A stretch of 62,873 nt of DNA, filler included, from Dugesia japonica (Eukaryota): NCBI GenBank assembly GCA_001938525.1. It is 5 parts of 5 records of this genome, joined end to end, with 100 filler letters (N's around TTAATTAATTAA, not from the genome) between each part and the next. Parts side by side here need not be neighbours in the genome. Positions count along the whole stretch, not along the records: positions 1 to 20,701 come from MQRL01628071.1; 4 more parts are not named here. One strand, 5' to 3'. A program made the position numbers and the translations under genes. The notes beneath the pieces are model-generated. The model was not told where the DNA came from. It saw nothing but the letters and a program-made list of their open reading frames with translations, and made no database searches. Within the stretch, counting starts at the first letter, position 1; each line of letters begins with the position of its first letter. This document shows positions 1 to 62,873 of this stretch, in pieces.

Positions 1-1469
1 ATACTTAATGGAAAAACTTATTTAATCACATTTCTATTAAATTAAGTGAAATCTGAGGTTTAAATTATCGCGCAGCATAGTTGCTTGGTTACCTGGATAT
101 TTTCGTTCATCGATTAGGTGGATACACACATGTTCAGATACTGCCCACGTCCAAATCGTCTAAGCACGCTGTATGACACACCAGTGTTGAATTACATTCT
201 CGATTTACCGATGATAATTATGTAAATTGATGTGGTTCAATATAATAAACCTACCACACATGTCAAATGAGCAAAAATAATTTCATCAATATTAGGGTGA
301 TCGGAATTCGAGTTACCATGTGAGGTCATCTGATATATTGGCAAACTCTTAACTATCAGGCTCAATAAACAATAATGAAGATTTNNNNNNNNNNNNNNNN
401 NNNNNNNNNNNNNNNNNNNNNNNNNNNNNNNNNNNNNNNNNNNCACATTACTTACTAATGAATTGATATAATCTTGCTGCAACGGGTAGAAAATGATAAA
501 TTAGCTGGTCCGACGGCAAATAAGAGATAGGACTTGATTTAGATTCTTTTCAACTGCTGGCTTCCTTTCAATAACACTAGTTATCACTTTCCTTTTTTAA
601 CTGAAAATTAGTATAATAATTTTTTCGTAAAGTGCTTAATTTCTTTGAAAATACTTTAGCTGTATAGACGATTGTGGTTATTTGATTGTTGATGATGACT
701 CCTCTTTTTATATATATCTTCTGCTAAATTTGGAATTTTTTGTAGTTGTTTTCTGCTAAAGTCGGGGGTCCTTTTATAGGATTTTCTCATACACCCCGGC
801 ATCATTCTTATTGGTTTTTTATTTTTAGTTTGAAATCACGGATTTTCATTGGCGTTGGTATCACTTTTCTGAAATTTCATGGAGTTTTCTGTGATTCCGT
901 TGGTAGTTATTTTTGGATCATCAGGTGATCTTTTGTTCTTCGTTATATTTTTATTTTTAGATCTCCTATTGGTCCGATCTTGGGGACCCTGCAGCAACCT
1001 TCTGGAAGGTGGTAAGTTTTTCTTCTTAGTAATTTTAACTGCACCTTGATATTCTCTTTCTATATTTTCTTATCCTGCTTCTTTCTGATTTCCCGGTGTG
1101 AAATTATTCGGATAAAACGAATTTTTGTTAATTTCGCTTTTTTTATTTATTTAAAATTAATTAATATTTTTCTTCTGTTAATTGATTGCTTTCATACAGA
1201 TTTTCTTGGTTTTTTTTATTATTATTTAATAATTCTTCTCAATTCCGGTAACGACATGGGTGGTTTTATAACACTTAGTTCGTAGACCCCACCTTCGATG
1301 GTATTTTATTCTTCTTTACTGGTTATTTCCGTTACAATCTTTCCAAATTATAATCGCTTTCTTCTTTTAAATTCCATTATAAGTAAATTTGCGGGTTCTA
1401 CTGCTCTTCTTTGCCGATTGTGGATTTTTTGGTCTAATTAACTTTCTTTACGGGTGTTCCACCCCAACA
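1..1469 (-). mobile_element. Long terminal (LTR-like) region of a sister retroelement, minus strand, running off the window start
   Basis: Reverse strand starts TGTTGGGGTGGAACACC at 1469. It is colinear-homologous to 1541-3450 (shared blocks AAAATATTAATTAATT, AAAAATTCGTTTT, CACCTGATGA, CCGTTGCAG, TTAGTAAG, TGAACATGT). TATAAAAG occurs on the minus strand at 771-778. Confidence 0.65.
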
Positions 1470-1540
1470 ATAATATAATTATTACGATAATTTAATGAAA
1501 TTTTTAAATTTTATTATTTTTTTTATTATTTTTATATGAC

Positions 1541-3475
1541 TGTTGGGGTGGAACACCTAGTGAATTAAACAAAACCACATAAGTTCCAGTCTGTAAAGAA
1601 GAATAGTAAGGGCATCACAAGGGCCCGTTAAGAAAGGAAACAGTTCCGATCATAAATCAGATGCTACATATAAATCTTTAAATGAGTAAAAAACTCAGAA
1701 GATTGGCCATGGGAAAATTGGGTGAATAAAAGTGATGCACACCAATCACAGGAATTAAAAAAATTACCAAAATCAATAATAAAAACAAGAAAATCATTAA
1801 TAAAATAACTATCGTAAAAAGAAAAAATATTAATTAATTCAGAAATAAATTAAACCAAAATTAACGAAAAATTCGTTTTNTACGAATAACTTTACCACCA
1901 AAAGACACAGGAGCTGGGCAGAAGAAAATTTGGGAAGGATTTGGATCGGGTCATCGGAATGTTGACACAAGAAACTAGTACCACCATCTGGAGAACCTCC
2001 ACGAGGATGTTAAGATTGGTTCAATAGCATCCTGAAATTTAAAAAAATAAAACAAAGCATTAAGCCTCACCTGATGAGTTAAAAATAACCGCCAATTGGA
2101 ATTCTAAAACTTTGAAAGATTTTTAGAAAATTGGCAGTAGAACCAATCGGAAGCAATAAATACAAATTAAAAATAACCAACGAATACGAAAGAAGTTGGG
2201 GTGCGAAGAAAAATCGTATGAAAGAACCCCTGAAATTAGCAAAAAAGGCATTCATTTTTCAACTTCAACAAATACCAACAGAATTACAAACTTTATCTTA
2301 GGAAATTCATTACAAAAGAAATTGTTTACCACAATAATAATAGCCGAAGTAAGAGTACCAGTTATCGCANATCAATTGAGTAAATCTATTATTTGGATTG
2401 TGAGTTAATTTGAAATTTTTTGAGAAAGCAGAAATTACCTATATTCCGGAAAATTGTTAATTTTCTTCACCGAAACCGTTGCAGAATCTTTTGGAAATTA
2501 TTTTATTAGTAAGCGATATGTTTATATTATAAATAAATATTATAATTTCTAAAATAGTTTCATGTATGTTTTTTAATTTATATAATGTTAATAAGATATT
2601 TATAAATGAAGTTATAAATTTTCCATTTCTATCGATACTAAGTCATGATCATTGATGAGCGACGCTCACTACTNNNNNNNNNNNNNNNNNNNNNNNNNNN
2701 NNNNNNNNNNNNNNNNNNNNNNNTCTTAGGAAATTCATTACAAAAGAAATTGTTTACCACAATAATAATAGCCGAAGTAAGAGTACCAGTTATCGCATAT
2801 CAATTGAGTAAATCTATTATTTGGATTGTGAGTTAATTTGAAATTTTTTGAGAAAGCAGAAATTACCTATATTCCGGAAAATTGTTAATTTTCTTCACCG
2901 AAACCGTTGCAGAATCTTTTGGAAATTATTTTATTAGTAAGCGATATGTTTATATTATAAATAAATATTATAATTTCTAAAATAGTTTCATGTATGTTTT
3001 TTAATTTATATAATGTTAATAAGATATTTATAAATGAAGTTATAAATTTTCCATTTCTATCGATACTAAGTCATGATCATTGATGAGCGACGCTCACTAC
3101 TAATCGGATCAATAAAATAAAGTGAGCCTAGTAAATTAATCTATACCAGAATATCATCACGCATAATTGATCATTTCTCGCACATGCACTGTACAACAAT
3201 TATTGCCGTTGATTAACACTAACATAATGATTTAGTAGTTGGTGGATGATTCATCAAAATAACTACTCAACATAGTGAGGAAATTGAATAATTTTTTGTT
3301 TGTAAAATATTTAACTTTCAGGCACATACATCGTTATTTCCTGATTAGGTGTGTATTGAACATGTCCCTACTAACACACAAACGACCTTCATGGTGCTAG
3401 GAAACAAATAGCGCCCAAATTTAATTTAAATTAAAATCTATTTATTTCTAAATACTTGTAATTTTTTAACTCCTA
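1541..3475 (+). repeat. Putative very long 5' LTR (at least ~1.5 kb after removing the gap duplication; end not defined)
   Basis: Begins TGTTGGGG, has no convincing ORFs and is homologous along its length to the inverted copy at 1-1469. Confidence 0.55.
2296..3101. repeat. ~378-bp near-exact duplication on both sides of an N gap (probable assembly artefact)
   Basis: 2296-2673 is identical, apart from one N, to 2724-3101, with 50 N between them. Confidence 0.85.
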
Positions 3476-3949
3476 NNNNNNNNNNNNNNNNNNNNNNNNN
3501 NNNNNNNNNNNNNNNNNNNNNNNNNNNNNNNNNNNNNNNNNNNNNNNNNNNNNNNNNNNNNNNNNNNNNNNNNNNNNNNNNNNNNNNNNNNNNNNNNNNN
3601 NNNNNNNNNNNNNNNNNNNNNNNNNNNNNNNNNNNNNNNNNNNNNNNNTTACTATATTTTATAGTAGTGTTATTAAAGTTATTACTACCCAGGTTTATGG
3701 CATCATTGCTGTTACTATCTACGCGTATTATCGATTAAAACTATTATGGTAGACTTTACTAAAAGTATGATGTAAAGATAGTAGTGCTGTTGCGATTATT
3801 TCCACTTCTCACCCTAACTAGTAGGTTCAGGCTCTTGAACATCACATGGGGTTAAAAGGAATTTCGTTGTTTCAATATTAATGAAGTCATGANCAACATG
3901 ACTTAATGATCATCAGCAACAAATGTGTAAATATTAACTTGGTGAGAGT

Positions 3950-4162
3950 TTGGTAATATGGATCTGTTTTAGAAATCCTATGTCTGAATTATTTCTATTG
4001 ACCCTTCAATTAATACAACGAGAGCGCGAACAATCACGTAAACGGCAATTAATAGGACATCTCATAGCCCCGTGTCTGGTTATGCATCCCGACGAAACAG
4101 ATTTAATTTGCTTCACCGAGATGATTTCGTTGCCATTGAAAACGGATATGAATGAGAAATGA
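3950..4162 (+). pseudogene. Small Arg-rich ORF, paralog A (QREREQSRKRQL...HPDETDL)
   Basis: Ungapped 49-codon homology to 5933-6079, with substitutions biased to codon position 3. Confidence 0.5.
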
Positions 4163-4823
4163 TAATGAAACTTATTTCGTTGAAATAAAATATAGGATGG
4201 CCTAAAGCTCTAATTTTTAAATTTTATTGTTTATTGATGATTATATTAACCTTTATAATTAAATAAAATCTCTATTNNNNNNNNNNNNNNNNNNNNNNNN
4301 NNNNNNNNNNNNNNNNNNNNNNNNNNNNNNNNNNNNNNNNNNNNNNNNNNNNNNNNNNNNNNNNNNNNNNNNNNNNNNNNNNNNNNNNNNNNNNNNNNNN
4401 NNNNNNNGAGAATCCAAAATTTTGGCGAGCGGCTAAATTTCGAGCAATGGAATGGGCCAGAGCGAAATCACACAACGGCGTTCCAGTATCAACCTCCGGC
4501 CTCACCCCAACTCGTGCAGGCTTTCATCACTAACTTGCTCTGAGGCGTTAGGGAACCCTCTAGTATGGAGGATGCCGAAAGCGCCGCTTCTACCACGGAC
4601 CCCACAACTAATCCGCAGTGACTCTATTGTTTTATGATTAGAATGTAGAAATAAATACGTGTCTTTGTTTAATATTATCTTGCTTCGTTTCCTTCAGGGT
4701 TTTAATAAAGAACATTTTTAATAGTGTGATAAGTATATTTTGCTGTCCTAAAATTGGGAAGGGTTTCGTGTACTTCAGTAACATCGATAATAGTATATTT
4801 AGTAAACATTTACTATTTTGTAG

Positions 4824-5259
4824 TGCATTCCTCTCTGAACAGTCCTTCAGCTCCTACCAAGAAGATAAGAGACACCAGCGAGGGCCAAGAAATAACTTGG
4901 GACCTCTATTGCCTGGCAAAGCGACGCTGAGAGGCAAAGATAGCCATCGCCAAAAGTAAGGTGAGCCGGTATAAAAAGAAATGCCTAGCATTCAAGGCAG
5001 AAGCCGAAGCNNNNNNNNNNNNNNNNNNNNNNNNNNNNNNNNNNNNNNNNNNNNNNNNNNCCTAGCATTCAAGGCAGAAGCCGAAGCTTCACATAAACAG
5101 GAAAGAGTCTGGAAGGCTCAATTAGAATCTTTCCTTGAGATTATCCAGTCCTACCACGACCGAGAGAATAAACTGGTTGAGGATATTCACAAATTGAAAG
5201 CTGCAATGCCCCTCGAACCATTAATGGTCAACAAGGGTACACAGTTTCCGAGGGTTTAA
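4824..5259 (+). pseudogene. Upstream accessory coiled-coil ORF with PSAP motif (one internal stop)
   Basis: After the acceptor-like TTTTGTAG (4823) one frame reads SLNSPSAPTKKIRD...LYCLAKRR*EAKIAIAKSKVSRYKKKCLAFKAEAEASHKQERVWKAQLESFLEIIQSYHDRENKLVEDIHKLK once the gap-flanking duplicate is collapsed. GC content is higher than in the flanks. Confidence 0.45.
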
Positions 5260-5929
5260 GATCTGCCCTTGCATAAATAAATGTTTTAATATTAAACTTT
5301 ATTTTAATTCTATTACTTTTGCTAGTTAATTGGCCTGTTTGTCGCCTAACAAATAAACTAATGTTATATCTTGTTAAGTGCCGCGAATTACGTTCCCAAA
5401 CAGCCTGAGAAGGTGTCGCCGAATAATGCGACGTCATTATATGACCGAATATTTATAATGGTTTTTAACAACTAAAATCATGGGGATAAGAATAAATAAG
5501 ATTCTAATTATAACTAACAACAGTTAATAACATTTAAATAACATTATAATAAGGATATATAATCATATATGGAAATCATAACCTCCGTATAATTATTAAA
5601 ATAATAATAAATGGGTGTCTTATTAGTGTAATAATTGATGGTTAAACATTCACTTTTAGGGATATTAAAATTCATATCGTCACCACTGAAACTACTAACT
5701 AGCATTATTAACCGAATCCTGTGGACGCAAATCTTACCAAATTTATGGGGAAAAGGAAATAGTGCTATTTGCGACTTACCCTGATACTTACCTTGACTAT
5801 TATATTGAGCACTCTCAGAAGTGAATTAATTCTTGTCATATTCAATTATAGTAAAGTCGCGAGTGTTGCTTTTACCGGTGAACAATAAAAACCTGTGGAA
5901 TAACTAATTTTTTGCAAATGGTATAATAA

Positions 5930-6080
5930 TTGTGCATCAGTTTCAGATACTCCATGTCGAATATACTCCTATCGACTATTCAATTCATTCAACGAGAGCG
6001 CGAACGATCACGTAAAAGGCAATTAATCAGGCATTCCATAGCTCCCAGTCTAATTAGGCATCCTGACGAAACGGATTTAC
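5930..6080 (+). pseudogene. Small Arg-rich ORF, paralog B (QRERERSRKRQL...HPDETDL)
   Basis: Paralog of 3959-4105; weaker homology extends upstream (about 5650-5930 vs 3660-3950). Confidence 0.5.
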
Positions 6081-6095
6081 AAAAGAGAAAAGAAA

Positions 6096-6608
6096 GTGAA
6101 CTGGAAAATGGTAACCGGAATCTTTCGTTTCCTAACAAAAACAATGGTACTCGACAGCCATTCAAAGGATATCGATAGAGTAAAACGGTTTATCCGTAAG
6201 CTGGGTCAAATAAGAGGCTCGGATAAGGAAGTCGTAATGCAACTCCAACTATTATGCAAAGAGATGAGTAAAAGTAAAAAGAAAATATCTTATTTCAATC
6301 AATTTAAAGAAAGATTTAAGAACCGAGATGATAGCAGTAGCAGCAGTGATGATAACAGAGGAGAAAGCAGTAGATTACCCAGCGCATCCAGTTATAAAAC
6401 CGCCATGGAATGTAAAGCGGAATTCAAAAGGAAACAATATATAAAAACCAGTAAAATGCAACGATTGAAAAACGCGTTGAAATTCGGAGGAAGTGAAAAT
6501 ACACCTGCACAGATGTATTACAACGCATATCCACAACATGGATATGAACCAACAATGAACCAGCCAATGATTCAGTCAATGAACCAACAACCATCACAGA
6601 TATGGTAA
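6096..6608 (+). pseudogene. ORF in the gag position (basic, Ser-rich, Gln/Pro-rich tail); no recognisable capsid or CCHC motif
   Basis: 170-aa ORF directly upstream of the protease; assigned by position only. Confidence 0.35.
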
Positions 6609-6617
6609 CAAGGCCCA

Positions 6618-7090
6618 ATGTACGGCTCCACGTATCTGGGTTCACCACAGTTACTTAACATAGCATTGCTAACGGATAGCAACGTATCACAATTACCAGT
6701 TAACGATAGGAGGACAAACGACCAAAATTTGAAGTCAACTAATAGTCAAATCACAGAGAATGACAAGTTAGAAACACAAACGGTATGTATGATGACTACC
6801 CAGAGAACAAAATTACTACAGAAAAAGATAAAAGTGGACGGAAGATGGGTAACCGGTATTATTGATACTGGAGCAAGTATGTTACTAATCCACAAAAGGA
6901 TGATAGAGGAACACCGTCTACCAATGATAAGAATTACTAAAGGAGATTTCACTACGGTATCCGGAGAAAAAAATATCTTTACTAGGTGAAGCGATATGTA
7001 TAATCGAGAATGATGGAATTTGACTACATCACAAGATACGAATAATGAATGAATTGACTTGATTGTCTACTAGGACTGGACATCATACCA
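6618..7090 (+). pseudogene. Retropepsin-type aspartic protease
   Basis: IKVDGRWVTGIIDTGAS catalytic motif and a C-terminal DCLLGLD motif near 7061-7082 (frameshifted). Confidence 0.85.
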
Positions 7091-8594
7091 ATACTATGTC
7101 CCAACGGGCTATTAAACTTAAGAAAACTATCCCTCCATAATACGACAAACAAAGGAGAACGACTGCAATTGGCGATGCAGGACTATTGCCCATTATTGAA
7201 ATTTAAAACTGGGAAAGCAAATTCGAATGCCGATTGTCTATCAAGAATCGATGGACCGGATGAAGCCAACAATCCACCTGATAATTCTGAAACATTTACG
7301 CTGCGTGATCTGCTCGAAAAGAAAGTGGGAATGGTTTATTTTATATTAGCCGAAAATCCAAATTTTGACGGGATAAAGCCAGCACAAGCGGATGATGAAG
7401 AGATAAGGATCATTACAAAATGCATTGAAAATTACAATCTCGAAAAATTGGAATGCAAACCCAAAATAAAAGAGCTTTTAAAGAAGAATCGAGGTTGTTA
7501 TCCATTATCAACCAAAGGCTGGTTGACAGCTTAAGACGGCAAAAATACTGTGTTGGTCATTCCAAAATCCAGGCGGGACAAACTTTTGCAACAATATCAC
7601 AATGGAGTATTGGAAGGACACATATCCAATAAGAAAACTGAATCGAAACTAAGACAGAAATATTACTGGTCCCACATGACTGAATCGGTTAAAGAATGGA
7701 TCACAAAATGTCAAATATGTGCCGCCAGGAGTGGTACAGAAAAACGAGTGAAAGCCCTATTAAAACCTATCACTGCAGCTAGTACCTGTAGCTCCGATGG
7801 AGATTATAGCTATGAATGTAGTTGGACCATTACCGCCTACATTGCGTGGAAATATCTATATACTAACAATAATGGATTATCTGTCGAAATTCCCGGAAGC
7901 ATTCCCAATGAAAAACCAGAAAACAACCAAAATAGCAGATATACTAGTGAGAAAACTTTTCAGCAGGTATGGCACGCCCAAGAAAATACTAACCGATCAA
8001 GGAAAAAACTTTATGAATAACATATTAGCAGAAATATCGAGTTTCCTCAAAATACACCAATTACGAACATCACTTAATCATCCACAAACGGATGGCCTAA
8101 CGGAACGATTTAATAAAACGTTGGTCAATATATTGTCCAGTTATGCATAAAAGGAACAGAATAATTGGGATAAGCATATTCAGTTGTGTTTATCCGTGTA
8201 TCGAATGCGTATCCNNNNNNNNNNNNNNNNNNNNNNNNNNNNNNNNNNNNNNNNNNNNNNNNNNNNNNNNNNNNNNNNNNNNNNNNNNNNNNNNNNNNNN
8301 NNNNNNNNNNAAGATGAAACCGATTTTGTAGCAAATTTCAAAGAAACTATGCAGAAAATATGAATACAAGCCAAAGAAAATGTGGGATTTTAGCAAGAAA
8401 GCTAGAAAGATTTGCATGATAAAACAGCAGCCCAACATGCATTCAAGAAGGGCGATATAATATTAATCAATTTGCCGAATATTTGTGTCGGTATCACGTC
8501 GAAATTAAAAGAACCATGGCAAGGGCCATATGAGGTGATTGAGGTAACCGAAACTAACCTCAAGGTTCGAAATCTATCACGAAAACCTGTGTAA
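7090..8594 (+). pseudogene. Pol remnant: RNase H C-terminus plus integrase (zinc-binding, catalytic core, GPY/F)
   Basis: RLQLAMQDY..KTGKANSNADCLSR; H-NGVLEG-H...YYW...CQIC; VVGPLP...IMDYLSKF...LTDQGKNF...HPQTDGLTERFN; WQGPYEV. Confidence 0.92.
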
Positions 8595-8604
8595 AAAGCC
8601 TGCA

Positions 8605-10345
8605 ATGACAGACGAAAATACTCAGGCTACAAATATTACGCCAGCTACAACGGAGCCTAGGCGGTCAGGTAGGCCTCGCAAATCTGAAACTATGGAATCC
8701 ACTATCTCACATAGTTACCCTTTACGACTACAACAAGCTATGATGATACTCGGTAAAGCATCAGTACTAGCATTCTCACTAGGTCAGTTGAGTCAGCGCA
8801 TTAAAGAGCTGGGTACCACAACGTTGTACTTCAAAATACCTCGAAGGACCCGTGCGCCAGTGGCAGACAGCAGTTGTATTCATCTTACACAAATGAAATG
8901 TCCTTTCTCACCAACAGTCATTGAAGCAAGTTGTCTTACATGTGTAAGGAAAATCAAAACCATTTTGAAATCGACTTTACGAGCTGTTTCCACCCAAAGA
9001 ATTTGGTTGTTACAATAGGATATCTCTAATACAAAACAATGCAGGAAAATACACGGCGAGCTATCAATTCAAGCACTGTTGTCACAAGACACGATAAATG
9101 CGTTATGCGAACGTTGTATCAGTATTTATAGTGAAACGTTGACAACGGCAATTGAAAACTTCCACCTCATATTACTGGTCTAGGATTGGTTGGTATTACG
9201 GTCACAACCAGTCGATCCTCCACCATGAAGAGGGTTGGAATGATTACTACGAAAAAGAAGTCTCAGCGAAGACGCTGAGTCTGAAGAGAACAGGGAGGGA
9301 GAATTAGTAGAAAAGAATGAAGTCCAGTAGCTGGAAACGATCTTACAACCAGCAAAGGAGGAGGAAATAATAACCGAGTTACAGAAGATAACTCCAATGG
9401 TAAAAAAGCAGCCTTGGATTATGCTGACAGGCAAAGAAAGGCAAAGAGAATAAAAGGCGAACGGGCCTTTGAGGATTATCAGATCAAGGCCGAGAAACAA
9501 AAAGTAGAAGTTGAAGAAAGTACTAAGTCACTAAATAACTCGTTACCCGCCAAAGAATTAAGGCGGTCGAGTAAAGCGTGTATACCTAAAATAATCGACA
9601 CACCGAACTCTAATTTTCTTTTTCAGTCACAATAGACCATATCGATAAATAATAACAGATCACTTACTGCACTACAAAATATTAAAACCATATCTTTTAG
9701 TTCAGATAATCAAATGCGTCGGCAACTTAAAATCGAAGTCATGAACGCCATTATGATATATCCGATCATATGTAGAGGAAACCAGATACCGGCGTCAGAA
9801 GAAAGCTACATCCATATTACACGAATAATATGCCCACTCTCAACAATACAATTAGAAGAAAGCTGTCTCCAATGTATAAAAAACTCAAATTATCTTAAAA
9901 ACCTCATTAAAAGCCATTCACAATCAGCGAACATGGTTATCTAAACGAGAAAATTAGTTCAGAAAAGATTGTGATGGATCATTAATTGAAGCACCGATCC
10001 AGGCACCTATTCGCCAAAATATCATCAAGNATCTATGTCTGCTGTGTACGGATATTTACAGAGACGAATTACTAGCAGCTACTCACGTTTTTCACCGTAC
10101 ATTGGTACAATGGAATTGGATAAGAGTCTACGAACCTTCAAATATCCAATTGCCATGGGGGATGATTGGGTTGCCCATACAAAGAGAATACGATATAAAA
10201 AATGCTGAGGAGCCAGACACAAAAATAGACAAATTAATTCCAAAAGAACCGGAATCAGACAACATCGGGAATGCTGACAAGGAATTACAAAACCTTGTGA
10301 GGATAATGGAAAAGACATTCAATAATCATTGGAATGACTTGGANN
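8605..10345 (+). pseudogene. Tandemly duplicated Cys-rich accessory domain downstream of integrase (two copies)
   Basis: Copy 1 (~8830-9230): IHLTQMKCPFS..EASCLTC..ILKSTLRAVSTQRIWL..IQA..LCERCISIY..FH. Copy 2 (~9750-10165): IHITRIICPLS..EESCLQC..ILKTSLKAIHNQRTWL..IQA..LCLLCTDIY..FH. Confidence 0.7.
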
Positions 10346-10395
10346 NNNNNNNNNNNNNNNNNNNNNNNNNNNNNNNNNNNNNNNNNNNNNNNNNN

Positions 10396-12142
10396 AATAA
10401 TAAAAAGGGAAAGGAGACACAAGAAAATCCACTATCACAGAGAAACACGGGCAGTGTTATATATATATTCGAAGTAATAGTTAAAATGATCTTGTCACTA
10501 TGGGCACTAATCAACACAAGCTGTGATTATGACATTTTAGTGTGGATAATTCTGAAACTCGTCAGAAATCTAGGGAGGGGTTACTCAGCAATAATGATTA
10601 TATACGGAATTATAGGATTAATTTTATTATGATTATCAACGTCAGTCTTAGCAACTCAACAAATGCAGATAATACCTCAGAACGAAATACCTAGTGGACA
10701 AATCATACTAACTACCGTGCTAATAACTTTAAGAAGGATAAGAAGCTAGGAGTGCTGGGCGAATGAAGCTTTACTAACAGAGCATAAAATAGTGGTCGAG
10801 GGTCAAAAACCGCAATAAGGACTATGAGTACTGACGGACGAAACAGGGAAGTAAACATTCAAGAATCATTCGGTCACGAAATAGTAGTCATAAAACCCAC
10901 TATCAAAGGGCATGACGAGACAAAGTTATTATTAGTTTGGAAAGGTTGGATGGCAGAAATATGGTACCGAGGCGATATAACCGTAGAAGGTCAAGAAATG
11001 CAGTTTAACATGAAACATTGGTGGATGGAAACATCACAAGAATTCTAAGGAAAATATCATAAACCTACCAGAACATACGATCAGAAAATGTGGTTTGAAA
11101 TGAGTCGTTTGCTTAACATTCTAATCTACTATATAGCCGATGAAAGTCTCCAAAAAGGGTGGAAAATTATAAGAAAAGGTGGTGAAAGTTTAAAAATCTG
11201 CCAACATAATGAGTACACCTACCATATCGATTTTCGAAAAATATGATAAAGGAAACAACAAACAAAGAAAAAAAAGGATATTAATGGAGCAAAGAAGGAT
11301 AGCCATGTACCGAGGAACATGGTTAAACGTTGTGACTCAGTATATTTTTGGTAAATGGGGACCCCNNNNNNNNNNNNNNNNNNNNNNNNNNNNNNNNNNN
11401 NNNNNNNNNNNNNNNNNNNNNNNNNNNNNNNNNNNNNNNNNNNNNNNNNNNNNNNNNNNNNNNNNNNNNNNNNNNNNNNNNNNNNNNNNNNNNNNNNNNN
11501 NNNNNACGGGAATGAAGAAGTAACAAGCTATAAAAAATCCTTACAAGAATCCGGAGCAAACATGGGGAATTTCAGCTCAGAAATGTGGGAAATAGAATTC
11601 ACCACTGTCATAAACTGGGATAAAATAATAAGGCTAGGTACCCCAAAACCAATCACCAAAGAGATCACCATGACATCTACTACAGAACCCCCAACCACAA
11701 CAAAATGAAGAAATCAACTACAATAATTAACGAAAAAAAAGATTCAAAGAAAACAAATTTCTTAAATAGACTAATGTTAAACTTACACAATTTCAAATCA
11801 AGAGAGAACCAGGTGGCACCATGGGATATGCCCACCATACAAAAAATATCAGTCACAACTCCTCAAAACACAAAAACCGGAACAGATTATACGATAATAA
11901 TCGGAAGTGTCGTCGCTGCAATAACAATAATAGGTGTTGCATACGTATGTCTATGTGGAAGGGCAAAAGCTAAGAAAAAGAAACATACTCGAAGTAGAAG
12001 GGAACGATATTTACCGGTAGCCCCACCAAATTACGAATGGATGCAACCAGAGATAATATCGAACGAACTACCCATGTATCTGCCTAGACCCTATCATGCA
12101 CCGGGGGTAATGACTTGCTTAATAGACATTAGTTCTGTGTAA
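10396..12142 (+). pseudogene. Env-like type I membrane protein (disrupted)
   Basis: Hydrophobic signal-like stretch MIIYGIIGLILL*LSTSVLA (~10594-10653), Trp-rich ectodomain, Thr/Pro-rich stalk (TSTTEPPTTT), TM helix YTIIIGSVVAAITIIGVAYVCLC (11888-11956), basic stop-transfer KAKKKKH and cytoplasmic PPNY. Confidence 0.6.
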
Positions 12143-12233
12143 ATAGTGTAAAGTGTACTAAACTAATAATGATAAACAACTGTATATACATGTAAAAATA
12201 ACTATAGTATTGATTAATTCTTCACATTCAAAA

Positions 12234-12859
12234 ATGAATTATACAAAAAAAGAAAATGAAAATAAATACTCAAGCATGAGTGAAGATGAAGAAACGGATT
12301 CACAAATAGACTCAACAAGTCCAAGTGTGACAAGTCATATAAACAGCAGTCCTGCAAGAAGTCTTACACTAATAAATGACAATCAAAATATTACACAAGT
12401 GACGATACATGAAATATGGAGAAATCATAATGAAGAAATGAAAGAATTATGGAATAGTGTCAAAACACAAACTTTATGGACCCAACAGAGATTGGAAGAA
12501 CTAGAACACAGTCAGATTCAACTATTATAAATCCTAATAAATTCAAAACCCCAAGTATACTGCGAACTAGAATTTAAGAATAAAGTCTTGCAATTACAGA
12601 ATAAAAACCTTTATGCAAAAATCCTTGTGTCGACAACAAATATCGGAAAACAGACGAATGTTGTATACGACGACAGAAAAACAAAATTACGCAATGGACC
12701 TAATAGCCAGGCAACACGATTTAATCTCAAATCAGGAGGGAGAATCAAAATATGTCAGAGGGCTAGTAACCTCACAAATATTAGAGATGGAGACACTCAA
12801 AACCCGGAGTGCTCTTACTCAAGTCAGTTTTGTATAAACTGAAAAGGGAGATACAAAAG
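12234..12859 (+). pseudogene. Ser/acidic-rich then coiled-coil ORF; probable 5' exon of the IAP gene
   Basis: Overlapping ORFs 12210-12530, 12588-12842 and 12613-12837 are linked by a stop and frameshifts. They end at AG|GTATAA (donor at 12860). Confidence 0.45.
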
Positions 12860-12860
12860 G

Positions 12861-12899
<39 letters not shown>

Positions 12900-13016
12900 C
12901 TATATGGGTATTTATATTAAACTAAAAAAACAAATAAAAATAATATATACTTCTAAAAATATTACATAATGTACTATGTTGCTATATAATCAAGAATAAT
13001 TGTTTATATATTGTAG
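12860..13016 (+). other. Putative spliceosomal intron within the retroelement cargo (contains a (TA)n run)
   Basis: AG|GTATAA ... TTGTAG|, extremely AT-rich. Splicing joins LYKLKREIQK to IMEFNMEL in frame. Confidence 0.55.
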
Positions 13017-14203
13017 ATAATGGAATTTAATATGGAATTGACGCTGGAAGATGTTAGATCGATAATGGGCGATTCAGATATCAATCTACACATTATGAGC
13101 CAAGGTCGGGAGGAAATAAAGCAAGTTCCAATAGTCAAAAACATTCCACATTATCGTAGCAATTTCAGTTCACCAGAAAATTTAAACGAAGAACAGTGAA
13201 TTACAGCGTGATGAGAGTTTTTGATGAGAAATACAGAAACGAAAAAATGAGAGCCCTCACGCTACTCAAGTTACCTAATTATCTTCATAGGCTAATCAAT
13301 GATATGGCTAAAACAGGATTCTATTTCTTCGGAACCAGAGATGAACCAGACCGAGTAAAATGTATATATTGTCAAGGAAATTTGTATAAATGGAGGAGGA
13401 ATGATAACCCAAAAAGAGATCACAAGAGATCATTTCCCCCATGCCCATTCTTACTAAATTTGGATGTAAATAATCAGCCAAAAATAATAACCCAAGGTAA
13501 ACAACCAGAAATCGAAAAAATAACTACAGAACACAAAAAGTTGTATTATAAAGTAATAAAAAATTTAGCTGAAGTAACACTACCCGATGATTTGGAATGG
13601 AACATCGAAGCTAGGGAAGAAACATTTAGCGAAACACCAAAGTTATTGGAAAAAGCCATGGAAGGGTTATATATCACCGAACAGACAAACACCAAAGTCA
13701 TAAAATGCACAACATGCAAAAGAGAAACACCAATACTGAAAAACGTGGAGAAACTGCCNAGGAATATATTCCACCAACCAAAGTGTTCAAGATTAAGCCA
13801 AAGTTAGAAAGAAGAGATGTCCGTAACCTCATATAGAATACAATGGAATATGTCAAAAAACAGAATAGAAATGGCCGTCGAATAGCAAGCAGACAGATTA
13901 GCTAAAATACTCGAACTGAATAAAGAAACTAGTATCGAACTAATCGCAAAGACAGTCGCGGAAAAAGGAGTCGAAATGGTAACACCTTTAGAATTGTACC
14001 AACAATCTCTCAATACAATCACTAGACAAGTAAGTTATGAACAGGAATGGGTCCTAATAGATAGTGATTGCATCATTTGCCTCGATGAATCAATCCAAGT
14101 TGTATTTCTTCCATACGGACATTTTAAAATTTAATAAAATTGCACACTTATTTTAAATGAATGCCCAATGTGTAGAAAATTGATTAAGCGCAGAAAATTT
14201 TAA
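13017..14203 (+). pseudogene. Inhibitor of apoptosis (IAP/BIRC-type): BIR, degenerate BIR, linker, C-terminal RING
   Basis: BIR: RALT..MAKTGFYF..DRVKCIYC..LYKW..DNPKRDHKRSFPPCPF. Second BIR-like: AREETF..AMEGLY..KCTTC..HQPKC. RING at 14069-14203: CIICLDESIQVVFLPYGH..C..CPMCRKLI. AATAAA follows the stop. Frameshifts and stops are present. Confidence 0.9.
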
Positions 14204-14302
14204 CAATAAAATGAAAATAAAATATGTCAATAATGTCTATATCTATATATATAAATGTCAATATCATATTATACGTGCTTAATCACTCCCTCTAATTTAG
14301 AA

Positions 14303-14830
14303 ATGAGCAACGAAAACTTAATAACTCACCTTCGAAACAAAGTGCACACCCTCCAAATCCAAAACCAATCTCTCATCATAGTTCAAGAAGCACTAAAATG
14401 GAAATTAGACGCAAAAGAAAATGGTCTCCTAAATCTCCAACTCCAAAATTAAATCAGCGGCTTGAAACTCAAATCGTAAAAGTCCGACACGAACTCACAA
14501 TTAGAGAGCGATCTTGTATCGGTCACAAAAGAATAATGAAAAGAACTCTCGACGAGAACAGAGTTAAACGCCATCAGACAAGCACGTAATTGGAAAAGCA
14601 AATTCGAAGTCGAACCGAAGAGAAAAAAGCTGGAAAATCAGCTGTTAATCGAACAAGAAAACACCCAGATTCTGAGAATAGAGTTGTTCAATACTCAATT
14701 CGAGAAAACTCGCTTGGCAACAGAAAATCATATAATATAGAATTCAGTGTTCATGAATTGCACGTAACTTCCATTTTATTTTAGTGTCTACGAAACAATA
14801 ACCCTAACAATTATATTCGAAAAGATGCAG
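14303..14830 (+). pseudogene. Coiled-coil accessory ORF (frameshifted)
   Basis: MSNENLITHLRNKVHTLQIQNQSL...LNQRLETQIVKVRHEL...KLENQLLIEQENTQILRIEL; heptad-like and preceded by acceptor-like TAATTTAG. Confidence 0.4.
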
Positions 14831-15294
14831 AGCGAAAAGTATTAAGTGATCGGACGACTTAGGGAACTGGAAATGATTCAAAAAACCGTGTCAGTAAGAA
14901 TCGGAAGCTGACATTCTTACATCAAGACATCCAGTTGTATGTTTAATTTCTTCATTAATTTTGAGAATTGATTGTAAATTCAAAGTTGATTTAAACAAAA
15001 ATGAGTCAATATTAAAGATGGGATGTCTAAAAAAGTGACTTATAAAGATGCCAATGATGATGAATACTAAATAAAATAGTAATTAAGAATTAACTTAATT
15101 AAAAGAAATACGCCTAACAGCTTGCCTTTGACATTAATATATTAATTTTATATTGCTGAACAAATAAAAGTAATGCGTAACCTACAACTACGAAAGCAAT
15201 TTTAATAAATTTAGTATTCTGTAATTAAAGAACATAAACATGGTAAAATTGTATTGTCAGTTTAATTTTAAAAATTGAAACAGATAACATTAAA

Positions 15295-18200
15295 TCATTG
15301 TGAAAAATATTTATCGATATGATTTTCAATATCTTCTTTAGTAAATTGAATGTATTTATCACGTTTAGTAGTAAATTGAATGTGCAAAAATGCATCCCGA
15401 AAATCGCAATACTTTGGAATGAAAGTAGATTTTAAGTCACAAATTATTTGTTTCTTTAAGTCCTTATCTGGTAGAGCATAAAGACTATGGCTTTTGGAAA
15501 GAATTAGAAAACTTTGATTAAATCGCTAAAATATAATCAGTGAAAAATTAAATTAAATAATGATTACTGTCCAAATATCCTTTATTTGCGTTTTCAAACT
15601 ATTATCAATCTATAAGAATACATTTAGATTATATTTAATTAATAATTTACTTTATTCCCATTATTTGTAAGAGAAGCATATAATTTTTGTTCGGGAATAT
15701 TTGAAGATTTTATAAATCTAAAAAATTGCAATTTACAAAACGCTAAAAAATGTTACTTACGTTGAAAGATAGATCAATTTTTTTTGGTTAATACAATTAA
15801 GAAGGCTTTTGGACATGTTGTCATTGGACAATTGAGAAGTGTTGTAAAATTCTGACCTATTAAAAAATTAACCTATATTAAATATTTATAAACCTAAGTA
15901 ATATTTTTTTGGTTTTGCGACTATTGTAGTTACTAAAAATTACAAAAATTCAGGGATTATCATGTAAATGATACAAAAGTATCAATTAATAATCTGTGTA
16001 TCAGATATGACACAGGTAAAGGATTAAAAAAACAGTAAATGAAAATTTCATTAATGAAATCTCAAATGCGATCAATGGTTAAGTCCAACAATTATTCTCT
16101 CAATAATTGTAATTATAAATGAAAATTATCAATTAATGTTAGATACAATAAAGATAGTGTATTTAGTGAAGACATGTGGTTTTGCAAATTCCCAAAGAGA
16201 CAACTGCTATTTATCTCAGTAGTTAAATCAATAATCTCCAATAATTCGATGCACTAATAAAATGAAATAAAGTTAAAAAACTTAAAATTATTCAAATAAT
16301 TCTGTGAAACCATGGATGCTGAACACACCGAACCTTTACTGCGTACAGAAGTCAGGTGGTTTTTTAAAGGTACAAAAAGTATCAAATTATCTTACCCTCC
16401 AAGTAGCAGAGGATGTGGATTTAACAATTCCTGTTGAATACGTTCATTTTCAAACGATGCAAATGGTATGTGAGACAAAAGCATTTAAATATCAAATGTA
16501 TTAAATTTTCAATTTTAAATATAAATTATTCCATTAATTACTCGAAAAATTGACTAATAAATTTTACCCTGATGTAGTTTTGTAAATATAATGAATGTTG
16601 TTTATTTGAAATATTATTCGGGGAATATCATCATTATAAATCATCGACATGTTTGTTATGTTTGTTATAAGTCCATCAATAACTTTATCTTAAATAAATA
16701 ATTACACACTTTCAATATAAAAGTAAAAAAATAAACTAATATATTCTCCAAAGGTATTTTTCGAATTAGTTTCGGAAATTAAGTTTCCAGAATTTCTAGA
16801 CAGAATTGAACGCGATTTTGTAACTGATTTCGAAGGAACATGAACAATTTTGTCAGCAATATTAATATTAGATAAATTAAGCTCAACAATTTTTCCGTGA
16901 CTTAACAAAGTTTCTAAAAATCTTAGGGCCTAAAAAGACATTAACATCACATATAAAAGCGAAAATAACATTTGTGGTTAATTCGTGAACAGTTGCATCT
17001 GATGGAACACATGTTCCATCTAATGCTGTAATTTTTTCTGTTTTAATATATTCAACATATACTTCCAGGCATTGCATAATTTGTTGCGTTAATTTATTAA
17101 GCATCAAGTAAATAGATTGACGAGTAGTTTCCATGGTGACCTATTAAATTCAAAATCTAATCTTATGAAAAAATATATACGTATAATATTTCTTGTAAAT
17201 CACTTTTAATTTCCATAAATCTTTCAAGAACTATAATTAAATTTATAACATATTGATACTGATGCTTCGCTTGAGCTCTTATCATCATTTTCAATAATTC
17301 CTTTTAATAAAATATATATTACAATATGTTTGAAATTATTTTACGTTGCCATCATTTAGGAAATCATTTATACTTCCTTTAATTATAGCATCCATAGCAC
17401 CACATTTATCTTTAAATTCTGGAGTAAGGTTTAATTTTTCTAACCAACATTTTTCGTTCTAAAAACTTAAATTTTTAACACGTAATTTTAATAATCACCT
17501 GCATTAACTTAACTAAAGCGACTAATCGTATAGTAAATAAATTGGATTCTCGCTCCTCAAAATCTTCTTTAACTTCACTTCCTTGGCGTTTGTGACTAAC
17601 TGTTTAAATAATCATACTACAAAAGCTAAAAAATTACTTTCTTTAACAACTTGAATGTTTCGTTTATTAATCCTAAAAAATATTACTTATAATCGACTAA
17701 TTATAATTGAAAAAATTTAACATATTTAAAAGTAATATACGTTTTAGAAAACCAGAATGTTATACCAATTTAAAATTATAACTACCAATAATTATTTTCA
17801 AATATCTAAAGTTCAGCACAAAGAAATGTTTGTATTGATTTTTCTCATTATTTCAAACTTTAAAAATCCCCTATTGTAATTATTTGATGTTTATTAATTC
17901 CGAAAATAAAAAATCCGATTACCATTATTATACTTATTTAAAAATTATAAAACATTCCTAAATATTACCGACATAATAAATTAATTTAGAACGTTTTAAT
18001 GTCAGTATTTTATTTTGAAATTGAAATTATTATTCACATATTTTAAATTAAAAGCTTACGGTTTTCGTTTGTTAGATTTCAGTGTTGAAGTTTTATTACG
18101 CTAAAATTATATTAAAGCAACATGATACAAAGAGGTTTACCAGAGAAAGTGTAGCTTGTTCTAAATGATTGTAATTTTTACACCACTCTTTAAATCTATA

Positions 18201-19125
18201 AAAATGTCATTGAAATCATTTTTTTATTTTTCTATTAACCTTTCCATGGTTGATCTCAGTGCTTCACGCCTACAAGTACAATATCGAACAACGCAATTAA
18301 TGGTTTTATCTTCTAAGAGCCATTTTGATATTATTTTTAAATCTGAAATATGACTTTCAGCAACATTTTCAAAAATTTCAGTTGTTACTGTATACGAACT
18401 AGATATACTTTCATTATCGTTTTGACTCTCTAAATCAAATCGTTTATAACTTTTTAATACAATAAAGAACCTTTATAAAAGCATAAATTGAAAATATTTT
18501 CAGGTCTAATAATTGGAAATGCTTGATTTAATATACTTTCAAATTCCTTTTCTATTGAAGATTTTCCTGTGCAATAAAGAGCAGTCTACATATAAATTGA
18601 ATTACAAAAATTTATAAATTTACTAGATGAGCTAATTCAACATTATTAGGATCATTATCCTTAAAAAATTCCATTGCATTTCTAATTTTGTCCATAGCTG
18701 CTAAATAATGATCTAAGTTCCCACTAGGACTATAAGCATTTAAAATATATTGCATTAGTAAAATGCAAACCATTTATTAATAATAGTTTCTACTTCTAAA
18801 CCAGTTCTATTAAAGTTTTGAGTTTTCATAAGGGCACTGCGACATGTTTCCATATCTTAAAGATATTAACATTAAGAAATGCTTATTTTATACTTTTAAG
18901 AGCATTCTGAAATTGATCTATAGTTCGACTGAGTGGTTCCAACTTAACTTGTAAATATTGCGAAGTTTCAATAATTCCATTTAGTTTTTCGTCTGTTTCT
19001 TCTAATAAAGTTTGATATTTTCCGGATAGATTTTCTGTTTGTTTTATAAAGTTTTTTAACTGAACATTCAAAAGCACGAATAAATTAAAAATTTATAATT
19101 ATCATACTTGAGTGTCTGCAATCAT
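15295..19125 (-). CDS. EXOC7: Exocyst complex component 7 (Exo70), multi-exon host gene
   Basis: Exons read MIADTQ|LKNFIKQ..., PSGNLDHYLAAMDKIRNAMEFFKDNDP, VPSDATVHELTTNV, YNDDIPRIIFQINNIHYI and terminal RFNQSF..YALPDKDLK..FTTKRDKYIQFTKEDIENHIDKYFSQ*, all matching Exo70 signature regions. Introns are GT-AG; not every exon was traced. Confidence 0.88.
16280..16500 (+). mobile_element. hAT (Buster/Charlie-like) transposase relic inside an Exo70 intron
   Basis: CETMDAEHTEPLLRTEVRWFFKG resembles the conserved C..M..EH..LL.HTEVRWLS.G motif. Confidence 0.7.
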
Positions 19126-20010
19126 AATATTCAATGAGAATTAAAGTTATAATTGTAAAGAAAAAATTTCAGAAGTTTTCAAAAAATTTAAATAATGATT
19201 TATTTATTTATTTGATTAAGTTTCGATAAACAACATTTTATAATATAATAACATTTTTTATTGTGAAATAAATCTACATTCTACTTATAAATGAAATTTT
19301 TAACTTTTCAAATTAGTATTAAATGTTTAAACTTCTAAAATTTCCTCTATTTGTTACAAAAGACATAAAAATCGTTTAAACTTTTGGTAAAAGTACCTTT
19401 TCAGTTCTAAACGATCTTTGAAGAGGCTGATGCAACAACATATCATGCATAATAGTATTCTGAATATTAATTGGCAATGTATTTGTGCAATTAGAGGCAA
19501 ACATTGGTTTCAATTTACCAAAACTTATTCATTAAGTTAATCAATCTCATCGGATAATCTTTTAAAAAGAATTAAGTCTTATGAATTGATTTAATTCAAT
19601 GAAGATAATAATAGAAAAGACCAAAATTAGTGAACGTTTTGATCTTTTCATAATTAAACCATTTAATTCATAGAGAATCTTTTGCTTATTATGAATTAAA
19701 TGGTTAAATATTGACAAAATTAATACATAAATGCAAAAATTTAAAAACCGGTATTTGACTTTAGATAATCTTTCGGATGCATTAAAATGAGAAAAGTATT
19801 AAAACAAAGTACATTACAGAATAACCAGACAAATATTTTTTTTATAAATAAAATTTATTAAAATGAAAATCTGATGACTGGATAACTCGATTGATTACTA
19901 TTTTGATTGAACTTACTAAATTTTACAATTATAATATTAGGAAATATCAAAATAAAATCATTACCTCTAACTATTATTGATTTGAATCGTGATCGTCTAG
20001 GAATTATCTA

Positions 20011-20195
20011 TATACGTTTATCGTCTTCATTACTTAAAGCTATTTTAGGACTTTTAAAGCTATATAGTTGTTGGTCATTACTATCAATTCTAAATTGGTT
20101 TAGTGAAATTGATTGATTAGTATTATAATAATCTAAATATGACTTATGAGTTAATTCTGTATCTTTTATGTTATTCTTTTAGCCTTCACCTGGTA
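20011..20195 (-). mobile_element. Polinton/Maverick-type protein-primed DNA polymerase B C-terminal relic
   Basis: KDTELTHKSYLDYYNTNQSISLNQFRIDSNDQQLYSFKSPKIALSNEDDKRI; KIALS..DDKR is the typical pPolB C-terminus. Confidence 0.65.
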
Positions 20196-20701
20196 CAATA
20201 TTGCTGGATCTTATAAGGAGATATAACAATTACTTAATTATTTTATTTTGACTCCAAATTTTATTTATATGCGTGTAGGTTTATAAATAAAAAGATGATA
20301 ATAATAATGAATAATTAAGAGAACACAATGTTTTTATAAAAACTTTATTAAATAAATCAAAATGTATATAAACAAACAATGTCATAAACAATTTTTATCA
20401 AATTAACAAAATTACAAATGAAAAACAAAAACCGCTTGATTTTTGGTATTTAGCAAGAACTGCTCTATTTAATTTAACAGTACAAAGGGTTGAAAATTTA
20501 TAAGAAATACTGAATGGTTCAAAAGTTTTGAAGAAGGGGATATTAGGGTTATAATCAATTAATTAATTAATTTAAATAGTTTAAATAATATATTTGTATT
20601 TAGATTTGTGTCACATAATTCCTATCGTAATCTTTTTCATAGATAATTAATGTTCCATCTTATATAATAATAAGAAATGGAAATTATTATATCATAATTT
20701 A

Positions 20702-20801
20702 NNNNNNNNNNNNNNNNNNNNNNNNNNNNNNNNNNNNNNNNNNNNTTAATTAATTAANNNNNNNNNNNNNNNNNNNNNNNNNNNNNNNNNNNNNNNNNNN
20801 N
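20702..20801. other. Artificial scaffold-join spacer N44-TTAATTAATTAA-N44 (also at 32405-32504, 42322-42421, 53819-53918)
   Basis: The same 100-bp construct occurs four times; the 12-mer gives stop codons in all six frames. Confidence 0.95.
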
Positions 20802-21540
20802 TGCGATAATGAGAAGATGTATTGTGATAATGAGAACAGGTATTGTGATAATGAGGAGAGCTATTGTGATAATGAATAGAGCTATTGTGATAATGAGAAG
20901 AGGTATTGTGATAATGAGGAGAGGTATTGCAATAATGACGAGAGGTATTGTGATAATGAGGAGAGGTATTGTGATAATGAGAAGAGGTATCGTGATAATG
21001 ACGAGAGGTATTGTGATGAGAAGAAGTATTGTGATAATGAGGAGAGGTATTGTGATAATGAGAACAGGTATAGTGATAAAGAGAACAGGTATTGTGATAA
21101 TGAGGAGAGGTATTGTGATAATGAGGAGAGGTATTGTGATAATGAATAGAGCTATTGTGATGAGAAGAGGTATTGTGATAATGAGAAGAGGTATTGTGAT
21201 AATGAGGAGAGGTATTGTGATAATGAGGAGAGGTATTGTGATAATGAATAGAGGTATTGTGATAATGAGAACAGGTATTGTGTTAATGAGGAGAGGTATT
21301 ACGATAATGAGGAGAGGTATTGTGATTATGAGAACAGGTATTGTGATAATGAGAACAGGTATTGTGATAATGAGAGGTATTATTATAATGAGGAGAGGTA
21401 TTGTGATAATGAGGAGAGGTATTGTGATAATGAATAGAGGTATTGTGATAATGAATAGAGGTATTGTGATAATGAGGAGAGGTATTGTGATAATGAATGG
21501 AGGTATTGTGACAATGAGGAGAGGTATTGTGATAATAAAA
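20802..21540. repeat. 21-bp minisatellite (ATTGTGATAATGAGGAGAGGT)n, about 35 units
   Basis: Directly visible; it produces the MRRGIVI / IITIPLL repeat ORFs. Confidence 0.95.
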
Positions 21541-21589
21541 TGATGGAAGAGTTTATTCATTAGTTAGTTAATAATTTAAATAAGCACCA

Positions 21590-22080
21590 AACAGTTTTAA
21601 CTAAGCAGTCTTCAATACAAAATGCTGCAACCGAAACCAGTTTGATGCGGTCCAATAGGACTGTAAAATCGGAACCAGCTTGTTCTGGCGATTAGTTCAT
21701 CAAAGAATGCTTGTCAAATGTAGTAAACATTATTTATCCATAACAGAAAACAAAATCTGGCAGCATTTCTTTATCAAGAAGAACTGTAGTGAGGCGTGCT
21801 GAAAAAATAAGTGACAATTTAGTTTCTACCAATTTCAAAGACTTTATGGTACTCACTTGCATTGGACGAGAAGATGCAGCACGTTTCCAGCTTACCGAAG
21901 AATTACTTAGTGTTGAGTCACTCAAAAACACAACCACAGACAAAGATTTATTCAATGCTGTTGAAAACTGTGTTGAAAGAAACGGATTGGTGGAGAACAA
22001 GATGGCAAGTGTAACACTACCGGCCAACCATACACTATTAACAATCCACTGTGTCATCGAACAATTAAATCTGTGTAAAG
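21590..22080 (+). mobile_element. hAT transposase relic (GTF2IRD2/SPIN-like)
   Basis: FIKECL..ISLSRRTVVRR..EELLSVESLKNTTT.KDLF..IHCVI motifs with internal deletions. Confidence 0.75.
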
Positions 22081-22473
22081 CTGCATATGATTTATATGGT
22101 TTTAATATTTTTTTATGATCTTTTAGATATTGGTTAAAAGTTTTCCAAAATGCATAGAAGTCAATGAAAATATATTTGATGTCTTTAAAATATACTTTTT
22201 TTTAAATATAATTCTAAAAAGTTTTATACAATAATTTTTTGATAATTATTAAGAGAAAATATTATAATAATGCAAATATTTACCAAGATATTCCAAATAC
22301 GTTTGATCACTATCTTCGATACTGTTTTGAAATGCTTGGATATTGTTAATTTTTTTATTTGTTTCATAAACTATGGTTTTTATGATTGGAATCGGTTTAA
22401 ATGTAAAAAACAAAATTACATTAATCAAAACTATTAATAAATATATCCAATAGATTTTTTTTGATCGTATCAT
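22080..22473 (-). CDS. 5' exons of a host gene with an N-terminal signal anchor (type II membrane protein, function unknown)
   Basis: MIRSKK followed by hydrophobic IYWIYLLIVLINVILFF; donor G|GTAAAT; the next exon reads DIKYIFIDFYAFWKTFNQYLK. Confidence 0.4.
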
Positions 22474-23329
22474 TAAACACTTTACTAATCTGAAACAACA
22501 TAAATTAATATAAAATTAAATATGCGAAAGAAAATATTCATAATAATACACAAATAATAATTATTACAATTTAAAAACGTAATTCGTTGCTGTCTTATTC
22601 AAATTATTAACCATTCACAAATATTCAATTATTATAAGATTTGGAATCTATAAGTTTTACTTTGAAACAATTGAAACACTGATAAAAACATAAATATTGC
22701 AAAAATTATTTTTCTTTGACGAATTTTGTAATTAAAAATTTTAATTTAAATTCTACAGACCTTTAACTATTGAAACAAATAGATGAAATGAATGTTCATG
22801 AAATTTATAAATAAAAATATAAATTAATAACTATTGAATATTTTCATCTGTTACTAAGTTAAACTTTATTTAATAATCATATTGATTTTATAATATATTT
22901 GTAAAAACATTCGTTTAATTTTCAAAAATATTATTTTTGTNNNNNNNNNNNNNNNNNNNNNNNNNNNNNNNNNNNNNNNNNNNNNNNNNNAGCCATGTAC
23001 AACCTTTGTAATATGTTGGGCCGTATTAATAAACTAACAAGCGGATGTGGCCGATGGAAATTCTCCGAAAATAAAACTCTAGAAACAGATGTTGATTAAG
23101 TTTATTACCAAAAATTTAAATTCAAAAATAAATGGAAAATAATAATAATATCTTAATTATTAAATTTAAATATAAAAGTAACAAATTTAATATTTTCAAA
23201 ATTAGGAAAGATTTTCAGCAATTAATGATATTTTAATAGTTATAGAAATTAATTATACAGTTGAACCAGAAAATCAGGAAAATTAAATTCATCAAAGTTA
23301 GACGAATCCAGAATTAATATGTGGTATTG

Positions 23330-25650
23330 ATACAATGCAAATTTTTGGAGAGAAATTAATAAAAATCAACAAATTCGAAAATGAATCTGAAGATAACACA
23401 TTCTGAGGATGATGGAAAAAATAACGCGTTAAAAGTGTTTAAAGGAATTGATAACCGAAAAACGGTTCAGTTGATCCAGAATTTTGTTGAAATATTCATG
23501 GCGTCAAAGTTTGAAATTGGACAGAATAGAAAAGTGATACATGAAATAAAAGTTAAAGGATATCCAATAGTACAACACTCTAAAAGACAGCTAATGCGTT
23601 TCGAAAAGAAATTTGAAGATATGATTTAACATTTAGTAAATATTGGTGTGATCAGAAAGTGTAATAGTCCTTGGAATTCTTCATTAGTGATTGTATTAAA
23701 ATAGGCGGCTTGATAAAAATGTGCTTTTATTACAGAAAAAGTGTCCTTTCCAATGCCAGACATTTAGTTATTATTAGATTGTTTATCTGACTCGAAAATA
23801 CTTTTATAAATTGATCTGGGCTAAGTCTATTACCAAATGAAGTTGGCGGAAAAGTCAAGTGATGAACTGCTTTTAGTACAAAAGAAGGTCAATGCAGATT
23901 TAACTGAATGCCTTTTGGATGAACCATTTTCTAAAAATTTTGCACGAGTTATTGAAGGAATTAATTTTCAAAGGAGGTGTTGTATATCTGAATGATATTT
24001 TGGTGTTCGGAAAAGTTTTTGAGGATTACGACAAGATGTTGGAAACAGTTTTTTATACGTTCAGCGATTTTGAATTAAAAATATGCCCAAAAATGTAGGT
24101 TTTATCATAAAGAAGTGCTGTTATTGTGACATACAGTGAGTTCAACTGGTATGCTTACAAATTTAGTTAAAATATGCTATTAAGATATGATATTAAGAAT
24201 GTTATAGTTCCAGTATGTTCTTTGAAACTTCATTTTTTATCGTACTAACAAACTATTACACGCGTTTCTTAAAAGGTTATGCAATGATAGCAGCTTTTTA
24301 TATGAAGAGAGATTTAACGTAAGAACAGACCACAAAGCGTTGGTCTTTCTGGAAACTAAAGAAACCAATCTACCCACAATTCCAAACGTGGATGGTGAAT
24401 TTGAGAGAGTATGATTTTAAACTCAAGTTTAGAAAAGGCGAAGAACGCAACAATGCAATTGGGTTGTTGAGGCTAAAGGAGAGTTTTTGTTCACAATACA
24501 GCATAAAACACATAGACGCTAATGGAGAAAAAGTGAGACTAAAACATCTCAATGGAATTCAACATGAGACTGATATATTTACAGTGATTTGACAGTCTCA
24601 GACAGAAGATTCAGAAATACAAAGCTGAGTAGCAATTTTTTGAGACGACGATTTAGATACTGAAAATTGTGAACAAGGAAACTATTGTAATAAACTGAAG
24701 CAAAATTGAAAATAGGGAATTATTTGTTAGTGCTGGAAATAGTAAATAAATCTCTGTTAATGGTTCCTACAAGCATGGTTGATAAAGTGATAAAGGAAAT
24801 TCATGAAGATTTATGTTATCTAGGAAGGCAATTAATTAAAGTATTGACAAATGCGAGATGTGTTCCAAAAGAAAAGTAATACAAAGTCGTACAAAAGAAA
24901 AAATTATACCGTGGATTAGCAAAAATTTCTTAGAACAAATCATAGTGAATATAGCTCAAATGGAACAGACCAAGTCTTGAAAGAAATATAGGGTGGTAAT
25001 TATTGATCGTTTTAGCAAACTAGTCAGTTTATCTGAAGTTTCAACAATGGATGAAGAGACGATTTTTATGATAATCTTGGACAAATGGATATCCTGTTTT
25101 AGTAAACCAAAATCCATTCTGACGGACAGAGGTGAAGTGTTCGAAAGTCAATGTAACACTAATGGTATACAGTCATTTAGTTTCGTGGAACGGTTTATCC
25201 TAACCGTGAGGGACATGATTATGATATCATTGAAAAATAAATGTAATGAGAATGATAAAGAGGCATTATTACCGAAGGAAGAATTCAGTATTAACTCTAC
25301 AATACAAGAGTCATCAATATTCTTTCATTTCAAAATTGTATTTAGTCGGAAGATAAATCCGCATACCAAAGAGTAAACCCTCTTAGGAGGAAGAACAGAC
25401 TGAGAAGAGAGAGAGAGCGACAGAATTTCTATTTGTGGCAGAAAATGTAACATTTTGAGAAAGATAAGCGAAGACAAAGGGAGAGTGTGGATTAGTCCAA
25501 GTATAACCACACAGAAAAAAGAAAATGGTTTGCTTTATGAAGGGACATTTAAATAACGAGGCTTATATCAGCACATCAAGAAGAAATCAAGTTTTTAAAT
25601 GGTTTGAAATTCAGAAGAAAGATGAAAAATGTTTTGAAGGAGGGGAGAGA
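23330..25650 (+). mobile_element. Degenerate Ty3/Gypsy pol (RT, RNase H, integrase) ending in a polypurine tract
   Basis: CNSPWNS, VYLNDIL, VRTDHKAL, VIIDRFSK, LTDRG motifs; GAAGGAGGGGAGAGA near 25636. Confidence 0.85.
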
Positions 25651-26759
25651 TTTTGAAATTTGAAATAACGTTGTTAGAATAATACACATTAACGTTATTA
25701 TTTATATTTAATGAATATTCTAAACATTTAGCTTTTTTCCAAGTATGGTTATTGTCACTATAATAAAGCTAATTTTTTAAAGTATAATAGAGTAAATTTT
25801 GTTTCAGAGATCCATATAGTTTTAATGATTTTTTCGTGTTGTATTTGGCTTATTGCGCTCATCTGATGTATTGAAATGTATTTAGTTCATTTCATGTATT
25901 ATTTTTGTAATTTTTTCATTGAGTTTGATGAATGTAATAGCTTTATTGTATTTATAATTAACGGACTTTAATGAATACGTTCTGTTGAATTTTAAATGTT
26001 GGAGGAGAGAATGTAATGGCATTGATTTAAGACGAAATAATTATCGTAAACAATGTGTAAAATAATTATTATTGAATTATTTTAATTTGATAAAGTTTTG
26101 CGATTATTCTCTTGTTCGTTTTCAAAATTTCTTTAACTATGACTCTGTCTGGGGAATATTTTGATTAATATGTTCATCTCATTACGTATTTGTTGATAAT
26201 TAATTTATTTCTATGAAGTTAAAATTAATAGATTGTATTTCAATAATGACTAAACTTAATGTCATACGGTTTTGTAAACATAATAGTTTTGTCTGAGATA
26301 TCAATTAGATTTAAATGATACCTGATTTGACATGTTTAAAATAATTAAATTCTTTTGTTTAATTAATGAATAGCTAAATTTGCATTAGTTGGTTACATGT
26401 TAGAAATATCAGTAATCATATGATAGTTTGAATGTTACCTAATTTGACATAGTTAAAATATGATTTAAATGATTTTTATTAAATATTGAATGACTTTATG
26501 ATAAGAATATATCAAAAGGTTACGTACTCATGCTAAATACATCCGTCATCTCTTTACAGTTCTAACAATAATTAATTTGAGATAATTAAAAAAATTAAAA
26601 TTTGATTGGTTAGTGTTACATTATATGGTTACGTAAATAGGCTAGGAATGCCTGGCATTTTATGGCAATTTGAACAATACCTAATTTGATCTGATAGAAT
26701 TAAAGTTGAAAGGTTTTGTTTAATTTTGAATGGTTATGATTATTTTATTATGACTAGTC

Positions 26760-27020
26760 AAATAGGATGCAGGACAAAAAGTCCTTGAATGGAAAACTGG
26801 GAACAAAGTCCATTTAGTTGAATATATTTAATATACCTATTCGGCATATCTCTTAGGCGCACTAATTTTAAATTCTCGCCTCAAAAAAACAACCATCAAT
26901 GAAATTTCAAGAACTAATCATTTTTCTGAATATTGGAATCACATGTTTTCAAATATAATTAGGTTTCATTCCCCTTCAATCTGGAAAGTCATAAGCAGCT
27001 TTCAAATAGTTAATGCCTCT
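26760..27020 (+). mobile_element. MULE transposase C-terminal relic
   Basis: RTNHFSEYWNHMFSNIIRFHSPSIWKVI resembles the RTNN..E.W...........P.IW motif. Confidence 0.5.
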
Positions 27021-28482
27021 GTTAGAATTGCTATTTCTTAAAGAATTTAATATTTTAAAAAATCTACAAGAACTTTCCGAAATTATATATTAAAAGAGTT
27101 ATCATAACAATTACAATATTGAAACAAAACATTCTCCTGACGATTTTTTCATCTAGTAATTTTAAAAATTGATTCAAAATATATAAATAAAATCATAAAT
27201 ACATAAAATGTATTTAACAATTATTTTGGATTTCAAATTATTAATTAAAAGTCTTTTATTTAATTTAATTCCATTTATTATTTTTAAATTTAAAATTTGC
27301 AAATCTCACAAACTCGTCGACTATATTCTACAAGGGTTTGTTGGAAATGTCATTAAAATGGGAGAATCACATCTCTATTGAAATGTAGAGGTGATTGAAA
27401 ACCAATTGCAATCGATACCAGAAAAGAATAAATAAATTGGAAGATATGTTGCAATGCAGTGAGCGTATTGTCCGGTTTTAATAAGGCTTACTTGTTAATA
27501 AATAATTAGTTATTTAATAAATAAAATTAAAAGATTTATTAAATAAATAAATGTGTTAACGAAATGTGAAAATGTTTTGTGGTAAATCATTTTACTTGAT
27601 TTTTACCCTCTATTAAACTTTTATTTATGGAAATTTTGTTGTTTGATAATTCTCATCTTAATCATTCCTACCTTAAATAGTAATTTTTAGAGGTAAAATA
27701 TAAATACACTTATTCCTCGATTTACACGGTAGATTGGTTCCTGAAAATTTCGTGTAAATGGAGACAAATATTTATAAGAGATTGGTTCCAACATAGTAAT
27801 AAACTCGTAAATCGAACCTATAAATCAATGGCAACAACTGTTGAACTTTCACCATGACTAAGTTGATCTATTATTTTTGTTACCAACGCTTATAATTTTC
27901 TTTACATTATTTTTCTCTCGATTTCTTTCAACAACAAAAGACTTTTAAAATAAAAATAATTTTTTTACTTAATAATATGCTTACTGTTATGGAAATTTTC
28001 GAAAAATGTGCTATCAAATTCAGAATAATATTACATTACACAAATCTGCTCTTGTTGTATTATTTAAACTCAATATATTAGTTACATGTATTACTTATTA
28101 GATATTTATAACAAATGAATGTAAAGTAGAAAAGATACAGAGACATTTCACATAAAATTTAGAAATATTACAGAAGCAATATATAATAATATATTAGATC
28201 AAATAAATAAAAGATCAAAAGAACAAATCAGGCATTATTAAGAACAAAAAAATCGAATTATTATATCAAATAATAACATCAGCGTGGTTAATGTTTATTT
28301 CAATCAAATAGGTTAAATATTTATGAAATAAATATTAGATAATATAATCACAAAATATTCAAGTTAATTATTAAAACTTAAATACAATATTTTACAGTAT
28401 ATTTTAATGAAAATTGCATTAGCATTGTTAGTTNNNNNNNNNNNNNNNNNNNNNNNNNNNNNNNNNNNNNNNNNNNNNNNNN

Positions 28483-30620
28483 TAACACAAAATTTCAAAT
28501 CTTCAAATCTTCCAAAAAACTATGTTTTTAAAAGCTGAATATTTAAACAAACATTTTAAATATTTTTACAAATTCTTGAAATATTTTAAAACATTTTCTT
28601 TAAAATTTAAATTGCCATTTTCAATTTTTAATACTTACACCATCCTCGATTAAAATAATTTTTTAAGCTCCTTTCTAGCCATTTTCCCTTTGTATTTCGT
28701 ATACGATATCTTCTCTCATGTATCTTTCATTGTCTTGTGTTCTAGTTTAATCAATACTTCGTCTCCCACTTGAAATTGTTTTTTGTAGGAGTTTCTTCCA
28801 TTAACTCTTTGTCATCTTTTTGGCTGTCAAACCATTATTCTCTGTGAATTCTCTTACTGAATACTAATTCTGCTGGTGATATCCCAAATGTCTTTTGCCT
28901 TCTCGCATTCATCGTGTATTCAATCTCCGGTATCCCGTTACTCCAATCCTTTATTCTATCTTCATCTGCGGCTGCGTTAATAGTCTCTAATTGTGCGGAA
29001 TTGTCTCTCTATAATTCCGTTTGTATTGTGATGGTACTTGAAAAGTGTATTTCCATATTCATCGATTCCATCAAATTCTTGAAGTTTTTCGATTCAAATG
29101 TCTTACCGCTATCTACGCGAACTTCTATTGGCGCTCCAAATCTCAAGATCCATTTTTCCATTATCACTTTTTTAATCGTCTCATCATCTTGCTTGCTGAT
29201 CGCAGTTAGGCTTACGTATCGACTGTATTGGTCTATTATTCCACATAAATATCTTTGTCTGTTCAATGTCTCTAGAAAAGGCTTACATATGTCCGTATAT
29301 ATCTTTTCAAATGGACAATTTGCTCTTAATTTTACTGTTGGCTTTTTTGTTGCCACCGTATTAACTTTTTTCTTTTAGCACGCTTCACACTATCTTATCA
29401 CTTCTGTGATTGTCTTCTTCAGTTCTTCCATTTCGCAGTTGCTGATTATATAGCTGATAATTTTCTCTGTCCCTGCATGTATTAAAAATGTATGTATCTC
29501 TTTGATCATTGATATTCTTTTCTCTTTTGGAATACAAATTTTCCCATCACTTGTTTTCACTTCATGCTGTTACTTCCACATAATTCTTCTAGGGCTCTTG
29601 ATTTCTTTGAATAATTCTTGATGAATCTCCTGTCATAATTTCATATTCCAAGAAAGCTTCTCAGGTTCTTTACGCATTTGGGTTTCTCAAAATTTTTGAT
29701 AGCTTTGATTTTCATTGGATCTGTTCAAATTCCTTCTTTATCTATTATGTGGCCAAGAAATTTTACTTCTTTGCGTAATAGATGACATTTTTCTGGATTC
29801 ACTCGCAACCCTGCCGTTTGGATCCGCTCTAATACCTTACCCAGAGTTATATAATGTTCTTTTAGTTCTTCTGAGAATATCATTATGTCATCCATATACA
29901 TCATTACTCATCTAGACCGTCCAATAATTTTGTCATTAGTTCTAGGAATGTTCCTGGGGCTGCTGCTATGCCGAATGGCATTCTTGTGAAGCAAAATTGA
30001 CCATTTTTGTCGAAAAGGTTGTTTTCTCTTCTGACGCTTTTTCTAACGGTACCTGGTAATACGCGTTTCCCAAGTCTATGGAACTGAAATATTTGGCTCC
30101 ATACAAATTGTCTAACATTTATTCTACGTTTGGCATCAGGAAGGCCTGTCGTTCCGTAACTGTATTTAGTTTTCTGAAGTCCAAGCAAAGTCTCACATCC
30201 CTTCTTTCTTTCTTCCAGACGCATATCAGTGGTGTGTTTCACTGCGAATTACATTTTCTTATAATAGCGTCCACGAAATATTTTATGGCTGTATCTATTT
30301 TTTCTTCTAGATTTATGAGTTGTCTCCAAGGCTTCGTATTTATTGAGTTACCCTTTGTCACTATCTTGTGTTCCGCTAACGTTGTGCATCCGACACCCTA
30401 GTTATCTGCCATGAATACTCCTCAATGTTTTACTATTACTTTTTCCGGTTTTTCGTCTCGTTTTGTCATCAAAATTTTCAAAGCTCTCTATTCTCTTTCA
30501 GCATCTTCGATTTTACGACCAAACTTTGAATCTATGTTGCAGATTCACTGTTCATCTTCATAATCTTTTTTTTCTTTCGTTAAACGGTATCCAAACTGGC
30601 GTTGCATACTTATTCCTCCG
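28483..30620 (-). mobile_element. Degenerate, internally deleted Ty3/Gypsy element with the start of a 3' LTR at 28639
   Basis: RMPFGIAAAPGTF, PFEKIYTDIC, GIIDQYSRY, RVDSGKTF; purine tract GAGGATGG then TGTAAG on the minus strand. Confidence 0.85.
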
Positions 30621-30838
30621 ACAAGATTTGGACTCATTTCTTCCACTACGGCTAATTGAACTGTTTTCTTATTGTTTTCGATCTAAAATTCTATATATGT
30701 CTTACCCGCAATGTTCATTCTGCTATTATCTTTTGAAACTAGTAGATGTTTCAATTGAAACAGATTTGACGCTACATTTATCATATGATTTATATTAAAC
30801 CAAAGTTTTCAAATAAACTTTATTTTTAAAGATTTTAA

Positions 30839-32250
30839 ATGTATGCAGTTACAATGACAACTAAGAATAAGTTGATGCTTAACGATGGTGAGTTTGAATA
30901 CTACTGGGTTTGCACTAAATTTGGAATATGCAATAGTCGGCTAACAACGAATTTGGTGTCTGGCAGCAATGATATTATAGTATATAGTAGTAAGCCACAC
31001 TCTTATTTTTCAATTTCTTGTGATATCATAGTCAGGAAGGTGACACAAAGGATAGAGAATAAATCCTTGGAAAATCCTACTGCTTAGCCTTCTATTATAA
31101 TACAAGAAGAGCTACGTTCTAAAAGCGATTTGAAAGTTTTAGCCAGTATAGCCGAAAAAACATCAATGTTTAAGACAGTTAATAGGATACAGAATTCCTA
31201 AAGATCAATTATACCTAATACTAGTTCATGTTGCATAATGAACTCGCCAAATAATACTAAATATATTGGAACACTATTTCTAAGATATGATTCTGGAGTT
31301 AAAGATATTCTGAGTTTTAATTTTTTATTCTGATGATTAGTCTAAATATATAAGTAGAATTCCTCATTTATATGCTAATGAGACATTTAATACAGTTTCA
31401 TGTATTCTTTCCAGTTATATACAATACACTGAGAGGTATGAGGGCATAGCTTTTGTTTTACGTATGTTCTGTGTCTTCGTAAATTGAAGTATTCTTAAAA
31501 ATTAATTTATCAGCATATAATCACTTAGCAATGGATTAATTTTAAATCCAGAAACTATTATGACGGACTTTGAAATTGGAGTTTGAAAAGCAATATCAGA
31601 AGTCTTTCCAAATAGTTGAGTTAAAGGATTTCTGTTTCATTTTAATCAATCACTATGGAGAAAATTCGAAGAAGATGTTTCTTGACTATATATGAGTATA
31701 GAAAGCATATAAATAAAAGATTCCTTGTTAAAATATATGGTTCTTCCATTTATACCTGAAGAAGATATAATTGATGTATTCAAAGACCTTTTTAGCAGTT
31801 TATCTCCAGTATTAGAAGATTTCCTGAAATATATTGGCCGTGTATATATTGGAGCCGAACATAATGGTGAAAAAAGGAATTTAATTACTCTAAAATTTGC
31901 TGTCAATACTTTGAATTGTTATAATTCTGTATTTTCCGAATATCGGAGGGCAAATAATGTCAAACTATGGAATTCTCGATTTCACAAAGTAGTTGCAAAG
32001 CATTCAGCAATATGGAAATACATAAATTATTTGAAAAATCATGAATAAGATAATACAATTTTGATTTCGCAACTGCTGGCAGGTCATACTAAAATCAGAC
32101 ATCCAATTAAAAAAATATTTTTTCAATAATAGTAAGATCGAAATTATTGTTCAATTCTATGCAAAATGTAAAAGAAACGGAGATATAGGTGATTATATTT
32201 AAAGCATAGGAAAATTACTCAAAAATAACTTTGTATTTATTGATGAATAA
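30839..32250 (+). mobile_element. MULE transposase pseudogene with N-terminal FLYWCH-like domain
   Basis: YWVC....C.SR..T, FLRYDSG, FQLYTIH, MTDFE, LFHFNQSLWRK, HSAIWKYI. Confidence 0.85.
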
Positions 32251-32799
32251 AAGTTAAATTCTTAAATTATAATATTTTTCTGATCACATGATATTATTAT
32301 AAAGATTCATAGAAATTATAAATTTTATGTGTGTTAGGTTACGATACAACAACAATTTACTACAAATATTTATTAGATATCAAAATATATTCTGAATCAC
32401 TTCTNNNNNNNNNNNNNNNNNNNNNNNNNNNNNNNNNNNNNNNNNNNNTTAATTAATTAANNNNNNNNNNNNNNNNNNNNNNNNNNNNNNNNNNNNNNNN
32501 NNNNGACACAAATAAAAAATGAGTTTTTATAATTTTTATCCAAAATTAATGATCTAAGTAGTATTCGATAGAGAAACTCTCCCTAATCAAGAATATATAC
32601 GGTAAAAATAATCAAATTAAATTACTTCAAAAATATTTGACATTTTGTGATTCTCAATAATTAATTTAAAAATAAAACGTATCTCCAAATTTATAATTAA
32701 AGTATCTATTTGATAGAGAATTTTACGGTTATTAATAATATCATCACCTAAAATCGTCAAACCTTATACATAAAAAGTTATATTGAAGCAAAATGCATA

Positions 32800-35700
32800 C
32801 GTTTTGAGTGTTTCCGAGGAAGTAATGAATTTTGAAATAGTAACTCAAATAAAAGGGAGCAGGAAAGGCTGGTCACCTGTCTAATTGACGAAGAACTATT
32901 GACTAAATTTGCTGAAACATTTGGAAAAATAGAAGGTTTCTAAGGACGATTAAGACGGGTATTTAGTAAAGAAAGAGATGTCATTCCAGACATGAAAGAC
33001 ATGATATATATCAGAAGAAGAGACGAGGGTATCAATAATTATATCAAGAAAGTAGAAGATTTTGTGGAAAAACTCTTTGCAAATAAGGAATTTACAAAGA
33101 AAAAGGTAAGAACTAGGTTGCTGGTACAATCTGCAGGAAATAAAAGGGTAGAAGATGAAGCCATTTTACGTAAGATACAAAAAGTTGAAGAAATCAAAGA
33201 GACTTTGAAACCTTTAGATAAAGTGAGAAATAATGAAGACACAGATAATATTATGAGTTTCATAGCAGCTGTGAAAAGAGATAGAAAAAATGTAGAGGTC
33301 CTGAGACGAGACGACCCGAAATACAAAATTTTGAAACGCGACAAAGTGTAATACCTAAATTTGGAAACGTACAACTAGATAGACATAGAAACGGGAAAAT
33401 GACGTTGGTGTGTTGAATTGCAATAAAGTCGTTCACATGAGATAGGAATGCCAGTTTAATTCAAGGATCAAGTGTTGGATATGTTATCGAGTTGGTCATA
33501 CTAGCAAAAGATGTCCAAAGAAAAAACCTATTTAGAGGTTTCAATGTGTACAGGGAGGCCATATCATTAGAGAATGTTAAGAAAGAAACAATAAAAGAAC
33601 AGTTATGGAAGATATAAAACAAGAAGAAATGGCAATTATTATCTTGAAAAAGAGACAAGAAGGTTAAATAATTATAACGAGAGAGGTTATAATAGATATG
33701 AATAGTTGAATGCAACAGATGAGATGATAAACCGGGGAGACGAAGAGGAAACCGGAAGTGTTGAAGGGAATATCAGTGAGGTCTCCTATAGAAGACAAGT
33801 TAGTCGAAACCATATACTAAAAGTTAGTTCTATCGTATTTCCTCGGGAAATTGAGCGCTGGGAGAATGCAGAGAAGATTGGAGAGAAAATGCTCAGGTTT
33901 TTATGTAGATAGTCATTCAAGGAGAATGCAGACATAGGGACAGTAATGATGGTAGAAGCAAATTGCAAAGTGAAAATTGAATATAAAAAATTTCATGGCA
34001 GACCCAGTGTGGATATACAAGTTGATGAGAAACGGATGAACTGTTTATTAGATAGAATAAATGTACCTAGCGCGGAAGGTTGGATGAAATTGGAGAGTAA
34101 ACAATTGTAGGAATGCGAGATGAAATTGCGGTGAGCAAATAACAGCATACTTGAAACAATGGAGAAAGTAAGATTGAATGTACATGTTGGCAAAAAGAAA
34201 GAAGAAATTGTTTTCATGGTGAGAAAACAAGTGGTTCCAAAAATGATTGGAGGTAAAAAATTTCTGAATATTTTAAGATTTCGCTTAGAGCAAAGTAAAG
34301 AAGAGAGACGGAAGTTCGAAAGGAAAGAGTATATTTGTAATTTGGAGGCGAAGTTTAGAAAAAAAATTGATCTGGGTGAACGTTGGGACAAGGCAAAAAG
34401 TGCCATTGATTGTAGAGATGACAAGCGGTTGATGGAAAAAAATATATTAAATAGAGAGGTTTTTAAGGCGAATAAATTGGATGTGGGCAAGACACATTTA
34501 ATTAAAGCTACAATCAATACAAAAGGGAGTTCTATTAATATAAAGCCATATCGACAACCGATAAATTTGGAGGATAAAATAGATGAAGCAATTAGAAATC
34601 TTTTCAAAAACGATATCATTAGGAGATGTAATTCGCCATGGAATACTACCATGGTGTGCGCGTGGAAAAAAGACAAAAACGATATTAGGTTATGTTTGGA
34701 CTTTAGAAGATTGAAGGAAATTACAGAGAGACAGGCACTTCCTATGCTAAATGTGGAAGAAATGTTGGACACATTGAATGGGACAATTTATTTTACTTCG
34801 ATTGACCTTGGAAATGCCTATTATCAGGGGGAGTTTGATAAACAGTCGCAGGGAAAAATCGCATTTTCCACAAAGCAAGGATAATACTGCTTCAAGAGAA
34901 TTCCGTTTGAAATAGCTGCAGATCCAGGAACATTTCAGGAGATGATTAATGAATTAATCAAGATAATTTGTGGAGCAATGGTATATTTGGATGATATTTT
35001 GATTTTCTCTAAATTAAAAGAAGAGCATTATCAGATTATTGGTCAATTGTTGGATAGGATTTAAGCAGCAGACTTGAGGGTGAATCCAGAAAAATGTACA
35101 TTTATGAAGGAGGAAATTAAATTTTTTGGTCATATAATCAGCAAGAAGGAAATTCAAACAGACCCAATAAAAGTAGAGGTCATTAGATCATTTGGAGAAC
35201 CTAAGTGCGTACATAAAATGCGCATTTTTTAAGGAATATGTAATTATTATAGAAAATTCATTAAGGACTATTTGACTAAGGCGAGGAAGCTTGAATAACT
35301 ATGTAATGGACCTACTAATACAAAATTAGTATAGTCATCTGAACTGACAGAGATTTTCAAAGGATTGAAGACGGTAATTGCGTATAGATCCCATAAATTG
35401 ACGTCTCATGAATTAGGATACTGCACAACTAGGAAAGAATTGTTAGCAGTATATTATTTTTGCTTACATTTTAAACACTACTTGTACGTTAGACGTTTCA
35501 CATTGAGAACAGATCATAAAGCGATTACTTTTATGTTAAAAACGAAGAAACCAGTGACGAGTGAATTTCAAACATGGATCAATTTTCTTAGAAGCTTAGA
35601 TTTTAACCTAGAATACAGAAAAGGGATATTATATAGAAACGCGGATGGTTTGCGCAGACTAGTGTGTGATAGATTTACACAATGTCAAACGGAGCACGAG

Positions 35701-36500
35701 GGAGCAAAGATAGAGATTCCTTTAGAATCCTGATATTTACGAACAATAAAGATCAACACTATGAAGTAACTGAAAAAGGTTTGACGGAAATAATGAAAGC
35801 TTGTCTTAGAATTAATCCAAAAAAATGTCAATTTCTTCAGAGCAAAATCAGATTTGTTGAACACATAATTAGCAGAGATGGTGTCAAAAACTGATCCATT
35901 TAAAATATAAGCAATAGGAATATTAGGAAAACCTAACTGTGTGAAGAAGCTGCGAAAGATTTTAGGAATATGTAATTATTACAAGAAGTTGGTAGAAAAT
36001 TACGCAAGAAAGTCAAGGATCTTAGAGCAATTGTGTAGCGGACCAAGCAACAAGAAGTTAGAATACACAGATGAAAAAAACGATACTATTGAGGTTCTGA
36101 AAAAATCTCTATTTACTACACCAATATTGTGTTTTCCAGATTTAAATAGAAAATTTATTTAGATGCCAGTTTTGATACAATTGGAGAAGCATCATCACAG
36201 AGAGATAAAGAAGGAATAGAAAGAGTTGTTGCATATAGATCACACTCAATGGCGATTCATGAAAAGGGATATTACATCACTAGAAAGGAATTATTCGCTG
36301 TTTGTTATTTCTGCATGCACTTCAAACATTACTTGTACACGAGAAGATTTACTCTTATAACAGACCAAAAAACTCTAACTTTCATGATGACGACGAAGAA
36401 ACCAATGACGTTAGAAGTTCAAACATGGATTATAAGTAGTCTAGAAATGATTTTGGAATATAGAAAATGAATGCAACATGGTAATACAGATATGTTATTA
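32800..36500 (+). mobile_element. Degenerate Ty3/Gypsy gag-pro-RT-RNase H with a second, diverged RT-thumb/RNase H block
   Basis: CCHC knuckles (CWICYRVGHTSKRC), CNSPWN, LCLDFR, IDLGNAYYQ, VYLDDIL, RTDHKA; the NPKKC..RKEL..TD block recurs at 35730-36500. Confidence 0.9.
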
Positions 36501-36799
36501 AATATTAATTAAACAGTACGTTTACCACTAGTGAAGAGTGAAGACCTGTAAATATCAGATTAAAATCAGTAAGGGAGAGAAAAGAATAGTATAAGATAAT
36601 CATTAGATAATCATAAAAGACTAGTAAGAAGATCATTGATGAGTGAAATCTAGCACACAGTGTATAATGAGCAGAGCTTTGATAACCGAGGATCAGTGAA
36701 GAGTGGGAAAACCAATAAGTGAGAGAAAACTTATATGAAGAGTAAACATTCTTCCAAATTCATCAAAACACCATTCAAAATTTGACCTCACAGAGTAAA

Positions 36800-38460
36800 T
36801 TATTAGCCTATTTTATGTTCCTCGGGCCAGAATCCCAAATTACGTACTTGTTATTTCTATATAACTTTCTACCTATAAGATTTGACGGTTTTAAATTTAC
36901 ATATTTGGAATCAATTTAAAATTCTCTATCAAATAGATTGGTTTATAATTAATTCTAAGACACTTTTTTAAAATTAGTTATTGAGAATTTAAAACTTTAA
37001 ACTTTTTTCAAAGTAATTCGGTTTGACAAGTTTATAACTTATGTATTCTTGATTAACGTAAATTACTCTATCAAATTAGTACTTGGACCATTAAATTTAA
37101 ATGAAAATTATAAAAAATAACTTTTTTTATGTTTCGGTTAAGCATCCTTGGGATTTTTTATCTTAACTTTTCAAATTTTCTCTGTCAAAATTAGGTTAAA
37201 TGATTTTAGGTAATGTTCTTTTTTGATCAGTGAAAAATTATCTATCATAAAATGTTCATTTCGTTACTATTTGAGGAGACAGACTTTCGAAAATTGTCCA
37301 CAATTCTCGGGTTTATTTCATTTTTCTCAGCCATATACAAAATTTCGTGATTTTTAACTAAATCAGTCATGATCAGCTGAAATTTCTCGATCAAATAAAC
37401 AAGTTTTTAATTAAATTTGAGAACAAAATATTTTTCGCATAAATTATTTTTAGCTAGAAATGATCTTGAGGTTATTCCAAATCGATCGATGAAAAAATCT
37501 GGTTAAAAAACCTTTCAAAAAGTTTTCGAAATTTTGGATTTTCATTCGAATTCCATAAAAATTTGATTGAAAAATTTAAAAGTTTTCATATTATTTAAAC
37601 AACATATATTGCTCACCCGAATTTCCATAAAATAATCCAATAAATACCTTTTAAAAACCGTAAAATTTAAACAAATCCGACGTTTCCAATGACTTTTCTT
37701 AAAATATTTAATCCAAATTGACCAAATCGAGGAAATTATCATCTAAATTCGACCAAAACTAATCCTTATAAGTAATAAATTGAATAAGATTGCCCAAACT
37801 TGTCCATACCGATGAAAGATTCAACCAAGATTGTCCAAAGATAACCCAAACTGACAAATCCAAGGAAATTCCTAACTAAAATTATCTAGATTTGACCTTA
37901 CAGAGTAAATTATCACCTAAAGTTACCTAAAACTACACTTGATTAAACCTCACCGAGTAAAATTTAAACCGAATTAAGCAAACTAGAGGAAACGTTTGAC
38001 CAAATTCACCTAAAAATCACACGAAATAAGTCAAATTTGATCAGTTCAAGGAAAGATTTAACCAAATCGAAGAACATTTGACAGAATCGGCCGAAACCGA
38101 GTAAAAAATTGAACGAAAAAGTTTGGGATGTTCTCCTGGATTCCCATTAAATTTTTTTGCCCCCTAAAAAGCTTGTAAAATACTACAGCTTAAAAAGACT
38201 AAATTTTAAAAAATAATTGAAAGTTCTGTAATCGCATATAAATTTTGTTCGCCAACTAAAATCATGAAAAATAGCCTCTCTTAATTCTATTAGATATAAT
38301 TTCGACGAATACATTAATCTAATCACACAATATGTGTGCAAAATATTTCCTAATATTACCTAATAGGATATCATTTTAAAATTTCCAACGAAAAACATCA
38401 GGATTAAGTTTCATGAAATCACTAATTCTGGGGATGTATTAAATGTGTGCATAGGTAGTA
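36800..38460 (+). repeat. Left arm of a long diverged inverted repeat (partner 40730-41890; partial inverted copy at 32505-32790)
   Basis: e.g. 37648 CTTTTAAAAACCGTAAAATTTAAACAAATCCGAC vs the reverse complement of 41253-41285; ATGAAACTTAATCCT at 38400 (-) and 40771 (+); internal short TGACCAAA-type subrepeats. Confidence 0.7.
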
Positions 38461-38941
38461 CGCTTCTTTCTATCAACTTATAACAAATATAAGACCCAAT
38501 TCTTTCATTCTAGCTAAAACATATATGAATTATTATGGCTATTGATAAGTGCTTAAATCTATACCTTTACAATGTTAATGATTTTATTCCATGTAATGTC
38601 TGCAAGTTTAAAATGTTGATTATTCAACTTCACGTGGAAGATATTTGGTTAGTTCAGAGTCTATACCATATGTTTTCAAAATGCATTCTATTGATTTATT
38701 ATTTAAAATAACTTTTAAAACTGTTACTTATTAAGCTGTGAAAAACGTTTGGTAAACCGAAAACGTGTATTGTTCAATAATAAAATTGCGTTGCCGTGCA
38801 TGGTTTTCTACAACATATATTTTACTCTCATTTCTTTTAAGTAATTTATTATTTAGTAAACATAAATGCTCGCTTACTGAACTTCAGCATAATTTAAATG
38901 TTTACGTAGCATTAATATTATTTTTCACAGACAATTTAATG

Positions 38942-39271
38942 CAGGAATTTCAAACCTATAGCCCGCGGGCTAAAAGTGGCTCACCAAGCATAGAAAAGTA
39001 GCTCTCAATCTCTCAAAGAACAAAAAGAATATCTATAAGCCCTAATGATTACAGTGTTAAACATGTGCAATCAAGTGCGTAAACTAAAATTACTAAGTAG
39101 GAATTTATCTATTCCTATTCCATAATGAAATTGTAAATTGTAAACCTGTAAAATATACTTTGTTTTTCGTCTATCTATTACATTTTAAAATTATTTTTAA
39201 CCTTTTAGCCCATCAAATTATCCAACTAAATGAAAGTGGCCCTAATCCAAAATAAAAGTTAGGAACACCTG
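38942..39271. mobile_element. 330-bp hAT (Buster/Charlie-type) MITE with 8-bp TSD
   Basis: Imperfect TIRs CAGGAATTTCAAACCT / AAGTTAGGAACACCTG; identical ATTTAATG at 38934-38941 and 39272-39279 (nnnTAnnn pattern). Confidence 0.9.
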
Positions 39272-40496
39272 ATTTAATGGAACTTTGTTCAAATATGTCA
39301 GCAAATTTAATAATAAAATAAGTTCAACAAGTTGATACAGATAAACAAAAAAAACTAAATATCAAAATTAGTCATATTAAATTGAAATTTATAGCAAATG
39401 TAACTAAGGGTTGGACCAAGATATAAGTACAGAGTTTTTTCAATTATGACTTTCGCGCGAGTTTAAAATTACAAATTAACTTTGCTTTTTGAACGCAGTA
39501 TACGTGATCTCACAAAGTTGTAAATAGTTTCTTCTGTAAATTGAATTATTTTATAATTAATAAAAAAATTAATGGATTCATATGACAAACTAAGAACGTG
39601 GTGTAATCCACGGCAATTAAAGTTGACAAAAATATTTTTGTTGTAGAGCGCGATTATGATGTCATTAAAAATATAAAAGGTTAAATTAACTTATCTACGT
39701 GCTTAAGCTAGCATTTTAAATTAAAATGTTAAAAATAAGGTAAAAAATAATACGTAGTCGTGAATTATTCAAAGGTTAATGATGGGTTTATGAACTCATA
39801 TGAAAACCATTAACAAGGTAAACATAATAAATAATATTAAAAATAATTTTACATATTGGATAATTATATGGCAAATGTCCCTATTTTTTACAGCAGTTCA
39901 TTATCAAGAGAAAAAAAAATAGCTAACAACGCATCACTTGAATCTTCTATGATGTTTTACCGGTATAAATGATACATACAATAATTTATAAAAATTATAA
40001 TAAATATAATTAATAATAATTTATTTATAATGAATTAATTTATTGAACTGACACACTTTTTACAATAGTTAAATTATGAAAAGAAAACCAAAACAAACTA
40101 ATAAATGTGGCCAGATAGTATCTTTATTAAAATATCTAAAATGTAGGGACATTCCAATGTAAATAACAAACTTTCAGATGTAAAATGAAGTTGAATTAAA
40201 TTGATTTTTTTCCTACATATGTTTTCAATTCATGAAATAATAAATAATACAATTTAAAAGGAGTGACATAGTTTACAGAATGTCTTTAAACTATTTCATT
40301 AGCATGAATGTATCTATTCTGCAAACTGATGTAATATTGTATTTTAGATTTTACTTTAGTCAAACAGTTTTCATTTGACGTAGACTTAAAATAATTTTTA
40401 TTTTTTTATTTCTAAATATGTGAATCATATTGCTGTCAAAAAATCGAAAACACTTTGTCCCAAAAATCTTACAAATGGCTTATATTTCTATAATAA

Positions 40497-40497
40497 C

Positions 40498-40557
<60 letters not shown>

Positions 40558-40647
40558 NNNNNNNNNNNNNNNNNNNNNNNNNNNNNNNNNNNNNNNNNNN
40601 NNNNNNNNNNNNNNNNNNNNNNNNNNNNNNNNNNNNNNNNNNNNNNN

Positions 40648-40710
<63 letters not shown>

Positions 40711-40716
40711 TAATAA
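40497..40716. repeat. (AAT)n microsatellite spanning a gap
   Basis: Directly visible; similar arrays occur at 53748-53990, 54146-54277 and 55865-56060. Confidence 0.95.
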
Positions 40717-40729
40717 TGGTAGCAGTAAA

Positions 40730-41890
40730 GAACAGCACACATTTGGTAACCCCCTCCAGATTAGTGTTGTAATGAAACTTAATCCTAATGCATTTAGTTG
40801 GGAATTTAAAAATTTTATCATAAATAGCATCATTAGGTAACTATTAAGTTACTGTTTTTAAATTTTCCAGTGTATTTAGTTGGGAATTTTTTCGGTGAGA
40901 TCGAATGAGATCAATTTTTGATTGGTTTAAGTGAAATTGATCAAAATTTTCCTCGGTTTTGGTCAGTTTGGGTAACTTGAGTAATTTTTAGGCAATATTG
41001 GTTCAATCAAATTTTTCCTCGGGAATGGTTAATTATTTGCTCACAAGGGTAATTTTTAGGTGAATTCGGTCGATTATTTTCTCGGGTTTGGTAAATTTGG
41101 GTCAGTTTTGGACAATTTGGTCAATTATTTACTCGGTTTAGATAATATTGGTCAATTATTTACTCACAAGGGATAGTTTTGGTTGAATTTGAGTGATCAT
41201 TTCCTCATATTTGTTCAGCTTGGGTTGAATTTTAAGGAAATTCATGATAAAAGTCGAATTTGTTTAAATTTTAAAGTTTTTAAAGAATTTTTATGGGAAT
41301 GTTTTAATGGGATCCGGGCAAACCGTTCACGTGGTTTAAAAAATATAACAATTTAAAATTTTTTTAATAACATTTTTATGGAAGGCTGGGTGAACAGTCT
41401 AAAGTTTTGAAAAAATATGTTCTATATCTCAGATTTCAAACATTTTTATACCAAACTGCTGAGAATTTTAAGGCAGTCATTTTACATAAATAAAGATTTT
41501 TCAAAAATATTTTCCTTCTCAAAGAGATTAAAAAGTGTCTATTCGATAGAAAGCTTTTTGCTGATTCCAAATATGTTAACCTAAAATTGCTTAAGTTAAT
41601 ACTCGATGAAATAAATGGAGTTATGTGATGAAAAAATCTCAAATTTTGAATTTTTTAACTCAATTTTCTCTACGTACATAATTCGTATGGTTTCCAATTT
41701 TGTATTATTTTACTCAGGAGGAAAAAGTGACTATGCAAAGTTTAAATATCGTCTCGGAAAAAATTCTTCCTTACAAATATGTACAGCCGTCCTCCCGGAG
41801 TTGGGAACGTTTTATCGAAAATATCAAAGGTAACTCAAAATTTATAACAAAACCATCTATTTGATATCTATTTCGCTGATCAAGAATAAA
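40730..41890 (-). repeat. Right arm of the long inverted repeat
   Basis: Reverse-complement similarity to about 37100-38460. Confidence 0.7.
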
Positions 41891-41899
41891 AATTGAATT

Positions 41900-42321
41900 A
41901 TTAAATAAACGATAAAGCTATATCCTTGCAGATTCAGGAGCCTCTGACCTTTCCAATATTGCAATGATTGAAGCTTCCATTTATAGTCTCAAATGCTAAT
42001 TACAGACTTAAAAACACAACATATGAAACATCAGATAATTCGTCAATTATTGTCATCAAAGTGGAAGTACAAACAATCATTCAGAAGGATGATACCAATG
42101 TACAATTATCCTATTATAGAAATTGATAACAATATAGAAGAACTCAAAAATAAACTTTTAGATACTTACAAATATAATAAGAATATAAATTCTAAAAGTA
42201 ATGAAAACAAAATTATCAAAGAAGTAAAGAATTTGAAATCAATCCTCATCACTCCAACAGAGAAAACAAATAAATTGGTAGCTTTACCTGAACAGACATA
42301 CAAGGATTTCTTCTCTGAACA
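41900..42321 (+). mobile_element. Penelope-like element ORF fragment (region just before RT)
   Basis: ILITPTEKTNKLVAL...TY resembles the PLE I..ADK(G/T)N..V.M...Y motif; truncated at the scaffold end. Confidence 0.5.
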
Positions 42322-42421
42322 NNNNNNNNNNNNNNNNNNNNNNNNNNNNNNNNNNNNNNNNNNNNTTAATTAATTAANNNNNNNNNNNNNNNNNNNNNNN
42401 NNNNNNNNNNNNNNNNNNNNN

Positions 42422-44790
42422 GTCTTATTTTCTTCTTTAGATTTAAGGCAAGCATATTATAAAATTGAACTAAGCGAAGAATCAAAACTAAAGACGGCTT
42501 TTAGTTCAAAGATGGGTCAATTTTGTTTCAATCGAATCAACTTCGGATTATGTACTGCACCAGCAACATTTCAAAGCTTGATGCACAAAAATTTGAAGGA
42601 ATGTTGTACAAAGAAGTATTAGTATATCTAGATGATATTTTAATATATGGTAAAACTAAAGAGGAAAACGACAAACGAATTGGTAAAGTTTTCCAGCTAC
42701 TAAAAGAAGCGGGTTTGAAAATAAATCCAAGTGAATGTGTGTTCAATTCCAAGAAGCTGAAATTTTTAGGACATACAATTAGCCCTGAAGGTGTAGAGAC
42801 AAATGATGAAACCATCAAGAAAATTTGAGAAGCCGTTACGCCAAAATGCGCCACGCAAATACGAGCGTTCTTAGAATTAACAAATTATTACAGACGTTTT
42901 TTAAAAGATTATGCTTTACTTGCAGCACCATGGTATGCAGCAACGACAGAACCAGAAAAGAACATTGAATGGACCAAAGAATGTGGTGATGGTTTTCAAT
43001 CTTTGAAGATAAAATTGTGTAGTGCTCCAATTTTGACTTTCCCAAATAATAGAAGCAAAATGATATTGGATACTGATACTAGTTTTGGAGCTTTTGGACT
43101 GGCTTTGAGTCAAATAACGGATAATGGATTGGAAGAGGTTACAGCATATGGTTCTTAAACTTTAAACAATCATGAAAAATGATATTGCGTTACTCGCAAG
43201 GAATTGTTAGCTCTACAGGAGTTTATGATGTATTTTAAACACTATTTGCATGGCAAGAAATTTAGAGCAAGAACGGATCACAAAGCATTGACTTTTATGA
43301 CAAAGACTAGTAAGTCCATTAGTTCTCAGTTTCAAACATGGATAACAAATCTAGAAGAATTTAATTTTGAACTAGAATTCCGAAAAGGAGCAGCTCATGA
43401 AAATGCTGATGGACTTTCAGGATAGGAGCGAGTCTTTGTTTGCAATGTCAGACTATACATCAAGATGCTAAAGGGGAATGATCTCAAGTTAAAAGAATCA
43501 AAACGTTAGACAAAGCAAACTTTGATAGAAGCCATATTAAAGAAGTACAGAGAAATGATCCAATAACCGGAGAAATCATTGAATATATTGAAAGTGGAAT
43601 GATAAATAATAAGCTCAACACAATGGAAAAGTTTGAGTTGGATGATGAGATCCTGGTTATCAATGTAGGAGGCAAGAAAAGAATTGTACTGGCAGAAAAA
43701 TTGATATCTGACCTTATAGATTTCATACACGATGAGTTATGTCATGTGGGAGGCCAAAAACTGACGGAGTATTTGAGTGTAAGTTATTTTTGGCCAAATA
43801 TGCAAAGAAATGTAGAACATCAACTAAAAAAATGTAAGATATATAACATGCAAAAACATACACTGGACGAACAAAGGAATTTCTTATTCCAAGAACAGAA
43901 TTTGGACCACTAGAACAGGTTATCATGGATATCGGTGACTTTCCAGAAGTGAAAACCAAAAATAAATATGTTCTCGCCATGGTTGATAGGTATAGTAAGT
44001 TAGTGTCATTCGTAGCTCTAAGTAAACAGGATGAAACTTCGGTAGATGAAGCAATAAAGGAAAACTGGATATATCGTTTTGGTAACCCAAAATCATTTTT
44101 AACCGACAGAGCAAAAATATTTAAAGGAAAGTTAATGCGGTCACTTGCAGAGAAGTTTGAGATTCAACAATAATTTTCGTCCCCATATCAACATCAATCA
44201 ACTGGTTTAGCAGAAAGAAATATTAGAACACTTCGAGATATGATGATAACAACGATAAAGAACGGCTTCACGGAATCAGGTTGTGACAAATTACTTCCAC
44301 GAATTCAGTTTGTAATAAATGCAACACAACAAAAATCTACTGGTCTATCTCCTTTTGAAATTATCTTTGGAAGAAGAATAGTCTTACACGGATTATCACA
44401 AGAAGAAAATCCGAAACACGAAAAAATAAAAACACTGGCAGATTAAAATTTACAGAAAGCAGCTCAAAACTTAAGCAAATACGAATGTGAAAAACGAATG
44501 TCCAGACATTTTGAAAAAGGGGAAAAAGTATTAGTGAAAATAGAATCAAACAAGTTAAAGAAAGAAGATTTCAGGTATGAGGGTCCTTAGAAAATTAGAA
44601 AATTTATAAGCCCACATCTGGTGCTTATAGATTATGCAGGACAGCTTAAACCGAGAAGACTTAAATGGCTAAAGAAAATTGAAAATCAAAAATAAAGAAA
44701 GAGAGAGCAGTTATATATCATTTATAAAATGATATTAAGATTTAAATTTGTTAATATTAAATGATATTATTTGTTTAAATAATTCATTNN
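42422..44790 (+). mobile_element. Degenerate Ty3/Gypsy pol (RT core, RNase H, integrase) plus PPT and LTR start
   Basis: VYLDDIL, ILDTD, RTDHKAL, HENADGLS, H...H/YFWP, VDRYSK, TDRAK, YEGP; AAAGAAAGAGAGAG near 44694. Confidence 0.92.
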
Positions 44791-45242
44791 NNNNNNNNNN
44801 NNNNNGTTTTAATAAATACTTATGGAAAGTTCAAGTCTTTTAACTCCTACTAATAAAATATATTTGAAATTTATGACTATATTGAAATTTAAAACCGATA
44901 AAAAATCAAAACACTTTCTGTTTCAAAAACTTTTTTCAAATTCAATAAATTTATATTTATTAAAATTTTAAAACCTATAATAAAAATTCCAAATTTTCAA
45001 TTTTTTTTTGAAATTTTTTTTAAAACATACAAACCTATAAAATAAAATAACCTACAAAATTTTTTTTAAAAATATCCAAATTTTAATATAAATTAAAATT
45101 TTTTATTAATGCTTTGAATATGAAATCTAATTATTAACGCTTTAAAAAATTGGGAATTTTTATTATAGCAATCTAATATTCAGTATAATTGCTAAAATTT
45201 TTGTTTTAATAATACAAACTGAATAATCTCATATTTTTCTTT

Positions 45243-45286
45243 TTGTCTGATGATGACGAATTTTGATCCGTCGAAATATATCACGA
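45243..45286 (+). ncRNA. Minimal type I hammerhead ribozyme motif
   Basis: TTGT-CTGATGA-T-GACG-loop-CGTC-GAAA-TATA-TC-ACGA: full catalytic core, 4-bp stem II, palindromic mini stem III, AUC cleavage triplet and stem I TTGT/ACGA. Confidence 0.7.
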
Positions 45287-45939
45287 TAAATTTTTATTTT
45301 AAAGGGCGTTATTAATAATTTAAAAGATTAATTAATTTAGTTGAAACAATATAAATTATTGGTCCCATAAATAATAAGTCTATGTAATGAAAATAGATAC
45401 TAAACAACAAAACGGTAGTTTGTAAATATATAATTTTATCTGATGATTTACCAAATTTATATATTAAATTTTCATAATTAAAATGTGTTTAGAATTCAAA
45501 TAAAATTTAATAACGAATAAACTATACTATTCTTATATTGAAGATGTTTCTGGGTCTTTGGTTACATGCTAAATTCCTTATTTTTATTAAATAGTATATA
45601 CCTGCTACCATTACCGTTGTTAACATACTGTTGGATTTCCATGAGTTTTTAATCCTATTTCCAAATACTTAGCACAATATGTTACGTAATCAGCAAACTC
45701 AGAGTTTAATATATTTACATATACAATCGATTATTTCCTTTAACGTCACATATACATAGTTACGACGCAAATTATGATTGTATCATAATTATGCAACAAC
45801 TACATAATCACTTGAAAATAACGTAACACATGATCCTACATCATGATTGCGTCACATATTACATTAACACTAGGAAAATTTCATTTTTCATGTAATTCGG
45901 TGGACAAGTCCATTTTTGTTAATATGTTTATATATCCAG

Positions 45940-46650
45940 ACTCAATTGTCGTCATTGTTCGTCAAATAAATGTTTTGACCTATACAACTTTATAATTGGT
46001 AATTTATTGTACCTATTCTAAAGTGGTTCACTGAAACTGATTGAATATTATTATAACAATCAATATAAGACTGATGTGTTAAGTGAATATCTTTCAATGT
46101 TACTCACTTAGTCTTCATACTATTGGTTTCGCTAAGGAGACTGTAAAATTTCAGTCTTAGAAAAACCCATTCCTTATATTTCTTTGTCTTACTATAATTT
46201 TTAAATTTTCCTACTACTGAGTTCAAAGTGTTATTGTAAAGCAGTTAATCTCCACTATAGTTGAAAGTGTCTAATAACTTATCTTTCACTATCAGTCCTA
46301 ATAGATTTTCTAACCTTTAACTTATACTCTTTAACTTCCAAGAAAAAGCTATCAAAATCTCCAGCAACTATATTAATCTGACAATTTTCTTATTTCTTAT
46401 ACTTTTTCAAGCTCGTTGTATTGGAGCTGATACATTATCAGTTTAGAAAGGTCTTACATCGTTCATTGTAACTAGGTTGATCAAAACAAACTATCTCGAT
46501 GTTCAGTAGCACAGTAATTAAGTTATTGTCAATTTTGATGGTTTTTCTTAATCCGGATTTATAGGTATAATTCACCAAACGTTTGGCTGAATAAATGTAG
46601 CGTAAAAGTAAATAATCAATTACGTAATAGAAAACATGAAACATTGTATG
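45940..46650 (-). mobile_element. Polinton/Maverick-type DNA polymerase B relic
   Basis: Minus-strand fragments FDQPSY, MYQLQYN, AGDFDSFF (YxDTDS-like), VVGKFKN..EWVFLRLKFYS, LTHQSYIDC..NHFRI..NDD; homologous to the 20011-20195 relic. Confidence 0.65.
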
Positions 46651-47098
46651 TCAGTCGATTACTTATTAAAACTGGGTAATATATTTAAATACTGTATGTG
46701 GAGTGATGAGACTGTTCCAGTGCGAATATATCTACCTACTTATGTTCTCGCGTGGATGATCCAACCTTTGAATGAACTAAAATTGTCCTTGATTGTTCTT
46801 TCAAATAATTTACATTGCACACAGCGGGCAAATTGAAGAATACACTGTTTTGAAATGACTAAAATATTCTTTTATTGGATTTAGTTGAAGAGAGTAATGA
46901 GAGAGAAATCAATTGGAAATTTGTAATTCATTCGACAATTCAATCACAATTATTTATGATGATAATATCATGATAATGCTTCAAAAATTGAGTTTTAAGA
47001 TTCGAATTAATAAACGAGATAAAACTATTCTTGTTGTATATCTTTAACAATATAGTAAATAATACCACTTATTTTTAATGGCGAGCAGATAATTGTTA

Positions 47099-47700
47099 TT
47101 AACCCCTTAGTTGGTCGGTTTTGTTACAAATCATTTTGTATTTTTTAAAAAATATTCATAATATTTTATGCTGTCATTTTAGTCCGAAAAATCCAAATTA
47201 TTTTCAGAAATTCTTCATTATCAATATTATTGCCAAAAATTGATCGTTGTTATGTTGCTCCTTTCTCGTGAAACGAGTGACAACCATTTTCTTGTCGAAT
47301 TCACGGCCTCGATAAAACGAGAAACGATATAAATTGAACTACGAATCCCCTTATTTTCTAGTTTGAATAGTATTGAACGTATTGTATAAGTGTATTCCTC
47401 ATCAATTAAAATTCCATTATATACGATTTTGGAGCGTTACGAATCGCTTGTGACCGGCCTTTCTGTCCCCAAAGATTAGTTCATCACTGAGACCTCATAA
47501 AATTTTAACTCTTATGGATCTTGTCGGGCTAATTGAAAATTCATTCTCGGTTTGCTATTTCTCGCTATTTCTTTTCATGTGTCAACATTTTCGAGATAGT
47601 TTTAATTATCTCTTTTGTAATACTAGTTCACAGCCGTCTGGTTTCTTTATTTCCATTCATGGTCAAAAATCGTTCTCTTTAATACCAACAATATGCAATT
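47099..47700 (-). mobile_element. Possible piggyBac relic
   Basis: TTAA-CCC terminus at 47099 and faint DE...K...GI similarity on the minus strand. Confidence 0.3.
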
Positions 47701-48327
47701 TTCTAACAAACGCTTTATATTATTGAAACAAATGTTTTATATTTCTTTACCCTAATAAAAAAATAATAAAATAAAAACAAGAAATTAATATAATTTAATG
47801 AATAAATATAAATAATTTAAATTATTTTTTCTTTTAAATATATTATTTAAATATATAATTTAAGGAATAAATATAAATAATTTAAATTATTTTTTCTTTT
47901 AAATATATTTTGATTGAAAATATTTTTTTCGTGACCAGACAATTTGGCACAAAAAATATTTTTAAAAAATAATAAATTAAAAAAAATATTAACAAAATTC
48001 TAAACTGAAGAATTTAAAATTTTAAACATAATTAAGATTTTAATGTTCTCAAATAATCAAACAAAACAATTCAATCAATTTTAAACTATTGCAAATTAGC
48101 CACGCGACGCAAATATCGTAAATTATTATTTTTCTCGTGGTATCTTTGAACAATTAAAAATACCTGAACATTTATTTAATAAATTTTAACACTTAAATAT
48201 TTACAAGAAAAATATTTTTATGACAAATTATTATACACTGTTATATTTTAAAATTATAATTTATAATTTAAAATTTATATAATTTATATATTCAAAAAGT
48301 TAAAGAATAATGGCAATCTTTTCATAA

Positions 48328-48840
48328 ATAACTTAACACGCCATTTGATTAAATATTTATTTATCGCAACAAGTTTCGACTGTATATCCGTCATCTTCAA
48401 GCAAACTGTTTAAATATACTTAAGTTCCACATTAGGCAATCGATTATGTAATAATATCAATAAAATTCCAATTAATTAAAGACATTCAATAAAGATTTAT
48501 TGACACCAGTTTAACATTAATTTTTAAATCGATTAATCTAATCATCAGTGCTGCTTCGCACATGATTCTTTCCTAATAATCTTTAAAATTTCTGCACAGA
48601 ATTAATATTTATAACTGATTTACATTGAATATTGTGTTCTGCAATATTACTGCTACTACCTAACCGGCTATGTTCTTGAATCCTTTTACAGAGATGACGC
48701 GAAGTCTCTCCAATGTATGGATATACTTAAGTATATATACTCTATTCTTAGTTTTAAACAGTTTGCCTGAAGATGACTGATATACTGTCTAAACTTATTG
48801 TAATAAATAAATATTTAATCAAATGGCGTGTTAAGTTATC
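48328..48840 (-). mobile_element. Penelope-like 3' fragment: GIY-YIG endonuclease with pseudo-LTR and an inverted pseudo-LTR copy, each with a decayed hammerhead motif
   Basis: YIGETSRHLCKRIQEH..IAEH on the minus strand (~48500-48720); ~90-bp inverted repeats at 48328-48415 and 48752-48839 contain (C/T)TGAAGA-T-GAC..GTC-(G/T)AAA. Confidence 0.85.
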
Positions 48841-51143
48841 TAATTTATACATTGTTAAATAATTTTTAAAAAATTTTATATTCCAGCACATGCTACAAAA
48901 TAATTTTGGAAAAACACTTAAAATTTCCTTGTTCATAATTTTTTTAATATTATTTAACCATATATAAATTAAATAACTTAATTTTTTTTAATAATTTATT
49001 TTAGTTGCAGTAAAAAATAATAAATGATAAGTAATAATCAAATATAAGTGAAAATAATTAAAATATAATAAATAAAATTAATTTGATTGAAAATATTTAT
49101 TATTAAATAATTTTTTAGTTGTAATATAAAATAAGTATAAATCATAATAAAAAAAATAAGTAAAAATGTAAAAGTAACATTGAGAGGATTTCCAGACTTA
49201 AATTATGAAGAAAATCACAGTTTTCATAAATACATCAAACTGACGGTTTAGGAGCCACTTAATTGATCCCGGTTTCAAAATTAATAATAAAACATTAATA
49301 AATGACAAATAAAAACGGTGTTTAATACTTGCTTTGAAATTTTGGCGTCTTGTTTCTCTAAATAGTATTGATAAGAAGCAAATGTATTACAACCGATACC
49401 CAAATAAATAATCACAATAATTGGTGAACATTAATCGCTCAGACATGGCATAAAATGAATATTAATTCTACTTTATACTTTTATTAGGCCATGTTTACAA
49501 GTTCGAAGCGCAATAAGTCTGAGGTTTTTTGGAAAATTTATCTCAAATATTTTTAACAAATTCAATGAAAAATTTTTTTTTACAGTTATAAATTATTCAA
49601 AAAAAATATTCCTATTTTAATTTAACAAGAAATAAATAATAAAAATTATTTGTTTTAATAATTCAAATTTATATAAAGTAAAAATTAAAAAAAAAACAAA
49701 CTTTGCCACATGAAATTCAGAAATGCAAATTTCAGGCACCAATGAAAAGTAATTAGAGTATTAAAAATAGTATGACGTTATGACAGATTTTTTTTGGTTG
49801 TATTGCGTCACAATTTCTAATTGTTGGAGAAAACCAACCCTAAATACACCATAAATACACACGCATCCATACACCAACGAGATACATAACAAAATATACA
49901 ATATATGAGCACGTACAAAATACAATACATCAATAATCAAATCGAATCAATCAAATCGAATCCATCAAATGATTCCAGACAAGTTAACAAAGAATCTCAA
50001 CAAATCGAACAAATCAAAGATCAATACCCAAGAAGTTCAATCATTCAACAATCCAATATGACTATTCTGACTATTATTATATTTCACTGAATATTATTTA
50101 TTTCTGAACATTGAATTTTAACATTTTAAATTGATGAGACAATTCATTTGATGTTTGATTCTTGCTCTTATTTTTATTTTTAATATTAATCAATTATTTT
50201 AAATGTAAAAATCTTTCCTTTATTTTATTTTTCAAATGTAAAGTTTTTTTATTGTAATGAGAAATTAATTATGTATTCTGTATGTAAATAAATTACATTT
50301 CGATGAAACTAATTGCTGGATTTTATGAATTATACATGGTTTTATTTTTGTTTTTATGTAGAAATATATAATTTTAAATTGCTGGATCTGATACTTTCAT
50401 AAATTATATACGGTTTTATTTTAAATTCATGTAAATATTTGTAATTTTAATCATGTAAAGGATACACACACATCTGACAAATTTGTTATAAATAGGATTG
50501 TGAATTCTGATATTTTCACTATTAAAAAAAAGCTGTTCAACAGTTTGGATCTTCTCTAGATTCACAACTGAGCTAAATTATCAACGTGTAAAATTATTAA
50601 ACGTTTATTTTTGATTTGCTAAAGTGTATCGTAGTTTTAAAATAATTTACGTTTATTTTAAACGTTAATCTTAAAATTTATTATATAAGGACTACTATAT
50701 AGTATATTTATAAATACTATTATATCTATTTTAGATATATTAAGGCATATAAGGAAAATTTATAACTCTAATATATTGGGATTATTGAATCAGCTAAATT
50801 CAGTTATTAAACTCACGCATTGTTGATGTACTTTGGTAATAATCCATCAAAGTATCTCAACATAATAATATTAAAAATTTTTTTGTACTAAAATATGAGT
50901 ATTTTTAAAAACTGGATTAGATAAAAATGTATGATTAAAGTAAAATAAAAACAAGAGTATTTTTAATGTTTATTTAAAAAAGCAAAAAAAATAAAGTTTA
51001 ATTAACTGTTAGGAAATCATCCAAAGACAATTTATGTTTAAAAGAAGTCGAAAAATTAATTTCCAAAGATTTATTAATACTAAAAAATTGAATTATTACT
51101 TTATTTCTAAATGATTATTATTCAAATCAAGCATAGTCACAGG

Positions 51144-51990
51144 CAGTGGCGGCTCGTGGATGATTTTTATGGGAGGACAGGAAAAATTTATAATAAAAAA
51201 TCACTACGAGTTGAAAAATCCGTATTTAAAAGATTTTCAATTGAATTTAATCTTCCCTATACAAGGTTTTTCTAAATGTTTCATCAAGTTGTTCAAAATG
51301 TTTCATCATCAAGTCAAAATATTTAATCATTGATAATTTATAATTAGTTAAATGAGTTATATTATATCTCAAAAATCAACATGGGTATAACTGACAACGA
51401 TCAAAACCGCATTGAAAATATTGTAATCTCTCCAGAAAGTATATCTACTAAAACAATACCAGAATATCTCGTAGAAAAATTGAAATATAATGGCGATAAT
51501 ATTGGCCAATATCAAGTTAGTTGTCTAAGGTGTTTTGTTAGGTTTAGTACAGTTTTATTGCAATCAGGTCAAATCTTTGATAATGTCGTGATATTTTTTT
51601 TGGAGAAAATTTGTTATGATAATCATAGATGGTTACTTTGTGTTTATCTTAAGATGGTAAACCTTTTGTTGGGACAGCAGTCTGAGCAGACGGGATGGTT
51701 GGAACAAAGCTCAATCTTACAAGAAACACGACTGATATATACAAAAAGTATAAGTACCTTGTTAAGCAAAGAACCACATATACAACCCTCTGATGAACAG
51801 AGAAAAAATTTTACCTTCGAATAATTATTCGAGTTATTTTGTTAATAATAGAATGATATGCATGCTAGAATTATTTAAGGCTTCTAATCCCATCGAAGTT
51901 GAATTGAAAGCTATCGAATATAAACCGCTTTTAAATTTATACCTAAATTCATCAATAATTTTACGAAATATAATAAATCTTTTTTAATAA
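51144..51990 (+). mobile_element. Rearranged hAT-like relic
   Basis: CAGTGGCGGCTCGTG terminus typical of hAT TIRs; fragments resembling the GQ.YDG region and a TTF-type finger. Confidence 0.4.
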
Positions 51991-52282
51991 CTTCGTTTTT
52001 AAATTTTCTCTTTAAAACACAAAGGTTTGATTTAACATTATTGTAAAAATAATTAGGGAACGAAAAACATGTTCATATTCAACGAGACTAGCTGGAATCG
52101 TTATAGAGAGTTTTCCAAAATTGTTCGTAATAATTATAGTTGTATACATTAAAACAAAATTTATAGAAATTTTAATAAGATTTAATTTAATGATAAAAGT
52201 ATTAATTTGTTCTTTATATGAACTTTTTCCTGTAATATTAAAAGCCAATATTTTAAAATTTTTTTATTTTTTTAACTTTACA

Positions 52283-52500
52283 ATGTCAATATAAAGAAAA
52301 GAACTAAATGATGAAATACGCACAATAATCTGTAGAACATACGATCATGGTAAGTCAATTAGACATATTTCAAATGACGAAGAGATTCCATATTCGACGG
52401 TTGCATCAGTTATTAATACTTTTTAAAGCATCCGATAGAACATTTTCAAAAAATAATCAACAAGAAAGAAAGAAAACTCTTGACGATTCAGATGTAAACC
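52283..52500 (+). mobile_element. Tc1/mariner transposase N-terminal HTH relic
   Basis: RKELNDEIRTIICRTYDHGKSIRHIS..EIPYSTVASVI. Confidence 0.65.
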
Positions 52501-53756
52501 GCGAAAAAATTCGAAATTGATAACGATATCTTGAAAAAATTAACAGAACTCAAACACCCATTACGAACAAGTAATTAAAGCTACATTTTTCATTAATAAA
52601 CGATAATTTAATAACGGTATTTGTTTTTTATTTGATTTGATTAAATTTTTATAAGAAAATAAATATTTCGTTATAATTTTATTTGAATAGCCATTATTTA
52701 GGAATTTATTTTTTAGCAGGTTGAGAGTAACAAATATTTATCTTTCCTTTTAATTGGAATCTTTAAACTAATATTTAACAACTGTAAATAATTCTAACTA
52801 CAAAAATATTTACACATATTCATAATTGTTTTACAATTACAATTATTACGAGAATAATTGTTGGACATAACTATTGATCGTTTTATAGAATTCATTTAAA
52901 ATAAAAGCTTCGATAAAAAGTTTTGTTTTTTTTTTGGTTTTTTGAGATAAATTAAATATTTCGACTTTGTCTTCGTCAGAAATTGGCTTTTTTTTTAAAA
53001 AGAATTTTTAAAAATATTTTGTCAATTAAAAAATTTGTTTGTCAAATATAAAATATTTCGTCAAATAAAAATTATTCATAAATATATATTTATTAAGAAA
53101 TTGTAATCATTATTTAATACTTGCATTACAATTTTAAAAATTATTTAAAATATTTTTTAAAACCACCTAAAAATCAATAAAAAAAACTCCAAATTCGTTG
53201 AAATTCCAATATAAATATATAAAATGTGAAAAATATGAATTTTGCATTAAATAAATTAATAAAAATATTTTTGGCATTTTCACTCCAGTAAAAAGATGAG
53301 AAATTAAGAAAATTGTAAAACAAAAAAAATTTACTAATTTAATTTAAAAAAATTTAATTTTCTAGACTTACGCAGTGCTAAAAATATCCGATCAAAATTT
53401 TTCGGTCTGTCAAATCATAATTCAAAAAAGTTTGGATGAATCATTTCGGTTGACGTTTAATTAAGATGCATATTTGTTGTGGTTTACTCAAGATTTATTT
53501 CAATTCTTTTAATGGACTTGCTGATTAATTGTTTTACAACGGTTGGGATCCTATCATTTCTTTGGATATATTAATCAACAAAGAATTTTAATTAATGCAG
53601 CTGGAAAAGTGACTTACTAACACTTTCCAATCACTCAATTATTTGCTGATTATTTTCATCACATTTTTGATTAATATTTTACTTCAGGATTTTTGAGAAC
53701 AGAATTAATCATATTTTCCTTCATTCAATTTGGTTATTTCAATGTTTTATTATTAA

Positions 53757-53796
<40 letters not shown>

Positions 53797-53944
53797 TATT
53801 ATTATTATTATTATTATTNNNNNNNNNNNNNNNNNNNNNNNNNNNNNNNNNNNNNNNNNNNNTTAATTAATTAANNNNNNNNNNNNNNNNNNNNNNNNNN
53901 NNNNNNNNNNNNNNNNNNTAATAATAATAATAATAATAATAATG

Positions 53945-53988
<44 letters not shown>

Positions 53989-54221
53989 TATTTATTTTTA
54001 TTTCCTGAAGATAAAATCAAAAATTTAGAAAAAATAAAAAACGCTCTTTGAAAAGTTTTTGTTACTTTAATAAAAATAATAAAAAAAACATTTTTTTGAA
54101 ACTTTTTTGATCTACGCCTTAGTAATTTTGAAATTATTTAATTTTTTTAATAATAATAATAATAATAATAANNNNNNNNNNNNNNNNNNNNNNNNNNNNN
54201 NNNNNNNNNNNNNNNNNNNNN

Positions 54222-54261
<40 letters not shown>

Positions 54262-55374
54262 CATAATAATAATAATAAGAATATTATTTCATAACAATGT
54301 ATAAAATTTATCATAAAAAATGAAATAAAACAAAAAAATTTAAATAATTTCAGTATGTTTATAGTTAAAATTATGAGTACAATCTTTACGGACTTTGTTT
54401 ATTCTAAATATTTAACAGACTCTTTTGATTGAACAATATTTTCTATAAAGAAGATAAATTATTCACAATTTATTTACATATTGTTAACACAATCGATAGT
54501 TTTCAATCTACTCAATTACAAAATAATTATATTTTATCTAAATAGGCTTGTTTTTATCCATAAACTGAGCTGAATTTCTGTGTTATGTGAAATATAATTA
54601 GAATTTTTCGATATATAATTGTCATCGGAATTCTGATCTATCTGTAATTCCAGTCATTAAACTTTGGAAATTAGTGGTATTAAAGTTGATTAAAAGATTT
54701 ATATGACATTTATTTATTTAGTTATTCTTATTTTATTAACAGAAACTATTATATTTTCTATTCGTCTAAAAGGAATAATGGATTCGTTAAATTTAGATTA
54801 ATAGGGGCTAGACTTTCAATTTAAATACATGTGTAAAATATAATATATAACTTAATCAAGAAAAATAATTCATTAACTACTTTTCCTGAAATATTGAATA
54901 ATCTAATAAAATAGAAAGTATGATCTTTGCATCTTGAAAGAGTTTTATTTGATAAATACAGATTAATGATAAACAAGTGGAAAACATTAATTAAAAAAAA
55001 CGGTAATTTTCCAATTCACATATTTCATTTGATATGAATTATTTTAAAAACCTTTTTCTCCGAATAGTGAATGTGTTCTTTTTAATATATAATAATATAT
55101 AATAATAATAATGTTATTAATAATAATAATAAATAATAGTAATAATAATTATATTGAATAATAAAAATTAAATTGATATTTATTAATAATTTAAAATTAC
55201 TCTTGTCATTTTCTTTCAATTAAAAACTTAACTTTTATTTCTTGTTTCTGACTTATGCTAATATATCATATATCCGTTTCTTCAATATTCAAAATTGTGA
55301 TAATACTATTTTACATTTTTAATCCATTTAAATATATTGATAAAAAATATGTTTATCTTTCTTAATTTTTTCAG

Positions 55375-55483
55375 TGACTTATTTTCGTCTACTATTTCAT
55401 ATTTGATTCGCGCATATAAATCTCAAGGAAAACTGTGTGAAGCAGATCTTTTGGAAGATTGGCTATCTCGATCTATCAAACAA
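55375..55483 (+). CDS. Internal exon resembling the last TPR of kinesin light chain
   Basis: TTTCAG| ... |GTAACT; DLFSSTISYLIRAYKSQGKLCEADLLEDWLSRSIKQ resembles KLC T..L..LYRRQGK.EAA..LED.A.RSRKQ. Confidence 0.5.
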
Positions 55484-55917
55484 GTAACTNNNNNNNNNNN
55501 NNNNNNNNNNNNNNNNNNNNNNNNNNNNNNNNNNNNNNNNNNNNNNNNNNNNNNNNNNNNNNNNNNNNNNNNNNNNNNNNNNNNNNNNNNNNNNNNNNNN
55601 NNNNNNNNNNNNNNNNNNNNNNNNNNNNNNNNNNNNNNNNNNNNNNNNNNNNNNNNNNNNNNNNNNNNNATTAATATTGAATTTGTTGAAGTTAAAGAAA
55701 CAACTAATATTCAATATAATATTTATTTAGATTTTAGAAAAAATTTTAAGAGAAAATAGACATAATTTTTAGACATATTTTATTTTCTAGTTTATTTCGA
55801 AATTTCTATAACTTATTGATTTCTTAAATCATCCAATGAATATAATTAGATAAAATAAATAAAAGTAAGATAATAATAGTATTAATAACAATAATAATAA
55901 TAATATTAATAATAATA

Positions 55918-55960
<43 letters not shown>

Positions 55961-57820
55961 NNNNNNNNNNNNNNNNNNNNNNNNNNNNNNNNNNNNNNNN
56001 NNNNNNNNNNAAAATATTAATAATGATATTAATAGTAATATTAATAGTAATAATAACAATAAAAGTCTCTATTCGACTAAATAATTAAAAGTTATTTTGA
56101 TTTCTGTAGTATGACAGCAACAGATGTAAAGAATTATGTAGTAAAAACTACGATAGTTGGAGNNNNNNNNNNNNNNNNNNNNNNNNNNNNNNNNNNNNNN
56201 NNNNNNNNNNNNCGTTCAGTCCAAATATGCGAGTAGGTTAAATCATAGGAATGTCGTTTATCTTTTCGGACTGATTACTAGCATGCTTTTTTAAATCTGA
56301 GAATAAATAGTGCATGATTTTAATGACTTTTTCTATGATTAATATGTTCCCACAATTGGTTGAGTTGGCAGCATTGATTCCATTTAAGGATTATTTGAAT
56401 TTTTATTTCCCGAAATCTGTCATTCAATCTGTAGATTATATCTTGCTATTTCCGCTTTTATTAAATAAATTAGGTTGGGAGATTTCTGATTAAGATGCGG
56501 TTTATTGTTCCTTTTCTATTGTCGGATGTTATTCATAGGAGAGTATGGATGGTAGCTGCTGCAATAGCGGAAATATGATTTTTATATAATGACAACTTAA
56601 ACAATATAAATTAATAATAATTTTTATTGAATTTTCACATTGCTCTTTCTAAATATTAGTGATCATAATTTTTTTTTGAAAACAAATTTCACGAAGAAAT
56701 TTTCGGAGAATTCTTTACATTATTGAAAAAATCTTTTAATAATTAAGCCAATTAAACGAATTATTACAGGAATTTTTTTTTGATTAGATCTAATTTTTTT
56801 CAAGTTTATTATCTATTAAATAAATCAGGATTGTTTTTAATTTCAAATTATTTCGAACGATGATTAATTCTAAAATTTAGTTTAATTGAGAAATTCTTGA
56901 AAATATTTTCTTTATAGATTGCAATTAATTATCGTAATTGCCAAAGAAGTTCTTTAGATAGAAAAAAAATAACTATAAATTAAAAAAAATTAATATTTTA
57001 AATTTCTTTTTAAAAGAAACTAGAAATACTGCCTATAAAAGGTAATTCTGTAATGAAAAATTAATAAAACTAAAATTTATAATTATAAATTTTTTATTGT
57101 TAAAATTATTTGCTGTAAAATACTTGTCAGTAAATTTAGTTTTTATAATTTATAATAATAAAACAATCAACCAAAACGATTGACNNNNNNNNNNNNNNNN
57201 NNNNNNNNNNNNNNNNNNNNNNNNNNNNNNNNNNNNNNNNNNNNNNNNNNNNNNNNNNNNNNNNNNNNNNNNNNNNNNNNNNTATATATATAATTTATTT
57301 AAATTTATATAGATATTATTAATTCACTGGAAATCGCAATCTATTGGATTTATTACTTTAAAGATTCATCGCATCTATCGTAATTAATTTAAACGAATTT
57401 TATAAACAATTTGAGTTACAAAAATAAAATTAATATTAAAAATTAAAACAATAAAATTTTATGATATTAAATGATATATAATAAATTTATTTGGAAATTA
57501 TTTTATTATTTATTGTCAAAATTATTCTAATAAGTTGAGTTGTATTCTATTTTCTAAAATAATTTAAATACATATTGAAATATTTGATTTTAATTGATTG
57601 TTAAAGTAATTTAACTTTTATTTTAATTTAGAATTTCAAATAAAAATTGCATGTAATATTTTTAATTATTTATTCAATTAAGCAATCTTCACTCACAAAA
57701 TAATTTTATAAAATACATTTTATAAGACAAAATTTGAGAATAATTTCTTAAGTAAAATCATTCTTATAATGAAATTCTTTTTCAAAAAAAACCATTAAAA
57801 TTTTAAATTAATTTAATAAT

Positions 57821-58201
57821 TGAAAGGTAGTTTTTAAAAGCAGATTTAATTTTTCGTATTTTGAGGCGGAATTTTTGAAATCAGTTTGTTAGTTGTTTGT
57901 TTGTTTTTTAAATAAGAAAATAAGATAAAATATATATAATGTATTTTTAAATTTGAAATTTAATAAATTGTGGATAAATTAAAATAAGATAAAATTTACA
58001 AAATTTATTTTTAAAATTTGACATTATATAAATTTTAAAATGTTTTACAAATACTGATATTTGATGTTTTCCATTTAGAATATAAAATTTTAAATTTGTT
58101 TGAAAAAAAATTTATATGTATAATTTTTGTTTTAATAAATCTTGTAATGAATTCGAGTTCTGATATTAATGATCCGATAAGTATTCCGAACTCATCTAAC
58201 A
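57821..58201 (+). repeat. 5' LTR (TG...CA)
   Basis: Matches 62332-62490 and ends TAACA immediately before the PBS. Confidence 0.85.
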
Positions 58202-58213
58202 TGGTAGCAGCGG
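58202..58213 (+). promoter_or_regulatory. Primer binding site, initiator tRNA-Met type
   Basis: TGGTAGCAGCGG directly after the LTR's CA; the complement of the animal tRNAiMet 3' end begins TGGTAGCAGAGG. Confidence 0.75.
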
Positions 58214-61200
58214 TAAACACCGATGCAAGCACAGAAAGATTTTTGCTAAAAATATTTTGCAGTGGCGATGATCTAGAGAAGTTTATTAAACGGTGTGAAA
58301 TATAGTTCGAGGCGAAGAACATCGTTATTAAGAAAGATCAGGAGCGCTTGATAACATGTATGCGTGATGAAGATTTAATTGAAGCATATGTGAAAACATT
58401 GAAGAAAGCGGATGGATATCGAGAGAGATTGCGATTAGCTTTTGAAAGCAAGACATAATAAAAGATTTACAGAATCTTGTAAGCTATCGTCGTAGTGGTG
58501 AAGAACTTGAAGTGTTTTTTAAAAAAGTGGAAGACTTGGTCGATAAATATTTTACTAATGGAGAACTGACGAAAGAAAAATTCTTATCAAAAATGCTAAT
58601 AATTTGTGCAGATAGTAAAAAAGTATAAGAGATGATCATGCAAAAATTTGAGAAAGTAGAAGATATAAAAGAAACGTTATTCTTGGTTGAAAAAATTAAA
58701 AGAAGAGAACCTATTAACGTAGTAAAGAGTTACGTGGGTGTAACACGTGGAAAAGGTACTGGAGAGAGGAGACAAAATATCGAGATAGTTACGAAAAGAA
58801 CAGAGCCACAGTGTTGGACATGCCAGAGTTATGAGCACACAAAAAGAGAGTGTCCAAAAAATTCACAAGTGTAATGATGGACTTGCCACAAAAAGGGCAT
58901 TTAAGTAGAAAGTGTCCAGACTAGCAGCCACAAAATGTTTTGGATGTAGTAAGATTGGTCATATCAGAAGGATGTGCACAGATATTATATGCGGTATATG
59001 TAAAAGACTAGGTCGCAGAGCGGAAGAATGTTATTCGAACATTAATAAACCAAGACTAGAAGAGAGAAGATAAAATTCTAAAAGCGGTCAACAAACAAAA
59101 GAGTGGAGCCGAACCAAAATTCATGCCATTCGAGAAGAGTATGATAATCAGAATGAAGAGATATTTTCTGGGAGCATAATAGAAATTAAACATCCGAGAA
59201 GAGAATACTCAAAAGCCAGGGCTCTATTAGTAAAGGAGTTGGTCGGAGCCATTCTATAAAAGAGATGCCGTTTGATTATTCTCAGGAGTCCAAGAAATGG
59301 AATGAGACGAGTAAAGTGAGAGGAAAAGTTCACAGATTTTTAAAAATAAAAAGTTTCAATGATGCGGAAGTTAACAAAGCAGAAGTGATAGGAACAATTG
59401 AAGAGAAACAGAACGTAGAAATTTCGTAGGATACAATGCAAGGGAGACCTAGCATTTCACTGATGATCAAGGATGAACAGTTTGATTGTTTGTTAGATAC
59501 ATGAGCAAGAATAAATGTAATGAGTATGAAAGGATTTAGTAGACTCGGAGAAACAATGTTAGAGAAAAGCGAGGAACGATTGCATTGTGCGAATAACAGT
59601 TCATTGGAGACAATTGGAAAGATACGTGTGGATGTTGAAGTTTCAGAGGTGTGCAAGGAAGTAGCATTTATAATAGTTGAGAAATTAATACCAGATCTAA
59701 TTGGTGGAGTGGAATTTCAAAATATTTTTTGGTATCATNNNNNNNNNNNNNNNNNNNNNNNNNNNNNNNNNNNNNNNNNNNNNNNNNNNNNNNNNNNNNN
59801 NNNNNNNNNNNNNNNNNNNNNNNNNNNNNNNNNNNNNNNNNNNNNNNNNNNNNNNNNNNNNNNNNNAAATCGTAGATTGACTGCGATTATTCAGAATAAT
59901 GAGGATGTATTTATGGCGGATAAATAGCACATTAGATGCACACATTTAACGAAGCATCAAATAATCACTAAAAGAGGTCCAATCAACATAAAACCGTATC
60001 GTCAACCAATAAATCTAGAAGAGAATATTGAAGAAGCCATTAAGAATCTGTATGATAACGGTATCATTCGGAAGTGTAATTCTCAATGGAATACNCCATT
60101 AATCTGCGTTTGGAAAAAGGAAAAAAAGGATATATGATTATGCTTAGACTTTAGACAGCTCAATGTAATAACAGAAAGACAAGCTTTTCCTATGCCAAAT
60201 GTGGAATAAATGCTGAATGCTTTGGAATGTACACATTATTTTAGCTCAATACACTTGGGAAATGCATACTATTAAGTGGAACTCATTGAAAATTCTCAAG
60301 AGTAGACGGCTTTTTCGACCAAACAAGGGCAATTTTGTTTCAAATACATTTAGAATACATTTTGAAATCTCAGCAACACCAGGTACGTTCCAGGAAATGA
60401 TGATTAAAGTGATCGAGAAAATAAAAGGAGCGATAGTTTATCTAGACGATATTCTCTTATTTACCAATACATAGAAGCAACACTATGAAATAGTCAATAA
60501 AGTATTAACAGAAATTAAGAATGCTGGTCTAATAGTTAATCCGGAGAAATGTCAATTCATACGAAAGGAGATCAAATTTTTGGGACACGTTATCAGTAAG
60601 TCGGTGTCAAAACAGGTCAAACTAAAATAGAAGCAATTAAGAACTTTGGTAAACCAAAATGCGTTAAGAAAATGAGAAGCTTTTTGGGAATTTGAAATTA
60701 CTATCGCATGTTTATTAAAGATTATTCGAAAAAACCCAGATTGTTTTAGTAGGCCGAATATCAAGAAAATTGAATGAGCGAACGAATTAGAAAAAGTTTT
60801 TAATGTAATGAAAGAATCACTAATTATGTCTCCAATATTATGTTTTCCAGATACAAATAGAGGATTTATTTTGGACACGGACGCCAGTATTGATACGATT
60901 GGGGAAGTCCTAACTCAAATCGACAACAATCGGCAAGAAAGAGTAATTGCATATGGGTCACACGCAATAATGAGTCACGAGAAAGGATATTGTTTTACGC
61001 GGAAAGAAATACTCGCAATTTACTACTTTTGTATTCATTTCAAACATTACTTAGATGGGAAGAGATTTATCCTCAGAACAGACCATNNNNNNNNNNNNNN
61101 NNNNNNNNNNNNNNNNNNNNNNNNNNNNNNNNNNNNAAGCTATCACTTTTATGCTAAATACCAAGAAACCGATCACATCACAGTTTTAAACTTGGATTAA

Positions 61201-62331
61201 TAATTGGAGCAGTCTAGATATAAAATTGGAATATTGAAAAGGATCGCTTCATACAAATGCGGATATGTTGTTTCAAGGAGTAAAATGTGATACATGTGTA
61301 CAATGTGTAATGAACACATGAAGATCCCAAAAGTGGAAAATTAAAAACAAGGATGTTAAATACAGTAGATATTCAAGATAAACAAGTCAATTTTGGTGAA
61401 AATGGTGAAGGAATACCTGATGATAAAGTAGAAGAGGTTATAATGAGGATACATCATCTTTTGTGTCATGCTGGAGTAGAAAAGGTTGCAGTGTATATGA
61501 AGCATAAATATAACACGAAACATTTTTGAAGCAAAAAACAAGAGGTTGTCCGAAGCTGTATAACATGCCAGAAAGCTAAATTGGTAACAACAAAAACGAA
61601 GAAAAAACGAACTGTTTGAACTGCTATTTATAAATGCTTGTGGACAGGAGACAAGAGGCCGACAAAATTATGTTCTCGGTATAATAGATCAATGCTAGAT
61701 CAATGATANCAATAACAAGACAAGATGAAGATGCCATACGGAAGATAATAATGGAGAAGTGGATATTAAAGTTCGAGTTTCCGAGAGAAATTTGAGTTGA
61801 TTGTGGAAGAGCATTTGATTCTAAAGCAATGAAAGATTTTGCACCTGAATAAAGAATTGGCCTCAGGTTTTCGAGTCCACATCATCATAACACAAATGGA
61901 CAAATCGAGAGACAGTTTAGAACTATGCAGGAAATGATTAATGCAACCCTTAAAGAAAGGAAAACCTCAGATTGAGCTGATGTATTGCCAGAGATACAAT
62001 TTACTTTGAATGCTACAAAATAGAAAGCCATCGGGCAAAAGCCCTGCTTAAATCGTATTTGGGAAGAAAATAAGCAGAGAAAAATATTACGAAACAGATA
62101 CTCAAAAAGTGCACAAAGAGCAAGGTGAAGAGAAACTAACTAAAAGATAATTCGAGGTCGGTGATGAGGTCTTAGTGAAAGTCGAAACAAGAAACANGAA
62201 CCAAGATCGTTTCGAAGGACCCTATAAGATCAAGAGGAAAGTTCACGACAGTCGTTACATCCTGGAAAATACAAATGAAAAAAGTCTTGAAAGAAATGTA
62301 GAGAAGATCAAAAAATTTCTTAAAAAGGGGA

Positions 62332-62490
62332 TGAAAGGTAGTTTTCAAAAGCAGATTTAATTTTTTGTATTTTGAGGTTGAATTTATTGAAATCAGTTTG
62401 GTAAATATTTAAATAAGAAAATAAGATACAATATATGTAATGTATTTTTAAATTGTGGATAAATTACAATAAGGTAAAATATATATAATA
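62332..62490 (+). repeat. 3' LTR (truncated or diverged)
   Basis: Homologous to the start of the 5' LTR and preceded by the PPT. Confidence 0.85.
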
Positions 62491-62873
62491 TTTTATTAAA
62501 AGAAAATTAATCATATATTTCGGTTTTACATGAAAAATATCATTCGTCGGCTTAACACAACAATGTTAAAAAAATCATTTCTCTTTTCACGTAAATTTGA
62601 TTCTAGAATAAAAGAATTTTATGATAATTCTTTCCTTTTGTTTAATCATTGAAAATGTTATTTGTTTTATATTTATTCTTTTTTACAATATTAATTATTA
62701 TCTCAACTAATTTTATTGAACGGTTAACGTGGCCTTTCTTTCCGTTTCTCATTTCAAGTAATGCGTGTTTATTTCTTTCTTGAGTAAAACAATAGAAAAA
62801 ACAATGCTTTTACTAACTATAAATACATATAATCTAGATCAGGGTAAAATTTATTGAACAAAAAATTCTTTCA

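Follow-up and report, generated by a model that had tools for sequence, protein, structure and literature searches.

A Cys/His-rich domain occurs twice in tandem behind the integrase of a Gypsy-type element in the genome of Dugesia japonica. This duplicated domain is real, old and was once functional, and the element that now holds it has decayed. The stretch analysed, called the window below, is 62,873 nucleotides long, filler included (assembly GCA_001938525.1). It consists of eukaryotic scaffold DNA, is AT-rich and contains several decayed Gypsy elements; all positions count along it. The part of the element that bears the domain is organized as follows:

7559..8594, + strand: Gypsy integrase with an H2C2 finger (PF17921, 2e-17), an rve core (PF00665, 1e-12) and a GPY/F-type C-terminal domain (PF18697, 0.006)
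8572..8748, + strand: integrase C-terminal tail with EPRRSGRP and YPLR, in the frame of copy 1, with zero stops between
8734..9192, + strand: Cys/His domain copy 1, core 8881-9189, with two in-frame stops
9250..9635, + strand: charged linker separating copies 1 and 2, in which the frame changes, with ELRRSSKA (9555-9578) at its end
9648..10122, + strand: Cys/His domain copy 2, core from 9813; frameshifted near 9878-9880, stop at 9955
10180..10343, + strand: acidic tail 3' of copy 2, which enters an N gap (10344-10395), with AATAAA at 10399

The duplicated domain and its divergence

A preliminary description of this DNA had proposed a tandem pair of units behind the integrase. The pair is confirmed by alignment, since 8734-9192 and 9648-10122 are 33% identical and none of 2000 shuffles reaches their score. 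In this comparison with shuffled controls, unit 1 was aligned separately to each half of the frameshifted unit 2, the halves not being joined, and scored 113 and 128 for shuffle means of 32 and 29. A tblastn search of the window with unit 1 recovered the two halves of unit 2 with E values of 6e-8 and 1e-9. Similarity between the units is undetectable at the DNA level (best blastn E 0.29), and a domain profile search found no third copy in the window. The motif string initially read by eye (IH.T...CP.S...) agrees with the computed alignment of both units, while the size of about 130 aa first given to them has to be revised: the homology covers about 150 aligned codons and the core about 105 aa. 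Copy 1 lies in a single frame (8548-9249) whose in-frame stops, at 9016 and 9181, are inside the domain; copy 2 also contains one N.

The two copies match at 85, 86 and 59 of 151 aligned codons for codon positions 1, 2 and 3 respectively (56, 57 and 39%, for a random expectation of 27%), the difference between positions 2 and 3 being significant (Fisher p=0.003). Fifty residues are identical between the copies, and 32 of these are encoded by different codons. Furthermore, Cys, His and Trp are kept in 20 of 26 cases versus 80 of 273 for the other residues, a figure to be read knowing that the scoring matrix favours Cys and Trp matches and that the alignment has a single gap, of 3 residues. Past purifying selection, as initially suggested, is supported by these codon-position identities, by the differing codons and by the Cys/His/Trp count. 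The higher conservation of positions 1 and 2 than of position 3 indicates that both copies diverged as protein-coding sequences and that the stops and frameshifts came later. The Cys/His/Trp conservation first described stands for Cys, six of which are common to both units, but extends to only two His and two Trp.

Attachment to the integrase

The integrase has itself decayed: it contains stops and frameshifts, and its first catalytic position is not acidic. Its closest relative, P0009, aligns over 7812-8591 at 45%. The tail of P0009 also matches 8572-8748 in the frame of copy 1 (5 of 2000 shuffles, as the best of three frames tested), the other two frames giving 768 and 1935 of 2000. P0009 stops 23 residues past this shared tail, without the Cys/His domain. 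ATG codons near 8608 and 8740 permit a separate translation of the domain.

An RRS-type motif had been described before each unit and an acidic linker after it. Both motifs are present (EPRRSGRP at 8653, ELRRSSKA at 9555), but the stretches preceding the units are weakly alike (82 of 2000 shuffles). Among 120 integrase relatives, RRS follows GP[YF] in two and Y.LR is found in two, so RRS marks the integrase tail in a minority of them. That it recurs before copy 2 weakly suggests that the duplicated block included the integrase tail. The sequences after the units are mildly acidic, with 14 D/E versus 9 K/R in 55 aa and 13 versus 8 in 54 aa, but they are not homologous to each other (905 of 2000 shuffles).

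A tree was built with 51 of the 120 relatives (11 of 11 with the order RT-IN, 20 of 43 IN-RT and 20 of 66 unlabelled). It places the integrase of the element among canonical RT-RH-IN Gypsy integrases, outside the clade with the Gmr1 order (support 97/97) and next to P0009 (unstarred support 87/79); one label assigned from motifs (P0058) is probably mistaken, and the branch of the query is long. The Gmr1 order (PR-IN-RT-RH), common among the integrase matches, was considered and rejected, since an RNase H stub precedes the integrase, no RT follows it and it falls outside the 97/97 clade. A chromodomain (PF00385) is found in 4 of the 120 integrase relatives listed.

Putative zinc sites and structure models

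The ligands shared by the copies are H-x5-C-x10-C-x2-C and C-x21-C-x2-C-x15-H, with identical spacing and zero indels between these two sequences. In copy 1 they are H 8881, C 8899, C 8932 and C 8941, then C 9040, C 9106, C 9115 and H 9163. Cys 8875 and His 9052 are found in copy 1 alone, and copy 2 has one Cys, two His and one Trp of its own. In zinc domains generally, two sets of four Cys/His with C-x2-C pairs indicate structural zinc sites. The eight shared Cys and His thus form the pattern expected of two four-ligand sites, and zinc binding is putative. It is deduced from the ligand pattern, because both structure models are too poor for testing a metal site.

These AlphaFold2 models, built from shallow alignments, have pLDDT of 34.3 and 49.5, too poor for use, and display two long helices starting near each C-x2-C. 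The first helical segment is basic (6 K/R and 0 D/E in 27 aa); the amphipathicity of the two helices is not significant (239 and 396 of 2000 shuffles). With the better, still poor, model as query, Foldseek returned 0 rows from the PDB, the best BFVD match had an E of 4.6, which is noise, and the best VIA match, to generic coiled coils, had a Z of 5.6, also noise. As the query model is poor, these fold searches are uninformative on the novelty of the fold.

Search for relatives of the domain

As already proposed, the domain has no known family in any of the libraries tried, namely Pfam, NCBIfam, PHROGs, PDB sequences and two large protein sets, a choice that includes no eukaryotic transposon library. 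Pfam and NCBIfam each gave 0 families for the domain at E<=0.1. The best PHROGs match (E 0.048) is a PHROG of unknown function, and a three-row domain profile found 0 PDB sequences at E<=10. In a word-indexed set of 5.8 billion proteins, unit 1 matched 0 of 170 candidates near its length and 0 of 722 of 411-2000 aa, and HMMER with the three-row profile found 0 of 1.84 billion representatives at E<=0.001. The domain profile matched 0 of the 120 integrase relatives (best E 2). In prokaryote genomes, 0 of 77 pattern matches were confirmed and phages gave no match to the domain, both groups being an unlikely home for it.

As a positive control, the integrase of the element found 339 relatives among 582 candidates, the best being only 56% identical, which suggests that the element's own family is absent from the protein sets searched. 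A blank for the faster-evolving domain is then expected whether or not it is known elsewhere, and novelty is not proved. Word matching of titles and abstracts, outside Repbase Reports and subscription papers, found none describing the domain or an RT-less protease-integrase element with an inhibitor of apoptosis (IAP). The available text of PMC8532177 and PMC13238120 holds nothing on the domain, and the domain maps and supplements of Grohme 2018 and Lee 2026 may already show it. Given the lack of a family match in the libraries searched, it is plausible that the domain is new.

Gene content of the element and its surroundings

Besides the integrase region, the following features were recognized in the element and the rest of the window:

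3959..6178, + strand: 5' zone with a paralogous small ORF pair (ATG at 3980 and 5954) and two further short ORFs
6054..7130, + strand: N-terminal region, possible Gag remnant, then retropepsin (PF13650, E 1e-5, above cut-off)
7133..7252, + strand: RNase H C-terminal stub straight after the protease, aligning to the RNase H ends of relatives (best E 4e-5)
10486..12142, + strand: decayed type I membrane-protein-like gene with N-terminal hydrophobic stretches, a Thr-rich stalk and a TM near 11882
12234..12842, + strand: ORF with one internal stop, no assignment
13020..14183, + strand: intronless, decayed IAP gene with BIR (PF00653, 7e-19) then RING (PF13920, 0.0026, below cut-off)
14303..14728, + strand: decayed ORF preceded by a TATA run at 14244; judged by eye, it resembles a coiled coil; no assignment
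16286-18472, - strand: Exo70-like host exons adjoining the end of the element (PF03081, E 7e-4, below cut-off, at 16889-17140)
23636-24346, 29563-30268, 34600-36404, 42425-43374 and 60045-61089: five ordinary decayed Gypsy elements with RT (RT profile)

The end of the protease and the RNase H stub lie in one open frame (6867-7252), and the stub reveals a pol ancestry. The protease DTG and the ADxLSR motif are about 120 codons apart here versus 674 in P0017, the one canonical-order relative with both motifs. At the junction, LLG is compatible with the end of the protease as well as with the RNase H strand of another relative, P0048, which suggests a deletion at short homology or a misassembly. 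Most of RNase H is absent from the element. An RT profile made from 40 relatives has no match in 3700-16000, while it matches the five other places of the window given above.

Gag has no Pfam match, and comparison of the pre-protease ORF with the Gag regions of 36 relatives gave none below E 0.79; a decayed Gag could escape such a search. ORF 5062 was rejected as Gag, its weak match (E 0.0012, best domain iE 0.04) being treated as coiled-coil bias. The best LTR-type match between the 5' and 3' sides (36.8 bits) equals the maximum of 20 shuffles, and an end could lie hidden in the N gaps at 3476-3648 and 4277-4407. Just past the latter gap, TGGCGAGC at 4423-4430 is presumably similar to a tRNA-Arg primer-binding site; it is 8 nt long and may be due to chance. 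The ends of the element are undefined. No inverted repeat stands above background, and polymerase, capsid and ATPase have no Pfam match among the element ORFs scanned.

All the genes from about 3980 to 15070 share one orientation, with an A-skew of +0.2 to +0.4 over 6000-15000, and the 5' zone (3959..6178) probably belongs to the element. The small ORF pair of this zone (3959-4162, MSELFL..., and 5933-6178, MSNILL...) has no Pfam match; its DNA similarity extends over about 450 bp, upstream sequence included. In 147 nt the pair has 33 mismatches, 12, 4 and 17 of them on codon positions 1, 2 and 3. Because the mismatches follow this codon pattern, the 147-nt repeat was rejected as an LTR pair.

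Downstream, the membrane-protein-like gene occupies an env-like position and carries a cytoplasmic PPNY at 12023, which we take to be a PPxY motif. It has no family match above cut-off and, at the sensitivity used, no env or fusion-protein match. The BIR of the IAP gene (13020-14183) is also supported by matches to BIR of the PDB, and a possible second, degenerate BIR was seen by eye near 13580-13800. TATA or (TA)n runs at 10458, 12861-12890 and 14244 precede the ATGs at 10486, 13020 and 14303. AATAAA lies within -6 to +45 nt of five of seven gene ends, compared with 17% for stop triplets in general (p=0.002) and with 1 of 12 for internal stops, the gene ends having been picked by eye after the motif list was seen and the intergenic DNA being AT-richer. 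The gene ends without it are those of the membrane-protein gene and of ORF 12234. This arrangement of TATA and AATAAA resembles that of compact DNA-virus genes.

Elsewhere in the window, a 378-bp duplication (2296-3101, 99.7% identical) flanks an N gap and a 27-bp duplication is found at 4984/5061; both are likely assembly overlaps. An inverted repeat of about 500 bp (749-1249 versus 1748-2246, 67% identity) is possibly an old DNA transposon. Positions 20739-21640 hold an array of units mostly of 21 bp, open in several frames. The ORF 21744-22115 looks like what we take to be a hAT/SPIN-type transposase fragment, and 51348-51821 is a host-exon-like open frame of 158 aa without Pfam match. Rfam and tRNA scans of the window were empty.

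Comparison with known systems

The nearest described system in gene content is Burro/GYPSM1, the planarian giant Gypsy LTR elements, compared here by description rather than by sequence. It shares with the element a Gypsy protease and integrase and many accessory domains, including BIR and RING. The available text of PMC6431247 reports giant Gypsy elements whose accessory domains include BIR, known domains covering half of the 4,873-aa Burro ORF1, decaying Burro fragments and the order Gag-CCHC, env, protease, dUTPase, RT in one giant ORF. According to the part available of PMC13465017, which cites Lee et al. 2026 and is thus second-hand here, Burro has BIR and RING accessory domains and in Burro1 the BIR-RING gene reportedly shields stem cells from apoptosis. 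In contrast to Burro/GYPSM1, no RT, CCHC Gag, dUTPase after the protease, MATH/BCL2/ankyrin or LTRs were seen in the element, which is about 11 kb long versus 25-30 kb and carries its membrane-protein gene 3' of pol. A deleted copy could have lost Gag-CCHC, env, dUTPase and RT of the Burro type.

The element resembles canonical Ty3/Gypsy elements (Metaviridae, RT-RH-IN), with which its integrase groups, by its retropepsin, RNase H end, H2C2, rve and GPY/F-type domains. It differs from them by the shortened protease-ADxLSR distance (about 120 versus 674 codons), by the long tail with two unrecognised domains and by several downstream genes. Lentiviral Vif, Vpr and Vpx are small helical Cys/His proteins of zinc type encoded between pol and env, Vpr and Vpx being paralogs; the likeness is an analogy, with no PDB sequence match and with copy 1 here in frame with the integrase. 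Ginger1, in the text available of PMC2836005, has a Gypsy-type integrase without RT or retropepsin, a C-terminal OTU, Ulp1 or PHD, TIRs of 40-270 bp and a 4-bp TSD. The element is similar in its lack of RT and its extra C-terminal domains on a Gypsy-type integrase, but it has an upstream retropepsin and RNase H stub and many extra ORFs, no TIR was found, and its C-terminal domain is not OTU, Ulp1 or PHD. Polinton/Maverick elements, which have a type B DNA polymerase, a packaging ATPase and capsids (available part of PMC8502044), were rejected, none of their defining Pfam matches being seen among the element ORFs scanned.

Candidate roles and alternative explanations

The explanation that we favour, with confidence slightly above even, makes the domain a helical adaptor, stabilised by zinc and carried on the integrase of a giant Gypsy relative that has decayed and lost its RT. 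The analysis shows the duplication, the divergence as coding sequence, the ligand pattern, the continuous frame with the integrase tail and the absence of RT, whereas we infer zinc binding, the fold, a single polyprotein extending into copy 2 and the role in tethering. The domain would be a small intracellular module, mostly alpha-helical, holding two zinc ions (HCCC and CCCH sets), which would have been joined to the tail of the integrase in a large element derived from Ty3/Gypsy, then duplicated long ago, selection keeping both copies while the lineage was active. Most likely an adaptor translated within the protease-integrase polyprotein and left on the integrase, it may have tethered the integration complex to host chromatin or to a host protein. 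It sits where other Gypsy-type integrases bear chromodomains or PHD/OTU/Ulp1. Taken alone, this tethering role is tentative and somewhat short of an even chance. The present copy is dead and, on this view, has lost RT and most of RNase H. In favour of the explanation are the eight identically spaced ligands, two of whose pairs are C-x2-C, the divergence as coding sequence, the unbroken frame from integrase tail to copy 1, the grouping of the integrase with canonical RT-RH-IN ones, the RNase H stub, the basic first helical segment, the C-terminal domains of Ginger1 and of the four chromodomain relatives, and the known giant Gypsy elements with BIR. Against it, the structure models are unusable, P0009 and the other integrase relatives lack the domain, the ATG codons near 8608 and 8740 permit separate translation, the helices are not significantly amphipathic, no homolog of the domain was found in the sets searched, no LTR or Gag was detected, and AATAAA after five of seven gene ends fits poorly with a full-length retrotransposon RNA. 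It is somewhat unlikely that the domain belongs to a known family missed through broken sequence and a weak three-row profile, for example a part of the Burro/GYPSM1 ORFs in Repbase. The half of Burro ORF1 without known domains and the decaying Burro fragments noted above would allow this, but Pfam and the 1.84 billion representatives gave nothing, and the gene order described for Burro, in which env is placed between gag and protease and dUTPase follows protease, was not observed in this element.

By analogy with lentiviral Vpr/Vpx or Vif, the same zinc-helical domain may instead have formed free proteins disarming host defence, for example by ubiquitin ligase recruitment or a block of small-RNA silencing. 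These would have been liberated when the retropepsin cut at the charged linkers, or made by separate translation. Its place between pol and the membrane-protein gene, near the BIR-RING gene, its duplication and divergence to 33% identity, which suit diversifying accessory genes, and the second paralogous ORF pair of the element would agree with such a role, but copy 1 is in frame with the integrase and neither solved viral proteins (by sequence) nor BFVD models (with a poor query model) match, which makes it rather unlikely. The lack of RT, the open frame joining protease end and RNase H stub, the failure to detect Gag or LTR, the AATAAA at five of seven gene ends and the TATA runs before three ATGs could also mean that the element was never RT-dependent in this form, being a DNA element or integrated DNA virus with a Gypsy protease-integrase, of whose polyprotein the domain would be an accessory part, and with separate TATA/polyA genes. 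This appears improbable, as polymerase, capsid, ATPase and TIR were not found and the gene ends were picked post hoc by eye in DNA whose intergenic parts are AT-richer; in a single decayed copy, a private deletion or misassembly explains the RT loss equally well. That it represents a type of eukaryotic mobile element not described before, namely a DNA element or integrating DNA virus with a Gypsy protease-integrase and a new two-zinc helical domain family on it, without RT and Gag, and with individually promoted and polyadenylated genes (PPxY surface glycoprotein, apoptosis inhibitor, duplicated small ORFs), is quite improbable. Finally, the shared Cys are even in number, copy 1 opens with a mildly hydrophobic MMILG... 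stretch and a membrane-protein gene adjoins, so that the six Cys could pair as three disulfides of a domain secreted or exposed at the surface, an env-associated or captured host ectodomain, rather than bind metal. This is very improbable: the two shared His complete two four-ligand sets, copy 1 is in frame with the integrase, neither copy has a 19-residue hydrophobic window >1.8, and copy 1 has its most hydrophobic 13-mer close to the C-terminus and contains no N-glycosylation sequon. As these readings overlap in part, the confidences given to them do not sum to one.

Significance

The value of these observations is limited because they come from one dead copy. Domains appended to integrases often decide the insertion site, as established for chromodomains. 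A new two-zinc helical family behind an integrase would be a new targeting or host-countermeasure module. The element also adds a case to the Gypsy-derived elements with a BIR-RING gene. If relatives share the RT loss, they would document the conversion of a retrotransposon into a DNA element.

Follow-up and report, generated by a model that had tools for sequence, protein, structure and literature searches.

Organization of the locus

The window, that is, the whole 62,873-nucleotide stretch of Dugesia japonica DNA analysed here, is AT-rich, contains many N gaps and holds several decayed retroelements, and of the 32 other long ORFs scanned, 8 contain a domain of RT, RNase H or integrase. The membrane gene lies in a plus-strand block (~6000-15000) with an A-skew of +0.19 to +0.35 over 6001-15000, flanking windows being mostly ~0. 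Judged by its domains and gene order, this block appears to be a decayed, RT-less, multi-gene Ty3/gypsy-like element. We infer its limits because no LTRs were found: no repeat pair flanks 6000-15000, and N gaps may hide parts. A 147-base direct repeat (3959-4105 / 5933-6079, 78-79% identical), whose second copy ends just 5' of the gag-position ORF, is a possible LTR remnant. Near 4423 there is a TGG-starting stretch that we take to be PBS-like. No tRNA or Rfam match was obtained, and blastn, tblastn and tblastx detected no second copy of the element region in the window.

The block opens with a gag-position ORF (6105-6990, plus strand, two internal stops) that runs into an aspartic protease, recognized by Pfam as Asp_protease_2 within 6609-6986 (E=1.1e-5). 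This ORF shows no Gag family in Pfam, no zinc knuckle and, in three frames, no late-domain motif; N gaps may conceal parts of it, and its true content may be deleted, as RT is. Further upstream, a short plus-strand ORF at 4760-5250, coiled-coil by eye, bears the window's only PS/TAP motif (PSAP at 4844); it might belong to the element and provide its late domain. Behind the protease, at 7139-8594 (plus strand), follow a possible RNase H tail and an integrase with H2C2 zinc finger, core and C-terminal domain, for which Pfam returned Integrase_H2C2 (E=1.8e-17), rve (E=1.2e-12) and MLVIN_C (E=0.0018) within 7535-8591. The putative RNase H tail is read from a motif that is not significant, its score being reached by 177 of 1000 shuffles; ~300 bases separate it from the protease, which leads into it almost directly at 6990-7200 (plus strand). 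The Ty3/gypsy order is thus present in the protease before and the integrase with H2C2 and DDE core after (Pfam), and absent in the RT plus RNase H expected between them, where no YxDD occurs. RT may have been deleted from this copy, or the family may be non-autonomous.

Directly 3' of the integrase tail lies the Cys-rich accessory unit A1 (8600-9190, plus strand), a paralog of A2, which with its extension occupies 9321-10343 (plus strand) and is in frame with the hydrophobic segments of the membrane gene across an N gap; A2, its extension and the membrane protein may all have been encoded by one long ORF. The two units form a tandem duplication (8548-9190 and 9468-10122) at 25-40% identity, with E-values down to 8e-9. 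A1 matched no family in Pfam or NCBIfam, gave no usable Atlas match and was predicted to fold with a pLDDT of 44.5, and the piece 10033-10341, from A2 and its extension, had no homolog among 41 candidates.

Beyond the membrane gene, an AT-rich spacer precedes a separate ORF at 12225-12842 (plus strand, one stop) of no Pfam or NCBIfam family. It is followed by a broken IAP gene at 13020-14200 (plus strand) encoding one BIR (Pfam E=8e-19) and a C-terminal RING (E=0.0017, weak), and by a broken ORF at 14303-14740 (plus strand), coiled-coil by eye and again matching nothing in Pfam or NCBIfam. These later ORFs are separated by long AT-rich spacers (12140-12279, 12830-13039 and 14170-14279), and the placement of 12225-12842 and 14303-14740 each behind a TA-rich spacer suggests internal promoters or splicing. 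The IAP has an intact BIR + RING relative of 483 aa, P0003, the sole one among 369 candidates, with 42% identity over 196 aa and 34% over 360 aa on 13181-14194; by its sequence, P0003 suggests that related elements exist. A gypsy-linked IAP 3' of the integrase departs from the layout of the planarian element Burro and may equal the membrane gene in interest.

Elsewhere in the window, a 21-base tandem array (20805-21536) comprises 35 copies and is open in frames on both strands, and other retroelements have left decayed pieces of RT, RNase H and integrase at 24981-25376, 29009-29374, 35335-36470, 42505-44173 and 60778-61200; the closest integrase fragment (43904-44245) has only ~28% identity to that of the element. 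Two nearly identical direct copies of 378 bases on either side of an N gap (2296-2673 / 2724-3101) are likely an assembly artefact, and an inverted repeat of ~500 bases, 67% identical, lies at 749-1249 / 1748-2246.

Integrity and extent of the membrane gene

The original prediction read 10396-12142 as an env-position membrane protein. The position downstream of a gypsy-type integrase is confirmed; a single ORF is not, since the region is broken by three in-frame stops (ending at 10632, 10749 and 11048), about three frame changes (near 10820, 11240 and 11700) and an unsequenced gap of 140 bases, or ~47 residues (11366-11505). Nor is a start at 10396 confirmed: an N gap ends there, the frame can be followed upstream as far as 9958, and there is no AT-rich spacer ahead of 10396. 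The start may be either of two in-frame ATGs, at 10486 or 10594, or the protein may have been part of a longer ORF that included A1/A2 and was cleaved at internal signal sequences.

A codon-phase model trained on pol and the IAP, correct in 37 of 40 control windows, detects a continuous coding frame from one end of the region to the other, with the weakest signal at 11200-11365. Coding signal extends over 8560-12140 uninterrupted by any AT-rich spacer, and the low-GC windows inside the region (10580, 11230 and 11700) are short and lie within coding-like sequence. The pieces probably formed one gene, as the coding frame is unbroken and long AT-rich spacers flank the later ORFs only. Stop density in the membrane gene is similar to that in pol and the IAP, so the whole copy is dead. 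The last piece (11624-12142) is stop-free up to the stop codon at 12140-12142.

Architecture of the encoded protein

By hydropathy, the layout is that of a signal peptide, an ectodomain and a single C-terminal TM helix. The predicted signal-like segment stands in part: the last hydrophobic segment (10591-10650) resembles a signal peptide, but it contains a stop and is preceded by two others, the three together occupying 10456-10650 on the plus strand (KD19 2.24 and 2.31; middle segment KD11 1.8). Type I topology holds by hydropathy and by the positive-inside charge after the TM helix.

The ectodomain core (10651-11627, plus strand) consists of several stop-free pieces around the gap 11366-11505. 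It is Trp-rich, as predicted: the 239 core residues include 12 W, where the element as a whole has 1.0% (P ~8e-6). It is also Cys-poor, with 2 C in those 239 residues and none in the stalk pieces, ~47 residues being unsequenced. From the signal-like segment to the TM helix the ectodomain would span ~414 residues if the pieces join, which is shorter than gB. No clear furin site plus fusion peptide had been seen; a furin-like RKKR does occur, at 11266, with ~206 residues between it and the TM helix. It sits in an A-run and is within chance, RxK/RR occurring 12 times in 8702 positions; the piece that contains it holds no hydrophobic stretch (maximum KD15 0.31), and the next 140 bases are unsequenced.

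The stalk (11628-11893, plus strand) is only partly mucin-like, because S+T of 35-40% is confined to two 20-residue windows. These short Thr-rich patches flank a predicted helix at ~11753-11806, with S+T at 5-15% between them, and a frame break lies near 11700. No internal repeat was detected in the ectodomain among 28 piece pairs at the protein level. An ungapped DNA diagonal (11202-11291 / 11698-11787, 50 of 90 bases) is borderline, since one locally shuffled region in 100 equalled it; its two ends are near frame breaks, and it has no counterpart at the protein level.

The TM segment (11894-11956, plus strand) agrees closely with expectation. One TM helix at 11894-11950 (KD19 2.53) is supported by a predicted helix with pLDDT of 72-92 around it, and it runs into CLC, with Cys at 11948 and 11954 that we take to be candidate palmitoylation sites. 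The cytoplasmic tail (11957-12142, plus strand) comprises 61 residues, is predicted to be disordered and begins with the anticipated polybasic stretch, 10 K/R in 16 residues at 11960-12007. A YxxPhi motif, a type of sorting signal, follows at 12008. PPNY is found exactly at 12023-12034 and LPRPY at 12080-12094, and between them LPMY at 12068 constitutes a second PY motif, of the LPxY variant, that had been overlooked. A single-sequence fold of the stalk-TM-tail piece gave two helices (stalk and TM) and a disordered tail (pLDDT 60, pTM 0.25).

Several counts bear on whether these tail features could be accidental. Among the window's 121,777 six-frame positions there are three PPxY motifs, and PPNYEWM is the only PPxYxxPhi. 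When the tail, which is Pro/Tyr-rich, was shuffled 100,000 times, PPxY appeared in 5.9% of shuffles, LPxY in 3.3% and both in 0.14%; the values expected for the PY motifs from the element background are 0.005 and 0.010. The combination of TM helix, basic stretch and PY motif was found in 1 of the 191 stop-free pieces of at least 60 aa (window, six frames): 26 of the 191 have a TM-like window, and only the TM-tail piece adds a basic stretch or a PY motif. The TM-tail features are real and unlikely to be due to chance, in a test chosen after the motifs had been seen.

Searches for relatives

The ectodomain piece 10788-11243, read through its stop, matched none of 95 candidates in a search covering proteins of 267-2000 aa. 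Pfam yielded nothing at the curated cut-off for six membrane-gene pieces, short and decayed pieces limiting its sensitivity, and NCBIfam gave 0 of 16 at cut-off; two weak Pfam matches, POPDC and CR_prot_dom_plant, were rejected. PDB sequences returned no matches. A search of the TM-tail piece against 1.84 billion representatives produced one match, a Labeo rohita Siglec (E=7e-5), which was rejected as a relative, the similarity being confined to the TM helix. Atlas matches to the same piece were to generic single-pass proteins (TMEM154, syndecan, opalin and HCMV UL132), the best at 0.89, below the lead level of 0.9. Homolog searches are weak for short decayed pieces such as these. The candidate PY motifs are accordingly read from a single sequence, that of one dead, gapped copy. 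The literature consulted, mostly non-subscription main texts seen in part, described neither a gypsy env-position protein with PY motifs nor an IAP 3' of a gypsy integrase.

Proposed role and competing explanations

PY motifs (L/PPxY) bind the WW domains of NEDD4-family ligases (PMC5849660; PMC2824488). The suggestion that the protein is a NEDD4 adaptor gains support from the second PY motif, given how seldom tail shuffles contain both; WW binding itself would follow from known PY biology. Late domains have mostly been described in Gag and other structural proteins (PMC8402826; PMC8278194), as had been stated, but in the parts of the literature drawn on here a PY motif on a viral membrane protein is less unusual than that suggests (PMC5849660; PMC4452911). 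The tail may have served NEDD4 recruitment for endosomal/ESCRT sorting, in the manner of Commissureless or herpes UL42 rather than of a known fusogen. With a RING E3 carried besides the PY-tailed protein, the element would engage ubiquitin pathways twice.

The reading that we place first, although we give it somewhat less than an even chance, is an element-encoded type I membrane protein that served as an attachment and egress factor, recruiting NEDD4/ESCRT to the budding membrane. The locus would be what is left, after pseudogenisation, of a single accessory gene or of the C-terminal portion of some longer ORF processed by signal peptidase. Its type I product would have had ~410 residues in the ectodomain, a single TM helix and 61 residues in the tail. 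PPNY and LPMY would have bound WW domains of host NEDD4-family ligases; ubiquitination, together with YxxPhi, would have routed the protein to endosomes or multivesicular bodies via ESCRT, carrying along cargo held by the ectodomain or the basic juxtamembrane region. It would not have been a class I/III fusogen; at the membrane where budding takes place it would have provided the late-domain function in trans, as NS3 of bluetongue virus does. This reading ranks first because the PPRY of NS3, a membrane protein, is required for release (PMC4452911), because PPxY budding can proceed without ubiquitination of Gag itself, trans-acting proteins being ubiquitinated instead (PMC2958808), and because the gag-position ORF has no late motif. 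The membrane gene also shares strand, A-skew and a similar stop density with pol and the IAP. Against it stand the failure to find an intact copy or a homolog in which PY conservation could be seen, the absence of LTRs that would mark the limits of the element, the appearance of PPxY alone in 5.9% of tail shuffles, the PSAP at 4844 as a possible late domain of the element, the possible deletion of the gag-position ORF and the weakly determined frame at 11200-11365. Moreover, a PY tail need not mean egress, since herpes PY adaptors lowered retroviral vector yield (PMC5849660).

That last point leads to a NEDD4 adaptor unrelated to particles, which deserves serious weight although we consider it unlikely: the ectodomain or TM helix would bind a host receptor that the PY tail sends to lysosomes, forming with the neighbouring IAP a survival or immune-evasion kit. 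Commissureless routes Robo1 to lysosomes through the same motif pair in the same order, PPCY then LPSY (PMC12101832); PY-dependent receptor down-regulation is known, herpes U24 and m42 acting on CD3/CD45 (PMC5849660); and additional ORFs behind pol are frequently not env (PMC5408684). The viral adaptors in PMC5849660, however, are tail-anchored, have N-terminal PY motifs and lack a signal peptide, and an ectodomain of ~410 residues suggests an outward-facing role. A true fusogenic envelope, whether a highly diverged and decayed F or gB or a member of a new class, in which cleavage at RKKR would part the surface from the TM subunit, appears decidedly improbable. It would suit the env position, the distance of RKKR from the TM helix, the unsequenced ~47 residues after the RKKR piece and the several N-terminal hydrophobic segments, as gB-type envelopes can have two flanking TM domains (PMC13524379); yet 2 Cys in 239 core residues contrast with the conserved disulfide sets of F and gB, the RKKR piece reaches a KD15 of only 0.31, RxK/RR is common and this one sits in an A-run, and none of six pieces reached the Pfam cut-off. 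We also regard as improbable a third kind of envelope in a multi-gene Ty3/gypsy family, with no relation to F, gB or sORF2/FAST, whose ectodomain has a new fold and whose tail has taken over the budding late domain from Gag, accompanied by an IAP of the element's own.

Two further explanations question the unity of the locus. There is a slim chance that the pieces, which lie in three frames with a gap between, were never one gene and that the TM-tail is a stand-alone sORF2/FAST-like or adaptor protein, the upstream pieces coming from other ORFs. FAST proteins likewise have a polybasic region behind the TM helix (bioRxiv 2025.03.14.642691), but the coding signal over 8560-12140 lacks the long spacers that separate the later ORFs, at least 63 residues of open, coding-like sequence lead up to the TM helix in its frame, compared with ~30 in sORF2/FAST, and that frame has no MGxxxS/T start. 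We give little credence to the block 8600-14800 being another mobile element, a DNA virus fragment or captured host cDNA beside an unrelated gypsy pol. No LTR pair encloses it, the ORFs after 12142 are split by TA-rich spacers as independent transcription units would be, and IAPs also occur in WSSV-like repeats of shrimp, that is, in repeated endogenous DNA-virus-like sequence (PMC3124438). On the other hand, the integrase continues into A1 without a spacer, strand, skew and decay are uniform, and no named host or viral gene matches beyond the TM-only similarity to the fish Siglec.

Comparison with known systems

The position, composition, motifs and decay described above are observed in one dead, gapped copy for which no conserved relative was found. 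The protein may have aided the element's exit from cells or the removal of host surface proteins, and confirmation by intact relatives would add to the known ways in which retroelements leave or manipulate cells. Ty3/gypsy envelope surveys use F/gB homology, and the screen for sORF2 retains only tiny proteins that are myristoylated (PMC13524379; bioRxiv 2025.03.14.642691); because of these filters, neither would pick up a membrane protein that is large, poor in Cys and PY-tailed.

In F-type envelopes the furin site and the fusion peptide are conserved, in gB-type ones the cysteine bridges (PMC13524379; PMC5408684). The present protein resembles errantivirus env (PMC13524379) in its position after pol in a Ty3/gypsy-like element, its signal-like segment, its ectodomain and its one C-terminal TM helix; it differs in being Cys-poor and without family match, in the two PY motifs of its tail and in the further genes, including an IAP, behind it. 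Assignment to the errantivirus F-type is disfavoured by the lack of a conserved Cys set (2 C in 239 core residues) and by the absence of any match to F/gypsy env profiles at the Pfam cut-off (0 of 6 short, decayed pieces). The gB-type is disfavoured by the Cys count, the gB ectodomain having five domains with conserved cysteine bridges (PMC13524379). The earlier judgement that this does not look like an F-type env therefore stands on the features tested: the protein is Cys-poor, has no family match and shows no fusion peptide in the sequenced part. Its sequence does not place it in any env family.

The sORF2-like proteins of the MDG1 group lie 5' of gag, measure 63-107 aa with ectodomains of ~30 aa and are often myristoylated; sORF2/FAST proteins are defined by an ectodomain of 10-50 aa, a total of 60-210 aa and an N-terminal MGxxxS/T (bioRxiv 2025.03.14.642691). 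Like these and reovirus FAST, the present protein is a retroelement-encoded single-pass protein with a juxtamembrane polybasic region after its TM helix, but it would reach ~500 aa if the pieces join, and size, ectodomain length and start speak against sORF2/FAST identity. It shares with Drosophila Commissureless a TM helix and a cytoplasmic tail bearing PPxY and then LPxY; Commissureless, by contrast, is a host gene without sequence match, and its motifs are 9 residues apart as against 15 here.

Herpes UL56, UL42 and U24 are viral membrane NEDD4 adaptors with PY motifs (PMC5849660), cytoplasmic as are PPNY (12023) and LPMY (12068) after the TM helix; unlike them, the present protein is type I, positive-inside after the TM helix and not tail-anchored, and no homology was found. 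Bluetongue NS3 likewise bears a PY motif on a viral membrane protein, but belongs to a non-enveloped RNA virus and showed no homology. Bdelloid Vesta ORF3 offers another env-position TM ORF without detectable env homology; its proteins, of 210-230 aa, occur in another layout, and the passages of PMC5408684 seen do not mention PY motifs.

In Burro, a planarian giant gypsy element, a polyprotein of 4,873 aa includes both a BIR and an F-like env, placed after gag and ahead of the protease (PMC6431247), and the Burro1 IAP is known through a citing passage in PMC13465017. That arrangement, with BIR and env in one polyprotein 5' of the protease, was rejected for the present element, in which the order is PR, IN, membrane gene, IAP and the IAP is a separate ORF; the two were compared by published description. 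Both are gypsy-like elements that combine an env-like membrane region with a BIR/RING IAP and may contain long in-frame fusions. If intact relatives confirm it, the present element would show that gypsy elements with an IAP come in another layout than that of Burro.

Follow-up and report, generated by a model that had tools for sequence, protein, structure and literature searches.

An intron-free BIR–BIR–RING pseudogene with a degenerate second BIR behind a decayed Ty3/gypsy integrase in Dugesia japonica

How does an intron-free inhibitor of apoptosis (IAP) gene come to lie behind a retroelement integrase, and what has become of it there? The window considered here, meaning the whole stretch of DNA analysed, comprises 62,873 nt of the Dugesia japonica assembly GCA_001938525.1 in five joined parts, of which positions 1–20,701 correspond to MQRL01628071.1. 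Its DNA is AT-rich and animal-like, with introns of 41–43 nt, and assembly gaps are frequent, with 1923 N in the window; a 378-base near-identical duplication over an assembly gap at 2296–3101 is likely a scaffolding artefact. Contig and RNA depths were mapped at 85% likeness from three DNA runs and one RNA run, about a quarter of which was read, and summed contig depth is not to be equated with copy number. We consider it probable that a large Ty3/gypsy retroelement carried the intron-free IAP as an accessory gene in its 3′ portion, and that the active ancestor would have used it to block host cell death.

Domains and lesions of the IAP gene

The gene and its parts are as follows.

13020..14203, + strand: IAP pseudogene, intron-free, with BIR, degenerate BIR and RING (Pfam, profile tests, alignment)
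13226..13453, + strand: BIR1, canonical (63.9 bits on the BIR profile; Pfam E 4.8e-18)
13607..13786, + strand: BIR2, degenerate, Cx2C-x18-H-x3-C (shuffle tests; spacing identical in 5/5 family sequences)
14063..14191, + strand: RING of the IAP type, containing two stops and missing two ligand positions (Pfam PF13920; alignment)
14205..14221, + strand: two AATAAA hexamers 3′ of the stop (motif positions 14205 and 14216)

For the Pfam search, the frame at 13160–14203 (+) was read with X at stop codons. BIR1 matches PF00653 (residues 46–98, E 4.8e-18, 65.9 bits) and presents its zinc ligands as Cx2C-x16-H-x6-C at 13361–13444, the spacing of IAP BIR domains; its best solved relatives, found by phmmer against the PDB, are chains of NAIP, cIAP, XIAP, and DIAP1. 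The C-terminal RING is of the C3HC4 type expected for an IAP (PF13920, residues 302–344, E 2.1e-8, 34.2 bits versus a cut-off of 27) and is degraded in the window copy, where two of the eight ligand positions are gone. A preliminary description of this DNA had proposed a canonical BIR with Cx2C..H..C ligands, a second shortened BIR, and an IAP-type RING that contains stops and is followed by AATAAA. All three are borne out, the second BIR as a degenerate domain: of the domains for which it had envisaged Pfam searches, BIR1 and the RING were matched and BIR2 was not, and the BIR–BIR–RING layout that it named holds in domain order, with a non-canonical BIR2.

The IAP ATG lies at 13020 in a frame that closes at 13197–13199, and the BIR frame opens at 13160; the frame break precedes BIR1. 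Stops interrupt the gene at 13805, 13883, 14132, and 14135, ahead of the terminal stop at 14201 and the hexamers. AATAAA occurs 15 times in the A-rich DNA of 11500–15300, and because it is so common in this region its position after the IAP says little by itself. From BIR1 to the RING the sequence forms a single frame that can be aligned end to end with relatives of 384–403 aa and requires no intron, in agreement with the earlier claim of an uninterrupted BIR-to-RING stretch. Introns were also considered as the cause of the stops and were rejected, since GT..AG pairs occur at chance level and the relatives align straight across these codons.

RNA depth is 0 over 13222–14023, and the bins next to it reach about 0.1 (one RNA run, about a quarter of it read, 85% likeness). 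With one frame break, four stops, two lost RING ligands, and no RNA, the window copy of the IAP is dead. Other contigs differ from it near the frame break and at the damaged RING codon, and the lesions therefore look private to this locus. Third codon positions make up two of the 10 listed IAP sites that differ in other contigs (40 of 1220 rows), a low share that would fit an unselected relic.

The degenerate second BIR and its family

BIR2 has no Pfam match, even as an isolated piece, and none by phmmer against the PDB. Scored on a BIR profile for which 429 BIR segments were taken from the search hits, it reaches 12.2 bits, a value attained by 0 of 1000 shuffles (maximum 8.3), and a profile of the family's BIR2 aligned with the BIR profile gave a probability of 81% (E 1.2e-5, score 27.9; maximum of 100 column shuffles 15.9). 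The ligand pattern Cx2C-x18-H-x3-C is found in 5/5 family sequences versus 6/155 other IAP hits. Judged by these profile comparisons, BIR2 is a genuine but degenerate BIR. It is not a second canonical BIR of the DIAP1/baculovirus type, as there is no Pfam match and the ligand spacing is altered. Two structure predictions had mean pLDDT values of 33.4 and 33.7 and were unusable; we infer the BIR2 fold from the profile similarity. Four candidate zinc ligands are kept with changed spacing, which makes a changed binding role likely. The conserved degenerate BIR2 may be what is new at this locus; a re-spaced second BIR was not met in the literature, but those searches were not aimed at this feature and we make no claim of its absence.

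The family itself came to light through a full HMMER search. A word-indexed homolog search with read-through yielded no significant match among 605 candidates, and the HMMER search returned 4770 hits at E 0.001, from the best 150 of which the family was recovered. One protein among these 150, P0249, matches in one stretch over its whole length and is the only one to match the middle region when this is searched alone (E 0.002). Three further collinear relatives, P0271, P0291, and P0292, were found after it. All four are whole proteins on ENA assembly contigs of 3.5–16 kb; they share the BIR2 spacing exactly and, unlike the window copy, are intact. Their identity to the window IAP is 26–30% overall, 33–36% in BIR1, 28–33% in BIR2, 16–20% in the second linker, and 41–46% in the RING, which is the best-conserved part of the family.

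A FastTree phylogeny on BIR1 and RING (139 of 159 sequences, 132 columns; a detected RING and a full BIR were required, which excluded P0292 among others, and P0271 was also left out) places the window IAP with P0249 and P0291 in a clade with support of 0.91, apart from the named IAPs. The branches are long, and the common middle region provides independent support for this grouping. Ten near neighbours in the tree were looked up; the informatively named ones are IAPs of echinoderms, hemichordates, and amphioxus, with no named flatworm protein among the ten, and they single out no donor. IMG/VR yielded no relative in 4/4 scans, an Atlas search returned generic IAP clusters only, and a JGI metagenome scan gave six weak loci, of which the one examined, L005, is a long unrelated RING-containing ORF.

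P0249 and P0291, the two distinct relatives with a BIR1, are without the Trp and the acidic residues retained by the window copy after the second cysteine; this Trp is also present in the aligned BIRs of NAIP and cIAP1. We take these positions to line the peptide-binding groove. To judge from the aligned residues, the family may bind caspases or antagonists differently and yet keep its RING.

Linkage of the IAP to the Ty3/gypsy element

The surroundings of the IAP contain the following features.

3938..4162, + strand: micro-ORF encoding an HPDETD motif, within the LTR-like repeats of ~3900–6077 (translation; 79% DNA repeat with 5933–6079)
5936..6077, + strand: second copy of the micro-ORF, seemingly truncated by a junction near 6078 (paralogous to 3938–4162)
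6828..6971, + strand: retroelement aspartyl protease (PF13650, E 1.1e-5 / 5e-5, Pfam)
7133..7249, + strand: RNase H end remnant (tblastn, gypsy-type proteins)
7559..8590, + strand: Ty3/gypsy integrase with H2C2, core, and C-terminal part, disrupted by stops and one frame change (PF17921, E 1.8e-17; PF00665, E 1.2e-12)
10456..12142, + strand: disrupted coding sequence of predicted membrane protein(s) (hydropathy maxima: 10456, 10591, and 11894; PPxY at 12023)
12234..12842, + strand: ORF A, ~200 codons, one internal stop, acidic N-terminus (translation)
14303..14740, + strand: ORF D, broken, coiled-coil-like by eye (translation; no Pfam match)
~15227..18472, − strand: Exo70-like host gene, expressed, with very short introns, facing the element tail to tail (Exo70_C, RNA)

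Protease, RNase H end, and integrase stand in Ty3/gypsy order. tblastn of 10 gypsy-type proteins against 3600–15200 recovered the RNase H end and the integrase but no reverse transcriptase (RT), and we read the missing RT as a deletion. The integrase matches gypsy integrases with a best identity of 59% (named hits among the 120 listed) and contains four stops over 7782–8585 in most alignments. The repetitive region at ~3900–6077, in which contig depth is very high at 4801–5201, is LTR-like and may represent an LTR. A junction near 6078 is probable, other contigs carrying different sequence before this position (loose ends in X2). A search for paired LTRs revealed no copy of 3650–6100 within 12000–15400 and, by self-comparison, no long flanking direct repeat.

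The IAP had been described as lying downstream of a retroelement integrase, and this is correct: the Ty3/gypsy integrase precedes it on the same strand, with about 4.4 kb of other genes between them, all in the same orientation. In the predicted membrane protein, two hydrophobic segments precede a C-terminal transmembrane helix, and the tail bears a PPxY motif; it matches no Pfam family and is possibly a second surface protein. ORF A has a weak coiled-coil match only and no family. More broadly, 8548–12142 holds several broken ORFs without a Pfam family, the last being this membrane protein, which also has a Thr-rich stalk. The element-like DNA spans ~11 kb and ends at ~14830–14900, where composition switches (near 14900) and depth is at flank level (from 14826). 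A few hundred bases beyond it, the neighbour previously called an intron-rich Exo70 gene is indeed spliced (joints of 41–43 nt at 15525–15761; RNA depth 25–27), whereas its Exo70_C match at 16886–17140 (E 7e-4) falls below the Pfam cut-off; the Exo70_C part and the spliced part presumably form one gene. Inside this gene, 16051–16119 is a hugely abundant short repeat (summed depth ~400,000 in the bin) with a copy at 52818–52896.

Several properties tie the IAP to the element. Its third-position GC is 0.33, compared with 0.34–0.38 in three pol stretches and 0.17–0.22 in two host exons, and its T content is 0.23 versus 0.32–0.34. A Markov score trained on 6078–12142 is positive in 11/11 windows of 12150–14899 and negative in 3/3 beyond. 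Decay is alike, with four stops in ~800 bases of the integrase and four in 1040 bases of the IAP, and one frame change in each. Contigs bridge both of the assembly gaps that lie between the C-terminal end of the integrase and the IAP (10344–10395 in X2 and X5; 11366–11505 in 3/3 DNA runs). Summed contig depth, which is not a copy count, amounts to 1266/397/404 over the BIR1 bin and 1706/1072/521 over the RING and the start of ORF D, against 16–29 in the flanks, and thus indicates that related DNA is repeated. Strand, composition, pol-like decay, lack of introns, and multi-copy relatives make capture by a retroelement the best reading.

Depth over 10415–11216 is flank-like in two of the three DNA runs (22–23 and 15–18), so multi-copy continuity from pol to the IAP is unsupported at 85% likeness. 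No contig piece among those listed spans pol to IAP, and a second locus with both was not found in the contigs of the three DNA runs. A contig in 3/3 DNA runs joins 14223 back to 12239 with 14 letters between, which shows that an ORF A–IAP unit also exists elsewhere, in tandem or permuted. Composition cannot tell one mobile element from another. Since linkage to pol was not seen in other copies, a separately mobile cassette is possible. The 12.2–14.8 kb block of ORF A, IAP, and ORF D could be a mobile module of its own, for example a Polinton-like or viral piece behind a gypsy remnant, for which the dip in depth at 10415–11216, its renewed rise from 12019, and the 14223-to-12239 joint would speak. 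We regard this as unlikely: a terminal inverted repeat was looked for around the block and not found, the Pfam matches of the scanned frames include no Polinton core gene, no relative turned up in the IMG/VR scans, and the membrane-protein ORF and ORF A lie ~90 bases apart on the same strand.

A second alternative is that a host IAP mRNA was copied into the element by chance and was never cargo, as in bivalves; in the hard clam, 51 of 159 IAP genes are intron-free retrocopies (PMC7831173). These resemble the window gene in being intron-free and mostly untranscribed, and an AATAAA does follow the IAP stop. The bivalve retrocopies are, however, scattered and mostly single-BIR, and are not described there as cargo in a gene row behind an integrase. 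Moreover, the codon-position composition of the window gene is element-like and unlike that of host exons, no poly(A) tract lies 3′ of it, no close expressed parent RNA was found at 85% likeness in the one RNA run, and the odd BIR2 is common to intact distant relatives. A chance processed copy is therefore quite improbable.

Continued use of the copy as a two-BIR protein lacking the RING, read from the in-frame ATG near 13211 to the stop at 13805, is very improbable. BIR1 and BIR2 are stop-free, with 4/4 stops after codon 215 of 347, but stops would fall in this way by chance with a probability of ~0.02 (0.055 when the adjacent pair is treated as a single event), RNA depth over most of the gene is 0 in the run used, and the share of third-position differences (two of 10 listed, as above) is that of unselected decay. 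A mis-assembled single IAP ortholog of the host, conceivable in so gappy an assembly, is hardly credible in view of multi-copy depth, absent RNA, lack of introns beside an intron-rich host gene, and element-like composition.

Known systems and proposed role

The nearest precedent for a captured, element-borne IAP is Burro1/GYPSM1 of Schmidtea mediterranea, a giant Ty3/gypsy element with BIR among its motifs, decaying fragments of which type occur in D. japonica (PMC6431247). Burro1 is highly abundant and active (PMC8532177), and its B-IAP is a BIR–RING IAP that protects planarian stem cells (Lee et al. 2026, Dev Cell, as cited in PMC13465017). The concept of a retroelement-borne IAP is thus already published. 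Like Burro1, the window element is of the gypsy type and has accessory ORFs with BIR and RING, a BIR being among the accessory domains reported for Burro (PMC6431247), and the proposed benefit against caspase-mediated death is the same. In contrast to B-IAP, which according to the second-hand description has one BIR and a RING, the window IAP has an extra degenerate BIR, and in contrast to the abundant and active Burro1 the window copy is broken and silent.

Further differences concern the element as a whole. Burro elements exceed 30 kb, compared with ~11 kb here, and their giant ORF1 carries MATH, BCL2, and env before the protease, and dUTPase, plus ankyrin repeats (PMC6431247); Pfam matched none of MATH, BCL2, ankyrin, env, or dUTPase in the + frames of 3650–7551 and 8600–12201 or the − frames of 8600–14901. 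Loss of ORF1 domains from the window copy is possible, as the region before the protease looks cut at 6078. Because this copy showed neither the Burro length nor paired LTRs nor the domains of the giant ORF1, we call the element Burro-like rather than Burro1. Flatworm GAG-ENV-POL elements have also been described (PMC13524379), but these have an env and none was seen in the window element. PMC13238120 and bioRxiv 10.64898/2025.12.11.693146 add nothing on the window IAP.

The window IAP shares domain order, a canonical BIR1, and a C-terminal C3HC4 RING with DIAP1 and baculovirus IAPs; it differs from them in BIR2, which has x18-H-x3 spacing and lies below Pfam detection, and in its position in the tree, apart from named IAPs. 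BIR–BIR–RING is the layout of Drosophila DIAP1 and baculovirus IAPs. In IAPs, the BIRs bind caspases or IAP antagonists and the RING ubiquitinates bound partners.

A mechanism is proposed in which the element gained the IAP without introns via its RNA stage and retained it long enough for the gene to take on element codon bias. The IAP would be transcribed as a separate small gene from the AT-rich region upstream, with a poly(A) signal of its own. BIR1 would bind caspases or IAP antagonists, the RING would ubiquitinate the bound partners through ubiquitin-ligase activity, and BIR2 might still bind zinc and have an altered role. The host cell could thereby survive the stress of element expression, to the benefit of the active ancestor. 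This anti-apoptotic role is suggested by the domains and by analogy with the published Burro1 case. The window copy has lost internal sequence, is truncated at the 3′ end, and was silent in the tested library. The preliminary description's reading, a retro-captured gene that keeps element-expressing cells alive, is partly supported: capture by a retroelement is the best reading of the gene's origin, whereas the copy at hand is a silent pseudogene that protects nothing, and the idea had already been published.

If the IAP is cargo, it adds a further retroelement with a cell-death blocker, a kind of cargo that the Burro1 work ties to stem-cell survival and regeneration; with the concept in print and the copy dead, the gain is modest. 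The conserved degenerate BIR2 offers a simple sequence marker for asking whether one IAP capture or several feed these elements. A more far-reaching and doubtful suggestion is that element-borne IAPs include a second, old line separate from B-IAP and recognizable by the re-spaced BIR2, which selection would have kept across sequences of only 26–30% identity; the gene would move as a module from one retroelement family to another and possibly into DNA transposons or viruses.

Elsewhere in the window, decayed gypsy-like pol remnants are present at 29000–30400, 33000–36500, 42500–44400, and 58000–61500; they are 65–70% mutually alike and only distantly like the IAP-bearing element. At 20805–21536 a 21-base unit is repeated 35 times in tandem; the array has a strong GC skew and is open in several frames.
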